Positions 1 to 64,000 of a DNA stretch of 64,000 nucleotides are shown here, piece by piece. Position 1 is the stretch's first letter. Each line of letters begins with the position of its first letter. The notes beneath the pieces were generated by a model, which did not search any database, had not been told where the DNA came from, and saw only the letters and a program-made list of their open reading frames with translations. Made by a program: the position numbers and the translations under genes. Origin of the DNA: an uncultured bacterium (GTDB lineage: Bacteria; Krumholzibacteriota; Krumholzibacteriia; LZORAL124-64-63); NCBI GenBank assembly GCA_963727525.1, contig CAVSGO010000006.1, forward strand, positions 314,182 through 378,181, given 5' to 3'.

Positions 1-1
1 C

Positions 2-481
2 GATCTGCAGATCGTGTTCACCGGCGCCAACGCCGATGCCGGTGCGGCCCTCATCAACGCCGCTTTCATCGACGCCGCCGGCCGCGAACCGGCGCGCTGC
101 GTGTTCCGCGCCAGCCTGGGCCGGCAGCTCTTTTTCAGCGCCCTGCGCCACGCCGCCGTCATGGTGGGCAACTCGTCGGCGGGGATCATCGAGGCGCCGT
201 CGTTCGGGATACCGGTGGTGAACGTGGGCGATCGGCAGACGGGCCGCGTCATGGCCGCGTGCATCGTCCCGGCCGCCGCCACCCGCGGTGATGTGAGTGC
301 GGCGATCGCGCGGGCGCTCGATCCCGATTTTCGCGAGCGCTGCCGCGCCGTCGCCAATCCGTACGCGGGGCCGGGCGTGGGGGCCATAGGACACGCGATC
401 AAGGAGAGACTCAAGTCGTTGCCCGTGGGCCCCGAGATCATCAGAAAGCAGTTCGTCAGCCGGAAGGGTTTCGATGCGTAA
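2..481 (+). CDS. neuC: UDP-N-acetylglucosamine 2-epimerase (hydrolysing, NeuC/LegG type), C-terminal part; 5' end outside window
   Basis: Motifs 'ANADAG' and 'MVGNSSAGIIEAPSFGIPVVNVGDRQTGR', plus 'NPY' near the C-terminus; first gene of a nonulosonate cluster. Confidence 0.9.
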   Translation, partial: DLQIVFTGANADAGAALINAAFIDAAGREPARCVFRASLGRQLFFSALRHAAVMVGNSSAGIIEAPSFGIPVVNVGDRQTGRVMAACIVPAAATRGDVSAAIARALDPDFRERCRAVANPYAGPGVGAIGHAIKERLKSLPVGPEIIRKQFVSRKGFDA

Positions 482-1556
482 ATACCCCGTCGAACGCTAT
501 CTCGCCGGGCCGGAGCTGCCGATTCGCGATGCGTTGCGCCAGATCGAGGAAAGCGAGCGGCGCACCCTTTTCGTCGTGGATGGCGAACGTCGGCTGTTCG
601 GCGCGATCACCGATGGCGACATCCGTCGCTGGCTCATCGGCCGCGGCGACATCGGCGCTCCCATCGGCGACGTGTGCAACCGGCATCCCATCAGCGTGGG
701 GGCCGACTTCGACCGCGCCAACCTCGCCACGCGACTGGTGGAGCTGGGCGCGACCTGCGTGCCTCAGGTCGATGCGCAGAATCGCGTGGTGGGAGTGGTC
801 TTCTGGGAAGATGTGGTGCTCGAATCCGAGGTCGAGTCGCAGGGGCGTCAGATCGACGTGCCCGTGGTCATCATGGCCGGCGGCCGCGGCACGCGCATGC
901 AGCCGTTCACCCAGGTGCTGCCCAAGCCCCTCCTGCCCATCGGCGACAAGACCATCCTCGAGCTGATCATCGATCGCTTCGTGAAGCACGGCATCCGGCG
1001 CTTCTGGCTGACGATCAACTACAAGGCCAACCTCTTGCGCGCCTACTTCCAGGACCTACCCCGCAGCTACGAGGTGGCGTTCGTGGAGGAGGAGATGCCG
1101 CTGGGCACGGCCGGCAGCCTCGCCCTCATTCAAGAGCAGCTGCCCGGCCCGTTCATCCTGACCAACTGCGACAACATCATCGAGGCCGACTTCGCCGACC
1201 TCATGGCTCAGCATGCGCAGCAGCGCAACGACGTCACCATGGTCGTGTCGCTGAAGAAGTACAAGATTCCCTACGGCGTGTGCGAGATCGAGTCGGGCGG
1301 GCAGCTCAAGGGCATCCGCGAGAAGCCGGAATTCGACCACCTCGTCAACACCGGCATGTACGTGCTGTCGCCCGCCGTGCTGGCGCACATTCCGGCCGGG
1401 CGCGTCTTCCACATGACGGATCTGATCGTAGCCGTCCAGTCGGCCGGTGGCCGCGTGGGCGTGTACCCCATCGGCGAGGGTGCCTGGCTCGACACCGGCG
1501 AGTGGGCCGAATACAAGCGCACGCTGCAGCTCTTCGAGTCGCGGCTGAGCCAATGA
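474..1556 (+). CDS. CBS-domain sugar-phosphate nucleotidyltransferase (PtmE-like)
   Basis: N-terminal CBS pair ('GAITDGDIRRWL'), then NTP-transferase motifs 'IMAGGRGTRMQPFT..LPKPLLPIG', 'EEMPLGTAGSL', 'WLDTG'; overlaps the neuC stop. Confidence 0.9.
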   Translation: MRKYPVERYLAGPELPIRDALRQIEESERRTLFVVDGERRLFGAITDGDIRRWLIGRGDIGAPIGDVCNRHPISVGADFDRANLATRLVELGATCVPQVDAQNRVVGVVFWEDVVLESEVESQGRQIDVPVVIMAGGRGTRMQPFTQVLPKPLLPIGDKTILELIIDRFVKHGIRRFWLTINYKANLLRAYFQDLPRSYEVAFVEEEMPLGTAGSLALIQEQLPGPFILTNCDNIIEADFADLMAQHAQQRNDVTMVVSLKKYKIPYGVCEIESGGQLKGIREKPEFDHLVNTGMYVLSPAVLAHIPAGRVFHMTDLIVAVQSAGGRVGVYPIGEGAWLDTGEWAEYKRTLQLFESRLSQ

Positions 1557-1569
1557 TCAGGAGACGACC

Positions 1570-2271
1570 ATGATCGACGGCAAGCCGGTCATCGCCATCG
1601 TGCCCGCCCGCGGCGGCAGCAAGGGCATACCGCGCAAGAACCTGCAACTGCTCGGAGGCCAGACGCTGCTCGAGCGCGCCATCGCCATCGGCCACGCCAC
1701 ATCGGCCGTCGACCGTATCATCGTCTCCACCGACAATGCCGAGATCGCCGCCGTCGGCCGAGCCGCGGGCGCCGACATCCACGATCGCCCGGCCGCGCTG
1801 GCCACCGACGGGGCCAAGGTGATCGAGGCCCTGCGCCACCTCTGCGATACCATGCTGGACGGACGAGGCGCGGGCGACGCGTTGCTCGTACTCCTCGAGC
1901 CCACGTGCCCGTTGCGTGCGGTGGAGGACGTGACGGCCTGCATCGAGCGCCTCGCCGCGGGCGGCTGCGACAGCGTGGCCACATTCACCCAGGCGGCCAC
2001 CAATCCCTGGCGTGCCTGGCACCTGGACGGCGACCAGCCGCGCTATTTCGTGGAGGGTGCCAACCCCTGGCTTCCGCGGCAGAAGCTACCGGCGGCCTAC
2101 GAGCTGACGGGCGCCGTCTACGCATTCTGGCGCGCGAACCTGCTCGATGTGCGCAACGAGGTGCTCTGCGGTGCGATTCGCGCCGTGCTGCTGCCGCCGG
2201 AGCGCTCGCTCGACATCGACACGTTGATCGATCTGGATGTGGCCGAGGCGCTGCTGCGCCGCGGCCGCTGA
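1570..2271 (+). CDS. neuA: acylneuraminate (CMP-nonulosonate) cytidylyltransferase
   Basis: 'IVPARGGSKGIPRKN', 'IVSTD', 'LEPTCPLR', 'SLDIDT..D' motifs; GGAG RBS. Confidence 0.92.
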   Translation: MIDGKPVIAIVPARGGSKGIPRKNLQLLGGQTLLERAIAIGHATSAVDRIIVSTDNAEIAAVGRAAGADIHDRPAALATDGAKVIEALRHLCDTMLDGRGAGDALLVLLEPTCPLRAVEDVTACIERLAAGGCDSVATFTQAATNPWRAWHLDGDQPRYFVEGANPWLPRQKLPAAYELTGAVYAFWRANLLDVRNEVLCGAIRAVLLPPERSLDIDTLIDLDVAEALLRRGR

Positions 2272-2295
2272 ACCTCAACCGTCGAGGATGTGACC

Positions 2296-3111
2296 ATGAA
2301 CAAGCCGATGGCAGACAAGACGATCCACGAACTGCTCGACCTCACGGGCCGCACCGCGGTGGTCACCGGCGGCGCCGGCTTCCTGGGTACGGCCATGAGC
2401 AGCACCTTCGCCGAGCTTGGCGCCAACGTGGTGATCGCCAGCCGCGACCTCGAGAAGTGCAAGACGCGCTGCAAGGAGATCAAGGACCGCGTGGGCGGAC
2501 CCGGTCGCCTCCTACCCCTGCACCTCGACCTGCTCGACAGGGCGTCGATCGACAACCTCGTGGCCGCGGTGGTGAAGGAGTTCGGCGGCATCGACATCCT
2601 GGTGAACAACGCCTGGTCGGGCAACAAGAACTCGTGGGAGTCGATCGACGACAAGGACTGGAACTACGACATCGACATGTCCCTCAACTCCGTGTTCCGC
2701 ATCGTGAAGTCGGCATTCGAGACACTGAAGGACCGCCGCGGCGTGGTGCTCAACATCACCTCGATGTACGGCCACATCGGCCCAGATTACAGGATGTACG
2801 ACGGCAAGCAGTTCGCCAACCCACCCAGCTACGGTGCGGCCAAGGCCGGCGTGCTGCAGTTCACGCGCTACCTCGCCAGCTTCCTGTCGCCTCACGGCAT
2901 CCGTGTGAACGCGCTCAGCCCGGGCGCTTTTCCGCACCCGCCCACGCGCGAGCACACGGCCTTCATGGAGCGACTGAGCGAGCACAACCCGATGAACCGC
3001 CTCGGCGACCCGCACGAGCTGAAGGGCGCCGTCGCCCTGCTTTGCTCGGACGCCGGCAGCTACATGACCGGCCAGAACGTGTGCGTCGACGGCGGCTGGA
3101 CGATTTGGTAG
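2296..3111 (+). CDS. SDR-family oxidoreductase (PtmA-like)
   Basis: 'VTGGAGFLG', 'LVNNA', 'SMYG', catalytic 'YGAAK', '[12 protein letters not shown]'. Confidence 0.9.
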
Positions 3112-3113
3112 CC

Positions 3114-4400
3114 ATGCCCACGCCCCTGGACATGGTGCAGTACCTGGCCCCGTTGCGGCGGGTGATCTGCGCGCCCGACTACGACTGCGCCATTACCTAC
3201 CTGTGTGAGCAGCTGTCCTTCGTGGTGCACGCCTACTCCTCGGAGGAGTCGCACAACGGCTGGGTGGTGCCCCCGCGCTGGGAGGTGCAGGAAGCGGTGA
3301 TTCGCCACGAAGGGGCCGTCATCTACGACGGCCTCGCGCATCCGCTCGGCGTGATCGCGCTGTCGCGACCATTCACCGGACGCCTCTCGCTCGACGAGCT
3401 GCGTCCGCACCTGCACTACCACCACGGCGACCCCGACGCCATCCCCTTCCACTACCGCCAGCAGTTCCGCAGCTGGCACCGCGACTGGGGCTTCTGCCTG
3501 CCGAAGCGGGTGTGCGACGGGATGTCGCCCGGGGAGTACGAGGTGACGATCCGCACCGAGGAGTCGCCCGGCACCCTGCGCGTGCTCGAGTACCATCACC
3601 CCGGCCGTACGGAGGCCACCATCGTCATCGGCGCCGACCTCGATCGCCCCGGCGTGGCCAACGACGGCGTGTCGGGCTGCGCCGTGGGAGTGGAGGTGAT
3701 GCGGCGCCTGCAGGACCGCAAGACGAAGTTCAGCTACCGGCTGGTGCTCGTGCCGGGCACGCTGGGCTCGGAGTATTACCTCGGCAAGCTTCCGGTCGGA
3801 CGCCGCGAGATGCTGTTCGAAGGCGTGTTCCTGGAGATGCTCGGCACCCCCACGCAGCTCGCGCTCCAGCACTCGCGCGAGGGCCGCTCGGCCCTGGAGT
3901 CGTCGCTCGTGCGCGCCCTTGCCGACCGCGGCACCGACCACCGTACCGGCGCCTACGAGACCGTCATCATCAACGACGAACATGTGTGGGAATCGTACGG
4001 AATTCCCATGGCGTCCCTCTCTCGCTGTCCATATCCGGAATACCACTGTTCGCGCGACAATGCCGAGGCGATGCGTGCCGATTGCCTCGACGAAGCGGTG
4101 GACGTGCTCCTGGCCGCCATCGACGAGCTGGAGACCACCCAGCTCGTCACCCGCCTGTTCCGTGGCACGATCTGCCTCTCGAACCCCCGGTACGACCTGT
4201 ACGTGGACCCGGGCGAGCCGGTGTTCGGCACGGCGGCCCCCGACACGAGGCTCAACCTGCGCCGGCTGATGGACCTGATCCCCACCCTCGACCGCCCGAC
4301 CACGACCCGCGATCTGGCGGCGCGCGTAGGCCTACCGGAGACCGAGGTGCAGGCATACCTGGCGAAGTGGGCGGCGAAGGGGTTGGTGCAGATCGACTAG
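3114..4400 (+). CDS. DUF4910-type (M28 aminopeptidase-like fold) protein with C-terminal winged HTH, found in glycan clusters
   Basis: True start is the ATG at 3114, just after the SDR stop; 'NGWVVPPRW', 'LRPHLH', 'RDWGFCL', 'ANDGVSG', 'YPEYHCSRDN'; HTH-like tail. Confidence 0.8.
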   Translation: MPTPLDMVQYLAPLRRVICAPDYDCAITYLCEQLSFVVHAYSSEESHNGWVVPPRWEVQEAVIRHEGAVIYDGLAHPLGVIALSRPFTGRLSLDELRPHLHYHHGDPDAIPFHYRQQFRSWHRDWGFCLPKRVCDGMSPGEYEVTIRTEESPGTLRVLEYHHPGRTEATIVIGADLDRPGVANDGVSGCAVGVEVMRRLQDRKTKFSYRLVLVPGTLGSEYYLGKLPVGRREMLFEGVFLEMLGTPTQLALQHSREGRSALESSLVRALADRGTDHRTGAYETVIINDEHVWESYGIPMASLSRCPYPEYHCSRDNAEAMRADCLDEAVDVLLAAIDELETTQLVTRLFRGTICLSNPRYDLYVDPGEPVFGTAAPDTRLNLRRLMDLIPTLDRPTTTRDLAARVGLPETEVQAYLAKWAAKGLVQID

Positions 4401-4427
4401 ACGGCGTGGGTGCCTCGTCTCGACCGC

Positions 4428-4528
4428 GGCAAGCGCAGCGTGCCCACATCCTCCCACACCCGTTCGCCGCCCACGCCCTGAGCCGCAACTCCAGAGGCGT
4501 CATGAGCCCCCTCGATCAAGACGGTTGA
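4428..4528 (+). pseudogene. degenerate C-terminal remnant of an integron integrase (tyrosine recombinase)
   Basis: 4445-4528 reads HILPHPFAAHALSRNSRGVMSPLDQDG*, resembling IntI box II 'HTLRHSFAT(H)' joined directly to the IntI C-terminus 'HVL..G..GV.SPLD'. Confidence 0.6.
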
Positions 4529-4598
4529 AAACCTCTCCCCACCGCCGTATCCTCATCCCCGGGGAACGACCCGCTACCCACCAACCGCGGTTTCACGA

Positions 4599-4627
4599 CG
4601 TCCCGCGGCCCCCGGGACCGCGGGACG
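4599..4627 (+). terminator. GC-rich hairpin
   Basis: Perfect 10-bp inverted repeat CGTCCCGCGG / CCGCGGGACG; no clear U-tract. Confidence 0.4.
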
Positions 4628-4745
4628 CCAAAGGCGAGCACCCTCGCCCCACCCTGCTCGCTCGCATATCGCGCGACACAGACCTCGCCAGTTCTCCACA
4701 CAGGTCTGCGTACCGCAATATCGAGGTCGTTGGAAATGGAGTGAA

Positions 4746-5621
4746 ATGGGTTGGGACAAAGTGAGGGGTTTCGTGGAATTGGCGCGACAAGAGCGACTTG
4801 ACCGTCTTCGTGACTTCGTGGTGGTTGCGTGCCTGGCAGCTGCGACCGCAACATGCAGTTCGGTCCACGCCAACGTTGAAGATACAACAGTAGTCCTGAT
4901 CGGAACGCTGCACGGATATCATGACAAGTCTATGACGTATTCGACAACCGATCTTCGCGACATCATCATCGCGCTAGATCCTGCCGCTATACTTTGCGAA
5001 CTACCACCGACCATGGATGGTCTTCCTACGACTACCGATGGCCGAATCCGTCCGTGCTTTGACGGCAATGAGGATATCGCCGTGAATCAGGCTGCCGACT
5101 CACTGCATGTGCCTGCCCTTCCTTACGACCGTGATCGTAGGAATGAGAGATACCGGGAGACCAGGTATTTCGAACGCGAGAAGTTTGCGTTTCAGCAGCT
5201 GGCCGAGTGGTCTGGTCAAAGCGATGGAGACTCGGCATCGGCCGCTTGCGGTGTCGCTCTCGACTGTTTGGAAAACGTTCAGCGTGCGCAGATGGAGCTG
5301 GCCGTCCACGCTGGACCGCAGGTCGTGAACTCGCAAGCTTTTGATCAGTTATCGAGAAGTACCCGATACTTGGCGTATCGGCTCATTCCGAAATTGCTTG
5401 TTGGCGCGCACATGGACACGGTTGCAACGGACCTCGAGTTCCTCTCCGGCGAATGGAAGACGCGCAATCGCGCCATGGCTGACAACATCGAACGAATCGC
5501 GGCCGGATATTCGGGCAAACGGATCGCAGTCCTTTGTGGTGCGGAGCACCGGTATATCCTCAACGGATTATTGCAAGGCAGAGATGGTATCGTGGTAGAG
5601 GAATATTATGGCGTTGAATAG
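4746..5621 (+). CDS. secreted hypothetical protein, TraB/GumN/DUF5694-like (Tiki/ChaN superfamily) putative metallohydrolase; start may be slightly later
   Basis: Signal-like hydrophobic stretch, then 'VVLIGTLH', 'AILCE', 'RNRAMADNI', 'VLCGAEH'; codons more AT-rich than the flanks. Confidence 0.6.
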   Translation: MGWDKVRGFVELARQERLDRLRDFVVVACLAAATATCSSVHANVEDTTVVLIGTLHGYHDKSMTYSTTDLRDIIIALDPAAILCELPPTMDGLPTTTDGRIRPCFDGNEDIAVNQAADSLHVPALPYDRDRRNERYRETRYFEREKFAFQQLAEWSGQSDGDSASAACGVALDCLENVQRAQMELAVHAGPQVVNSQAFDQLSRSTRYLAYRLIPKLLVGAHMDTVATDLEFLSGEWKTRNRAMADNIERIAAGYSGKRIAVLCGAEHRYILNGLLQGRDGIVVEEYYGVE

Positions 5622-5989
5622 TCGTCGTGCGCACGACCACACACCTGATCGTTGGAATAGCCCGCCCGCACCATGCCCGCGCTGATGAAACACCCGACCT
5701 CGCATAGTTTGGTGGAGGGGGCGGGCAAGGAAAGCTGTTCAGTAACCTACAACATCTCGCACTTGGTCTCGCGAACAGAGTCGGGGGTGACAGGACGGGG
5801 CGATTCCGCAAACGACGGCGGCGACTCGTACCGCTGGGTGGGCGACCATTCTTGTTGTGGTCCTCGGCACGCTTTGGCGCTCGGCGGTTCCGCCGGACCT
5901 GGTGTCGGGCGAGTGGCGGCTGCTCGGATCCATGGTGCGGGCGCGCTTGATCCGGCGCTGCCGTGGACAACGGAGAGGGGGCCTCGCAA

Positions 5990-6424
5990 ATGGCACGAGC
6001 GTTGGTGGTTGCCGTGATTGGCGCCGTTATTGTCCTCGTTTCGGCTTGTAGCGGATATCGAGAATTCCCGCGTCCGTGGAATAGTGGGCCGGTGGGCGGG
6101 GAATTCGAGACGGGAAGTGTTCTCCACGTCGGCGATCGATTGCGGCTGGTCTCGTTGGATGGCAGGGTCGCGGGGGGAATCCTCGTCGAACTCGATGAGT
6201 TCGCGATCACACTCGTGGACACATCTGACGTTGCTCGTCTGGTTTCGACTCCGGTCGACCAGGTCGAACGCCTCGAGGTCTATCGGTCCGGAATTTCCGG
6301 CAAATCGATGCGTACGATTGCGGTCGCAGGGGCAGTGTCTGCAGTGATCTACGCAATTGTGGAATCCGAGTCCGGCTCGGCGTTCCGTCCTGAAGCCGGC
6401 GCGCCGTCGAAATTGCCAAGGTAG
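5990..6424 (+). CDS. hypothetical lipoprotein
   Basis: Signal peptide with lipobox 'VSAC'; GGAG/GGGG RBS; hydrophobic segment near the C-terminus. Confidence 0.6.
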   Translation: MARALVVAVIGAVIVLVSACSGYREFPRPWNSGPVGGEFETGSVLHVGDRLRLVSLDGRVAGGILVELDEFAITLVDTSDVARLVSTPVDQVERLEVYRSGISGKSMRTIAVAGAVSAVIYAIVESESGSAFRPEAGAPSKLPR

Positions 6425-6504
6425 CGAACTCTCGCCGACTTTGCGGCTGAACGTGGCGGCGGCGCTTCCACCGACGTCGAACGTACGAATCCTGGGAGAG
6501 ACCC

Positions 6505-6789
6505 ATGCGAGACTCCGTTCCGAAGGCTCGATTTCTTGCCGCCGCCGTCGTGGGCATGGTCGTGATTGCCGCAGTCGGTGGTCTTCTCTATGGCGTGGTG
6601 TTTGCGGGCTTCATCAAGGCAAACCTCGAACCGGTGAATGGCGTCATGAAAGCTCCCGAGTTTCTCTGGGTGGGGCTGGCCCATGTCCCGTTCGGGTTGC
6701 TGCTTGCGTTGCTGGTGTTGTGGAGGGGGGAACTCTCGGCGCGCGGTGGCGAAAAACGAGTGCGATGGGGTTCTCGCAATGAGGCGTGA
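6505..6789 (+). CDS. small integral membrane protein, possibly 3'-truncated
   Basis: Two TM helices, then loss of hydrophobic character after 'ARGG'; GGGAGAG RBS. Confidence 0.5.
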   Translation: MRDSVPKARFLAAAVVGMVVIAAVGGLLYGVVFAGFIKANLEPVNGVMKAPEFLWVGLAHVPFGLLLALLVLWRGELSARGGEKRVRWGSRNEA

Positions 6790-7165
6790 GCGGCAGGAAA
6801 GCCCGGAAGCCGAGACGTCGACGCCGGCGTCACGGCACTCGCGTCATGGCGCGATATTCACCGTGCTGGCTGTCGTTCTCGGCCTTGGCATCGGGTGGCT
6901 CGACCTGCATACCACCGAGGTTGTCGTGACGGTTCTCGCCCTGCTGCTGGCCGGCCTGCTCCTCGGCCTCCTGCAGCCGACGGCGGCATGGCGCTTGGCG
7001 GTGCTGCTCGCGCTGGGGCTGCCCGCCATGGCGCTCGCAGGCCAGCTTCTTCGCCTGCACACATCCGAACCGATCCACGGTGATCTGCGCGTTGTCATGG
7101 TCGCTTTCGCATTCGCGTTGGTCGGTTGCTACGGCGGTGTCATGATTCGTCGGAATGTCGCGTAG
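6779..7165 (+). CDS. hypothetical membrane protein (about 4 TM)
   Basis: Four hydrophobic segments ('GLGIGWLD', 'LLLGLLQP..AWR'); ATG overlaps the previous ORF. Confidence 0.65.
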   Translation: MRRERQESPEAETSTPASRHSRHGAIFTVLAVVLGLGIGWLDLHTTEVVVTVLALLLAGLLLGLLQPTAAWRLAVLLALGLPAMALAGQLLRLHTSEPIHGDLRVVMVAFAFALVGCYGGVMIRRNVA

Positions 7166-7208
7166 CGTGCTGGCGCCTCCATGAATGCGCATGGTCGGCC
7201 GAGGCGAG

Positions 7209-7280
7209 ATGTGCAAGACACGCAGCATGTGCAAGACACGCAGCATGTGCAAGACACGCAGCATGTGCAAGACACGCAGC
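7209..7280. repeat. 18-bp tandem repeat (ATGTGCAAGACACGCAGC) x4, followed by degenerate copies
   Basis: Four exact head-to-tail units start at 7209, 7227, 7245 and 7263; diverged units run to about 7320. Confidence 0.95.
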
Positions 7281-7462
7281 GACCATGATGAAGACACAGA
7301 GCGACATGTCGCAGAACACTGGATCACCACCGCGCCTGACAGATGCCGGCCTCGACGGGAACCCACTGCGGGCCATCGGCCATCGCGAGGGAGAAACGCC
7401 CGACCCGGTCAAGCCGGCGAGATCAGGGGCCTGGAAACCCGAAGGGCGTGTGCGTCCCGGGT

Positions 7463-7936
7463 TCAGCCCTGCGCCTTGTTCTTCATCATCTCCTGCATGC
7501 GCTTCTGCAACTCCGGGGGCGCGACATCCTCCACGTGGGTGGCGATGTTCCACGCGTGGCCGAACGGATCGGTGAGCATACCCGAGCGATCGCCGTAGAA
7601 CTGGTTCTCCACGGGGCGGGTCTGCGTGGCTCCGGCGTTGATCGCGCGCTCGAACACGGTATCGACGTCGTCGACATAGATCAGCAGGCTGACGGACATG
7701 CGGGTGTCACCCGTCGGCGCGAAGCAGCCCATCTGGGGCGCCTCGTCGGCCAGCATCACGCGGCCGTGACCGATCTTCAGCTCGGCGTGGCCGATCTTGC
7801 CGTTGGGCGCCGGCATGCGCATCGTCTCCTTCGCGTCGAAAGCGCTCGTGTAGAAGTCGATCGCCTTCGCGGCGTCCTTGACGATCAGATACGGCGTCAC
7901 GGCCTCATAGCCCTCGGGGATCTTGCGAATGGTCAT
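7463..7936 (-). CDS. VOC/glyoxalase (PhnB-like) family protein
   Basis: 'IPEGY..VTPYL', 'IGHAELKIG', 'QFYGDRSG.LTDPFGHAW'; GAGGAGG RBS. Confidence 0.92.
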   Translation of the reverse strand: MTIRKIPEGYEAVTPYLIVKDAAKAIDFYTSAFDAKETMRMPAPNGKIGHAELKIGHGRVMLADEAPQMGCFAPTGDTRMSVSLLIYVDDVDTVFERAINAGATQTRPVENQFYGDRSGMLTDPFGHAWNIATHVEDVAPPELQKRMQEMMKNKAQG

Positions 7937-8121
7937 GGTAGCGTGGCCTCCTCTTCGGTTTGGGGGAAGAGGACAAGAAACATCGGGTCTGGCGGAACCG
8001 CATCGCGCGTGCGTCGAACGCGTTGATCATGTCGTGTCATCCGAATCGGGGCGGCTGGATGAGACACGAAGAAAAGGTGGTCGCGACATGCGACCACCTT
8101 CGATCGTGTGACGAGCCACGC

Positions 8122-8817
8122 TCAGAACGTCACCACCGCCCCCGCCGCGTACGACCACATGGATGTGGCGCTCTCGGTGGGTGAGAAGACCGGGCGGTCG
8201 TCGACCAGCGCGATATCGCCCTCGGTGAGGTACTTCGCCTTGGCACCGTGCTGGTAGGTGGCGCCCAGGTCGAGGTACACGCCCGGCTTCTTCGCGCCGT
8301 GGTCACCGTCGCGCAGGCGGATGAGCAGGCCGGCGCCGACGCTGGAGAATGCGGCCGTGTCATCGTAGTTGGTCTTGTGGGCGATCTCGTCGTCGTGCCA
8401 CCAGCCGTCATCCTCGAGCTTGGACTCGGTCCACAGATAATTCAGGCCCAGACGCGCCTCGCCGTACGGTTGCACCGCGCCCGAGAGCGGCTGCACGCGG
8501 GCGAAGAGATAGCCGCCGGCCAGGTTGTTGGTGGTGGTGAGGTCGAAGCCGTCGACCAGCGGCAGTTCCTGGTGGGTGGACTCGCTGCCGTAGATCATGC
8601 CGTGCAGGCCGAGGCCGACCGTGATCCCCTGCCGCACGCGCACGCCGTAGTGAGCGTCGAGGCCGTAGCCCGCGCCGTCGATGGCGTCGCCGAAGGCGCC
8701 CTGAGGTTCGGCGACGATGAACTGCAGGCCGCCCTCCTGCTCGATGGCCACCGCGTGGATGGCCACGATGGCGACGACGGAGACGATCACGATCCTGGTG
8801 GCGATGGCGATTCTCAT
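8122..8817 (-). CDS. outer-membrane beta-barrel protein
   Basis: Signal peptide, amphipathic strands ('VQPYGEARLGLNY', 'VYLDLGATY'), terminal Phe. Confidence 0.75.
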   Translation of the reverse strand: MRIAIATRIVIVSVVAIVAIHAVAIEQEGGLQFIVAEPQGAFGDAIDGAGYGLDAHYGVRVRQGITVGLGLHGMIYGSESTHQELPLVDGFDLTTTNNLAGGYLFARVQPLSGAVQPYGEARLGLNYLWTESKLEDDGWWHDDEIAHKTNYDDTAAFSSVGAGLLIRLRDGDHGAKKPGVYLDLGATYQHGAKAKYLTEGDIALVDDRPVFSPTESATSMWSYAAGAVVTF

Positions 8818-9124
8818 GGCTGGTTTCCCTTGCTTGGAGGTGGGCCGCGTGCCGACGTGTGTCGCCCGCGCGGCTGTCGTGTCATGTCGCTCGCCATATC
8901 GCGAATATCGTGCCGCGGCCGGCTCCGATGCGGGGGCGTTGCTATCGTTTTTTTCGACAACTGGTTAGACGGGTCGCGAGGAATCGACGAGGAGGCCAAC
9001 CGGTGTGCTCTTCCGTCACACTGTATCTGGCCGTCCCGCAGACCGGCCCGATTCCCACGATCGGGTCGACGTTGGCCGTCACTGCGATCCGTGCTATATA
9101 GTTGCCCCTGGATCGGAGGTCCTG

Positions 9125-10108
9125 ATGGCGACACAGCGTGTTCTCGTGACCGGCGCGGCCGGTTACATCGGCTCGGTGGTCGTGCGGCAACTCCTGGCCG
9201 CGGGCCATCATGTCCGCGGTTTCGATGCCCTATTCTTCGGGGGCGACGCCCTGCTCGGCGTCTTCGGCGACCCGCATTTCGACTTCGTGCGGGGTGATCT
9301 GCGCGACGGGGCGGCGGTGCAGGAGGCGCTGCGCGGCGTGGATGCCGTGGTGCACCTGGCCGCCATCGTCGGCGACCCGGCCTGCGCCCGGGAGCCTGAG
9401 CTGGCCCGCGCCATCAATGGCGACGCTTCGCGCGAGCTGCTGGCGCGCTGTGTCGACACGCCCACGGTGAAGCGGTTCGTCTTCGCGTCCACGTGCAGCA
9501 ACTACGGGCGCGGGGCGCCGGGCGAGTTCGTACATGAAGAGTCGCCGCTCAACCCGGTGTCGCTCTATGCCGAGTTGAAGGTGGCCTTCGAGACGCAACT
9601 GTTCGGACTCGACGCGCGCTCCGATTTCGTGCCCACGGCCCTGCGCTTCGCCACGGTATACGGGCTGTCGCCGAGGCCACGTTTCGATCTCACGGTGAAC
9701 GAGTTCGTACGCGAGGTTGCGCTGGGACGCACGCTGAAGATCTTCGGCGAGCAGTTCTGGCGGCCCTACTGCCACGTGGACGATCTCGCGGGGGCGTGCG
9801 GGCTGGTGCTGGCCAGCGACGCCGCGAAGGTGAACCGTAACGTCTTCAACGTGGGTGACACCCGCGAGAACTATCAGAAGAAGATGATCGCCGATGCGAT
9901 CCTGGTCGTGGTGCCGGATGCCCGCATCGAGTACGTCAAGAAGGACGAGGATCCGCGCGACTACCGCGTCGACTTCACGCGCATCGCCGACACGCTGGGC
10001 TTCGCGATCACGAAGCGCGTGTCCGATGGTATCCGTGAAGTGCACGCCGCCCTGGCCGCCGGCATCTTCAGCGATCCCGACTCGCCGCGTTATCGCAACA
10101 TCGCGTGA
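9125..10108 (+). CDS. NAD-dependent nucleotide-sugar epimerase/dehydratase
   Basis: 'VTGAAGYIG', 'HLAAIVGDPAC', 'FASTCSNYG', 'YAELK', 'LRFATVYGLSPRPRFDL'; GGAGG RBS before the ATG at 9125. Confidence 0.92.
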   Translation: MATQRVLVTGAAGYIGSVVVRQLLAAGHHVRGFDALFFGGDALLGVFGDPHFDFVRGDLRDGAAVQEALRGVDAVVHLAAIVGDPACAREPELARAINGDASRELLARCVDTPTVKRFVFASTCSNYGRGAPGEFVHEESPLNPVSLYAELKVAFETQLFGLDARSDFVPTALRFATVYGLSPRPRFDLTVNEFVREVALGRTLKIFGEQFWRPYCHVDDLAGACGLVLASDAAKVNRNVFNVGDTRENYQKKMIADAILVVVPDARIEYVKKDEDPRDYRVDFTRIADTLGFAITKRVSDGIREVHAALAAGIFSDPDSPRYRNIA

Positions 10109-11061
10109 CGGGCGAGCGGGCGAGGGAGGCTCCCGTGCACGACATCCCCGTCGCCATCCTCGGCGTCACCGAGGGCAACGGCCACCCGTTCTCCTTCTCC
10201 GCCATCATCAACGGTTTCGACGAGGCGGGCATGGCCGCGTCGGGCTGGGCCGGCATCCACACCTACGTGCGCCGGCGCGACCCGTCGGAGTTCGGCTTTC
10301 CGCCGCTGCGCATCACGCACGCGTGGACGCAGGATCCCGAGGTGACGGCCAGGCTGCAGGCGGCCAGTCGCATCCCGCATGGCGTGAGCGACCCGGCCGA
10401 CCTGCTCGGCCAGGTGCAGGCCGTGATCATCGCCCGCGACGATCACGCCAACCACTGGACGATGGCGCAGCCGTTCCTCGAGGCGGGCATGAAGGTCTTC
10501 CTCGACAAGCCGCTCTCCCTGCAGCCCGACGAGCTGCGCCGGTTCCTGCCTTACCTCGAGCGCGGGCAGCTCATGTCGTGCTCGGGACTGCGCTTCGCGA
10601 AGGAACTCGACGAGCCGCGGGCCGAGCTGGCCAGCTATGGCAAGCTGGCGCTGGTACGTGGGGCGGTGCTCTTCGACTGGCCACGCTACGGCGTGCACAT
10701 GGTCGACGCCATCCTCGGCCTGCTGCCGTCGCGGCCGGTGGCCGTGTCGGCGCATCGCTGCGCGCACACGTCGGTGGCCATCGAGATGGACGACGACACT
10801 TTGGTGACGATCGACGCTCTCGAGCAGGTGCCGAAGATCTTCCGCGTCGACGTGATCGGGGAGAAGCGCATCACGTCGCACGAGATCGAGGACAATTTCA
10901 GCATGTTCCGCCGCGCCATGGGCGCCTTCGCGCGCATGGTGACGACGGGCGAACCGCAGATCCCCCCGCAGCGTACGCTCGACGTCATGCGTGTGCTCAT
11001 CGCGGGGCAGCGCGCGCGTGAAGAGCAAAGGAGAGTGACCGTCGATGAGCTCGGCATATGA
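10105..11061 (+). CDS. Gfo/Idh/MocA-family oxidoreductase (alternative start at 10135)
   Basis: 'GNGHPFSFSAIING', 'VFLDKPLS', 'YGVH' motifs; overlaps both neighbours. Confidence 0.8.
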   Translation: MTGERAREAPVHDIPVAILGVTEGNGHPFSFSAIINGFDEAGMAASGWAGIHTYVRRRDPSEFGFPPLRITHAWTQDPEVTARLQAASRIPHGVSDPADLLGQVQAVIIARDDHANHWTMAQPFLEAGMKVFLDKPLSLQPDELRRFLPYLERGQLMSCSGLRFAKELDEPRAELASYGKLALVRGAVLFDWPRYGVHMVDAILGLLPSRPVAVSAHRCAHTSVAIEMDDDTLVTIDALEQVPKIFRVDVIGEKRITSHEIEDNFSMFRRAMGAFARMVTTGEPQIPPQRTLDVMRVLIAGQRAREEQRRVTVDELGI

Positions 11062-11869
11062 TCACCTGTTCGACCTGGCCGGCAAGACGGCCATCGTCAC
11101 CGGCGGCGTGGGCATTCTCGGACGCGGGTTCTGCCGCGGCCTGGCGGAGTACGGCGCCCACGTGGTCGTGGCCGACGTGCGCGAGGAGGCCGCCGTCGCC
11201 TACGCGGCCGAGCTGAGCGAAGCCACGGGTCGCGACGCCCTGGGCGTGGGTTGCGACGTGGCCGACGAGGCGTCCGTGAAGGACCTCGTGGCGCGCGCGG
11301 TCGACCGCTTCGGCGGCGTGGACATCCTGCATAACAACGCCGCCTCCAAGTCGAAGAACCTCGAGGCGTTCTTCGCGCCGGTGGAGGACTACTCCCTCGA
11401 GGAGTGGCGTCACGTCATGTCCGTGAATCTGGACGGGCTCTTCCTGGTGGCCAAGGTCGTGGGCGGCCAGATGCGGGCGCAGGGCCGCGGCGGCAGCATC
11501 ATCCAGACGGCGTCGATCTATGGCGTGGTGGCCTCGGACAAGCGCATCTACGAGGGCTCCCAGTACATGGGGATGCAGATCAGCAATCCGCCGGTATACA
11601 GCGCCTCGAAGGCGGGCGTCGTGGGCCTGACGCGCTACCTCGCCGCCTACTGGGGCGACGTGGGCATTCGCGTGAACGCGCTCGTGCCCGGCGGCGTGGA
11701 GAGCGGCCAGAACGACACGTTCAAGCAGCGCTACGCCGCGCGCGTGCCCATGGGCCGCATGGCGCAGGCCGACGAGATGGTGGGCGCGTTGATCTACCTG
11801 GCGTCGCCGGCCTCGAGCTACGTGACCGGCCAGACGCTGATCGTGGACGGCGGCTTGACGTGCTGGTAG
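11045..11869 (+). CDS. SDR-family oxidoreductase (PtmA-like)
   Basis: 'VTGGVGILG', 'HNNA', 'SIYG', 'YSASK', 'YVTGQTLIVDGG'. Confidence 0.9.
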   Translation: MSSAYDHLFDLAGKTAIVTGGVGILGRGFCRGLAEYGAHVVVADVREEAAVAYAAELSEATGRDALGVGCDVADEASVKDLVARAVDRFGGVDILHNNAASKSKNLEAFFAPVEDYSLEEWRHVMSVNLDGLFLVAKVVGGQMRAQGRGGSIIQTASIYGVVASDKRIYEGSQYMGMQISNPPVYSASKAGVVGLTRYLAAYWGDVGIRVNALVPGGVESGQNDTFKQRYAARVPMGRMAQADEMVGALIYLASPASSYVTGQTLIVDGGLTCW

Positions 11870-11885
11870 GCGGGGTGGTTGTGCC

Positions 11886-12839
11886 GTGAGCAGACTGACC
11901 ATCGTCATGTACCACTACGTGCGCGATCTCGCGCGGTCGCGTTTTCCGCGCATCAAGGGCCTCCCATTGGAGAGATTCCGTGGCCAGCTCGCATACCTGC
12001 AGAAGAAGCACACGTTCGTCAGGGTGGAGGATGTGCTCGCCGCCCAGCGCGGCGACGGCGACCTGCCGCCGGGCGCGGCGCTCCTCACCTTCGACGACGG
12101 CTACGCCGACCACTACCGCTACGTGCTGCCCATCCTCGACGACCTCGGCGCCCAAGGCTGCTTCTTTCCGCCCACGCGCGTGATCGACGAGCGCACGGTG
12201 CTCGACGTCAACAAGATCCACTTCACCCTGGCGGCAGCCGACGGTGTCGATGCCATCGCAGCCTACTGTCTGCAACGTGTGGGCGAGCTGCAGACCGAGT
12301 TCCAGCTCGAGCCGCCGGACGTGTACGTGGCGCGCTTCCGGCAGCCCTCGCGACTCGACGACGCGTCGACCATGTTCGTGAAGCGGCTCCTGCAACGCGG
12401 ACTGCCCGAGGCGGCCCGCGCGCGCATCACCGACGAGGTGTTTCGGCGCCACGTGACGGCCGACGAGGCGGCATTTGCCGAGGAGCTGTACCTCACCGCG
12501 GACCAGGTCCACACGATGCGCCGCTGCGGGATGTACTTCGGCAGCCATGGCGTGCGCCACCGCTGGTTCGACGACCTCCCCGCCGCCGACCAGCGCGAGG
12601 AGATGGCCGGCGGTCTCGCGATGTTGCGCCGTTTCGGCTATCGCGACGGAGAATTCGTCATCGCCTATCCCTACGGCGGTTTCAGCGACATCACCGTGAC
12701 CATCGCCCGCGAGCTGGGGCATGCGCTCGGCTTCACCACCGAGGTCCGGGCCGCCGAGATCGGCCGCGACGAACCGCTGCTGCTGCCTCGCCTCGACACG
12801 GTGGATCTTCCGTTCGAACCCGGTCCCGCGCAGGGCTAG
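11886..12839 (+). CDS. polysaccharide deacetylase (CE4/NodB-like)
   Basis: 'IVMYHYVR', 'LTFDDGYADH', 'FGSHG..H', 'AYPYG', 'LPRLD'. Confidence 0.9.
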   Translation: MSRLTIVMYHYVRDLARSRFPRIKGLPLERFRGQLAYLQKKHTFVRVEDVLAAQRGDGDLPPGAALLTFDDGYADHYRYVLPILDDLGAQGCFFPPTRVIDERTVLDVNKIHFTLAAADGVDAIAAYCLQRVGELQTEFQLEPPDVYVARFRQPSRLDDASTMFVKRLLQRGLPEAARARITDEVFRRHVTADEAAFAEELYLTADQVHTMRRCGMYFGSHGVRHRWFDDLPAADQREEMAGGLAMLRRFGYRDGEFVIAYPYGGFSDITVTIARELGHALGFTTEVRAAEIGRDEPLLLPRLDTVDLPFEPGPAQG

Positions 12840-12846
12840 CGGATCC

Positions 12847-13938
12847 GTGCGACTGCGCGCCCTCGACATCGTGCGTGGCCTCGCCGTGTGCGGGATGATC
12901 CTCGTGAACAACCCGGGCGATCTCGATGCGGCCCCGCGCCAACTCTGCCACGCCGGCTGGTACGGCCTCACGTTCGCCGACACGGTGGCGCCCGCGTTCC
13001 TCTGGGTGGTGGGTTTTGCGATGACGCTGTCGATCGCGCGGCGCCTGGCCGGCGGTGCGGCCCGGGTCTCGCTGCGCCGGCACGTGCTCGTACGGGCGGC
13101 GCGACTCTTCGCCGTGGGCGTGGGGCTGCACCTCTTCGCGGCCCTGTTCCCGGGGCTGGACTTCTCTCACCTCGACGATATCGCGCTCATGGGTATCCTG
13201 CAGCGCATCGCCGCGGCGTACGGGGTGGCCGCGTTCCTGCTGTTCGCGGGCTTGCCGGCCGGACGTACGGCCGTCGCCCTCCTCGCCGGCTACCTCGGCG
13301 TGTTGCTCGCCGGCGTGCCCACCTCGTCGCTGGCCGTGGCCTTCGCCCGGGAGACGAACGTCGCGAGCTGGATCGATGGCGTGCTCCTGGGCTCGCACGG
13401 CAGTGCGGCCCACACGCTGCTGTCGGTCGTCCCCGCCACGGCCACCGTGCTGCTGGGCGCCGCGGCGGCGCAGGCCAGCACGCGCGACGGTCGCCTGGCG
13501 CTGGATTGGCGGTTCGCCCTCGTTCACGTCGTTTCGCCCCTTGCGGGCGGTGCCCTGCTGTCCCTCGTCATGCCGCTGACGCGGTACCTCTGGTCGCCGA
13601 ACTTCGCCCTGCTCACGGCCGGGATCACCGCGGCGACGTTGCTGGTCGTACACGGGCTCCTCGAGGGCCGCGACCGCAGGCTCGCACCTATCGTGGCGAT
13701 CGGCGCCAATCCGCTGGCGCTCTTCGTGTTGTCGGAACTGGGGCGCATGGTGCTGTCGACCTTCGGGCTGACCGCGAGTGACGGAACCTGGCGGTCGTTC
13801 TGGGCCTGGGGCGACGTGTTGGTGGCGCGGGGGCTGCCGCCCGGGGCGGCTTCGGTCGTGTTTTCGGCAGCGTACCTGGCGGCGATGGTAGGGGTCGCCG
13901 TCGCGATGCAACGGCGCCACTTGCGGATCGTGCTGTAA
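12847..13938 (+). CDS. heparan-alpha-glucosaminide N-acetyltransferase-like membrane acyltransferase (HGSNAT/NagX family)
   Basis: 'RLRALDIVRGLAV..MILVN', 'HAGWYGLTFAD.V.P.F', 'GILQRIA'; many TM helices. Confidence 0.85.
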   Translation: MRLRALDIVRGLAVCGMILVNNPGDLDAAPRQLCHAGWYGLTFADTVAPAFLWVVGFAMTLSIARRLAGGAARVSLRRHVLVRAARLFAVGVGLHLFAALFPGLDFSHLDDIALMGILQRIAAAYGVAAFLLFAGLPAGRTAVALLAGYLGVLLAGVPTSSLAVAFARETNVASWIDGVLLGSHGSAAHTLLSVVPATATVLLGAAAAQASTRDGRLALDWRFALVHVVSPLAGGALLSLVMPLTRYLWSPNFALLTAGITAATLLVVHGLLEGRDRRLAPIVAIGANPLALFVLSELGRMVLSTFGLTASDGTWRSFWAWGDVLVARGLPPGAASVVFSAAYLAAMVGVAVAMQRRHLRIVL

Positions 13939-14039
13939 CGCGCGGCGCGGTCGGCGGTAAATCATGACAGGCGGGGACCGATAACGAGTCATCGCCCCGC
14001 GATGCCCGCGAAGGGCCGGATTCTCACCTGGCACGGGAG

Positions 14040-14915
14040 ATGGCCATGACCCCGCAATCGCCCCGGTTTTCCGCGACGCTGCTCGTCCACTGCGCCGATC
14101 AGAAGGGCATCGTGGCCGCGATGACGTCGTTCATCGGCGACCATGGCGGCAACATCCTCGACATCGACGAGCACGTGGATTCCGAGAACGCCATCTTCTT
14201 CATGCGCCTGCGCTGGGATCTCTCGGGCTTCGGGATTCCCGAAGAAGGATTCGGCGACGCCTTCGCGCCGCTCTTCGAGCGCTTCGGCATGGCCTGGCGC
14301 CTCGCATTCTCGCGCCGTCGTCCGCGCATGGCGGTGATGGTGTCGCGGCAGCCGCATTGCTTGTACGACATCCTGGCCCGCTGTCATTCCGGCGAGTGGC
14401 AGGTGGACGTGCCGCTGATCATCAGCAACCACGATGCCCTGGCGCATGTGGCCTCCCAGTTCGGAGTCGCCTATCACGCACTGCCGGTGTCACCCGAGAC
14501 CAAGCAGGAGCAGGAAGCGAGGGTGCTCGCGCTGCTGGCTGCGCACGCCATCGACTTCGTGGTCCTGGCGCGGTACATGCAGGTGATCGGCCCGGAGTTC
14601 ATCGCCCGCTATCCCGACCGGATCATCAACATCCACCACTCGTTCCTGCCCGCCTTCGTCGGCGCGAAGCCCTACCATGCGGCGCACCGCCGAGGCGTGA
14701 AGATCATCGGTGCCACGAGCCACTACGTGACGGAGGAACTCGATGCCGGCCCGATCATCGCCCAGGACGTGGCGAATGTGAGCCACAAGCATTCCGTGGC
14801 CGACCTCATCCGCAAGGGCAAGGACCTCGAGAAGATCGTCCTGGCCCGCGCCGTCTGGCTGCACTTGCAGAACCGGATCCTGGTGTACGGGAACAAGACC
14901 GTCGTATTCGAGTGA
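14040..14915 (+). CDS. purU: formyltetrahydrofolate deformylase
   Basis: ACT-like N-terminus 'C.DQKGIVA'; 'LARYMQV', 'INIHHSFLPAF.GAKPY', 'GVKIIGATSHYVT..LD.GPII'. Confidence 0.97.
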   Translation: MAMTPQSPRFSATLLVHCADQKGIVAAMTSFIGDHGGNILDIDEHVDSENAIFFMRLRWDLSGFGIPEEGFGDAFAPLFERFGMAWRLAFSRRRPRMAVMVSRQPHCLYDILARCHSGEWQVDVPLIISNHDALAHVASQFGVAYHALPVSPETKQEQEARVLALLAAHAIDFVVLARYMQVIGPEFIARYPDRIINIHHSFLPAFVGAKPYHAAHRRGVKIIGATSHYVTEELDAGPIIAQDVANVSHKHSVADLIRKGKDLEKIVLARAVWLHLQNRILVYGNKTVVFE

Positions 14916-14966
14916 CGAGGCCGGCAGCTTGCGCTACCGGCCTCGTCGTTCCCCGCCTGCCGCACC

Positions 14967-17771
14967 CTAGCGGTACTTGAACAGCTCAGCGTAGATGATG
15001 AGCACGACCAGTGAGAAGCCGACGATCAGGGCCGCGAAGCCGAAGACCTTGAACGCCTTCACCATGTTCGGGCTCATGGGGTCCACCAGGCGCTTCTCCA
15101 GCTCGCCCGATCGCACCAGCTCCTCGTACTCGCGCGGGCGGTCTTCCTTCAGCTCCTCGATCGACATGCGGCCGGTGAAGATCACCGGATCCATGGGGAA
15201 GCGGTCGGGGCGGAAGTGCGTGTTGAAGAAGTGCACGGTGAAGATGAAGCCGGCGGCGAGCAGGGCCTCGTCGCTGTGGATGATGGTGGCCACGTTGATG
15301 AACGAGCCCGGCAGGAACCGCGTGAAGAACTCGGGGAACCACAGCACGAGGCCCGAGAAGCCGATCATCGCCACGCCCCAGAACACGGCGAAGTAGTCGA
15401 ACTTCTCCCAGTACGTCCAGCGGCCGTAGCGCGGGCGCGGGCCGAGGCCCACGAACCAGCGCATCGTCTGGGCGAACTCCTGCAGGTCGATCGCCCGCGG
15501 CACCATCGAGTTCTTGCCGAAGAGGTACTCCGCCCAGCCCGTGCCCGACTTCGTCTTCTTGTAGATGAGGTCGATCAGGTGGCGCGAGAAGTAGAAGAAC
15601 GTGATCAGCGCGCAGATGCGGTGGATCACGCCGGCCGCCTGGAAGCCGCCGAGCGCGTGCGAGAGCGCCTGCGCCCAGCCGAGATAGGAGAACTTGAGCG
15701 TCATGCCGGTGATGGCCAGACCCAGGAAGCTGATGATCACCAGGATGTGCAGGTAACGCGTCAGCCGCTCGAAGCGGCGAAACACCTTGCCCGGCGGCTG
15801 CGCGCGAAGCTGCCGCGAATGGCGCATGGCTTGGAAGGAACGCGGTAGCCACAGCAGGGTGTGGATGCCGAAGAAGGCGAATGTCCCCACCAGAAGCGAG
15901 GTCATGAACAGCCACGTGTAGTGGATGAAGGGGTACTTCTTCTTGTCGTGGTGCGTGGCGTGGGTGAGGTAGCCGGCGAACTGGCGGTGCGCGCCGGTGT
16001 GGCATTTCGCGCAGGTCTGCACGATGTTGGCGTGCGAGAGGGTCGATTTCGGGTTCGACGGCTTCAGGATGTTGTGGGCGCCGTGGCAGTCCTGGCACTT
16101 GGCGGTGTCGGTGTAGCCCAGCTTCACGACCTTGCCGTGGAAGGTGTCGAAGTAGGACTCCGTCACGTCCGGATGGCAGTGGCCGCAGGTGTTGACGATC
16201 TCCCGCATGAAGCCCGCAGCATCGGCGCGGGTGATCTCGTGCGAGGTGTGGCAGTCGTCGCACATCGGCAGCCGCACGCCGTCCCTGGCCTCGCCCGTGA
16301 AATGGATGCTGTTCTTGAATTGCTCGTAGATGCCGCTGTGGCACTTGGCGCAGGTTGTGGCGATCTGTGCCCGGCTGATGCTCGAGTTCACGTCGCTCTG
16401 GGGAAGCACGTGGTGCGCGGTATGGCAGTCGGTGCAGGTGGCCGAGACCACGAGGCCGGCTTCCGACAGGGCCACGCCGTGCACGCTGGCGTTGTAGTTC
16501 TCCACCATGTTCTGCACCGTGCCGGTATAGCGCACATCCGCCTTGCCGCCCTTGCCGTGGCATTCGGCGCAGAGCTTCGGGATGTTGGCGACGTAGGTCG
16601 GCGATTCCAGGTCGGTGTGCTTTTTGACGTGATGCGTGCCGTGGCACGTGGTGCAGGCCGGAGCGTCGGGGTCGCCGCGATCGTGGAGCTTGCCGTGCGT
16701 ACTGGTGGCATAGAGTTCCACCTGGGCCGCGTGGCAGATGGAGCAGTCGACCGTGGCGACCACCGTGGCGCACGGCCGGTGCATCGAGGGCGTGGCGCCG
16801 GTGTGGCACTGCACGCAGGTGACGTTCTTGTGTGTGGAGTCGTGCAGTTCATCGGCGTCGACGAGAAGGGCCTCGATATCGCCCGTGGCGTCGGCGAGCT
16901 TGGCGCGGTCGGCGTGGCAGCTCAGGCATTCGTGATTGCTCATACCGTCCTGGTAGAGCACGCGCCGCGCCTTGTGCGGCTCGTGGCATTCCACGCAGAC
17001 GGGCACCTTGTTCGGCTCCTTTTCCCACAGCTCGCCGGCGATCACCTTCCGGTGCACCTGCTCGATGCGGCCATGGCAATGTTCGCAGGTCTTGACCACG
17101 TTCTGGCGCGCGATCGTCGACTTCGGGTTGGTATGCGGCAGTACGCTGTGGGCTGTGTGGCAGTCGGTGCAGACGGCCGAGATCGTCAGGCCGCGCTTGT
17201 ACAGGCCCTCGCCATGGATGCTCTGCGAGTAGTGGGTGAGGATGCTGTCCTGCGGGATGCTGTAGAGCTGCGTGACCTTGGTGCCTTCCTTGTGGCACCG
17301 GCCGCACATGAACGGAATGTTGAACTTGTTCACGCGCGACGTCGGATCGGTGGGCGGCTGGATGTCGTGTGCGCCGTGGCAGTCCCAGCAATGGGGCGCG
17401 AACGGCTCCTTCGCCTTCATCTTCTGGCCGTGGATGCTGGCCATGTATTTGGTGGCGATGTCGTCGTGGCACATCGCGCAGTCCACCGGCGCCAGGTTCT
17501 CGTCGTGGGGGAAGTCCTCGACGCCCGCGAGGTCCTGGTGGCAATCGACGCAGGCGATCCCGTTCTGGCCGTGGATCGATTTATCGAATACGGACTGATC
17601 GACGTAGAGCGACACGACCTCACGGCCCCGATTCTTCGTGAGACTCTCGTCGGCATGGCACATGAAGCAGGTGTCGTTGTCCTGAGCGCGCGCCGCGCCC
17701 GCGGCGAGCACGAACAGCATGAGGACCGGCCACGCGGCGTGGGAGGATCGGGAGCGGAATGGGTGGGACAC
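14967..17771 (-). CDS. multiheme cytochrome c (19 CxxCH) fused to a C-terminal cytochrome b membrane domain; CbcL-like
   Basis: Signal peptide; 19 CxxCH counted by hand; C-terminal TM domain with 'WEKFDYFAVFWG' and 'IHSDEALLA.GFIFTVHFFN.H.RP..FP'. Confidence 0.9.
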   Translation of the reverse strand: MSHPFRSRSSHAAWPVLMLFVLAAGAARAQDNDTCFMCHADESLTKNRGREVVSLYVDQSVFDKSIHGQNGIACVDCHQDLAGVEDFPHDENLAPVDCAMCHDDIATKYMASIHGQKMKAKEPFAPHCWDCHGAHDIQPPTDPTSRVNKFNIPFMCGRCHKEGTKVTQLYSIPQDSILTHYSQSIHGEGLYKRGLTISAVCTDCHTAHSVLPHTNPKSTIARQNVVKTCEHCHGRIEQVHRKVIAGELWEKEPNKVPVCVECHEPHKARRVLYQDGMSNHECLSCHADRAKLADATGDIEALLVDADELHDSTHKNVTCVQCHTGATPSMHRPCATVVATVDCSICHAAQVELYATSTHGKLHDRGDPDAPACTTCHGTHHVKKHTDLESPTYVANIPKLCAECHGKGGKADVRYTGTVQNMVENYNASVHGVALSEAGLVVSATCTDCHTAHHVLPQSDVNSSISRAQIATTCAKCHSGIYEQFKNSIHFTGEARDGVRLPMCDDCHTSHEITRADAAGFMREIVNTCGHCHPDVTESYFDTFHGKVVKLGYTDTAKCQDCHGAHNILKPSNPKSTLSHANIVQTCAKCHTGAHRQFAGYLTHATHHDKKKYPFIHYTWLFMTSLLVGTFAFFGIHTLLWLPRSFQAMRHSRQLRAQPPGKVFRRFERLTRYLHILVIISFLGLAITGMTLKFSYLGWAQALSHALGGFQAAGVIHRICALITFFYFSRHLIDLIYKKTKSGTGWAEYLFGKNSMVPRAIDLQEFAQTMRWFVGLGPRPRYGRWTYWEKFDYFAVFWGVAMIGFSGLVLWFPEFFTRFLPGSFINVATIIHSDEALLAAGFIFTVHFFNTHFRPDRFPMDPVIFTGRMSIEELKEDRPREYEELVRSGELEKRLVDPMSPNMVKAFKVFGFAALIVGFSLVVLIIYAELFKYR

Positions 17772-17799
17772 GACGATGCTCCTGGAGGATCTCCGAGTG

Positions 17800-17970
17800 A
17801 TTGAAGAGAGCTTTAAATCTGGTATCGGCAGCGGTCAACGTCAATGTAATTTCCGGTTGAAAATGTCTCGTTGTTCTTTGGCAATAAAGGAGATAGATGA
17901 TATTGAAAACCGCTAACGTCTTTGTTTTAACAAAAAAAAGAAAACCTGAGTTCGTTCGCTTAGATTGGCA
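17800..17970. promoter_or_regulatory. AT-rich promoter region of the multiheme cytochrome gene
   Basis: Sharp AT enrichment (e.g. TTTGTTTTAACAAAAAAAAG) between a terminator and the cytochrome start. Confidence 0.55.
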
Positions 17971-17982
17971 TGAGAGCCACGG

Positions 17983-18012
17983 AAAAGGCCCCGACCGCGA
18001 CGGTCGGGGCCT
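17983..18012 (-). terminator. Rho-independent terminator
   Basis: 12-bp stem AGGCCCCGACCG/CGGTCGGGGCCT running into a T4 tract on the minus strand, 20 bp after the stop of the 19790-18033 gene. Confidence 0.85.
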
Positions 18013-18032
18013 CGTGTAACTCCCGTAGATCG

Positions 18033-19790
18033 CTATTTCACCATCATCATCGTCCGCGTCTGCACCCGCTGCGGCGTGCGCACCTGGAACAGGTAGCCGC
18101 CGCTGGGCTGGCGACGGCCCGTGTCGTCGGTGCCGTCCCACCGGACCTGGTAGTGGTCGGCGGGGAGGTCGCGGGCCAGCAGCGTGCGCACGAGGCGCCC
18201 GCTGACGTCGTAGACCCGGACCTCGACGCGCGACGCCACCGGCAGGTCGAACGCGAGGGTCGTGAGCGGATTGAAGGGATTCGGGTACGCGTCGTACACG
18301 TGGAACGCGTCCGGCAGGGTGGGCTGCGGCGTGGTGTCGCCACCTTCCACGGCCACGGGTTCGACTCCCAGCGTGCCGTCGATGTTCACGCTCTGGCCGT
18401 AGACGTCGGGCGTGCCGTTGCGACTGTCTTCCCACAGGATGATCGCGTTGCCGGCATCCGCGATGGCCAGCGGCAGGCGCGACTTGGAGCTGAGCACCGA
18501 CGATACGAGGATCGGCGAACCGGGCCACACCTGGTTGCCGTCGCCGTCGAGCATCATACCCAGCAGGCGATCCTGGTTGAAGCCGCCACCCGGCTCGTCG
18601 GCATAGAAGACCATGCAGCCGTCGCCCACCGCGCCGGCGCGCGGATACGACTTGTAGGTCGCGTCGACCGGCAGCAGCACGGCGCCCGTGCCGCCCCATT
18701 GCCGCGCGCCCGCTGTGTCGAATTTCTGGGCCAGGATGCCCCACTGCGACTGCGCGGTGTTGCGCTCGTTCCAGGCCACGAAGGTCTCGCCCGTGTTGCG
18801 GTTGTAGGCAAGGGCGGGGTCGAGGTGGTTGGTGGCGCTGCTCGTGGACACGGTCACGCCGTTGTGCGCCCAGAGCTCGTTGCCGTCGGCGTCGAGGTGC
18901 TGGACGTAGGAGTTGAAGACCGTCGTCGGCGCGCTGTGCCAGCAGATCACCGCGCCGCCCATGCCGTCGGCCTGCTCGCGCGGCCAGTGGGCGATGGGCA
19001 CCGACGTGGCGTCGTACACGGCTACCGGGCCCCAGACCACGGAGCCGTCGGCCGCGAACCGCGCCGCGTGCACGTGCCGCGGGCTGAGGAAGCTGCCGAT
19101 GTCCCGGACATACGAGCAGATCACGGAGCCGTCATCAGCGGGCACGAGCTGTGCGAAGCCGGGTTTCTCGGTACCCGGCTGCAGCACCGCGAGGCCGCCG
19201 GCGGCGAAGCGCAGCGTGCCCGCGGGAGTCACGCGCTGCATCATCAGACTGCCGCCACCCGAGTCCGGCAGGCGGGCCCACAGGAAGACGAGATCGCCGT
19301 CGCTGGCCTGCGTCACCACGGGCGAGGGCTCGTAGTCGTCGTTGGACGACAGCGTGATGCCGTCCGGTCCCCAGAGGAACGCGCCGTCGCCGCCGATGCG
19401 GTAGCCGAAGACGTCGAGGTCGCTGCCGTCGCGCGCGTCGGTGAAGACGAGCACGGCCGCGCCATCGGTATCGGCGGTCAGGTCCCAGTCGACGAGCGAC
19501 GAGAGTTGCGTGTGGTCGCTCACGAGGATCCCGTTGTGGGCCCACAATTCGAACCCGTCGACGTTGAGATGCTGCAGGTAGACCTCGTAGGCGCCGTTGC
19601 GATTGTCGAACCAGCCCACGTAGCAACCGCCGTCAGGCGTGGTCGCCACCTTGGGCAGGATCTGCTCGCCCGCGCCGTCGGCGATGGCGAGGTTCACGGC
19701 AGGATCGGTGGGCCACTGGGCCAACGCGGTGCCGCCGAGAACGAGACTTGCGATCAGAATCGAGAAACCCGCGGCTTTCGCCCTGGACAT
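18033..19790 (-). CDS. secreted repeat (probable beta-propeller) protein with C-terminal FlgD-Ig/T9SS-like domain
   Basis: Signal peptide; repeated 'Y.Q.L..DG..LW..NG' units; C-terminal 'YPNPFNP.T..FDLP...YDVSGRLVRTL...WDGTD..G'; GGAGG RBS. Confidence 0.88.
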   Translation of the reverse strand: MSRAKAAGFSILIASLVLGGTALAQWPTDPAVNLAIADGAGEQILPKVATTPDGGCYVGWFDNRNGAYEVYLQHLNVDGFELWAHNGILVSDHTQLSSLVDWDLTADTDGAAVLVFTDARDGSDLDVFGYRIGGDGAFLWGPDGITLSSNDDYEPSPVVTQASDGDLVFLWARLPDSGGGSLMMQRVTPAGTLRFAAGGLAVLQPGTEKPGFAQLVPADDGSVICSYVRDIGSFLSPRHVHAARFAADGSVVWGPVAVYDATSVPIAHWPREQADGMGGAVICWHSAPTTVFNSYVQHLDADGNELWAHNGVTVSTSSATNHLDPALAYNRNTGETFVAWNERNTAQSQWGILAQKFDTAGARQWGGTGAVLLPVDATYKSYPRAGAVGDGCMVFYADEPGGGFNQDRLLGMMLDGDGNQVWPGSPILVSSVLSSKSRLPLAIADAGNAIILWEDSRNGTPDVYGQSVNIDGTLGVEPVAVEGGDTTPQPTLPDAFHVYDAYPNPFNPLTTLAFDLPVASRVEVRVYDVSGRLVRTLLARDLPADHYQVRWDGTDDTGRRQPSGGYLFQVRTPQRVQTRTMMMVK

Positions 19791-19989
19791 GGCCGCCTCC
19801 TCTTGCAAGAAACCTGAATCAATTCTCCGCGCCGTGGCGCAACGCCGTATGATACCACAAATGACGATAAACGGGGTCTCGTGATTCCGGCGCCCGCGAG
19901 GTTTCATTCCTGGCTCCCGCGCCGTACCTTTAGAGCGTCCTGGTCGCCGCACGCCCGGCGTCCGACCAGGCTGCGGGAGCAGAATCGCT

Positions 19990-22479
19990 GTGCGGAAAGT
20001 CGTTGTCGTCATTTCGTTTGTCGTGGTCGTCCTGCTCGGATGGTTCGCTGGTTGCGGGCCGGAATCCGAGCTGGGTGGCGCCGCGCTACCCAATCGGGCC
20101 CCTGATACCCGCATCACGGCGTCGCCCCCCGATCCCAGCGAGACGAGCTGTACCGTCAGCTTCGCCTGGTTCGGCAACGACCCCGACGGCTTCGTCAAGG
20201 GGTTCGAGTGGCGTCTGAGCGACAACGGCGACGACGGCATCAGCGTTCAGGACACGGTCACCGTGGACCCTGTCAGCGGCGCCCTCCTGCATCCCTGGCA
20301 CTACACGACAGGCCCCGAGACCACCCTGGTCGTCTCGGCGCCTCTCGACAGCTTCCCCGGCGATCCCCCCGGCATCGTGCGCAGCTATCAGACCCACACG
20401 TTCTTCGTGCGCTCCATGGACGACGCGGGTGCCACCGATCCCTCGCCGGCCAGCATCAGCTTCACGACGACCACGCTCATCCCGACGGCCGTGGTCGAGC
20501 TGCCCATCGCCAGCGCCGCCGAGCCGTCCGCGGTCGCGAAGACGGTGGGTTTTCGCTACGACGGCGTGGATGCGGATTTCGAGACGGGCCGCCCGACCCG
20601 GGTGCGCTTCCTCTTCAAGCCGGCTGTATTTCCGGATGGTAGGCAAGCGACCTCGCGCGCCGACATCGTTCGCGATATCGATTTCTTCGCATCGTTCAGC
20701 GACTCGAGCTGGTCGGACTGGCGGCCGTTCGCGGCCGACCCAGCCCGACGCACGGTGTCCTTTCCCGGCTTTCCCGCACAGGATCCTAACGGCCGGCGCC
20801 TCTACTATCTCTTCTTCATCCAGACGCAGGACACCACCGGCGCCGTCAGCATCAATCGACGGTACGGGCAGAATCTCCGCCACTTCTTCATCTCCGAGAG
20901 CGCACCGTCGGTCTCGCTCAACGAAACCTACCTCGGGACTCGTCAAGGCGCGGGAGAGGATCTCCTGGTCGACTTCGATATCGCGGTGGGGCAGGAACTC
21001 AACTTCAGCTGGTCGGCGTCGGCCGAAGCCTACGTCGGGGAGATCCGATCCTATCGCTACGGTTGGGACGTCACGGATCCCCACGATCCGTTCGATCCCC
21101 ACTGGGCCATCGCGCCGGGCCTGACCTCGCGCCACCGCATGGCGCCCTCCCGGGCATTCACCTCCGGCGTGCACACCCTCACGGTCGAGGTGCGGGACAA
21201 TGCTGATCAGGTGGCGAGGATCACGGCGCGGCTCAACGTCGTGCCTGTGCCCGATCTGGTCGACCGTCACAGTGTCGTGATCGTGGATGACGTGTACGAT
21301 CGTACGAGTAATGCCTGGCCCGCGATCGACGGCAGGCCTCTCGACAACGATCGCTATCGCGATGCGTTCTGGCGGGCGGCGCTCGGCGGGGCCGGAGGCG
21401 TCTTCGACTTCATTCCGGGACGCGACGAATTCGATGCCGAGGTCAGTGATCCCTCGCTTCGGGATATCGTCAATTATCGCTGCGTGATATGGACGACACG
21501 CTGGTCGACCTGGCCGGCCAGCTACGTCGCGCGCGGATTCCGGACCAACTCCTTCGATACCGAGCGCTACAACTGGCTGTTCAACTACCAGGACACGATC
21601 GGCAACGTGTTTCTCTGCGCGTCACGCGGCATGGACGCGTTCCTCAAGTCCACGACGCAATATGCCACGCCGATCATCTTCGAGACCACCGAGGGCGATG
21701 CGCACGGCTACAGCGGCGACCTGCGAGTCGGCTTCGGGCAACGCACCGCCATCGACGGCACCACGTTCTTCGCTGGTCCGACCCGTTATCCGTACACCGC
21801 CTGGGGCATCGCCACGCTCGATTTCATGTCGCCGACCAACAACTACGTGATTTACGGTTCCGATCCGGAAGTGTCCGTACGAACCGGACGCCAGTCGTCT
21901 TGCGCCTCCACGAAGGGCCTGATCATCGATCCCGACTTCGCGGCGCGCTATATGCCGTCGGGCGTCGCCTTCGCCGAGACGACACTGGCCAGCACCCAGA
22001 TCGAATGGCGCGATCTTTCGCCGAGCTATTACGACAACCTCAATGTCAACTATGCGTGGGGCAACACGGAGTTCTACGACCAGGTGATCACGCATCGCAA
22101 CACCGCCTGGCACGCGCAGGTGTGCCCGGGCGCGCCCGGTGATCGGTGCGTCGAGCCCATGTTCCGGTCCCTCGCACGCTTCGACTGGATCCGCGCGCAA
22201 CACCGGCGCGTCGATCCGGACGACACCTGGCCGGACGGATATTATACCGTCCCCATAGCGAGCCTTTGCGGACCCTACGCTCTGAACTACGATGGGACCT
22301 CGGCGGCGACGAGCGGATTGACCGTGGGCTTCGTGTCTCACCGACTGGAAGCCCGCAAGCCCACCGGGGTCGGCGATGTCATGTGGGGATTCGATCCGTA
22401 TCGATTCGATTCGGGCGAGATCATCAAGGCCGTGCAGTGGGTCCTCGGCGAGCACTTCAATCTGCCCATGCGTCCCTAG
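19990..22479 (+). CDS. large hypothetical lipoprotein with Ig/FN3-like repeats
   Basis: Lipobox 'FAGC'; 'NRAPDTRIT', 'HTFFVRSMD', 'HTLTVEVRD' strands. Confidence 0.8.
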   Translation: MRKVVVVISFVVVVLLGWFAGCGPESELGGAALPNRAPDTRITASPPDPSETSCTVSFAWFGNDPDGFVKGFEWRLSDNGDDGISVQDTVTVDPVSGALLHPWHYTTGPETTLVVSAPLDSFPGDPPGIVRSYQTHTFFVRSMDDAGATDPSPASISFTTTTLIPTAVVELPIASAAEPSAVAKTVGFRYDGVDADFETGRPTRVRFLFKPAVFPDGRQATSRADIVRDIDFFASFSDSSWSDWRPFAADPARRTVSFPGFPAQDPNGRRLYYLFFIQTQDTTGAVSINRRYGQNLRHFFISESAPSVSLNETYLGTRQGAGEDLLVDFDIAVGQELNFSWSASAEAYVGEIRSYRYGWDVTDPHDPFDPHWAIAPGLTSRHRMAPSRAFTSGVHTLTVEVRDNADQVARITARLNVVPVPDLVDRHSVVIVDDVYDRTSNAWPAIDGRPLDNDRYRDAFWRAALGGAGGVFDFIPGRDEFDAEVSDPSLRDIVNYRCVIWTTRWSTWPASYVARGFRTNSFDTERYNWLFNYQDTIGNVFLCASRGMDAFLKSTTQYATPIIFETTEGDAHGYSGDLRVGFGQRTAIDGTTFFAGPTRYPYTAWGIATLDFMSPTNNYVIYGSDPEVSVRTGRQSSCASTKGLIIDPDFAARYMPSGVAFAETTLASTQIEWRDLSPSYYDNLNVNYAWGNTEFYDQVITHRNTAWHAQVCPGAPGDRCVEPMFRSLARFDWIRAQHRRVDPDDTWPDGYYTVPIASLCGPYALNYDGTSAATSGLTVGFVSHRLEARKPTGVGDVMWGFDPYRFDSGEIIKAVQWVLGEHFNLPMRP

Positions 22480-22489
22480 TCCCGGCCGG

Positions 22490-24160
22490 CTAGCGTGTGG
22501 CCATGGTCGGGTGTTTATCGTGGAACCCCGTCGCGCCCTCATAGGCCCTCGCCACCTCCAGCAACGTGGCCTCGTCGTACAGGCGTCCGATGAATGTGAG
22601 GCTGTGAGGCTGAGCCGGTGCCGTGAAGCCGTCCGGGAGCACCACGCACGGGTGACCGGTCAGGTTCGTCACCAGCAGGTTCGCACCGCCGAAGGCTGGA
22701 GACACGTACACGTCGACCGTGTCCATCACCTTGCCCATGGCCTGCACGAGTTGCCAGCGGGCGCGATTGGCCTGCAGGTAGGACACGGCGGGGATCAGTT
22801 GCGCCGTGCGGAACACGTTGGGCCAGGCGCTGCGGATCTGGCGGACGAGCAAGGAGTCGCGGCCCGAGGCCGTGAGCTCGTCGAAGGCGGCGGCGGCTTC
22901 GGCCGAGAGGATGAGGCCGAGGGGGGCGACGGCGCTGTCCGGCAAGGCGATGGGGATCATCCGCGCGCCCAGGCCCCGCAGCACCTCGAGGGCGGCCCGG
23001 TCGAGGTCGCGCCCCGGGTCGTTCTCGTCGAAAGCCGCGGCGAGGTAGCCGATGCGCAGGCTCGCGAGATCGACCCTGGGTCGGTAGGCGAATGGCAGGT
23101 CGACCACGGTCTGGTCGCGGCCGTCGGGGCCGCGGATCACGTCGAAGACCATCGCGCAGTCTTCCACCGAACGGGCGATCGGTCCCGGCTTGTCCATCGT
23201 CCAGCTCAGCGCCATGGCGCCGGCGCGACTCACGCGGCCGAACGTCGGGCGCAGGCCCGTACAGCCGCAGCGCGTGCTGGGAGACACGATGGAGCCGAGG
23301 GTTTCGGTGCCCAGTGCGAAGGGGACGAGTCCGGCGGCCACGGCGGCAGCCGAGCCGGCGGACGAGCCGCTCGAGCCTTGCTCGAGGTTCCAGGGATTGC
23401 GCGTCATGCCGCCGAACCACACGTCGCCCCAGGCGAGGGCGCCCAGCGTGAGCTTGGCCACGAGCACGGCGCCGGCGTCCTCGAGCTTGCGGATGACGGT
23501 GGCGGTGTCGTCGAGCGTCTGGTCGCGGAAGGGGGCGGCGCCCCACGTGGTGGGGTAGCCGGGATACGCGAAGAGGTCCTTGGCTCCGAACGGGATGCCG
23601 TGCAGCGGACCGCGGTAGTGCCCCGCTGCGATCTCGGTGTCGGCGCGGGCCGCGGCCGCGAGGGCATGGTCCTCGGTGAGGGTGATGACGCACTCGAGAC
23701 GTGGGCCGTAGCGCTTCAGGCGCTCGAGGCTGAGGCGGGTCAGCTCCACGGACGTGACCTGCCGTGTCGCGATCAGCCTCGCGAGCTGGCCGATGCTCGC
23801 GAACGCGAGGGAGTCGAGGTTGGCGGGTCGCGTCACCGCGCCCGGGTTGCTCCATCGCGACTCGCCGGTGGCCAGGTAGGCGCGCGGGTCGCAGCCGCGG
23901 GGGAGCGGCTGGAAGAACGTGGCGGGCGGCACGTCGTTGGGGATCGCCAGTGCGCGCAGCGCCAGAGTGGCCTCGAGCTGGTCGACGAGATCGGGCAGCA
24001 TCGTGTCGATCTCGGCGTCGGTGAGCGCGAGACCGGCGATGGCCGTGGCGGTCTCGCGAACCTGCGCACGCGTAAACGTCGTGTCCGCCGGCGCGGCGTG
24101 CACCGTGGCCGACGTGCCGAGAGTGAGCAGGAAGGCGAGACCCGTGAGCCAGACACGCAT
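22490..24160 (-). CDS. secreted amidase-signature enzyme
   Basis: 'LHGIPFGAKD', 'GSSGSSAGS', 'GTETLGSIVSPS.RCG..GLRPT'; signal peptide. Confidence 0.93.
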   Translation of the reverse strand: MRVWLTGLAFLLTLGTSATVHAAPADTTFTRAQVRETATAIAGLALTDAEIDTMLPDLVDQLEATLALRALAIPNDVPPATFFQPLPRGCDPRAYLATGESRWSNPGAVTRPANLDSLAFASIGQLARLIATRQVTSVELTRLSLERLKRYGPRLECVITLTEDHALAAAARADTEIAAGHYRGPLHGIPFGAKDLFAYPGYPTTWGAAPFRDQTLDDTATVIRKLEDAGAVLVAKLTLGALAWGDVWFGGMTRNPWNLEQGSSGSSAGSAAAVAAGLVPFALGTETLGSIVSPSTRCGCTGLRPTFGRVSRAGAMALSWTMDKPGPIARSVEDCAMVFDVIRGPDGRDQTVVDLPFAYRPRVDLASLRIGYLAAAFDENDPGRDLDRAALEVLRGLGARMIPIALPDSAVAPLGLILSAEAAAAFDELTASGRDSLLVRQIRSAWPNVFRTAQLIPAVSYLQANRARWQLVQAMGKVMDTVDVYVSPAFGGANLLVTNLTGHPCVVLPDGFTAPAQPHSLTFIGRLYDEATLLEVARAYEGATGFHDKHPTMATR

Positions 24161-24295
24161 GGTCGACGACTCCTCGTTGGCGGCGAAACCCCGTGGCCAC
24201 CAGTATGGTGGAGGTAGGTACCCATCTTCCGGTGGCTGGTGTCATCCTGGCAAGACCAAGTTGTGGTCGAGGTCGCGATCGACGGAGGTGTGATC

Positions 24296-24757
24296 ATGCA
24301 GATCCGGACAATCCTGTGTCCCACCGATTTCTCGGAGCCGGCCGACCACGCGCTCGCGGAGGCTGCGGGGCTGGCGCGGCAGTTCGGCGCGCGGCTGATC
24401 CTCGCGCATGTGATCGAGCCCGTGCCCATGCTGCCCTCGCCCCAGGTGGGGACGGTCCCGGCCTTCGATGTCGGCGCATACAGCGCGCTCATGCGCGAGA
24501 CCGCCACGAAGCATCTGCAGGAACGGATCGAGGCGTGGCGAGCGGACGGGGTCGAGATCGTGGATCGCCTCGGCGAGGGGCTGGTGGCCGACACCATCTG
24601 CGATCTGGCGACGAGCGAACACGTCGATCTCATCGTGATCGCCACGCATGGTCGCTCGGGATGGAAACGTCTGATCTTCGGCTCCGTGGCGGACAAGATC
24701 GTACGGCACGCCGCGTGCCCCGTGCTCACGATCAAGGAGCCGCGCCACCCTGAATAG
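24296..24757 (+). CDS. universal stress protein (UspA family)
   Basis: 'ILCPTDFS', 'DLIVIATHGRSG...GSVADKIVRHA.CPVL'. Confidence 0.95.
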   Translation: MQIRTILCPTDFSEPADHALAEAAGLARQFGARLILAHVIEPVPMLPSPQVGTVPAFDVGAYSALMRETATKHLQERIEAWRADGVEIVDRLGEGLVADTICDLATSEHVDLIVIATHGRSGWKRLIFGSVADKIVRHAACPVLTIKEPRHPE

Positions 24758-24871
24758 CGATCCACGCGAGGACCCGAGCGGCAGAAACGTTCCATTGCAC
24801 GGCCCGGCTATGATACCATGAGCGCGTTCGTCCCGTGTCGTCCGTCGGAGCCCCGCCAAAGGAGCCATCTC

Positions 24872-25594
24872 ATGCGTCTCGTTCAAGTCGCCGTTTGCGG
24901 GCTACTCATCCTCCTGATCACCGGCAACGCAGCGGCCGCGGTGCCGGCTGTCGGTTTCGACGTCGCCCATGCCCAGGGTGTGAATTATTACTTCACGAAC
25001 TTCTTCGCCAACCAGGTGCTCGGCAACGTCTTTACGGTGGTGGGCGATCACGACCTCATCGTCACCGAGCTGGGCGCCTTCGACATGAATCCCGACAATG
25101 AGCCGTTCTGGGATCCGGAGAATCCCACCCACGCCGAGAACGGTTTCAAGTACCACCATGCGGTGGCGATCTTCGACCGACCTTCGATGACGAAGCTGGC
25201 CGAGGTCCTGCTGCCGGCGGGCACCGACGCGCCGATCCGCGATGAGGGCTATCGCTACCTACCACTGGACGAGCAACTCGTGCTCCAGGTAGGGCACACG
25301 TACGTGCTCGCGGCGTGGTGGGCGGCCGACGGTATCGACACCGGCGGCATGGACACGTTCTATCTGATCGGGACGTCGCCGACCGAGATTCCCACGCCGC
25401 TGGACGTGAATCCGAGCATCTCGATCACCGACGGTTGCTTCAACCCGAACGCGGGCGACGGCTCCGTGGTGGATGCGCCGTTCATCTTCAACATGTTCTG
25501 GGGCCTGTATGCCGGCGGCGCGAACTTCCTAATGGAGGAGCCCACGGCGATCGAGCCGCAGACCTGGGGCGCCGTCAAGACCCTGTTCAACTAG
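24872..25594 (+). CDS. secreted protein (DUF4082-like beta-sandwich) with C-terminal 'TWGAVKTLFN' tail
   Basis: Signal peptide ending AAA; 'LGNVFTV...VTELGAFD', 'YRYLPL..L.L..G.TYVLAA'; AAGGAG RBS. Confidence 0.75.
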   Translation: MRLVQVAVCGLLILLITGNAAAAVPAVGFDVAHAQGVNYYFTNFFANQVLGNVFTVVGDHDLIVTELGAFDMNPDNEPFWDPENPTHAENGFKYHHAVAIFDRPSMTKLAEVLLPAGTDAPIRDEGYRYLPLDEQLVLQVGHTYVLAAWWAADGIDTGGMDTFYLIGTSPTEIPTPLDVNPSISITDGCFNPNAGDGSVVDAPFIFNMFWGLYAGGANFLMEEPTAIEPQTWGAVKTLFN

Positions 25595-25603
25595 GCCGCG
25601 GGG

Positions 25604-26662
25604 TCAGGGCGCCGAGGATGCGAGGATCTTCCGCAGGTGGGGAATGAGCGCCGCCGCATAGGCCGCGTGGGCCCGCCGCGACGGGTGCGCGTCATCGGGA
25701 AGGTTGCGGTAGCCGGGTCGCAGCAGATCGACGGCGATGTCCACGGTGTCGATGCCGGCGGCAGCGCAATCGCGCAGGGTGCGCCGGGTCGCACGGTCGT
25801 CGAGGATGCCGGCGAGGACGAAGGCGATACCCTCGCGCCGGCAGCGCTCCTGGAAGGCGCGGACGATGGCCTCGTTCACGCGCCGGCTATGGCGATGGAG
25901 ATGGTCTTCCACGCGATCGAGCAGATGCTCGAGAGCCGCGCTCAGGGCGGAGACAGCGGCGAACGGCAGCGGATGATAGTGGGGCAGGTCGCGGACGACG
26001 CGGAAGCCGTCGTTCGTGGCCACGGCCCGTGGGAGGCCCTCTTCCAGTTCCCGCCGCGTGGGCTGGAGCGATCGCGACCACTCCCGGGTCCAGGTGTTGC
26101 GCCCGTCGTGGAATGACGCGTAGGCGAGCACCACGGCCACCGGCGTCTCGCCGGCCGCGAGCGCCTCCTGGAAGCGCAGCCAGCAGGCGAGCGTGCCATA
26201 GCCGCCCACGCCGAAGTTGCGCACGTCGTGGCGGGGCAGGGCGGACTGGACGAGCCAGGGAAACGTGTGCTCGTCGTCCACCGACCAGCCGTGCGTGAAC
26301 GAGCCACCCATGATCCAGATCTGCGGCAGCGAGTCGCGGCTCGCCTCGCCGGGGGGGCGCGTCCAGCGCAACCCGTCGCTGCTGTGGTGGATGGTCACGT
26401 CGCGTCCCGACGGGTAGTGGACGACGAAGGTTCCCGGACCGTAGCGGCAACCAGCAGCCGCGTCGGACACGAACAGGGGGGCGGACGACTCGATCGTGAA
26501 ACCGCCGTCAGCGTCGGCTCCCGGCGCCGGCGCGAAGCCGAGCGCGCGCAGAACGAATTCCGCACCCACCAGCATGACCACCAGGACGCCGCCCGCGAGC
26601 AGCACGCGACGTCGCCATCCGTCCGTGGCGTGTGCTTGGTGTGGAGGTCTCGTCGTGACCAT
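25604..26662 (-). CDS. SGNH/GDSL hydrolase with N-terminal membrane anchor
   Basis: 'MGGSFTHG', 'NFGVGGYG', 'DAHP'; TM segment ending 'GAEFVLR'. Confidence 0.85.
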   Translation of the reverse strand: MVTTRPPHQAHATDGWRRRVLLAGGVLVVMLVGAEFVLRALGFAPAPGADADGGFTIESSAPLFVSDAAAGCRYGPGTFVVHYPSGRDVTIHHSSDGLRWTRPPGEASRDSLPQIWIMGGSFTHGWSVDDEHTFPWLVQSALPRHDVRNFGVGGYGTLACWLRFQEALAAGETPVAVVLAYASFHDGRNTWTREWSRSLQPTRRELEEGLPRAVATNDGFRVVRDLPHYHPLPFAAVSALSAALEHLLDRVEDHLHRHSRRVNEAIVRAFQERCRREGIAFVLAGILDDRATRRTLRDCAAAGIDTVDIAVDLLRPGYRNLPDDAHPSRRAHAAYAAALIPHLRKILASSAP

Positions 26663-26757
26663 GCTGGCGTCTCCGCGGGGCGGGAGCGGGATGGCGTGTG
26701 CGAGTAGCATCGGCGCAGGCGCCGCGCCCGTCAACGCCAGAACCCGCCGGAAATGCG

Positions 26758-26791
26758 GACGCCGGGCCGGCGAAGTGCCGGGCCCGGCGTC
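26758..26791 (-). terminator. GC-rich hairpin after the S8 gene
   Basis: Inverted repeat GACGCCGGGCC...GGCCCGGCGTC. Confidence 0.55.
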
Positions 26792-26832
26792 GTGGACGGG
26801 TCGCGCGCGTGGCGCAGCGCCCGGTTGCGGCG

Positions 26833-29800
26833 CTACTTCACGAGAGCCATGCGGCCGACAAAGTCGTTCTGGCCGCTCCTGACGCGGTAGAAGTACACGC
26901 CCGCGGCAGCGGTGCGGCCGGCATTGTCCGTGCCGTTCCACTGCAGGCTGTGAGTGGCTGCCGGGAGATCCTCGTCCAGGAGCGTGCGGACGAGGCGGCC
27001 GGCCACGTCGTAGATCATGACACGGGTGCGAGCCGCGGCGGGCAGATCGAACCGGATCGTGGTCGACGGGTTGAACGGGTTGGGGAAGTTGGGGGACACG
27101 TGGAACACCGCCGGCGTCATGTCCTCCACCGGCGTAGCGCCGCAGCCCGCGCTCAGAGCACCGATAAGGTCGCAGCCGCCGCTGTTGGCCGGTGCGCACG
27201 GCGAATCGTTCGCGACGTGGAAGTTGCTGTTCGGCGCGTCGCAGAACAGGGGGTCGGCCGCGATGTTGCCGTTGCTGCCGACGGGATCGGCGATGCCGCT
27301 GACGTCATTCGAGGCGTTGCCGTAGAGGTCGCAGCAGCTCACGGTCGTGGCTCCGCCCAGAACGCCGATGCCGTTGCCGTACGAGGTGCCGCCAGTGTTG
27401 AAGGCGGTGATGGTGTTGCTCAGATCGAGTGAGCCGCCACTCAGGTAGATACCGCCCCCGCCCGAGGCCGTGGCGTCGTTGCCCGTGAAGGTGGAACTGG
27501 TCAGCGTCGCCGTGGTGCCGCCGTCCAGCGCGATGCCGCCGGCCCAGTACAGGGCCGCGTTCCCGGAGAAGACAGCGCCGCCGATCTGGGCGCTGGCGCA
27601 GTTCGTGAGCTGTATGCCAGCGCCGACGTTGGCGGTGTTGTCGTACGCGCCGCCGCCGTCGATGGTGACCGTCGCGTCGCTGGCGAACAGTCCGCCGCCG
27701 CCCATGAACGTGGCGTCGGCCGTCCGCGTGTTGCCCTCGAGGTCCACGTTGTTGAGGGTGAGAGTGCCGGCCAGCTGGCAGATGCCGGCGCCGTTGGTCT
27801 TGGCACTGTTGCCCGAGATCGTACCGCCATCGATGGTCAGGATGTTGGTGGTGGTGTTCATCGTCTTGGCGAGGATGCCGCCGCCGCGGTTCGTGCCGAG
27901 GTGCCCGGAAACGGTGATGTCGGTCATGTGCACGGTCGCGTCCACGAGGCAGATGCCGCCACCCTCGGGCGGATTGGCGGCGTTGCTGGTGTTGGGCGTG
28001 TTGTCGGAAACAGTGACGTTCGTGAACGTGGGCGAGCCCTTGTAGACGAAGATGCCACTGCCGTACACGGCCGAGTTGCCGTCGATCTGGACATTCTCGA
28101 GGACGGCAGTGGAGTTGTAGAGGGCGATGCCGCCGCCCATGCCGAGGTCCGCGCTCGACCCAACGCTGTTGGCCGTGATCCGCAAGTTGCGCAGGACGGG
28201 CGACTTCTGGTTGAGCATGATGCCGCCGCCGAAATAGCCGGTGTACGGCAGGTCGGAGAAGTACCGCCCCTCGCCACCCTGGCAGAGGAAGCCGTCGATC
28301 TCGGCCGTGTTGTCCACATCGCCGAGGAAATTCAGGGCCGGATGACCGTTGCCGCCCTGGACGACGGTCGGGTTGTTCAGGGGGTCGCGGGTGACGTAGC
28401 CGGGGTCATACGCGCCGAAGATCTTCAGTCCCTTGCCGAGCATCGTCGTCTCGGTCAGAATCTGGTTGGAGAGCACCTTGATCGTGTCGCCCGGTGCGGC
28501 TTCGACCATCGCGTCGCGCAGGAGGGCGAACTCACCCGGCACCTGCTGCACGTTGTCTCCGAGGGCCATGAGCAGGTTGATGCGGCCGTGGCCAAGATCG
28601 CCGATGAAGCCCGGATTCTCGCTGTCGATGTTGTCGCACGTGTTCTGCAGGAGCGTGACCACCTGGGACGACGTGAACTCGGGATGGGCCGACCAGATCA
28701 GCGCGCAGGCGCCGGCGGTGATCGGCGACGAGAAGCTCGTACCCTGCGTGCTCGTGTAGGTGTGGGTATCGCTGGACGGCACGTAGGCCGTGGTCCAGAT
28801 CGCGACGCCGGGCGCGCACACGTCGATCCACGAACCGTAGTCCGAGAAATCCGCCTTGCCGTCGTTGCTGTTGGTGGCGGCAACGGTGAGGATGCGGTCG
28901 TCGTTGAGGCCCTGCAGGTAGCCCGGCACGTCGGTGGCGTCGTTGCCGGCGGATACGCAGATGATGCAGCCGGCGCTCAGCGCCGCGTTGATCGCGCTGT
29001 CAAAGGCCGAACTGTAACCGGTGCCGTAGGAGAGGTTGATGATCTTGGCGCCGTTGGCCGCAGCGTAGGTGAAGCCCTGCGCCATGAAGCCGGCGTTGCT
29101 GTAGCCGTTGCCATCCGAGGAGAGCCAGCCGATACGCACGGCCATGATCTTGCAACCGGGCGCCATGGCCGCGATGCCGATGCCGTTGTCCGTGATCGGA
29201 GCGATGCAGCCCGAGACGAGCGTACCGTGGCCGCCGAAGTCCATCGGATCGTTGTCTGGCGGTCCCGGATCCTCGCCCGGATAGACCTGGCTCGGTGCGA
29301 GGTTGATGAAGTCCCAGCCGCGGATGTCGTCAACGAGGCCGTTGCTGTCGTCGTCGACCCCGGGCGTGCCGTAATACTCCGTCCAGTTCATCCAGATGGA
29401 GCCGCGAGCGTAGTCGGGGCCGGTGCCGCCGAGATCGGGATGACGATAGTCGACGCCGCTGTCGAGCACGGCCACGATCACGTTCGAGTCACCCAGCGAT
29501 TCGGCCCAGCCGCCGAGGGCGCGCGTGTCGCTGCCACCGAGGTCGGTGTTGCGGATGTACCATTGCGTGTCGACGAGGTCGTCGGGGTTGTACGCGGTGC
29601 CATCGGCGGGAAGCAGCAGGTTCGACTCGGCCACGTCGACCATCGAGAGCGCCTCGAGGTCGCGGATCACGGCCGCATTGCCGCCGGTGGCACCGTGGCG
29701 AATGATGAAGTGGCGCGCGAGATCGGCGCGCACCGCCGGATCCTTGAACGACTGGACCATGCCGCCGAAGAGTGGCTCGAGCGTGGCGACGTCGTCGCGA

Positions 29801-30000
29801 GACAGCACAGCGTCGAGGCTGGCGATCCCGGTGTGGGGCTTGCCGGCGACTGGCGTCACGGTGACGTCCTGGCCGACCTTGAACGACACGAGGACCTCGC
29901 CGGGAATCGGCTTGGGAGTGGCGGCGGATGCGGTCTGCAGACCGAAAACCGCCGCAGCCACCAGCAGGAGGGCAACGGATAGGCGAACGGGCTTGAACAT
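26833..30000 (-). CDS. S8 (subtilisin-like) peptidase with right-handed beta-helix region and C-terminal FlgD-Ig/T9SS-like domain
   Basis: Triad 'VAVLDSG', 'HGTLVSG', 'GTSFSSP'; oxyanion 'SAGN'; 'GN.A..GGG' repeats; 'PNPFNPSTTIRFDLP'. Confidence 0.92.
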   Translation of the reverse strand: MFKPVRLSVALLLVAAAVFGLQTASAATPKPIPGEVLVSFKVGQDVTVTPVAGKPHTGIASLDAVLSRDDVATLEPLFGGMVQSFKDPAVRADLARHFIIRHGATGGNAAVIRDLEALSMVDVAESNLLLPADGTAYNPDDLVDTQWYIRNTDLGGSDTRALGGWAESLGDSNVIVAVLDSGVDYRHPDLGGTGPDYARGSIWMNWTEYYGTPGVDDDSNGLVDDIRGWDFINLAPSQVYPGEDPGPPDNDPMDFGGHGTLVSGCIAPITDNGIGIAAMAPGCKIMAVRIGWLSSDGNGYSNAGFMAQGFTYAAANGAKIINLSYGTGYSSAFDSAINAALSAGCIICVSAGNDATDVPGYLQGLNDDRILTVAATNSNDGKADFSDYGSWIDVCAPGVAIWTTAYVPSSDTHTYTSTQGTSFSSPITAGACALIWSAHPEFTSSQVVTLLQNTCDNIDSENPGFIGDLGHGRINLLMALGDNVQQVPGEFALLRDAMVEAAPGDTIKVLSNQILTETTMLGKGLKIFGAYDPGYVTRDPLNNPTVVQGGNGHPALNFLGDVDNTAEIDGFLCQGGEGRYFSDLPYTGYFGGGIMLNQKSPVLRNLRITANSVGSSADLGMGGGIALYNSTAVLENVQIDGNSAVYGSGIFVYKGSPTFTNVTVSDNTPNTSNAANPPEGGGICLVDATVHMTDITVSGHLGTNRGGGILAKTMNTTTNILTIDGGTISGNSAKTNGAGICQLAGTLTLNNVDLEGNTRTADATFMGGGGLFASDATVTIDGGGAYDNTANVGAGIQLTNCASAQIGGAVFSGNAALYWAGGIALDGGTTATLTSSTFTGNDATASGGGGIYLSGGSLDLSNTITAFNTGGTSYGNGIGVLGGATTVSCCDLYGNASNDVSGIADPVGSNGNIAADPLFCDAPNSNFHVANDSPCAPANSGGCDLIGALSAGCGATPVEDMTPAVFHVSPNFPNPFNPSTTIRFDLPAAARTRVMIYDVAGRLVRTLLDEDLPAATHSLQWNGTDNAGRTAAAGVYFYRVRSGQNDFVGRMALVK

Positions 30001-30267
30001 CGTGGCAACCTCACGGCAGGGCATGACAACGTGACAAGCGCGCGGTCTAAAGAAAACCCGCACGCAGCGACTCCATCTCAAGAGATGTGATGATACCATA
30101 ATCCGGCCGCGCGCTCAACCCGACCACGATCCGGCCGCGCGCGTCTCGACGGGGACGACCCGGAAAATCCACGTAGGCCCCCTTGTTTCGCGTCTCGCTT
30201 CCGTCTAGAATGACCGCCATCATCCCAACGAAACTGAATTCCCGTGTCAAGGTCCGGAGGTGAGTCG

Positions 30268-31992
30268 ATGCGATCCCAGGGGCGAGTGTTCGTGCTCGCG
30301 GTGGTGTGCGCCGGCGTGCTGGCGCTGATGGCGCCGGGGACGGTCGGGGCCAAGCCCGTCAAGGATCCGGGCCTACCCGGCGGCGCGCCCCGCGCGTGGA
30401 CCCTGCGGGTTCCCCTGCCGGACGGACCGGCCCCGCGGACGGCGGCGATTTCCCACCTGGCCGACGCCTGGACCACGCTCTTCAGCGACGGCTTCGAGTC
30501 GGGCTTCCCGGGCCAGTGGACGGTGCTGAACCAGGGGGCGAGCAGTCAGCAGTGGGGCGTCTGGACCTGCTGGTCCGGCGATACGCCCACGCACAGCGCC
30601 GGGTGCGCGGCGGGGGGTGCGGCGGCGATCGGTTGCGGCGACGACTACCCCAATGATATGGAAGTATGGCTGGTCGCGGGACCGTTCGATCTTTCCGATA
30701 CCGAGTACACCGCAGCCGAACTCAACTACAACGTCCAGCTCGCCAGCGAGTCCGACTACGACGTATTCGCGGTCGGGGCCTCGACCAATGGCGTCAACTT
30801 CACCGTCGTCACGTATTCGGGCTCCCTGGCGCCCCAGGCGGCGACGCTGGACCTCGCCGCCGTCCCCACGCAGACCGAACCCGTGAATTTCCTGGGCGAG
30901 AGCCAGGTCTGGATCGCCTTCGTCTTCGCGTCCGACGGGTCTGTTGGCTTCCCCAACGGGGCGCAGATCGACGACGTCGTGCTGCGCGTGGCCAAGCCGG
31001 TCACGAACGAGGCGCCCCAGGTCACCGTGATGTCACCCAACGGTGGTGAGACGTGGCAGGCTGGTTCGACGCACGCGATCACCTATACGGCCACCGATGC
31101 CGACGGTGGTCCGTCGGCGCTGTCCCTGGCGTTCGCGTACTCGGTGAACGGGGGCTCCACCTGGACCGCTATCGCCGGCGACCAGACCAACACCGGCGCG
31201 TACACGTGGATCGTGCCCGCCGTCGCGAGCACCGACGCGCGCGTCCGTGCCACCGCCAGCGATGGACTTGCCGAGATCAGCGACATCTCCGACGCCAGCT
31301 TCACGATCAACCAGACCGCCCCGGGCGACAACACCCTCACACTGGGCGATGCCAGTGGCGAGGTGGGCAATTCGGTGGTGGTGCCCCTCGGGCTGACGAA
31401 CTCCGCGACCGTGAAGGGCGTGCAATGCGACATCATGTATGACGCGGCGGTGGCGGCGCTCGACGGCGTGACGGCGCTGGGGCGCGCGGCCGGTATGGCG
31501 GCGGCATCCCAGGTGATCGCCCCCGGGCAGGCGCGCGTGGTGCTCTACCACGATGGCGCCTCGACGGTCGCGGCCGGTACGGGGATCATCGCCAACCTCG
31601 TGTTCACGCTGATCGGTGCGGAGGCAGCGCAGACCGGTCTCGCGCCGGTGGACATCATCGTGTCCGATCCGGACGGGCAGGCGATCGCGTGCGACGGCGT
31701 GGGCGGCACGCTCACGGCGACCGCGGCGACTGGGCCGCCGGAGCTGGATATCGTGGCTCTGCGCAATCCTGGCCGCGTCCACACGCTGGAGATCATCGTC
31801 GCCGTCGCTGGGGGTTCGGGCGGTCTGCCTGTCGTGCTCGCCGACGAGATCCCGGTCACCATGACCTCGATCGGCGCCAATCGTTACGTGGGCACGTTCC
31901 ACTCCGACAGCGCGGCCGCGAGCGTCACGATCCGTGCCGTGGACACGAATGGCAACGGCCAGGGCTCGAACCAGATCACCGTAGCCTTCTAG
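30268..31992 (+). CDS. secreted multidomain protein: adhesin-like jelly-roll, Ig domain, cohesin-like domain, terminal Ig
   Basis: Signal peptide; 'FSDGFESG', 'IDDV'; 'P.VTV.SPNGGE.W'; cohesin-like 'LTLGDASG.VG..VVVP..L.N...VKGVQ.DI.YD...GTG.IA.L.F' at about 31330-31716. Confidence 0.75.
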   Translation: MRSQGRVFVLAVVCAGVLALMAPGTVGAKPVKDPGLPGGAPRAWTLRVPLPDGPAPRTAAISHLADAWTTLFSDGFESGFPGQWTVLNQGASSQQWGVWTCWSGDTPTHSAGCAAGGAAAIGCGDDYPNDMEVWLVAGPFDLSDTEYTAAELNYNVQLASESDYDVFAVGASTNGVNFTVVTYSGSLAPQAATLDLAAVPTQTEPVNFLGESQVWIAFVFASDGSVGFPNGAQIDDVVLRVAKPVTNEAPQVTVMSPNGGETWQAGSTHAITYTATDADGGPSALSLAFAYSVNGGSTWTAIAGDQTNTGAYTWIVPAVASTDARVRATASDGLAEISDISDASFTINQTAPGDNTLTLGDASGEVGNSVVVPLGLTNSATVKGVQCDIMYDAAVAALDGVTALGRAAGMAAASQVIAPGQARVVLYHDGASTVAAGTGIIANLVFTLIGAEAAQTGLAPVDIIVSDPDGQAIACDGVGGTLTATAATGPPELDIVALRNPGRVHTLEIIVAVAGGSGGLPVVLADEIPVTMTSIGANRYVGTFHSDSAAASVTIRAVDTNGNGQGSNQITVAF

Positions 31993-32005
31993 GGAGACGT
32001 CAACC

Positions 32006-32665
32006 ATGCGCGCAATGACGACGACGTTCGCGATCCTCGCCCTGGCCGGCCTCCTGGTCGGATGCGGGGGCGGCAGCGACGGTGGCACCAACCCGCCGAC
32101 CCCCACGGTGGCCGAGTTGACGGCGCAGGGCTGGACCGCGTTCGAGGCCCACGACTATGCCGGCGCCCAGGCCAAGTTCGAGGCGGCCATCGCCGAGGAC
32201 GGCGGCTACGCCGAGGCGCACCTCGGCCGTGGCTGGGCGCAGCTCGAGCGGGCGACGTCGGCCGCGTCGATGCAGGCGGCGGCGGCCACGTTCTCCACCG
32301 CGCTCGGGTACGGTGCCGACGTCGCGGCCACGCGAGCCGGACGCGCGGCGGCGTCGCTTGGCGCCGGCGGAGCTGCCTACGTGCAGGCCGTCGCCGACGC
32401 GCAGGTGGCGCGCGCGGCGAATCCGGCGTTCGCCTTTGGACACCGCACGTCGTTCAACGTGACCGATCTTCGTCTCATCGAGGCGTTCGCACAGGCCGGC
32501 CAGGGTGACTTCGCGCTGGCGCTGGCGGCCGCCGACGCCGTGGCCGATAGCGGCATCGTCGCCGGCGACCCCGACACCTGGCAGGTCGGCAACGAGACCC
32601 ACGCGACGTTCACCAGCGCGGTGATGGCGTTCCTCGAGTCCCTGTCCACCAGCCACGCCGGCTGA
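32006..32665 (+). CDS. TPR-repeat lipoprotein
   Basis: Lipobox 'LVGC'; TPR-like 'GWTAFEAHDYAGAQAKFEAAIAEDGGYAEAHLGRGWA'. Confidence 0.8.
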   Translation: MRAMTTTFAILALAGLLVGCGGGSDGGTNPPTPTVAELTAQGWTAFEAHDYAGAQAKFEAAIAEDGGYAEAHLGRGWAQLERATSAASMQAAAATFSTALGYGADVAATRAGRAAASLGAGGAAYVQAVADAQVARAANPAFAFGHRTSFNVTDLRLIEAFAQAGQGDFALALAAADAVADSGIVAGDPDTWQVGNETHATFTSAVMAFLESLSTSHAG

Positions 32666-32675
32666 GGAGGCGCGC

Positions 32676-33260
32676 ATGTCCGGACGAACTCTCACCATCC
32701 TGATCGCGGCCGCGCTCGGCGCACTCGCCGGCTGTCGTGGCGGCGATATGGAGCGACTCCTCGATCAGGACTCGCAGCAACGCCTCGCGGCCCTCGGCAA
32801 GGACGCGCGCGTGCTCATCTCGCTGCGCGGCGAGACGCAGACGCCACAGGTGCCGACGCTCGGCAAGGGCGACCGCGTGCTCGATCACGCCGGCCACTCC
32901 GTGCTCCTGGACGTCGACCGTGCCACGTTGCCCATGCTGGCCGATGCGGACGGCGTGCAGGATGGCACGATCTGGGGCGGCAGCGACGTGATCGGCCGCA
33001 TCGATCCGCCGCTGCGCGCCCAGCTCCTGGGCGCCCTCGATAAGCCGGCAGAGGTGGCGCCGCTGGCGATGGTCGGCCGCTTCGATGCGAGTGTATCCCA
33101 CGTGACCGATGCCATCGCGGCCTGCGGCGGCAAGGTGAACAGCGTCGCCGGCGGCATCGTCACCCTCGAGGCGCCCGCCCGGTCGGTTCTGCGTATCCTC
33201 GCGGTGCCGGGCCTGGTGGAGTTGAAGAAGCCGAACGTGCTGAACCCTCTGGGCAGCTAG
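32676..33260 (+). CDS. lipoprotein with two propeptide/I9-inhibitor-like repeats
   Basis: Lipobox 'LAGC'; the C-terminal half aligns by eye with the pro-domain of the downstream S8. Confidence 0.65.
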   Translation: MSGRTLTILIAAALGALAGCRGGDMERLLDQDSQQRLAALGKDARVLISLRGETQTPQVPTLGKGDRVLDHAGHSVLLDVDRATLPMLADADGVQDGTIWGGSDVIGRIDPPLRAQLLGALDKPAEVAPLAMVGRFDASVSHVTDAIAACGGKVNSVAGGIVTLEAPARSVLRILAVPGLVELKKPNVLNPLGS

Positions 33261-33273
33261 GGAGCATAGAATC

Positions 33274-36033
33274 ATGGCCATCAAGCGTCTCGTGCTCGTT
33301 TTGCTGGCTCTCGCGCTGGGCGCGGGCGCAGCCCAGGCGGCGACAGTCGATGTCCTCCTTCGCGGCTTGCAGGCCAAGGCGAACGCACCGGATGATCAGG
33401 GTCTCGTCCTCGATCGTATCGTGGCGACCGCCAAGGACGCGCGCACCGGCGAGATGCGCGTGGGCGTGATCCTGCGGCTTGACGGCACGCTGCCGGATCT
33501 GTCAGGCATCCGCGGGCTCGTGCTGGGCTCGGTCCATGGCACCATCGCCACCGCACGCTTGCCCCTGAGCGAACTGGACGCGCTGGCCGCCGTGCCGGGC
33601 ATCGTGAGCATCAGCGCGGCGCGCATGCTGCAGGCCTCGCTCGACATGGCCGTACCGGCGACGAACGTCGACGACGTGTGGAACGGCGCGCCCGCCTACA
33701 CCGGCACCGGCGTGCTCATCGGCATCATCGACAGCGGCATCGACTTCACGCACGACGATTTTCGCCACACCGACGGGACCACGCGCATCGTCTCGATGTG
33801 GGACGTGTACGGCACCGACGGCACGCCGCCCAGCGGGTTCAACGACGGCGCCGAGTATACCGCCACGCGTATCAACACCGCCCTCGGCGGCGGTGCCGGG
33901 GTCGCCGAGGCGGACATCGTGGGGCACGGCACCCACGTCAGCGGCATCGCGGCGGGCAATGGCCGCGCCTCGAGCGGCCAGTACAGGGGCGTGGCGTACG
34001 ACTCCGACATCCTCTTCGTGAAGCCCTACAACAACGGCTTTCCCGAGGACAAGACCATCGACGCCATGAACTACCTCGTGCAGAAGGCTCACGCGCTGGG
34101 CCAGCCCATCGCCATCAACATGTCCCTCGGTGGACATGTCGGCGCGCACGACGGCACGAGTGCCCAGGAACAGCTCATCGACGACCTGTCCGGCACCGGT
34201 GTGGTGTTCTGCGTCGCTGCGGGCAACGAGGGTGAGGACGATATCGCCGAGGCGGGCCCGGCGGCCAACCACGATTTCGTGCTGCGAATCGTCGACTACA
34301 GCCCCCAGGGCGGCACCGGCAACGACGCCTGCCTCGCCACGATCTGGTACGCGGGCTCGTCCAGCCCGAGCGTGTCACTCACGTTCCAGGGTGAGACGAC
34401 GTCTCCGGTCGCCTCCGGGACCCAGACCCCCCTGGACACGAGCGCCGGCTACATCGTCATCGACAATGCGAGCCAGGGCGTCGACCCCGGCAGCGGCGAC
34501 AAGGTCTGCTACATCCAGTGGGACGATCGCACGGGTACGCCGCCCAGCGCGGGCGACTGGACGATCACCATCAGCGGCGGCTCGGGTGACGCCGTCGCCT
34601 GGGTCGCCTACGCGACCATGACCGCCGGCTTCCCGAACAGCGACCAGTCGTACTCCCTCGGCATGCCCGCTTGCGCCGAGGCCGCGGTCTCGGTGGCGGC
34701 GTTCAAGACCCGCAACTCGTGGCCGGTGGTCGGCGGTTCGGCCGGCTATGGCAGCGGCAACCCGTGGGGCGACACGCCGCTGGGCGCGCGGGCTCCGTTC
34801 TCGTCGCTGGGGCCCACGCGCGATGGTCGCGAGAAGCCCGACCTCGCCGCGCCCGGCATGGCCATCGTCTCGTGCTACTCGCATCTGCAGAATCCACCCG
34901 CCGACAACCTCACCTTGCTGCCCGGCGGAAAGTACTACGCCACCCAGGGCACGAGCATGGCGACGCCGTTCACATGCGGTGTGGTGGGACTGATGCTGGA
35001 CAAGAATCCGTCGCTCACGGCGAGCGATGTGCGCACCATCCTGCGCGACACCGCCATCCAGGACGGCTACACCGGCTCCGGCTGGAACAACGGCTACGGC
35101 GCCGGCAAGATCGACGCGGCCGCGGCCGTGGCGGCCGTGAGTGCGCCGGTCGTCGCCACCGGCGATATCGACGGCGACGGCGGGCCCACGGTGCTCGACG
35201 TCGTCCTGCTGGTGAACAATATCGTCGATCCCACCGGCCATCCTCTGGACGGCGACCAGCGCGCGATGGCCGACGTGTTCCCCGCCGGCGGTGGCGATGG
35301 CAACCTGGACGTGTCCGACGTGGCGCGCATCGTGGCCTTCATTCTCGAAACGGCCACGCCGGGCGCGCCGCTCCCGGCACCCGCGCCCGCGCGCTTTGCC
35401 GTGGGCGAGCCCACGCAGGACGGCGCGACGTGGTGGGTGCCGGTGACGCTCGCCGGCGACGCGGTGGCGGGGTTCCAGTTCGCCCTCACTCTCGACGGCG
35501 CGCAGTGGCAGCCCGGCGACGTACGCGTGACCGGCGACCCCGATTGCCGCGCCGTGGCGAGCCGTGTCGGCGATCAGGTACTCGTGCTGCTGTATGCCCC
35601 GGACAACGCCATCGCGCCCGGCGGCGTGACGGTGGAGGTGCCCTTCGCCGCCGCGATGCAACCGGCGGGCGCGCCGCGCCTGAATGGGCTGCTCGTCGCC
35701 GACCCGCAGGGCTACGCGCGCGCGGTGACGGTGGGCACGGGCGTGGGCCTGCTGCCGGGCCTGCGCGCGGTGCAGGTGGCTCCCAACCCGGCACCGTCGG
35801 CCACCACCGTGCAGTTCCAGCTCGGGCGTGGCGATGCCGTGCAGGTGGCCGTCTACGATCTCAAGGGGCGCCGCGTCCGCACGCTCGATCTCGGCAATCT
35901 CGGCGAGGGCGTGCATGCCACGACCTGGGATGGCCGCGATGGCGCTGGCCACGACGTGTCCGCCGGCGTCTACCTGGTGCGCGTGTCCACGACGCAGCAG
36001 ACGGTGACGCGAAAAGTGGTGCTGACGCGCTGA
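33274..36033 (+). CDS. S8 peptidase with inserted domain (Csp-like), dockerin, cohesin-like domain and FlgD-Ig/T9SS-like C-terminus
   Basis: 'IGIIDSGID', 'HGTHVSGIAAG', 'AAGNEG', 'GTSMATP'; dockerin 'GDIDGDGGPTVLDVVLLVNNI...ADV...GDGNLDVSDVARIVAFIL' at 35161-35346; 'APNP...YDLKGRRVRTL...WDGRD'. Confidence 0.92.
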   Translation: MAIKRLVLVLLALALGAGAAQAATVDVLLRGLQAKANAPDDQGLVLDRIVATAKDARTGEMRVGVILRLDGTLPDLSGIRGLVLGSVHGTIATARLPLSELDALAAVPGIVSISAARMLQASLDMAVPATNVDDVWNGAPAYTGTGVLIGIIDSGIDFTHDDFRHTDGTTRIVSMWDVYGTDGTPPSGFNDGAEYTATRINTALGGGAGVAEADIVGHGTHVSGIAAGNGRASSGQYRGVAYDSDILFVKPYNNGFPEDKTIDAMNYLVQKAHALGQPIAINMSLGGHVGAHDGTSAQEQLIDDLSGTGVVFCVAAGNEGEDDIAEAGPAANHDFVLRIVDYSPQGGTGNDACLATIWYAGSSSPSVSLTFQGETTSPVASGTQTPLDTSAGYIVIDNASQGVDPGSGDKVCYIQWDDRTGTPPSAGDWTITISGGSGDAVAWVAYATMTAGFPNSDQSYSLGMPACAEAAVSVAAFKTRNSWPVVGGSAGYGSGNPWGDTPLGARAPFSSLGPTRDGREKPDLAAPGMAIVSCYSHLQNPPADNLTLLPGGKYYATQGTSMATPFTCGVVGLMLDKNPSLTASDVRTILRDTAIQDGYTGSGWNNGYGAGKIDAAAAVAAVSAPVVATGDIDGDGGPTVLDVVLLVNNIVDPTGHPLDGDQRAMADVFPAGGGDGNLDVSDVARIVAFILETATPGAPLPAPAPARFAVGEPTQDGATWWVPVTLAGDAVAGFQFALTLDGAQWQPGDVRVTGDPDCRAVASRVGDQVLVLLYAPDNAIAPGGVTVEVPFAAAMQPAGAPRLNGLLVADPQGYARAVTVGTGVGLLPGLRAVQVAPNPAPSATTVQFQLGRGDAVQVAVYDLKGRRVRTLDLGNLGEGVHATTWDGRDGAGHDVSAGVYLVRVSTTQQTVTRKVVLTR

Positions 36034-36048
36034 TCCCCGGCGCGCCCG

Positions 36049-37092
36049 CTAGTAGCTCGACGCGTCGAGCTTCACCTTGCCGCGGAAGATCCAGTAGATG
36101 CTGATGGTGTAGGCCAGCACGAAGGGGATGCCGATGATCGCGATCGTCAGCATGATCTTCAGCGTGCGTGCGGACGAGGCGGCGTTGTACACCGTCATGC
36201 TCGCGGACGGGTCGGCCGTATTGGGCACGATGTTGGGGTAGAGGCCCAGACCGATCAGCGCCATCAGGCCCGCGATCGTCAGCGACGACGACACGAAAGC
36301 GCGGATCTCGCGGCCGCGCGTGATCTCACGGGGGATGTTGGCCACGGCGAGCATCGTCAGCAGACCGAAGAACAGCAACGGCGGGGCGGCTCGGAAGTGC
36401 TCCGTCATGTGGGGTACGTAGATCAGCGTCACGATGGTGAGGCTCGCGTAGCAGATCACGAAGATGATGATGGTATTGTTCACCCAGCCGCGCACGCGGG
36501 CCTGCACCTCGCCCTCCGTCTTCATCACCAGGTAGATCGCGCCGTGCATCGTGAACAGGGCCACCGTGGTCACGCCCACGAGCAGCGCATACGGATTGAT
36601 CAGGGGCCAGAAACCGGCGGCGTACTCCCCGTCGGGCGTGAGCGGAATGCCGCGGATGATGTTGCCCAGGGCCACACCGGCGAGGAAGGCGATCAGCAGG
36701 CTCGACAGGCTGAAGCTCACGTCCCAAGCCTGGCGCCACCAGCCCATGGGCTGCTTGGAACGGAACTCGATGGCCACGGCGCGGAAGATGAGCACCACCA
36801 GCAGCACCATGAAGGCGATGTAGAACCCGCTGAAGACCGTGGCGTACACGGGCGGGAAAGCGGCGAAGAGCGCGCCGCCGCCGGTGATGAGCCAGACCTC
36901 GTTGCCGTCCCACACGGGCCCGATGGCATTGATCAGGACGCGCCGTTCGTGGTCCGTGCGCGTGAGCAGGTGCAGCGCGCCGACGCCCAGATCGAACCCG
37001 TCGAGAATGGCGTACCCGGTGAGCAGCACGCCGACGAGCAGATACCAGACGCTGTTGAGATCCCAGTTCAAGGTTGTCTGGGCGAAGTCCAT
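36049..37092 (-). CDS. cydB: cytochrome bd ubiquinol oxidase subunit II
   Basis: 'YAILDGFDLGVG', 'IGPVWDGNEVWL', 'FRAVAIEFRSK'. Confidence 0.97.
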   Translation of the reverse strand: MDFAQTTLNWDLNSVWYLLVGVLLTGYAILDGFDLGVGALHLLTRTDHERRVLINAIGPVWDGNEVWLITGGGALFAAFPPVYATVFSGFYIAFMVLLVVLIFRAVAIEFRSKQPMGWWRQAWDVSFSLSSLLIAFLAGVALGNIIRGIPLTPDGEYAAGFWPLINPYALLVGVTTVALFTMHGAIYLVMKTEGEVQARVRGWVNNTIIIFVICYASLTIVTLIYVPHMTEHFRAAPPLLFFGLLTMLAVANIPREITRGREIRAFVSSSLTIAGLMALIGLGLYPNIVPNTADPSASMTVYNAASSARTLKIMLTIAIIGIPFVLAYTISIYWIFRGKVKLDASSY

Positions 37093-37096
37093 CGGG

Positions 37097-38488
37097 TCAG
37101 TCCTTTCGACCCTGCGTGGCGCGCGCCAGGCCGCTCCTGAGGTGGCCGTAGGTGGGCTGGTCGTCGGGTGTGGCGTCGGGTCCGTGCTGGATCTTGTGGT
37201 TCAGCAGGAAGATGAAGAGCGCGAAGAGCAGCGCGTAGACCAGGGTGAAGAGGACGAGCGAGAAGAGGGTCTGCCCTGCCGTCACCACGGGCGACACGGC
37301 GTCGGCCGTGCGCAGCAGTCCGTAGACGATCCAGGGCTGGCGGCCCACCTCGGCCGACATCCAGCCGAGCTGATTGCCAAGCTGCGGCAGCATCACCGAG
37401 AGCACGAAGAGCCACAGCAGCCAGCGATGGCGGAAGAGGGCGCCGCGCCACCAGAGCAGCGTGCCGAGCACACCCAGGCCGATGAGGGCCATGCCCACCA
37501 TGATCATCAGGTGGTAGCTCTGGAAGACGACGTTGATCGGGGGGCGCTCGTCGGCCGCGAAGCTGGTCAGACCCCGGATCGGCGCCTGCGTGTCGCCATG
37601 GATGAGCCAGCTCAACATGCCCGGCAGCTTGATGCCCCACTTCACCGTCTGCGTGGTTTCGTCCACCCAGCCCAGGAGGTAAAGATCGGCCGGGGCCGAA
37701 GCCGGGTAGTGAGCCTCGAATGCCGCCAGCTTGGCCGGTTGCGTCGCCGCGATGCCTTTGCCGCTCTCGTGGCCGGTGAGGAGCTGGGCGAACGAGAAGA
37801 CGAGCAGCAGCACGAGCCCGATGCGTAGCGAGCCGCGGGCGAATTCCTCGTGGCGCTTCTTCAGCAGGTACCACGCGCTCACGCTCAGTACCAGGGTGGC
37901 GCCGGTGAGCACGGCGGCGCTCAGCGTGTGGGTGAGGCGGTCGACCGTGGACGGATTGAAGACCATGGCCCAGAAATCGGTGATCTCGGCGCGCGGGCCG
38001 GTCATCGACTCCACGATGTGGAAGCCCGCCGGCGTCTGCTGCCACGAGTTGGCGATGATGATCCACAGGGCGCTGAAGATGGAGCCCAGGCTCACCATGC
38101 AGGTGGCGAAGAAGTGCATGCGCTTGCCCACGCGATCCCAGCCGAAGACGAGGATGGCCAGGAAGCCGGATTCCAGGAAGAAGGCGAAGATGCCCTCGGC
38201 CGCGAGCGCGCTGCCGAACACGTCGCCCACGAAGCGCGAGTACGTGGCCCAGTTGGTGCCGAACTCGAATTCCATGACGATGCCCGTGGCCACGCCCATG
38301 GCGAAGGTGAGGGCGAAGATCTTGATCCAGAAGCGCGTCATGGTCTCGAAGATCTTGCGGCCGGTCTTCAGGTACAGGCCCTCCATGATCACCAGGGCCA
38401 CGCCCAGACCGATGGACAGGGGCGGGTACAGGTAGTGGAAGCAGATGGTGAAGGCGAACTGGAGGCGCGAGAGGAACACGACGTCCAT
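37097..38488 (-). CDS. cydA: cytochrome bd ubiquinol oxidase subunit I
   Basis: 'SRLQFA...FH', 'GVATGIVMEFEFGTNW', 'QPAKLAAFE', 'EVGRQPW'. Confidence 0.97.
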   Translation of the reverse strand: MDVVFLSRLQFAFTICFHYLYPPLSIGLGVALVIMEGLYLKTGRKIFETMTRFWIKIFALTFAMGVATGIVMEFEFGTNWATYSRFVGDVFGSALAAEGIFAFFLESGFLAILVFGWDRVGKRMHFFATCMVSLGSIFSALWIIIANSWQQTPAGFHIVESMTGPRAEITDFWAMVFNPSTVDRLTHTLSAAVLTGATLVLSVSAWYLLKKRHEEFARGSLRIGLVLLLVFSFAQLLTGHESGKGIAATQPAKLAAFEAHYPASAPADLYLLGWVDETTQTVKWGIKLPGMLSWLIHGDTQAPIRGLTSFAADERPPINVVFQSYHLMIMVGMALIGLGVLGTLLWWRGALFRHRWLLWLFVLSVMLPQLGNQLGWMSAEVGRQPWIVYGLLRTADAVSPVVTAGQTLFSLVLFTLVYALLFALFIFLLNHKIQHGPDATPDDQPTYGHLRSGLARATQGRKD

Positions 38489-38614
38489 GGTGAAAGCCCC
38501 ATCATCCGGTGGGCGTTGACGGTATGCGGATCCGGTACCCGCAAACTAGGCAACCACGCGCCTTTCGCCAGGACAGATATCGGTCCACGGGCGCGATCCG
38601 CGTTTCGCGGTGGC

Positions 38615-39757
38615 TCAGGCGCGGCAGAACTCGGCGATCAACCCGCGCAGGATGGCGAGCATGGGGTCCAGGCGTGCCACGGGCAGGTGTTCATCGGGCT
38701 GATGGGCTGTGGCGATGTCGCCCGGCCCGAGGACGACGACGTCGGCCCCCAGCGACTGCAGATACGGCCCCTCGGTGCAGAATGAAACCGCCTCGGCGGC
38801 GTGGCCCGTGAGGCGCGCGGCGGCCTGAACGATGGGTGCGGTGGCGGGCGTGTCCAGCGGTGGCGTGCCGGGGTCGAGCGGGCGGCACACGATCTCGAGG
38901 CCGAGGCCCGCCACGGCGGCCCGGGCGCGGTCGGCGACCGTGGCGCGCAGCTCGTCCAGATCCTGACCCGGCAAGGGCCGTAGATCGAGGTGCAGCTCAC
39001 AGGCGCTGCAGATGCGGTTGGGATTGTCGCCGCCGTGGATGTGCCCGAGATTCAGCGTCGGTACGGGCACGGCGAAGGCCGGGTCGCGCCAGGTCCGCTG
39101 CAGGTCATCGCGCCAGGCCAGCAGGGCCGAGATGACGGCGTGCATGCCCTCCAGCGCGCTCGCGCCCAGGGCCGGATCGCTGGAGTGGCCGGCGCGGCCG
39201 ACCACGCGGATGGCCTCCATGAGGATGCCCTTGTGAGCCCGCACCGGTCGCAGACCGGTGGGTTCGCCGATGAGGGCATGCCGTGCGCGGGGGCGGCCCA
39301 GGTCCACCAGGGCGCGCGCGCCGTCCATGGTGCTCTCCTCGTCGGCGGTGGCCACCAGGATCAACGGCTCGCGCAGCGAGGCCGGATCGAGTTCGGCGGC
39401 CGCGGCGACGGCCAGGGCGAGGAATCCTTTCATATCAGCCGTACCCAGGCCAATGAAGCGCTCGTCCGTCTCGACCAGGGTGAACGGGTCGTGGGTCCAG
39501 CGGTCCGGGTCGCAGGGCACGGTGTCGGTGTGACCGGCCAGGATCAGGCCGCCGGGACCGCGGCCTAGGGTCGCGACGAGGTTGGCCTTGGTCGGCTGGG
39601 ACGGTAGCGGTAGCACCTCGACGGCGAAGTCGAGGTCGTCGAGCCACTTGGCGAGCAGGTCGATGACCGCGCGGTTGCTGGTGTCGAACGCCGGATTCAC
39701 GCTGCTGACGGACGGCGCCGCGACCAGGGCGGCCAGGATCTCGCGGATCGTGAGCAT
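38615..39757 (-). CDS. argE: acetylornithine deacetylase (M20A family)
   Basis: 'GHTDTVP', 'GTADMKGF', 'TADEE', 'IGEPT', 'GHSSDP', 'FCTEGP', 'AHQPDE'. Confidence 0.9.
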   Translation of the reverse strand: MLTIREILAALVAAPSVSSVNPAFDTSNRAVIDLLAKWLDDLDFAVEVLPLPSQPTKANLVATLGRGPGGLILAGHTDTVPCDPDRWTHDPFTLVETDERFIGLGTADMKGFLALAVAAAAELDPASLREPLILVATADEESTMDGARALVDLGRPRARHALIGEPTGLRPVRAHKGILMEAIRVVGRAGHSSDPALGASALEGMHAVISALLAWRDDLQRTWRDPAFAVPVPTLNLGHIHGGDNPNRICSACELHLDLRPLPGQDLDELRATVADRARAAVAGLGLEIVCRPLDPGTPPLDTPATAPIVQAAARLTGHAAEAVSFCTEGPYLQSLGADVVVLGPGDIATAHQPDEHLPVARLDPMLAILRGLIAEFCRA

Positions 39758-39877
39758 GACGACCTTTCCGGGCTCGGCGAAACGCCGGTCCCGGGGCTAA
39801 TATATCCCATCGCCCGCACGCGACGACAGCGTCCAGTACCTCGGCCCGCGAATCGGCAGGTCTGTCCGGGAGCACCC

Positions 39878-40996
39878 ATGGTCCGCCCCGCGCGACTCGA
39901 AGACATCGACGCCCTCGTGACGATCGAGGAACTGTGCTTCGACACCGACCGCCTGTCCCGGCGCAGCTTCCGCCACATGATCACCCGCGCGCACGCGGCC
40001 ACCCTCGTGGACGAGGATGCCGGTGTGGTGCGGGGCTACGTGGTGGTGCTGTTCCATGCCGGCACGTCGCTGGCGCGGATCTACTCCATCGCCACCCACC
40101 CCGCCCACCGCGGCCTGGGCGTAGCGCGGCGGCTGATGCAAGCGGCCGAGGCGGCGGCCCTGGCGCACGATTGTCTCTATCTGCGACTCGAGGTGCGTAG
40201 CGACAACACGGCGTCGATCGGGCTGTACGAGTCGCTCGGCTACCGGCGCTTCGGCGTGTACGACGACTACTACGAGGACGACACCGACGCCCTGCGCTAC
40301 GAGAAGGCGCTGGGCACCTACCTGCACCCGGACCTGGCCATCGTGCCCTACTACCGGCAGACGCTCGACTTCACCTGCGGGCCGGCCGCCCTGATGATGG
40401 CCATGCGCGCCCTCGACCCGACGCTCGATCTGAACCGGCGCCTGGAGATCCGGCTGTGGCGCGAGTCGACCACCGTGTTCATGACGTCGGGTGTCGGGGG
40501 CTGCGGGCCGTTCGGCCTGGCCCTGGCCGCGCACCGGCGCGGTTTCGCCGTGTCGGCCTTCGTGAACGACGAGGGCGCGCTCTTCGTCGACTCGGTGCGC
40601 AGCGAGGAGAAGAAAGAAGTCATCCGCCTCGTGCACGAGGATTTCCAGGACGAGCTCCAGCGTAGCGGCATTCCGGTGGCCTACCGCCGCGTGACCCACG
40701 ACGAGTTGCAGCAGGTCTTCGCCGACGGCGGCATCCCGGTGGTGCTCATCAGCTCGTACCGCATCTATCACGAGAAGTGGCCGCACTGGGTGGTGATCAC
40801 GGGTTTCGATGACCGTTTCGTTTACGTGCACGATTCCTATGTCGACCAGGAAGACGGTAGAACGCCGACCTATTCCATGAACATGCCCATCCTGCGCAAG
40901 GAGTTCGAGCGCATGGCGGCCTACGGCAAGTCGGGTCTGCGCGCCGCGCTGATCATCCGCAAGCCGTCGGCCCGTGCGCGCCGTCGCAAACCCTGA
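39878..40996 (+). CDS. GNAT (RimI-like) acetyltransferase fused to a C39-like peptidase (DUF3335)
   Basis: GNAT 'HRGLGVARRL', 'LEVRSDN..IGLY'; papain-like 'YYRQTLDFTCGPAAL', 'LWRESTTVFMTSG', 'PHWVV'. Confidence 0.9.
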   Translation: MVRPARLEDIDALVTIEELCFDTDRLSRRSFRHMITRAHAATLVDEDAGVVRGYVVVLFHAGTSLARIYSIATHPAHRGLGVARRLMQAAEAAALAHDCLYLRLEVRSDNTASIGLYESLGYRRFGVYDDYYEDDTDALRYEKALGTYLHPDLAIVPYYRQTLDFTCGPAALMMAMRALDPTLDLNRRLEIRLWRESTTVFMTSGVGGCGPFGLALAAHRRGFAVSAFVNDEGALFVDSVRSEEKKEVIRLVHEDFQDELQRSGIPVAYRRVTHDELQQVFADGGIPVVLISSYRIYHEKWPHWVVITGFDDRFVYVHDSYVDQEDGRTPTYSMNMPILRKEFERMAAYGKSGLRAALIIRKPSARARRRKP

Positions 40997-41019
40997 CCTG
41001 CCGGGAGGCGAGTAGGCTC

Positions 41020-42504
41020 ATGGCCAAGCAGATCATCGTCGTCGAGGACATTGCCGACTGGACATTTCCCGAGCTCGACTACCCGGTCGTGCACGCCGAC
41101 GACTACCTCACCGGTGGCGACTACTTCAACGCGCGCACCACGAAGGTGATCAACCTTTGCCGCAGTACGAAGTACTTCAGCGTGGGTTATTACTGCTCCT
41201 TGCTGGCGGAGGCGCGCGGCCACCGCGTGATCCCCTCGGTGAAGAGCATGCTCGACCTCTCGAGCAAGGCGATGTACGGGCTCGATGTGAGTGATCTCGA
41301 CGACGCGGTGCAGAAGGTCTTCAAGAAGTACCGCAAGGACAGCTTCGAGACCGTCTTCGAGATGGACGTGTACTTCGGCAAGTGCCGCTTCGAGGCCATG
41401 GCCGATCTGGCGCGGCAGATCTTCGAGACGTTCCCTTGCCCGCTGTTGCGCGCGAATTTCCGGCGCGAAGGCAAGCGCTGGCACATCGAGAGCCTCAGGG
41501 CGCTCTCGTTGCACAAGCTCGACAGCGAGAACCACGCGTTCTTCGCCGAGAATCTCGCCGGCTATCTGCAGAAGCGATGGCGGGCGCCGCGCACGCCGAG
41601 CCAGTCGCTCTACGACATCGCCATCCTCTACAACGCCGACGATCCGCTGCCGCCCTCGGACGAGAAGGCGATCCAGAAGTTCATCCGGGTCGCCAAGTCG
41701 ATGGATCTCTACGTCGACGTGATCGACAAGAAGGACTACTCGCGTCTGGCCGAGTACGACGCGCTCTTCATCCGCGCCACCACCGCCATCAACCACTTCA
41801 CCTACCGGTTCTCGAAGAAGGCCGAGAGCGAGGGCATGGTGGTGATCGACGATCCGCAGTCGATCCTGCGCTGCACCAACAAGGTGTACCTGGCCGAGCT
41901 GCTGCGCGCCCACAAGGTGCCCGCGCCCCAGACGGTGATCGCCGGCAAGAATGATCTCAAGGCGATGGAGGAGATCATCGGCTACCCCATGGTGCTCAAG
42001 GTGCCCGACGGCTCGTTCTCCCGCGGCGTGGTGAAGGCCGAGAACCCGCAGGAGATGCGCACGGCCGCCGAGACCCTTCTCAAGAGCTCGGAGCTGATCC
42101 TGGCGCAGGCGTTTCTCTACACCGAGTTCGACTGGCGCATCGGCATTCTCGATCGCAAGCCCCTCTTCGCCTGCCAGTACTTCATGTCGGCCAAGCACTG
42201 GCAGATCGTGCACCATGCCGCCGACGGCAGCTTCGAGGAGGGGCGCTGGAAGACCTTGCCCGTGGAGAAGGCCCCACGCGAGGTCGTGGACATCGCGCTG
42301 AAGGCGGCCAATCTCATCGGCGACGGCCTCTACGGCGTGGACGTGAAGCAGGGCAAGGACGGCGTTTACGTGATCGAGGTGAACGACAACCCGAACATCG
42401 ACGCCGGCGTGGAGGATCAGGTCCTGAAGGACGACCTCTACCGCCAGGTGCTCGCCGAGTTCGTGCGGCGGCTCAATGCGCGCATTCCTGGGCGCGCCGA
42501 TTGA
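41020..42504 (+). CDS. RimK-family ATP-grasp ligase with N-terminal RLAN domain
   Basis: 'VINLCRS..Y.S.GYYCSLLAEARGH.VIP'; ATP-grasp 'RCTNKVY', 'VLKVPDGSFSRGV', 'YGVD', 'IEVNDNPNID'. Confidence 0.93.
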   Translation: MAKQIIVVEDIADWTFPELDYPVVHADDYLTGGDYFNARTTKVINLCRSTKYFSVGYYCSLLAEARGHRVIPSVKSMLDLSSKAMYGLDVSDLDDAVQKVFKKYRKDSFETVFEMDVYFGKCRFEAMADLARQIFETFPCPLLRANFRREGKRWHIESLRALSLHKLDSENHAFFAENLAGYLQKRWRAPRTPSQSLYDIAILYNADDPLPPSDEKAIQKFIRVAKSMDLYVDVIDKKDYSRLAEYDALFIRATTAINHFTYRFSKKAESEGMVVIDDPQSILRCTNKVYLAELLRAHKVPAPQTVIAGKNDLKAMEEIIGYPMVLKVPDGSFSRGVVKAENPQEMRTAAETLLKSSELILAQAFLYTEFDWRIGILDRKPLFACQYFMSAKHWQIVHHAADGSFEEGRWKTLPVEKAPREVVDIALKAANLIGDGLYGVDVKQGKDGVYVIEVNDNPNIDAGVEDQVLKDDLYRQVLAEFVRRLNARIPGRAD

Positions 42505-42576
42505 CCGCGTGCGACGCGCCATATAGTCTGGTCGCGACTCCGGAAGGTACCGGGGTGTCACCAGGTAGGCGATACC

Positions 42577-44604
42577 GTGTTTCTGCGAATCTTCACCGCC
42601 CTGCTCTTGCTGACTGCCACCCTGCCGCGAACCGCGCCTGCTGCCGACGCCGACGCCGACAGCATCTGGGCCGTGCTCGAGCCCATCGAGGTGATCGGCA
42701 CCACGGCCACCAGCACGGTTGATCCCACCGCCGTCACCCTCGACGCCATCGCCCTGGCCGCGCGCGACGTGCGCACGGCCGCCGATCTCGCGCCCACCTT
42801 GCCGGCCACGCGCATCGTGCTGAACTCGCGCGGCGAGCGTCAGTTCATGGTGCGTGGGGCCTCCGAGCGTCACCTGCGGCTGTGGCTCGACGGCATCCCG
42901 CTCACCTTGCCCTGGGACGAGCGTGCCGACGCGTCGCTGGTACCGCTGGATGCGATCGGCGAGGTGCGTGGCGTGCGGGGCGTGGGTAGCGTGCTCGAGG
43001 GGCCGAACGCCCTGGCGGGCACGATCGAGCTACGGCCGCTTTCACTCGGCCAGGACGGCCAGCGCACCCGCGTCGGCGGCCAGCTCGGCGAGGTGGCGAT
43101 GCGCGACGTCCGTCTGCTGCATCAGCGCCGGCAAGGGGCATGGGAGGTGCTGGCGGCGGGATCATGGCGCCGGCAAGACGGCTACCCGGTACCGGGCGAC
43201 TACACCGCGCCGTCGAACCAGAGCCCATCGCGCACCCGCCTGAACAGCGATGCCGAGGAGGCGGCTCTGCTCGTGCGCGTGCAGCACCACGGCGCCGACG
43301 GCGCCACCTGGCATGTCACGCTGCTGGGCACCGACGCCGAGAAGGGTGTGCCACCGGAGACCCACCTCGGCGGCGACGCGCGTTTCTGGCGCTATCCCGC
43401 GCTGCAGCGCGGTGTGGTGGGGGCCGGCCTGCACACACCGCTCGGCGACGATGGGCGGTGGCGCCTGGCCCTCGACGGCTCGGTAGACCTCTTCCACGGC
43501 GAGATCCGCGACTATGCGGATTCCACCTACACGACGCCGCTGCTCCTACCGGGCGTCGACCACGAGATCGACGACGACCGCACCGGGTTCCTGCGGGGGC
43601 GGGTGACGCGCGAGCTGAGCGACCGGCATGCCCTCAGCGTGCAGGCGTCGTCTCGATACACCCGTCACCGGGAGTCGCTCGTGATCAACGGACCGCGCCT
43701 CGACTACGCGCAGGTCCTCAGTGAGGTCGCCGCCGAGGCCTCGCTGCGCCCCTGGTCCGGCTGGCACGTGCAACTCGGCGCCGGCTACGACCTGGCGACC
43801 ACCCCCGAGTCGGGCGACAAGCCCGCCCGCGACGCCACCGGCGCCGCGGCCGTGTTCGCGCGCTGCGAGTGCGAGCTGGCCCGCGGGGTCCATGCCCATG
43901 CGTCGTACGCGCGGCGCAGCCGCTTCCCGGCCTTGCGCGAGCTGTACTCCGGCGCCCTCGGCCGCTTCATCCCCAACCCCGAACTGGCCCCCGAGGTGCA
44001 GGATCTGTGGGACGTCGGCGTGGTCACGCGTCGCGGCGCCGGCGAGCTGAGCCTGACGGGCTTCGCCAGCTTCCTCGACGGCGGCATCGAACGCGTGGGT
44101 CTCGGAGACGGCACCAATCGCTTTCGCCGCGTGAACCTCGACGAGATCCGCACGCTCGGCGTGGAGCTGGTGGGCGCGTGGCGGCCGCACCGGCAGTGGG
44201 AGCTGGGGGCTCACCATGCCATTCTCGACGCGCGGCGGCGGGTCGACGGCGCCTACGTCCCGGGCGTGGAGGATCGGCCGAATTTCCTCTCCTACGCCAC
44301 AGTCGACTGGAAGGGCCCGGCCGCCATGCGCGTGACGCTCACGACCGCCCTGCTGGGGCCGCGCCAGTCGGCCGATCCCGCGGATACGCAGGACGGGTTG
44401 CGCCGCCTGCCCACGCAGGGCACGCTGGGGGTACGGGTGGCGCGCGCGTTTTCCGGAGGTGGGTTGTTCACGCGTGGCGAGGTGCATCTGCGCGTGGACA
44501 ACCTCCTCGACGCCGAGGTCGACGCGCAGATGGGATTGCCGCTGGCAGGCCGCACGGTATCGGGCGGATTCACCGCCTGGTTCGACGCCTGGCCGGCGCC
44601 CTGA
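42577..44604 (+). CDS. TonB-dependent receptor
   Basis: Signal peptide; plug 'VRG...LDGIP', 'G..SVL.GPNALAGTI'; 'NPELAPE'; 'VDNLLD...GR'. Confidence 0.88.
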   Translation: MFLRIFTALLLLTATLPRTAPAADADADSIWAVLEPIEVIGTTATSTVDPTAVTLDAIALAARDVRTAADLAPTLPATRIVLNSRGERQFMVRGASERHLRLWLDGIPLTLPWDERADASLVPLDAIGEVRGVRGVGSVLEGPNALAGTIELRPLSLGQDGQRTRVGGQLGEVAMRDVRLLHQRRQGAWEVLAAGSWRRQDGYPVPGDYTAPSNQSPSRTRLNSDAEEAALLVRVQHHGADGATWHVTLLGTDAEKGVPPETHLGGDARFWRYPALQRGVVGAGLHTPLGDDGRWRLALDGSVDLFHGEIRDYADSTYTTPLLLPGVDHEIDDDRTGFLRGRVTRELSDRHALSVQASSRYTRHRESLVINGPRLDYAQVLSEVAAEASLRPWSGWHVQLGAGYDLATTPESGDKPARDATGAAAVFARCECELARGVHAHASYARRSRFPALRELYSGALGRFIPNPELAPEVQDLWDVGVVTRRGAGELSLTGFASFLDGGIERVGLGDGTNRFRRVNLDEIRTLGVELVGAWRPHRQWELGAHHAILDARRRVDGAYVPGVEDRPNFLSYATVDWKGPAAMRVTLTTALLGPRQSADPADTQDGLRRLPTQGTLGVRVARAFSGGGLFTRGEVHLRVDNLLDAEVDAQMGLPLAGRTVSGGFTAWFDAWPAP

Positions 44605-44621
44605 CGAACCGTCGATTCCGT

Positions 44622-46013
<1,392 letters not shown>

Positions 46014-46109
46014 CGCTGCTCCTTGCATCCACGCGGCCGCCGCTCCATGCGGCGGTCGGGCCCCAGGATATCACGGAATCGCCGTGGCGCCACGACGGGG
46101 CCGCACGGG

Positions 46110-47414
46110 TCAGCCCATCCGCCGTCGCAAGGCCAGCGAGCTGCCTGCCGCGGCGAGGAAGAGAACCGTGGCTGCCAGGAAAACGTCGCGATAGCCCAGC
46201 AGCCGCAGGACCGTGAATCCGACCAGCGGCCCCACGAAGCCGCGGAAGCCGACCATGGCCACGTGAATGCCCTGGTAGTATCCACCCTCGCCCGCGGGCG
46301 CGAAGGCGATCGATCCCACGTTCCACGTCACGTTGATCCCCGCCATGCCCACCGAGTACACGGCGAACGCCAGGTAGGCTGCGCCAGTCGGCGAGAGTCC
46401 GGCCAGGTGCGGGCCGAACGCCAGGGTGAGGGGATAGAGCGCGATCGCGCCGAAGGCCATGGCGCAGAGGCGCACCGGCTGCAGCCGGTCCATCAGGCGA
46501 CCAGCCAGCGGACCCAGGAAGGCGACGCCGAGCGACGCGATGAGTACCCGCGCGCTGGCGATCTGCTGGTAGCCCAGCTTCAACTCGTCGCTGAAGTACA
46601 GGGGCACCACCGGGCCGAGCATCATGAACGCCACGCCGTAGATCATGAAGTTGGCCTCGAACCAGAGGAAGCGCCGGTCGCGGCGGTACGTGGCCACGGC
46701 CTCGCGCAGCGGCGTGACGAGTGCCGGGCCCAGCCGGCGCCATTGCACGTTTCCGAGCGGCAGCCGCGGCACCACGAAGACGCGGCTGGGATCGTAGGCC
46801 GCATCCCCCGCCGGCCGCGGCACCCGCGACAGTACCAGCGGGTAGCCGAAGCCCAGGACGCCGAGCATGGGATAGACCCAGCGGAAGTAGTCGGGCCCCC
46901 GGCCGAGCACGGCGCCGACCGCGAGGCTCACCAGCGCCGCCGTGAGGTACTGCACCAGCGCCCCGCGCCCGAAGACCGTGCCGCGTCGCTCGGGCGCGAT
47001 ATTGGCCTGCAGGATGCCGTTCTGTGCCGGGTAGACGATCGCGGAGAAGAAATACACCACCGCGAGCAACCACGCGAACTGCCCCGCGGTGTGCACGGCC
47101 AGCGCCAGCACCAGCACGGCGCGCCCGCCCAGACCGCCCCACACCAGCCACCGCCGCCTCCCGCCGCTCACCATGAGCTGGCCCCAGTAGAGGGCCAGCA
47201 GCATACCGGTGGTCTCCATCATCACGACCAACGTCACCAGCCAACCCGGCGCGGACAGCGACTTCGCCAGCACGAAGGGGAACAGCCACTGACCTGTGGT
47301 CCAGATGCCCTGGAACACCATGCCGAGGAGGTACAGCCGGATGGTCCGGCGCTCCAGATCGCCGCGCTCGATATCGCTGCGCCCGTGGTCGGTGTTCTCG
47401 TCGTCTGTATTCAT
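46110..47414 (-). CDS. MFS transporter
   Basis: About 12 TM segments; 'GRLMDRL', 'ERRGTVFG'. Confidence 0.85.
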   Translation of the reverse strand: MNTDDENTDHGRSDIERGDLERRTIRLYLLGMVFQGIWTTGQWLFPFVLAKSLSAPGWLVTLVVMMETTGMLLALYWGQLMVSGGRRRWLVWGGLGGRAVLVLALAVHTAGQFAWLLAVVYFFSAIVYPAQNGILQANIAPERRGTVFGRGALVQYLTAALVSLAVGAVLGRGPDYFRWVYPMLGVLGFGYPLVLSRVPRPAGDAAYDPSRVFVVPRLPLGNVQWRRLGPALVTPLREAVATYRRDRRFLWFEANFMIYGVAFMMLGPVVPLYFSDELKLGYQQIASARVLIASLGVAFLGPLAGRLMDRLQPVRLCAMAFGAIALYPLTLAFGPHLAGLSPTGAAYLAFAVYSVGMAGINVTWNVGSIAFAPAGEGGYYQGIHVAMVGFRGFVGPLVGFTVLRLLGYRDVFLAATVLFLAAAGSSLALRRRMG

Positions 47415-47578
47415 GGCGCGAATGATCGTGCGTGGGGGGCGGATTGGCCAGGACGGTCGCCTGGCCAGGACGGTCGATGCCCCGCGGCGGCGAGCCCGAT
47501 TGACACAGGGCCCCGTGTCCGTCACAATCCCGGCGGTCATGTCTCTCACCTCGCGCCTCGCACGCAGGAGGAATCGCC

Positions 47579-48631
47579 ATGCTCGCCCGCATCGCGCTCG
47601 TGACCCTGATCCTCGCGAACTTCAGCACCGCCGCCTCTGCCGGGACCCTTCTCGTTGGCCTCGAGGGGACCAGCCAGCCGATCCGCACCTCCGACCTGGC
47701 CGGCTTTCCCGACGTGGCCTGGACGAACGGTATCGCCTTCGATGTCAGCGGCGCCGCCGCCACGCCCAGCGGCGAGGTCTACCTTTGCCAGGGCGCCTTC
47801 ACCACGCAGATCTACGAGACGGATACCGGCGGCCATCCGCCCACGTTCCTGTGCACGAGCAGCGTCGACCTTAGCGGCCTGGCCTTCGGTCGCGGTACGC
47901 TGTACGGCTACTCGAACTATGCCGACCCCAAGGGCATCTACGCGATCGACACCAGCACAGGTCAGGCGACACTGGTCGTGGACGTGTACACGGGTACGGG
48001 CTATCGCTTCTTCGCGCTGGACTACAATCCCGTCGACGACCTGCTCTACGGCTACACGGAGTACGGCGTGTCCGGCCTCTACTCGATCGATCTGGATACC
48101 GGCGCGATGGCCCATGTCGCGGATCCGTTCCCGGCCACCAATACCCAGGGTCGGGCGCTCGCCGTGGGCAACAACACCGTGTACGTGCTGGCGACGCGCG
48201 GTGACGACGACATTCCTGGCTTCGCGTACGATCTGAGTCAGGGCGCGGGCGGTTCGTGGGTGGCCTTCACGAACCCCTATCCCACCGAGCACGCGACCGG
48301 CGGTGCCGCGTTCATTGCCGATGGTCTGACGGGGATCACCCCGTCGCGAGCCGAGTCCGGGCACCTCGTTGCGAGTCCCAACCCGTTCAATCCGACAACG
48401 GTCGTGCGCTACGAGCTCACCGTCGCCGCAGCTATCGAGCTCGGCGTGTACGACCTCGCCGGGCGCCTCGTGCGCACGCTGCGACAAGGCACACTGGAGC
48501 AGCCCGGGGCCCACGCCGTCACCTGGGATGGACGCGACGGGAGCGGGCGGAACGTCCCCTCGGGAACCTACGTCTGCCGCCTGTGGGCCGCAGACGTGGC
48601 GGAGTCGATTCGCGTGTCGCTCGTGCGCTGA
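47579..48631 (+). CDS. secreted small beta-propeller protein with FlgD-Ig/T9SS-like C-terminus
   Basis: Signal peptide; 'IYAID..TG', 'LYSID..TG' blades; 'SPNPFNPTT...YDLAGRLVRTL...WDGRD'. Confidence 0.88.
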   Translation: MLARIALVTLILANFSTAASAGTLLVGLEGTSQPIRTSDLAGFPDVAWTNGIAFDVSGAAATPSGEVYLCQGAFTTQIYETDTGGHPPTFLCTSSVDLSGLAFGRGTLYGYSNYADPKGIYAIDTSTGQATLVVDVYTGTGYRFFALDYNPVDDLLYGYTEYGVSGLYSIDLDTGAMAHVADPFPATNTQGRALAVGNNTVYVLATRGDDDIPGFAYDLSQGAGGSWVAFTNPYPTEHATGGAAFIADGLTGITPSRAESGHLVASPNPFNPTTVVRYELTVAAAIELGVYDLAGRLVRTLRQGTLEQPGAHAVTWDGRDGSGRNVPSGTYVCRLWAADVAESIRVSLVR

Positions 48632-48687
48632 GCGTGGTGCCGGAACCGGCGTGGCCACTATCGTGGCGGCAACCATGACGCACCCCC

Positions 48688-49526
48688 GTGCGTGCATCCT
48701 CACCGTGGTCCGCGTCGCCGGCCACGAACTACCTGGGTATGCAGCACGATCTCACGCTCGCGTCGCTCACGGATTCCGTCGTCATCGCCTGGCGTGATGG
48801 CCCGGCATGGGTGACGTTCGTGCGAGACGCCGACACTCTCGCCGCACTTTTCCTCTTCGAGAACCGGTACGCCGCATCTTCCCGCTGGACAGCATCGCAG
48901 GACGCGGCAGTGACATCGCGCGCATGCGCCGGATGCGACACTGGCTGCACACGCGGATCCGCTGGGACGGAAGCCGGCGGAATCCCCGCACCAGCTCCGT
49001 GCTCGAGACCATCGAGACCTGTCAGAACGGGCGCCACACGCTGAATTGCGGCGGCCTGGCGTGGGTCTATGCGGCCCTCTGCCAGGCGGTGGGACTGGCG
49101 GCACGCGCCGTCGGCTGCCTGCCGTTCGATCGCCACGACCCCGATAGCCACGGCGTGACCATCGTCTACAGCGACTCCCTCGGCCACTGGGTCTACATGG
49201 ACCCGTCATTCGACGCCGAGTGGACCGATGCGGACGGTGCTCTCCTCGATCTGCAGGTGGCCCGCGATCGTCTCGTGGCGGGAGACACGGTGATCGTCGC
49301 GCCCGACGCCGACATCAATGGTGCCCCGCGCTCGGCGCTCGAACATCTCGCGTACATGAGCAAGAACCTGTTCCGATTCCAGACCTCGCTCGCCGATGGC
49401 CGGCGGCTGGCACTCGAACCGGTCGGCTACGATACGACGGTCGTCGACACGACCACCATTGCGCGGAATCTCGTCGTGACTCACGATCCCGAGGTATTCT
49501 GGAGAATTCCCGAGCGACCGCGGTAG
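48688..49526 (+). pseudogene. transglutaminase-like cysteine hydrolase, frameshifted near 48860-48880
   Basis: The distal frame has an intact Cys-His-Asp core ('LNCGG', 'DSHG', 'YMDPSF'); the plausible N-terminal coding lies in another frame; no clean start or RBS. Confidence 0.6.
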
Positions 49527-49602
49527 GTGCTTGATCTCTCGTCATTGGTGCCGTCCGGCGCCAATCGGCATTGAAGTGCAAACGAAACCGTCGACCTCTC
49601 GC

Positions 49603-51429
49603 TCAGATCGCCATCCCCTTGAACTGGCTCACGTACAGCTCGTGGAAGAAGCCTTTTCGCGCGAGCAGTTCCTCGTGCGTGCCCTGCTCCACGATCTCGC
49701 CGTCGCGGATCACGAGGATCTGGTCGGCGTCGCGGATGGTGCTGAGGCGGTGGGCGATGACGAAGCTCGTGCGGCCCGACATGAGGCGCAGCAGCGCGTT
49801 CTGGATGCGCATCTCGGTACGGGTGTCGACGCTGCTCGTGGCCTCGTCGAGGATGAGGATGGCCGGATCGGCGAGGATCGCGCGGGCGATGGCCAGCATC
49901 TGGCGCTGTCCCTGGCTCAGGTTGCCTGCGCGCTCGGAAAGGTACGTGTGGTAGCTCTCGGGGAGGGCGCGGATGAAGTGGTCGGCGTCGGCGAGGCGAG
50001 CCGCCTCGACCACCTCGTCGTCGGTGGCGTCGAGCCGGCCGTAGCGAATGTTTTCCAGCACAGTGTCCGCGAAGAGGAACGTGTCCTGGAGCACGAGGCC
50101 GAGCTGGCGCCGCAGTGCCGCCTTCGGCATGGCGCCGAGGTCGCGGCCGTCGATGGTGATGCGACCGGTGTCGATCTCGTAGAAACGCATCAGCAAGTTG
50201 ATGAGCGTGGTCTTGCCGGCGCCCGTCGGCCCGACCAGCGCCACCGTCTGGCCGGTCCGGGCGTGCAGGGACATGTGCTTGATGACCGGCGCCCCGGGCA
50301 GATAGCCGAAGCTCACGTCCGTGAAGATCACATCGCCTCGCACGGCGGCGGCGTCCGTTGCCGCAGCTATGTCGTGCTCCGCGGGCGTGTCCAGCACCTC
50401 GAACACGCGCTCGGCGCCGGCCAGGGCGGCCTGGATCGCGTTGTACATACTGGCGAGCTGACGCAGCGGATTGATGAAGTTGCGCCCGTAGGTGATGAAC
50501 GTGGCGATCATGCCGACGGTGGCCAAACCGCGCAGCGTGAGCCAGCCGCCCAGCCCCACGAGCACGATGACGAAGAGGTTGCCCAGCACGTTCGTCAACG
50601 GCATGAGCGACAGGGCGTAGCTGTTCGCGTACACGCCGTTGTGGTAGACGGCCGCGTTCTCGCGTCGGAAGGCGGCGATCGCGCTGTCGCTGCGGCCGAA
50701 GGCCTTCACGACCCGCTGGCCGCTGATCGTTTCCTCGACCACGCCACCCAGCGATCCCAGGCTGCGCTGCAGATCGCGGAACCCCTTGCGCGTGTACCGG
50801 GCCACGACGTTCGTGAATCCGAACATGATCGGCACCACCACCACCGCCGCGAGCGCGAGCCAGGCATTCAGCACCACCATCGCCACCAGGATGCCCACCA
50901 TCGAGAGCGTGCTGGCCACCAGCGACACCACGTTCTGCGATACGGCCTGGTTGATGGCCTCGATGTCGTTGGTGAGGCGGCTCATCAGTTCGCCCGCGGT
51001 GTGGCGGTCGAAGTAGGGCACGGGCAGCCCCTGCAGGTGTACGAACAGGTCGTGGCGCAGACGTTTGAGGGCGGTTTGGGAGACGCGAGCCATCAACCAG
51101 CTCGCCAGGGCATGCAGGCCGTTGTCCAGGACGAAGATGCCGAGAAGCAGGAGCGCCGTGCGTGCCAGCCCGGCCGCCAACCCCCGACCGATGAACCGAT
51201 CGATGGCCACACCGATGAGATAGGGTTCGAGCAGTCCCAGCAGCGTGGCGACGACGACGAGAACGGTCACGACCGTCAGCATCGCCGCGAACGGGCGCAG
51301 GGTGAGCGCCAGGCGTACGAGCGCGCGCCGCGGCGAGCGCGCCTTCTCGATGCGTCGGGCTCGCATGGGACCTCGGCCCAGGGGCGCGCGCGCCCGGCTC
51401 GGATACTCGCGCTTGCCGAGCGCGCTCAT
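49603..51429 (-). CDS. ABC exporter, permease plus ATPase (consensus half of a heterodimer)
   Basis: 'GPTGAGKT', 'LSQGQRQ', 'ILDEATS', 'IAHRLST'. Confidence 0.95.
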   Translation of the reverse strand: MSALGKREYPSRARAPLGRGPMRARRIEKARSPRRALVRLALTLRPFAAMLTVVTVLVVVATLLGLLEPYLIGVAIDRFIGRGLAAGLARTALLLLGIFVLDNGLHALASWLMARVSQTALKRLRHDLFVHLQGLPVPYFDRHTAGELMSRLTNDIEAINQAVSQNVVSLVASTLSMVGILVAMVVLNAWLALAAVVVVPIMFGFTNVVARYTRKGFRDLQRSLGSLGGVVEETISGQRVVKAFGRSDSAIAAFRRENAAVYHNGVYANSYALSLMPLTNVLGNLFVIVLVGLGGWLTLRGLATVGMIATFITYGRNFINPLRQLASMYNAIQAALAGAERVFEVLDTPAEHDIAAATDAAAVRGDVIFTDVSFGYLPGAPVIKHMSLHARTGQTVALVGPTGAGKTTLINLLMRFYEIDTGRITIDGRDLGAMPKAALRRQLGLVLQDTFLFADTVLENIRYGRLDATDDEVVEAARLADADHFIRALPESYHTYLSERAGNLSQGQRQMLAIARAILADPAILILDEATSSVDTRTEMRIQNALLRLMSGRTSFVIAHRLSTIRDADQILVIRDGEIVEQGTHEELLARKGFFHELYVSQFKGMAI

Positions 51430-53186
51430 GGTTGCTTCACCGCCTCTGGCGGCGGGCCGTCACCGAGCTGGGACGCGTAGATCTCCCGGTAGATCTCGCT
51501 CGTCGCCATGAGCGTCCCATGGTCTCCGGAGGCGACGATGCGCCCGCGATCGATCACCACGATACGATCCGCATTCAGCACCGTACTGATGCGCTGGGCC
51601 ACGACGAGCGACGTGCGTCCGGCCATCCACGTCTTCAGGGCTGCCTGGAGGCGGGTCTCCGTGGCCACGTCGATCGCGCTCGTGGCGTCGTCCAGGATGA
51701 GGATCGCCGGCCGCCGCAGGAGCGCGCGGGCGATGGCGATGCGCTGCTTCTGGCCGCCCGACAGGTTCACGCCGCGCTCCTCGATATGGGTGCCGTAGCC
51801 CTGCGGCAGCCGGTCGATGAACGCGTGAGCCTGGGCAGCCTTGGCGGCGGCCATCACCTCACCGTCGCCGGCCCCGGGGCGACCATAGGCGATGTTGTCG
51901 CGCACGGTGCCGGAAAACAGGATCGTCTCCTGGGGTACGATGCCCACCTGCTGCAGCAGTTCGTGCTGCGCGATGTGGCGCACGTCCACGCCGGCCACGG
52001 TCACGTGTCCCTCGGTGGCGTCGTAGAAGCGCGGCACGAGATTCACCAGCGACGACTTGCCGGCGCCGGTCGCGCCGAGGATGGCGACGGTCTCGCCGGG
52101 CTCGGCCACGAGGTCGATGCCCGCGAGCACGTCGTCGTCGGACGCGCCGTCGTAGCGGAATCCCACGTGCTCGAAGGCGACGCGCGGTGTCACGAGGTCC
52201 GGCAGGCGCTGCGGTCGCGGATCGTCCTGCACGTCGGGCACCGTGTCCAGCACGTCGCCGATGCGCTCGGCCGAGGCCGTCCCTGCGGCGGCCACGTTGG
52301 CGAGCATGACCATGATCGTCAGCGGGCCGATCGTGGTCTGCAGGTAGTTGATGAAGGCCACGAGCTGCCCGACGGTGAGGCTGCCGTCGATGGCCTGGAT
52401 GCCTCCGCGCCAGATCACCGCCACGATCCCCGCGTTGACGAAGATGCTCATTGCCGGCGAGAGCGTGGACATGAATCGCGCCACCCGCACCGCGAAGGCC
52501 GCATAGTCATCGTTCGCCACGCCGAAACGCGCGGCCTCGTGATCGGCGCGCACGAAGGCCTTCACCAGCCGTACGCCGGCGATGTTCTCCTGCAGCACGG
52601 TGTTGAGGCGGTCGAGGCGCTGCTGTACGTTGCGAAACAGTGGCTCCATCCGCAGCACGAAGAAGGTGATGACGAGCGAGACGGCGACCAGGATCGGCAG
52701 CATCATCAGGGCCAGGCGGCTGTCGGTTCTGAACATGAGGATGAGGCTGCCCAGCATGAGCAGCGGCGCCCGCGTGCCGATGCGCAGGAACACCTGGACC
52801 AGCCGCTGGAATACCGCCGTGTCGCTGGACAGCCGCACCATGAGCTGGCCCACGCTGGTGCGGTCGAGATTGCCGTACGAGAACGACTGGATCTTCAGGA
52901 ACAGCGCCTCGCGCAGGTCGCGAGCCACCTGTTCGCCCACCTGCACGGAGAGGATGTTGTTGCCGATCGCGAAGACGGTCTGGATGACGGAGATGGCAAG
53001 CATGATCAAAGTCGTCACGACGACGACGCGGGGCTGCCGCGCCACGATCCCCTGGTCGATGACGCGCTGGATCAGGCGCGGCAATGCGAGATCCATGAGC
53101 ACGACGGCGATGAGCAGGACGAGTGCGACCGCACCGCGGCGCCAGTACGGTCGCACGAAGCGCAGGAGACGTCGCAGATGGGTCAT
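51426..53186 (-). CDS. ABC exporter, permease plus ATPase (degenerate half of a heterodimer)
   Basis: 'GATGAGKS', 'LSGGQKQ', degenerate 'ILDDATS' and 'VAQRIS'; ATGA overlap with its partner. Confidence 0.95.
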   Translation of the reverse strand: MTHLRRLLRFVRPYWRRGAVALVLLIAVVLMDLALPRLIQRVIDQGIVARQPRVVVVTTLIMLAISVIQTVFAIGNNILSVQVGEQVARDLREALFLKIQSFSYGNLDRTSVGQLMVRLSSDTAVFQRLVQVFLRIGTRAPLLMLGSLILMFRTDSRLALMMLPILVAVSLVITFFVLRMEPLFRNVQQRLDRLNTVLQENIAGVRLVKAFVRADHEAARFGVANDDYAAFAVRVARFMSTLSPAMSIFVNAGIVAVIWRGGIQAIDGSLTVGQLVAFINYLQTTIGPLTIMVMLANVAAAGTASAERIGDVLDTVPDVQDDPRPQRLPDLVTPRVAFEHVGFRYDGASDDDVLAGIDLVAEPGETVAILGATGAGKSSLVNLVPRFYDATEGHVTVAGVDVRHIAQHELLQQVGIVPQETILFSGTVRDNIAYGRPGAGDGEVMAAAKAAQAHAFIDRLPQGYGTHIEERGVNLSGGQKQRIAIARALLRRPAILILDDATSAIDVATETRLQAALKTWMAGRTSLVVAQRISTVLNADRIVVIDRGRIVASGDHGTLMATSEIYREIYASQLGDGPPPEAVKQP

Positions 53187-53199
53187 GGACGGCGGCGCC

Positions 53200-54435
53200 T
53201 TACAGCTCCAGCATGAGCCGCCCGGGCTGCTCGATACCTTGCTTCACATGCTTGAGGAAGGTGACGGCCTCGCGCCCGTCGACGACGCGGTGATCGTAGG
53301 TGAGGGCGACGTACATCATCGGGCGCACCACGATCACGCCGTCACGCACCATCGCACGGTCTTGAATGGCGTGCAGGCCGAGCACGCCGCTCTGCGGCGG
53401 ATTGACGATGGGCGTGGACAGCAACGAGCCGTACACGCCGCCGTTGCTGATGGTGAAGGTGCCGCCTTCCAGCTCCGCGAGGTCGAGCTTCTTGGTCTGG
53501 GCGCGCTGGGCGAAGTCGCCGATGGTCTGCTCGATGGCGCCGAATCCCAGCATCTCGGCGTTGCGGATCACGGGCACCACGAGGCCCTTGCCACTACCGA
53601 TGGCGATGCCGATGTCGTAGAAGTCGCGGTAGACGATGTTCTGCTCGCGGATTTCGGCGTTGAGCGAGGGGATCACGCGCAACGCCTCGATGACGGCGCG
53701 CGTGAAGAAGCTCATGAAGCCCAGCTTCACGCCGTATTTCGCCACGAAGTCGTCCTGGTATTCCTTGCGCATCGCCATGATGGTGCTCATGTCGATCTCG
53801 TTGAACGTGGTCAGGAGCGCGGCAATCTGCTGGGAGTACACGAGGCGTTCGGCGATGCGCCGGCGGATGGGGCTCATCGGCACCACGCGTTCCACGCGCT
53901 CGCCGGTAGGCGCGGCGCTGGGTACGGGCACCATGCGCTCCTGGACCGGCGGCTTCGTGGCGGCCGGCGGGCGGCTCTGGCCCTGAGCGGCCGCGGCCCG
54001 CTGCGCGTCCTCCTTGAGCACGCGCCCACCGGGCCCGCTGCCGGCCACGCCCGCCGCGTCCACGCCCGACTGGGCGATCACCCGCTGGGCCGACGGCATC
54101 ACGTGGGCGCCGGTCCGCGGGGCGTCCGCGGACGCGACCGGTTTCCCCTGGGCAGGGGCATCCTTCTTCGGCGCCTTCTCCTTCTTCGGCGCCGCCTGGC
54201 CGGCCACGAGCACGGCGATTACGTCGCCGACCTTGCAGAATTCGCCGGCGGCGACCTTGATCTCCTTCAGCGTGCCTGCCGCCGGAGATGGTAGCTCGAC
54301 GGTGGCCTTGTCGGAATCGATCTCCGCGATCGGCTCGTCCAGGTCCACGTACTCGCCGGGCTCCTTGAGCCACGCCGCGATCTGCACCTCGCTGATGGAT
54401 TCGCCGAGACTCGGTACCGTCACATCCACGGCCAT
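53200..54435 (-). CDS. sucB: 2-oxoglutarate dehydrogenase E2, dihydrolipoamide succinyltransferase
   Basis: Lipoyl 'EIDSDKAT', 'GSGPGGRVLKED', 'LTTFNEIDM', 'YDHRVVDG'. Confidence 0.96.
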   Translation of the reverse strand: MAVDVTVPSLGESISEVQIAAWLKEPGEYVDLDEPIAEIDSDKATVELPSPAAGTLKEIKVAAGEFCKVGDVIAVLVAGQAAPKKEKAPKKDAPAQGKPVASADAPRTGAHVMPSAQRVIAQSGVDAAGVAGSGPGGRVLKEDAQRAAAAQGQSRPPAATKPPVQERMVPVPSAAPTGERVERVVPMSPIRRRIAERLVYSQQIAALLTTFNEIDMSTIMAMRKEYQDDFVAKYGVKLGFMSFFTRAVIEALRVIPSLNAEIREQNIVYRDFYDIGIAIGSGKGLVVPVIRNAEMLGFGAIEQTIGDFAQRAQTKKLDLAELEGGTFTISNGGVYGSLLSTPIVNPPQSGVLGLHAIQDRAMVRDGVIVVRPMMYVALTYDHRVVDGREAVTFLKHVKQGIEQPGRLMLEL

Positions 54436-54466
54436 GATGGCTCCTTTGTCGCCGCGCTGGGCGACG

Positions 54467-57238
<2,772 letters not shown>

Positions 57239-57400
57239 CCGTCCAGCCCGCGAGGGGCGAGGCTCGGCGCTCAGGGGCACCATGAACAGGCCGACGCGCC
57301 CGGATGGGCGCCGACCGGTATCGCGGCGATAGTCTACACGCGATCCCTGGGATTGGCATCCAATTCGTGGGTCTGGCGCCGTCCCGACCCGGCCAAACGT

Positions 57401-57434
57401 GAACCGCCGCCTCCCGCACGGGAGACGGCGGCTC
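57401..57434 (-). terminator. hairpin terminator after the 58081-57458 gene
   Basis: Imperfect inverted repeat CCGCCGCCTCCCG / CGGGAGACGGCGG. Confidence 0.6.
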
Positions 57435-57457
57435 GAAGCGCGACTGCGCGGACGCGA

Positions 57458-58081
57458 CTACTGGTACAGAGCCTTCACGGTGCTCCAGCTCGTGGGCTCG
57501 GTGGCCACGCTGCCGCCCGGGAACTGCACGTTGGCACTCGCGGGGTGGGTCACGCACAGGTAGTCGACCCAGTTGGAGCCGGTGAACGGGTCGGCGTTGT
57601 ACGGGCGAACCTCGATGACCAGACCGTTGCCGGCGTGAGCGGCATCCACGGTCCAATCCTGGGTCAGCTCGACCCAGTCGGTGGAGCCGCCGCTGTAGGT
57701 GCTGTTGCCGCCGGCGCTGCCGATGTAGGCATCGATGTCGGAGGGGTCGGTCCAGTGGCCCCAGATGCGCACCGACGGGTTGCCGTCGATCAGGTCGAGC
57801 GTCTGGATGGACGCGGACACCATGTCGCCCTCGACCAGGTTCGTGATCCAGGCGACATAGGCCTGCGGCGTGCCGGTGGTTCCGATTTCATAGATCTCGA
57901 GGCTATGAGTTCCGTCGTAGGCCTGGTCGGTCGTGTTCGCGACGAACATGTCGTCGGGCAGGTAGGAGCTGATATACGTCCCGCCGTCTTCCCAGCTGTA
58001 GCAGTCGGTTTCGTCCTGGGCCATGGCGAACGACGCGGATACGATGATGGCGAGCATGATCAGGAACAACTTCTTCATCAC
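57458..58081 (-). CDS. secreted CBM-like jelly-roll protein with C-terminal 'SWSTVKALYQ' tail
   Basis: Signal peptide 'MKKLFLIMLAIIVSASFAMA'; 'AYDGTHSL', 'WVD'; GAGGAG RBS. Confidence 0.8.
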   Translation of the reverse strand: MMKKLFLIMLAIIVSASFAMAQDETDCYSWEDGGTYISSYLPDDMFVANTTDQAYDGTHSLEIYEIGTTGTPQAYVAWITNLVEGDMVSASIQTLDLIDGNPSVRIWGHWTDPSDIDAYIGSAGGNSTYSGGSTDWVELTQDWTVDAAHAGNGLVIEVRPYNADPFTGSNWVDYLCVTHPASANVQFPGGSVATEPTSWSTVKALYQ

Positions 58082-58289
58082 GATCTCCTCGAGTTAACGC
58101 TGACTCTCTTGCTGGACGCACCAAGCGGGGACCGCCCGTCCGATCTCGGTGCGTGGACGCGGGAGGATCCCGACCAAGTTGCTTGTAGGTGGTATCATAG
58201 CACAAACGGACGCAGTACACTGCATCAAATTTCCGTAAATACAGGACCAAATTGTCGCGGAATGGGGAAACTCGCCCGTCTCAACGACC

Positions 58290-58742
58290 TTAGCGATACC
58301 GGAGGATCCGGGCCGGCACACCGGCGACCACCGCCCCGGCGGGGACGTCCTTCGTGACCACCGCGCCGGCGCCGATCATGGCTCCCTTGCCGATGCGGAC
58401 GGGCAGGATGGTGGCGTTGCTGCCGATGGACACGCCGTCCTCGATCACCGTTTCCTTCCACTGCGAGCGGTCGGGCTGGGGCGGGGCGGTGTCGTTGATG
58501 AACATGACGCCGTGACCGACGAAGCAGTCGTTGCCGATGGTCACCAGCTCGCAGATGAAGGTGTGGCTCTGCACGCGCGTGCGGTCGCCGATGACGACGC
58601 CATTCTGGATCTCCACGAAGGTGCCGATCATGCTGTCCCGGCCCACCGTGCATTCGTACATGTTCACGAAATTCCAGATCCTGGTGCCCTCGCCAATGGT
58701 GCAGTCGCGGATGATCTGGCGGTCGGTGGCGGGGTAGGTCAT
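58290..58742 (-). CDS. hexapeptide-repeat sugar N-acyltransferase (WbpD/FdtC-like)
   Basis: 'IGTFVEIQ', 'HTFICELVTIG', 'GHGVMFIND', 'GAGAVVTKDV', 'GVPAR'; start MTYP with AGGAG RBS. Confidence 0.9.
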   Translation of the reverse strand: MTYPATDRQIIRDCTIGEGTRIWNFVNMYECTVGRDSMIGTFVEIQNGVVIGDRTRVQSHTFICELVTIGNDCFVGHGVMFINDTAPPQPDRSQWKETVIEDGVSIGSNATILPVRIGKGAMIGAGAVVTKDVPAGAVVAGVPARILRYR

Positions 58743-58868
58743 GATGGCTCCTGGGAGTGGGGGTTGGCAGGTCCCGGGGATTCGCGGGGCGATGACAATG
58801 GTGATGCACGGTCCCTGCGGCGTCAATACCTGGCCGCGAGCCGCGACCACTCGAGGAGGCAGCGCGCG

Positions 58869-59459
58869 ATGAGCGATCCCGTTCCCACCCTCGCCTGGAG
58901 CGACTTCGCCCGCTCCCGCCACGTGCCGCACGGTCGCCACGCCTGGTTCGACGGCACGGAGGCCGAACTGCTGGACCTCGTACGTGCGGCCTGGCCGCGG
59001 CGGCGGCCGGGGGCCGGGCGGCAGGATCTCGAGGCGGTCGTCGTGGTGCCGGTGCCGCCGGCGCGCTTTGTCGGCAGCACGGTGGCGGTGAGAACCGACA
59101 CGCCGCTCTTCGCCACCCTCGACCGCCGGCAGCCGCACGAGGACCCGTACATCCGCGTCACCGCCGCCGGGCCGCGGGAGCCGGTGCGGCACGCCGCCGT
59201 GGTGCTCTACAGCGCGGCCACGCTCCTGGAGAACGGCGGCACCCGCAGCAGCGACGCGGAATGGGAGGTGGTGTCGGTGCAGGCCTCGGCCGCGGCCGAC
59301 GAGCCGATGTACCCGCTGACCATGGCGCGCAACTTCCTCGAGAAACCCGGCGGCACCTTCGCCGACTACCCGGCGCGCGCGTTCGCCGAGGCCATCTGGT
59401 ACTGGAGCGCGCGGGCGGCGGCCGCCGAGGGCGACGATTCCGCCCCGGCCGACTCCTAA
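58869..59459 (+). CDS. DUF3228-like protein
   Basis: 'VVLYS', 'EWEVVS', 'EPMYPLTMARN..GG...YW' motifs; GGAGG RBS. Confidence 0.7.
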   Translation: MSDPVPTLAWSDFARSRHVPHGRHAWFDGTEAELLDLVRAAWPRRRPGAGRQDLEAVVVVPVPPARFVGSTVAVRTDTPLFATLDRRQPHEDPYIRVTAAGPREPVRHAAVVLYSAATLLENGGTRSSDAEWEVVSVQASAAADEPMYPLTMARNFLEKPGGTFADYPARAFAEAIWYWSARAAAAEGDDSAPADS

Positions 59460-59500
59460 ATCTGGTAGGATGGGCGGGACTCGAGACCCGGGAGGCCGCC

Positions 59501-61102
59501 ATGCTGAGGATGCCTGTTCTTCTCGCTCTATTCCTCGCCCTGGTCATCAGCTCGACCGCGACGGCTGCCGTCGGGCTGGCTGGCGATCACCTCGTCGTCA
59601 TGACGAGCCCCGATGGTCCCGAGCTTGGCACCGGCCCGTTCGCGGCGCCGGGCGCCGTGACCGGGATCGCCGCCCTCGATGCACTGTGCCGCCAGGCGGG
59701 AGTCGTCGCGTGCGAGCCGTACTACCCGGGCACGCTGCGCCGTCCGGGTCTGGCGCGCCTGGCCGACCGGCTGCGCGTGCTGCGCCTCGCGCCGAGCACC
59801 GACGCCGCCGCGCTCGCCGCGCGCGTCGCCGCGGTGCCGGGGGTGGCGTCGGCCGAGAAGCCCTCGCGTCCGCGGCTGCTCTACACGCCTGACGACCCGG
59901 CCTACGGCCAGCAGTGGTACCTGCCCTTCGTGGGCGCGCCCGCCGCTTGGGACGTGATCCGAGGTGACGCCTCCAGCGCCGCCGTGGTGGCCGTGTGCGA
60001 CGCCGGCCTGCTGCTCAGCGATCCCGACCTCGCGCCGAGCCTGTGGATCAACACGCCCGAGGACCTGAACGGCAACAGCCGTTTCGATGCGAGCGACCTC
60101 GATGGGATCGATCAGGACGGCAACGGGTTCGCCGACGACGTCGTCGGTTACGACTTCGCGAGCTACGATCCCGATCCCGGCGGTACGCTTGGCCATGGTG
60201 ACGGCGTGGCCGCTTGCATCTCCGAGGCGACCGACAACGGCATCGCGGGGGCCGGCCTCGGATTTGGCGTGCGCCTGATGGTGGTCAAGGGCCTCACCGA
60301 TGGCGCCATGCTGGGCGACGCCTACGTCGGCATGCTCTACGCGGCCGACAATGGCGCCGGCGTCATCAACTGCTCGTGGGGGATACCGGTCCACCACGAC
60401 TACGAGCAGGCCATCGTCGATGCCGTGTGGGCCGAGGACGTGGCCATCGTCGCCGCGGGCGGCGAGCAGGACCAGCTCACCTACCCCGCCGCCTACGACC
60501 ACGTGTACGGCGTATCGTCCACCGACCAGACCGACCACCTCGCCCCCTTCGGCCCCTGGGGCGACACCATCGACATCTGCGCCCCCGGCGTGAACATCCT
60601 CACCCTCTGGAACGGCAGCCTCTCGTTCGTATCCGGCACCTCGTTTGCCACGGGCGTGGTGTCGGGGTTGGCCGGCCTCTTGCGAGCCCTGCAGCCGCAA
60701 GCCTCGGCCGCGAACATCCTGCAGACGATCAGCGACACGGCCGCGCCGGTGTCCAGCAGCCACCCGGTAGGAGCGGGACGGATCGATGCCGCCGCAGCGG
60801 TGGGCGCGCTGGTGACCGCCGTCGACGACCCACCCCGTCCGCCGGCGGTGCGACTCCAGGTGGCCCCCACTCCGTTCAACGCCGCCACCGTCTGTAGCTA
60901 CACCGTCGCGCAACGCGGCGCGGTGACCCTGACGGTGCACGACGCCCGCGGTCGCCTCGTGGCGACACTCGTGCGATCGACCGTCAACGCCGGTGAACAC
61001 TCGGCAACCTGGAAAGCCGACGCGGAACCGTCGGGCCTCTACTTCCTGCGGCTGGTCACGCCACGCGGTACCGCCGTGGAAGAAGCGATGCTCGTGAAGT
61101 GA
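59501..61102 (+). CDS. S8 peptidase-like protein with C-terminal FlgD-Ig/T9SS-like domain
   Basis: 'VAVCDAG', 'HGDGVA', 'GTSFATG'; 'PTPFNAAT...HDARGRLVATL...SGLYFLRL'. Confidence 0.88.
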   Translation: MLRMPVLLALFLALVISSTATAAVGLAGDHLVVMTSPDGPELGTGPFAAPGAVTGIAALDALCRQAGVVACEPYYPGTLRRPGLARLADRLRVLRLAPSTDAAALAARVAAVPGVASAEKPSRPRLLYTPDDPAYGQQWYLPFVGAPAAWDVIRGDASSAAVVAVCDAGLLLSDPDLAPSLWINTPEDLNGNSRFDASDLDGIDQDGNGFADDVVGYDFASYDPDPGGTLGHGDGVAACISEATDNGIAGAGLGFGVRLMVVKGLTDGAMLGDAYVGMLYAADNGAGVINCSWGIPVHHDYEQAIVDAVWAEDVAIVAAGGEQDQLTYPAAYDHVYGVSSTDQTDHLAPFGPWGDTIDICAPGVNILTLWNGSLSFVSGTSFATGVVSGLAGLLRALQPQASAANILQTISDTAAPVSSSHPVGAGRIDAAAAVGALVTAVDDPPRPPAVRLQVAPTPFNAATVCSYTVAQRGAVTLTVHDARGRLVATLVRSTVNAGEHSATWKADAEPSGLYFLRLVTPRGTAVEEAMLVK

Positions 61103-61217
61103 TTTGCATCTCGACCGTGGTACGGCCCGGCTGTCACGTCCGCCATGGCGAGACGGCCGAGCTTTTCGTCTGGCCATGTTCGCTGGCGAATACCAACTTT
61201 TCTCGGCTTTTCAATCG

Positions 61218-61226
61218 TGCTACAAT
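61218..61226 (+). promoter_or_regulatory. extended -10 promoter element (TG-C-TACAAT)
   Basis: Matches TGnTAnnnT, about 45 bp upstream of the ATG at 61271. Confidence 0.5.
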
Positions 61227-61270
61227 CGTTGCACGTCCGCTTCTCTGACGCGATCTGCAAGGGGGATATC

Positions 61271-64000
61271 ATGATCGGTCGTTCTCGGTCTCTCGGGCCT
61301 CTCGCCGCACGTGCCTTGCTGCTCATGGGAATCTGGGGGGGGGGCAGTCTTGGTTTCCCCGCAACCGGCGCACGCTAACGCGGAAACCGGCGAGATCAAC
61401 GCGAAATTCGTCTTCATCGCCTTTCCCGACCGCGACTTCATCCAGACCGACCTGCCTCCCGGCTCCTCGTGCAACGAGGCCCTCGTCGACACGAGCCTCG
61501 AGAACGCCGTCGCCGATGTCGTCACCGACGCCGCGGCGACCATGGTGGACTCGGTCAGGATCTACATGGACGCGATCACTCTCGGCGCCCTCCACTACGG
61601 CGCAACGACCGACATTCTCCTTCCTCCGGGCGAGAGCCTCGACGGCGATGGCATCGCAAACACCTGGATGGCGGACACGTGCGCCGTGGTCTACCGCAAC
61701 GACGGCGACTGCCTGGCTCTTTCCTCTGCCTACGAGCAGACGTGGCAGCCGCGCACGGGAGCGTGGCGGACGCCCAATAGCGCGAGCACGCTGCATACCG
61801 AGATCCTGTGGAAGATCTGGAATGCTTACAAGGATGTCGACCCTGATAAGTTGTTAGGCGTCAACCGACTCTACTTCATATATCTGACGCTCGACTCCCC
61901 GGCCGGCGGAGCGACGGGCGGCACCGCCGGCCTCGCCTACACCATTCCGGACGGCAGCGACGCCAGTCCATTCTTCGCGCCAATTACGGGACACAACGTC
62001 CAGGTAGAGATGGACACGCGGGAGTGGCCCACGAGCGCCGCGTTCAATCCTCACCGTGCCGCAGCCGGCGCTCTGCACGAGATCGGCCACACCCAGGGCA
62101 TGCACGACGGACCGCCAGGCCTCCTTGGTCTCGAAGGTGCCGACGATCTCGGTCGCTACTACTTCGGCGTGTTGAACCTCATGTGTCAACACTTCCACGT
62201 CGGCCACGGGATCCCGCCCTGGGGCCTGAACTGGCTGGCGCAGACGGGGTGGGTCGACGTTGTCGATTTCACGGGCCAGAACCTGATCGGTGAGAAGGTG
62301 TACGACATCCGATTGAACAACGGAACGCACAAGGGAAAGATCTACAGTTACACGGCGACGAATAGCGCGGGTGCGACCCAGCAGTTCTACTTCGCGTTCC
62401 ACGCGGGGGAGGGCATCGACGGCCAGCCGCGTCCCGACACCGGCGGTCCCCTGGTGCCGTCGCAAGGCCTGGAGATCATGCACTGCGTCGGCAACAGTAC
62501 CGTGGATCTGGAGTCCGCCTTCGGACGCTACGACATTTCCCAGACAACGATGCCAGCAGACGTCACGCACCATCCGACGCCCGATTGGGGCGTGCCCGAC
62601 CCCGTCAGCGGTTTCGACAACTACGACATGTGGCGTACCGACTCCGACGGTCGTCGGGATATCAACCGGTACAATACCTACGAGGGCGACATCTTCGACT
62701 TCTTCCGCATCGACCTCCCCTGCCAGGAAGGCGACGACGATTGCTGGAACAAGTCCGAGTTCTCGTACCGTTCGAACCCGAGCAGCTTCCTGTACCAGAG
62801 CGCGGATTCGACCGACTACCGCCTCAACCCCCAGAACGAGCCCACGTCGCTGATCGTCCGCATTCGCCAGCAGTACAACGGCCCCGACCAGAACGAGCAG
62901 GGCGACCCCCGGATGGTCGTCGACTTCCTCTCGGCACCCTTCGATAGCCTGCTCGGCCCCGCGCCGGGGACCTATGCTCCCAATACCATGATATCCGTCG
63001 ATTGGGACACGGCTTATAGCGACGTCATCAACGCCGTGGACATCGACTACTCGCGCTTCGGCGGCACGAGCTGGAGCCGCCTGGTGACCGGCCACCCCGT
63101 CACGCCCGGGATCCCGAGCTTCGACGTCCAGCTCGATCCGTCAATGGCAGGCGCGGAGTGCACCTTCCGGGTCACCTACCACAACTCGCTGTCACAATAC
63201 ACAGCGACCTCGGAGCTGCCTTGGACCTTTACCGTCAGCGGGGACGCCTACGAAGCAGAGGACATCCTCGAGCCGACGCCAGAGAGTATGGCGTTCACGG
63301 GTGACAGCGCCACGGTGACCTGGACCGACCACTACTGGCAGGACACCTCGAATGTGAGGCTGCATGTCCTGGCGCCAGGCTGGCAGGGCGATTTCGAGGT
63401 GAGAGATTTCGACAGCCCCATCGTCCACGACGCACAGACCCAGCGCTCCACGGCGACCTGGCGCCCTCAACCCGAGGACATCCGCCCGGATATGCGTGTC
63501 TTCCTGGAATTCGTCCTGACCGACGGCGACACGACGTACTCTGTTCCCACCGCGGCCTTCCCGGTCTACCCCCTCGGCGCCACCTTCGAAGACAGCACCA
63601 CGACCGCCGTCGACCCGGGCGACTGGTACACCTGTACCCCTTACAGTGTTGTGAGCCGCGATTTGGTGAGCCAGGCCGGCCCCCCGGACGGCCGGGCGGA
63701 CTTCATGGTCACGGCTTGGGAGGGAGACCCAAGTGAGCTCGGTAGGTCGCAGTTGTATAGCAGCAGCGGGACGCCCAATAGCGGCGTCCACTTCGACCGG
63801 CTCGGGCCACACGACTTCCCGTCCGGTTCTCTGGCCAGCTCCATTGCCGGAGCCGCGTGTGGTGATTACGACCAGGATGGTCTCGAAGATATTTTCGCCA
63901 CCCGTAATGGCCAGCAACCGAAACTGCTTCACAACGATGGTGGCAGCGTCACAACGGTCACGGATCTATCGACGATCTTTGGGAACACGGCGCTTCTAGA
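61271..64000 (+). CDS. large secreted zinc metalloprotease (M6/immune-inhibitor-A-like) with Ig and FG-GAP repeats; out of frame at a G10 tract; runs off the window
   Basis: Frame open from 61344 to the window end; 'HEIGHTQGMHD' at 62076; FG-GAP 'GDYDQDGLEDIF...LLHNDG' at 63861; signal peptide from ATG 61271 joins this frame if G10 (61335-61344) is G9. Confidence 0.8.

Follow-up and report, generated by a model that had tools for sequence, protein, structure and literature searches.

A T9SS-linked, cellulosome-like cohesin-dockerin system has been inferred from genomes in the Cloacimonadota bacterium 'Ca. Stygibacter' (PMC8542988). That report already infers dockerin-bearing S8 peptidases and T9SS-tailed cohesin scaffolds in Cloacimonadota, and it describes a 3,755-aa scaffoldin, rich in cohesins and CBMs, that bears the sorting tail and serves as the dock for several enzyme classes. 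Dentilisin of T. denticola (prcB-prcA-prtP) combines an S8 protease and two lipoproteins in one operon, anchoring an outer-membrane complex, and the lipoproteins are needed for the protease complex (PMC8167434). Subtilisin-propeptide-like inhibitors, including POIA1 (1v5i) and the Plasmodium SUB1 inhibitor (PMC6993865), are separate prodomain-fold proteins that act on a subtilase. Clostridial Csp germination proteases are subtilases that act inside spores.

The A. fulgidus cohesin (2xdh) lies outside any cellulose-degrading system, and A. fulgidus proteins combine cohesin and dockerin modules. A type I dockerin consists of two F-hand calcium loops with Asp or Asn at positions 1, 3, 5, and 12 and a helix after each loop. 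To our knowledge, the function of non-cellulosomal cohesin-dockerin pairs is poorly understood, as is the way in which T9SS cargo stays on the cell outside the Bacteroidota, besides sortase-mediated lipid attachment.

The window analyzed here is a 64,000-nucleotide stretch of DNA from an uncultured Krumholzibacteria-type bacterium, and window positions are used throughout. ORF calling identifies four genes, P1-P4, all on the plus strand and separated by gaps of 13, 10, and 13 bp, with a divergent protease gene beside them:

30268..31992, + strand: P1, a secreted cohesin protein of 574 aa (ORF and RBS)
32006..32665, + strand: P2, a TPR lipoprotein of 219 aa with lipidation Cys20 (ORF, lipobox, profile match)
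32676..33260, + strand: P3, a lipoprotein of 194 aa with lipidation Cys20 (ORF, lipobox, AF2 model)
33274..36033, + strand: P4, a pre-pro S8 subtilase of 919 aa (Peptidase_S8, 147 bits)
26833..30099, - strand: divergent S8 protease, a neighbor outside the unit (Peptidase_S8, 157 bits; TIGR04183, 28.5 bits)

Each ATG is preceded at 5-10 nt by a purine-rich RBS (GGAGG, GGAGA, AGGAGG, and GGAG for P1-P4, respectively); ORF positions and motifs agree with the original prediction of four co-oriented genes 10-13 bp apart, each with an RBS. That prediction also drew attention to the divergent S8 gene. The gene exists, and its product contains a repeat region and a T9SS tail; it was rejected as a system member, as it is not conserved adjoining the cassette and only its tail matches the loci of relatives. 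A promoter and terminator scan gave no useful signal for the operon: its single promoter-like site and single terminator-like site scored no better than chance, and both fall on the minus strand close to the divergent gene. No sequencing runs were listed for 30200-36040.

The cassette itself is real and conserved, and from it we infer a mechanism. The reading we favor, with a probability of roughly 0.5, is that P4 is a T9SS-secreted, Csp-like protease predicted to be joined to P1 by cohesin-dockerin pairing and held or silenced by P3. P4 would be exported through Sec at the inner membrane and through T9SS at the outer membrane. Its dockerin would bind the P1 cohesin; it may in addition dock onto the cohesin of another P4 copy, so that small chains form. 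P3 would bind the catalytic domain as a prodomain in trans, serving as a membrane-anchored inhibitor, chaperone, or holder, while the TPR lipoprotein P2 would anchor P1 through the private C-terminal domain of P1 (P1ct).

About 14 genomes of a single Krumholzibacteriia family keep the four genes together, at 31-61% identity and in unrelated flanks; nothing beyond the four genes is common to the loci. The order P1-P2-P3-P4 is found in 11 of the 12 loci fetched around P3 homologs, so the expected conservation of gene order across relatives is borne out. The species collection was queried with the P4 alignment; of its 14 closest P4 loci, 10 match all six domain models, and no P1-cohesin, P3, or P4-cohesin match occurs in 66 remoter loci. 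Variant loci also occur. In L049, P1 contains two cohesins. L054 is otherwise complete and lacks P3, and G164 retains a P3 copy with an internal stop and without P1 and P2; both count against the favored reading. In L051, P2 and P1ct are both missing and the cohesin protein ends in a T9SS-like tail (FlgD_ig, 26.1 bits; cut-off, 27); this arrangement is consistent with a cohesin partner outside the cell and with P2 and P1ct being linked.

P4 is the putative cargo of the system. Its N-terminal and catalytic parts, followed by its sorting tail, are as follows:

P4 residues ~1-22, + strand: signal peptide
P4 residues ~23-125, + strand: prodomain
P4 residues 126-627, + strand: Csp-like catalytic domain with a beta-sandwich insert
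35776..36030, + strand: T9SS type A C-terminal sorting domain, residues 835-919 (TIGR04183, FlgD_ig)

The P4 match to Peptidase_S8 is to PF00082. Across 10 sequences, D153, H218, N318, and S561 show little or no variation; we take D153, H218, and S561 to be the Asp-His-Ser triad and N318 to be the oxyanion Asn, based on motif assignment. The nearest solved proteins are the Csp germination proteases (E 1.9e-32), with CspB matching at Z 17.9 over residues 126-627. The AF2 model of whole P4 is poor (mean pLDDT 57.4), a further point against the favored reading; it is unreliable for the dockerin and for much of the catalytic domain, and it is uninformative on whether the dockerin packs against the adjacent P4 cohesin.

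The tail of P4, read earlier as FlgD-type, does match FlgD_ig (50.8 bits; cut-off, 27), and its identity is that of a T9SS type A sorting domain (TIGR04183, 44.4 bits; cut-off, 23). Its fold matches the C-terminal domains of PorU (Z 12.8) and PorZ (Z 10.3), and no other T9SS tail in the genome, which has at least 150 of them, scores higher. The same genome encodes the T9SS machinery, with SprA matches totaling 480 bits and a PorU score of 436.5 bits (cut-off, 420).

Between the catalytic domain and the tail, P4 contains two binding modules:

35161..35346, + strand: dockerin, residues 630-691, with two F-hand repeats (Dockerin_1 below cut-off; motif conserved)
35383..35745, + strand: cohesin-fold module, residues 704-824 (VIA, BLASTP, hhalign, Atlas)

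The two-repeat calcium-binding dockerin lies at exactly the predicted position, and its motif is kept in all 17 aligned P4 sequences, yet its Dockerin_1 (PF00404) score is sub-threshold at 19.4 bits against a cut-off of 22.9 and appears only when the segment is scanned alone. Among eight orthologs, Dockerin_1 at the aligned position exceeds the cut-off in four (23.8-28.6 bits), falls under it in one, and is not listed in three. Repeat 1 (DIDGDGGPTVLD) is canonical and keeps its calcium-ligand pattern in 17/17 sequences. Repeat 2 is canonical in three orthologs, and the second loop of the window's P4 has a 4-residue insertion; this insertion and the sub-threshold score are points against the favored reading. 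Helices are predicted at residues 640-651, 660-666, and 680-690, with pLDDT below 50, where the model is unreliable.

The sub-threshold score would also suit modules that never paired. The cohesins and dockerin would then be spacer or substrate-binding modules, and the genes would be linked since P2 and P3 aid P4 maturation. Many non-cellulosomal cohesin and dockerin modules are in fact said to have no known partner, reportedly according to Peer and colleagues in 2009. We consider such a cassette very unlikely, as the calcium-ligand pattern of repeat 1 is preserved throughout the alignment and the dockerin and cohesin occur with a P1 neighbor, both being absent from the 7/7 remote relatives scanned. 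These relatives are Csp-like T9SS proteases; the dockerin is missing from every one of the seven, and no P1-like gene lies beside any of them.

The segment that follows the dockerin had been described as a further cohesin-like segment, and it is a true cohesin fold, though without a Pfam match. Residues 704-824 (model pLDDT 65-86) adopt the nine-stranded jelly-roll cohesin fold and align by VIA to the non-cellulosomal A. fulgidus cohesin 2xdh at Z 12.3 and rmsd 2.7 Å over 115 of 138 residues, with 22% identity. Further VIA matches are 2jh2 (Z 12.0), 6kgf (Z 12.0), 4fl4 (Z 11.4), and type II cohesins at about Z 10; the three best cohesins align over 115-117 residues at 2.7-2.8 Å. In the Atlas, the top three matches are cohesin clusters (0.86-0.88). 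The module resembles the P1 cohesin by BLASTP (E 0.006) and hhalign (69.5%). As an isolated segment it has no Pfam match at E up to 10, PF00963 included.

P4 thus carries its own cohesin directly after its dockerin, which gives the dockerin two candidate partners in the cassette rather than P1 alone. The P4 cohesin is an equally good or better-placed partner than that of P1, which is a point against the favored reading. It is possible, though somewhat unlikely, that dockerin and cohesin of P4 pair with each other, either in cis as a clasp or between copies in head-to-tail chains, and that the P1 cohesin serves another dockerin protein or just caps the chains. The module's clear cohesin fold is kept in all 17 aligned orthologs and begins about 12 residues after the dockerin, and a dockerin-then-cohesin tandem recurs in P0013, an unrelated 410-aa protein. 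Dockerin distances across 12 related loci correlate with those of the P4 cohesin at r 0.80 and of the P1 cohesin at r 0.78, as compared to 0.53 for P2 and 0.63 for the sorting tail. The 12 loci are kin, so this correlation is weak evidence, and it does not separate the two cohesins as dockerin partner.

A genome-wide scan finds five cohesin matches and one dockerin above cut-off. The genome's other cohesins and its stand-alone dockerin protein are alternative candidate partners; they could be the true ones, which would count against the favored reading, and P1 could bind the stand-alone dockerin if P4 paired with itself. Self-pairing leaves unexplained why every complete locus keeps a separate cohesin protein beside the protease and why P1 of L049 has two cohesins. 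Also against it, the P4 module has diverged too far to be recognized by the Pfam cohesin model.

P1, the other cohesin protein, has a multidomain architecture:

P1 residues 1-28, + strand: signal-peptide-like N-terminus
P1 residues ~60-245, + strand: variable N-terminal domain
P1 residues 250-327, + strand: Ig-like domain
31333..31737, + strand: cohesin module, residues 356-490 (PF00963)
31738..31989, + strand: C-terminal domain P1ct, residues 491-574 (conserved NPGR motif)

The first gene was predicted to encode a secreted protein with a cohesin-like module, and P1 has both the signal-peptide-like segment and a significant match to Pfam Cohesin (PF00963; 39.1 bits against a cut-off of 24.1) at residues 356-455, nt 31333-31632. 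PF00963 also exceeds its cut-off in 4 of 4 orthologs scanned (30.1-35.0 bits), and all five matches to PDB sequences are cohesins (E 0.0087-0.28). Together with the VIA matches of the P4 module and Dockerin_1 in orthologs, this places cohesin and dockerin folds in the cassette, as the original prediction had proposed. P1 matches Kre9_KNH and Big_7 under the Pfam cut-off, and 5 of 12 orthologous loci lack its N-terminal parts. With one cohesin and no CBM or GH match, P1 differs from the multi-cohesin, CBM-bearing scaffoldin that, along with dockerin-bearing glycoside hydrolases, defines a cellulosome.

P1ct is conserved in all 13 aligned P1 sequences, matches no known family, and occurs once in the window's own genome. 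It was considered as a general sorting tail and rejected, as it matches itself alone within the genome. P1 in this genome has neither a T9SS tail nor a lipobox, which makes its surface location tentative and leaves its route to a surface-located P4 unexplained, a further point against the favored reading.

The same features would suit a periplasmic, transient complex in which P1-P3 hold or silence pro-P4 until T9SS takes it, so that only the protease reaches the surface. P1 has a Sec signal only and ends in a domain that is no known sorting tail, P2 and P3 are lipoproteins that may face either way, and the prodomain-like fold of P3 is typical of inhibitors and folding chaperones. A complex of this kind is nonetheless unlikely. 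The T9SS-like tail on the L051 cohesin protein argues for an outside partner, and calcium-dependent dockerins are known from extracellular systems.

P2, in our preferred reading the anchor of P1, was predicted to be a TPR lipoprotein. In a lipoprotein the signal peptide ends in a lipobox with an invariant Cys, a rule that P2 and P3 follow; the P2 lipobox is L-V-G-C20, with G19 and C20 invariant in 10/10 aligned sequences. The TPR assignment stands by profile, as the 10-sequence profile of P2 matches consensus TPR proteins in the PDB (E 1.4e-9), and fails by Pfam, where TPR matches remain below cut-off (20.3 bits against 32.7). The TPR motif or motifs lie at about residues 37-94, and the remainder is helical by composition. 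P2-like matches also occur beside four remote proteases (L087, L116, L122, and L124), where they cover just ~70 TPR residues.

In P2 orthologs the lipidated Cys precedes a few small residues and then one to three Asp or Glu (e.g., SSGDDD; GGGSDGG in the window), and P3 has Lys or Arg followed by Asp. The Bacteroidota lipoprotein export signals are C-X-K-(D/E)2 and SDDDD (PMC5080379), to which these residues bear at best a weak resemblance.

P3, the second predicted lipoprotein, has the lipobox L-A-G-C20, with the Cys invariant in 12/12 aligned family members. In a collection of 1.84 billion proteins its family has 77 cluster representatives, and almost all of these are 170-220 aa long. By sequence, P3 has no Pfam or NCBIfam match, the I9 family HMM included, and a PDB profile search returns chance-level rows only. 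The AF2 model (pLDDT 86.5, pTM 0.79) consists of two beta-alpha-beta-beta-alpha-beta domains, the second of which is a recognizable module:

32979..33245, + strand: P3 C-terminal domain, residues 102-190, with a subtilase-prodomain (I9-like) fold

The six top chains among 48,161 compared with residues 102-190 by VIA-align are all subtilase prodomains (Z 10.3, 8.8, 8.1, 7.7, 7.1, and 6.9). They include the ProN-Tk-SP propeptide (Z 10.3), the CspB prodomain (Z 8.8, 87/92 residues aligned), pro-subtilisin E (Z 8.1), and the BPN' prodomain (Z 7.7), and the CspB prodomain (4i0w_A) is also the first Foldseek match. The domain matches P4's own prodomain by hhalign with a probability of 60.6% (E 8.4e-5). 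The prodomain match is limited to the C-terminal half of P3, and leads in the Atlas reach just 0.83-0.84.

The original prediction was that the lipoproteins tether or regulate the complex, and the prodomain-like shape of P3 makes this idea sharper: as judged from its model, P3 is probably an inhibitor, chaperone, or membrane holder of the protease. The fold by itself is no proof of inhibition. Among the papers listed by a literature search, none describes a lipoprotein of this prodomain-fold kind. The modeled prodomain fold of the P3 C-terminal domain and the modeled cohesin of P4 are the new elements relative to the earlier reading.

The cassette is small and single-copy, with four genes, one dockerin, and two cohesins, and it is private because its modules occur once in the genome. 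It offers clean pairs: the P1 or P4 cohesin and the dockerin, P3 and the catalytic domain, and P2 and P1ct. If P3 acts in trans, its use of a subtilase prodomain fold in a lipoprotein would add a new form of protease control to those of bacteria. A self-contained unit, in which P4 daisy-chains by its own dockerin and cohesin, P1 caps and anchors the chain, P2 holds P1ct, and P3 silences P4 in trans until release, is improbable as a whole; if true, it would be an undescribed protein-only way to display and gate T9SS cargo.

Among described systems, that of 'Ca. Stygibacter' is similar in that a dockerin-bearing S8/S53 peptidase is combined with a non-catalytic cohesin protein in a T9SS user of the FCB group; both systems are deduced from genomes alone. 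The two differ in architecture. The multi-cohesin scaffoldin carries the sorting tail in 'Ca. Stygibacter', whereas the present cassette has one private, tail-less cohesin protein and places the tail on the protease, which has its own cohesin and shares its unit with two lipoproteins. The A. fulgidus cohesin, the best structural match to the P4 module, is archaeal and, unlike that module, has no link to a protease or to T9SS.

Among solved proteins, the clostridial Csp proteins (CspB, CspA, and CspC; 4i0w, 9pr8, and 6mw4) come closest to the P4 catalytic domain, beta-sandwich insert included, and the CspB prodomain is a fold match for both P3 and the prodomain region of P4. P4 scores 134.7 bits against the Csp NCBIfam equivalogs, far under the cut-off of 1250, and the dockerin, cohesin, and T9SS tail of P4 have no counterpart in the Csp proteins.

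Dentilisin suggests, by analogy, how lipoproteins may anchor an S8 protease, and its resemblance to the cassette is in working only. The dentilisin PrtP equivalog (NF033595, denti_PrtP) scores 65.3 bits on P4 against a cut-off of 300, and, unlike the cassette, dentilisin has no cohesin or dockerin, and its PrtP is itself acylated. POIA1 is among the fold matches of P3 (Z 5.6). Compared with POIA1 and the Plasmodium SUB1 inhibitor, P3 is a lipoprotein, has an extra N-terminal domain, and shares an operon with its presumed target.

The window encodes a real, conserved and lineage-restricted cassette of four proteins: a cohesin protein (P1), two lipoproteins (P2 and P3) and an S8 subtilase (P4). 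The four genes are co-oriented with intergenic gaps of 13, 10 and 13 bp, and a purine-rich ribosome binding site (GGAGG, GGAGA, AGGAGG, GGAG) lies 5-10 nt 5' of every ATG, as claimed in the original prediction. Every feature of that prediction was found where it had been placed, including a second, divergent S8 gene on the same intergenic region.

26833-30099, minus strand: divergent S8 protease, 1088 aa, sharing its upstream intergenic region with P1
30268-31992, plus strand: P1 ORF
32006-32665, plus strand: P2 ORF
32676-33260, plus strand: P3 ORF
33274-36033, plus strand: P4 ORF

The divergent S8 protease has a T9SS tail and an extended repeat region rich in Gly and Asn (weak DUF5123 match), and its likely true start is a Met near 30000, ahead of the signal peptide. 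Conservation of this gene beside the cassette was not found. A convergent gene lies 15 bp from the P4 end, and the two convergent membrane-protein genes immediately downstream (36049-38488, minus strand) resemble cytochrome bd oxidase subunits by eye.

P1 is a predicted secreted protein with a signal-peptide-like N-terminus. Its cohesin-like module (residues 356-455) proved significant in Pfam (39.1 bits, cut-off 24.1), and 5/5 PDB sequence matches to this segment are cohesins, all weak (E 0.0087-0.28). Directly after the cohesin is an 84-residue C-terminal domain (P1ct) that is found once in the genome and has no family match. A sorting tail and a lipobox are both missing from P1, so a place at the surface is only putative for it. 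Its N-terminus is variable, with the cohesin and P1ct alone in five of 12 loci, and the ortholog at L049 (3252-4640) has two tandem cohesin modules. The Ig-like middle domain (31015-31248) is a very common repeat of large secreted proteins, with matches in 38 of the 41 class genomes searched; most class-wide P1 matches are therefore not orthologs.

P4 belongs to the S8 subtilases (147 bits), and its D153, H218, N318 and S561 are conserved. Among solved proteins, the clostridial Csp germination proteases and Tk-SP stand closest to it, and residues 126-627 align with CspB at Z 17.9. The two-repeat Ca-binding dockerin assigned to this protease occupies residues 630-691. Repeat 1 is canonical in 17/17 sequences; repeat 2 of the window's P4 is atypical, with a 4-residue insertion. 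Dockerin_1 gives 19.4 bits, under its cut-off of 22.9, and this match emerges only from a scan of the isolated segment. The region is modelled at pLDDT below 50. Of eight orthologs scanned, four exceed the cut-off at the aligned position, one is sub-threshold and three have no listed match.

The further cohesin-like segment predicted in the protease corresponds to residues 704-824, modelled at pLDDT 65-86 inside an otherwise poor P4 model. In VIA-align, a structure comparison, it matches a non-cellulosomal cohesin of A. fulgidus (Z 12.3, rmsd 2.7 Å, 115/138 residues, 22% identity), two more cohesins (Z 12.0) and type II cohesins (Z about 10). The segment has no Pfam match; its BLASTP match to the P1 cohesin is weak (E 0.006), hhalign gives 69.5% in the cohesin comparison, and its best three Atlas matches are cohesin clusters. 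The segment has a real cohesin fold, an addition to the original prediction, with sequence support that is weak but consistent. A dockerin followed by a cohesin recurs in P0013, an unrelated metagenome protein of 410 aa, where Dockerin_1 scores 30.3 bits and Cohesin a sub-threshold 20.6 bits.

The FlgD-type tail of P4 proved to be a type A sorting domain of the T9SS (44.4 bits, cut-off 23), and its fold matches the tails of PorU (Z 12.8) and PorZ (Z 10.3). The genome itself encodes SprA and PorU, together with at least 150 ORFs bearing type A sorting tails, so the T9SS route dominates its exported proteome; the P4 tail is the top-scoring one.

P2 and P3 are lipoproteins, as predicted, with a lipobox Cys that is invariant in 10/10 and 12/12 aligned relatives, respectively. 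P2 contains one or two TPR motifs, which score below the Pfam cut-off and are recovered by its family profile against consensus TPR proteins (E 1.4e-9). No family is assignable to P3 from sequence; its structure model is confident (pLDDT 86.5, pTM 0.79). In a search independent of Foldseek, subtilase prodomains fill ranks 1-6 among 48,161 chains for residues 102-190: ProN-Tk-SP (Z 10.3), the CspB prodomain (8.8), pro-subtilisin E (8.1), the BPN' prodomain (7.7), the Tk-SP propeptide (7.1) and PAM protease (6.9). Lower ranks include the prodomains of PCSK9 and cucumisin as well as POIA1, a propeptide-like inhibitor, and the best Foldseek match is likewise the CspB prodomain. The same residues match P4's own prodomain in hhalign (60.6%, E 8.4e-5). 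The P3 family is small: 1.84 billion proteins yield 77 cluster representatives at E <=0.001; nearly all are 170-220 aa and none of the 77 is protease-sized. As modelled, P3 is a lipoprotein with a prodomain fold, an addition to the original prediction.

Within the window's family, a P3 profile finds matches in 13 of the 90 other genomes, one of them weak and partial; in the class's other families it finds them in 0/117 genomes. Eleven of the 12 loci retrieved around P3 homologs keep the order P1-P2-P3-P4 (31-61% identity); contig ends truncate two of the 11, and one shows its P3 to the profile only. In the remaining locus, G164, a P3 copy interrupted by an internal stop sits where a contig begins, and P1 and P2 are not adjacent. 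A second scan, by P4 alignment with one genome per species, kept 80 of 169 loci. Among the 14 closest (47-62% identity; two contig fragments, nine on the same contigs as P3-homolog loci, judged by length), ten have all six models, namely the P1 cohesin, P1ct, P2, P3, the P4 dockerin and the P4 cohesin. Co-conservation of the four genes, the absence of which would have refuted the original prediction, is borne out. Locus L054 lacks P3. L051 (5410-10437) lacks P2 and P1ct; downstream of its P3 and P4 comes a cohesin protein of 557 aa (40.6 bits), whose tail is T9SS-like (FlgD_ig 26.1 bits, cut-off 27). In L044 (G116:C52, about 8160-11694) the P3 match lies inside a 1089-aa open frame running into P4, which may reflect a fusion or simply the lack of a stop where the frame is GC-rich.

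The flanks of the loci have nothing in common outside the four genes. The 66 remoter loci contain no P1-cohesin, P3 or P4-cohesin matches; six Bacteroidales loci have weak dockerin matches, and the dockerin is absent from 7/7 remote Csp-like T9SS proteases scanned.

Alongside the established modules, lipoboxes, intact protease, T9SS tail and machinery, P3 prodomain fold and co-conservation, we infer the assembly and location of a P1-P4 complex. P4 would be exported by Sec and then T9SS, and its dockerin would pair with the P1 cohesin. P3 may act in trans as a prodomain would, binding the catalytic domain of P4 and keeping P4 held or silenced at a membrane. P2 may anchor P1 by way of P1ct, a step suggested by the single observation that the L051 cohesin protein is T9SS-tailed while P2 and P1ct are jointly missing.

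Across 12 loci, dockerin divergence correlates with that of the two cohesins (r 0.78 and 0.80; with the catalytic domain controlled for, partial r 0.69 and 0.65), more closely than with P2 or the sorting tail: r is 0.53 (partial 0.17) for P2 and 0.63 (partial 0.35) for the tail. The relatedness of the loci makes the evidence weak, and the correlations do not separate the P1 cohesin from that of P4, whose own module is a rival dockerin partner, in cis or between P4 copies. The assembly is also argued against by P1's lack of a sorting tail and of a lipobox and by the window's dockerin, which is sub-threshold, atypical in its second loop and poorly modelled. P3 is dispensable in one lineage, which counts against it too.

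The genome's other cohesins and a stand-alone dockerin protein argue against it as well. A 318-aa secreted protein (G000:C2, L017 940-1896, minus strand) has two cohesins above cut-off (32.1 and 25.5 bits) and neither lipobox nor sorting tail. A 308-aa T9SS-tailed ORF about 5 kb from it (C2:95422-96120) has a weak cohesin match. A 1582-aa ORF (G000:C1:6529-8136) combines a cohesin (26.2 bits) with a T9SS tail and is another candidate surface scaffold. The sole above-cut-off dockerin in the genome-wide scan (26.3 bits) is canonical and makes up essentially all of a small secreted protein (G000:C4, L021 1483-1860, minus strand).

The cassette is not a cellulosome, because P1 has one cohesin and CBM and glycoside hydrolase are absent. 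Dentilisin, an S8 protease encoded in one operon with two anchoring lipoproteins (PMC8167434), is a functional analogue without evident homology. Stand-alone propeptide-like subtilase inhibitors are known, including POIA1 and that of PMC6993865; a lipoprotein form was not found in a limited literature search. The protease that bears both plug and socket and the prodomain-fold lipoprotein are the features worth taking to the bench. The closest published case found comes from Cloacimonadota, for which a cellulosome-like system has been inferred (PMC8542988): an S8/S53 peptidase and other enzymes bear dockerins there, and the T9SS tail is on a giant cohesin scaffoldin. The cassette varies the non-cellulosomal cohesin-dockerin theme, on T9SS cargo, in a new way.
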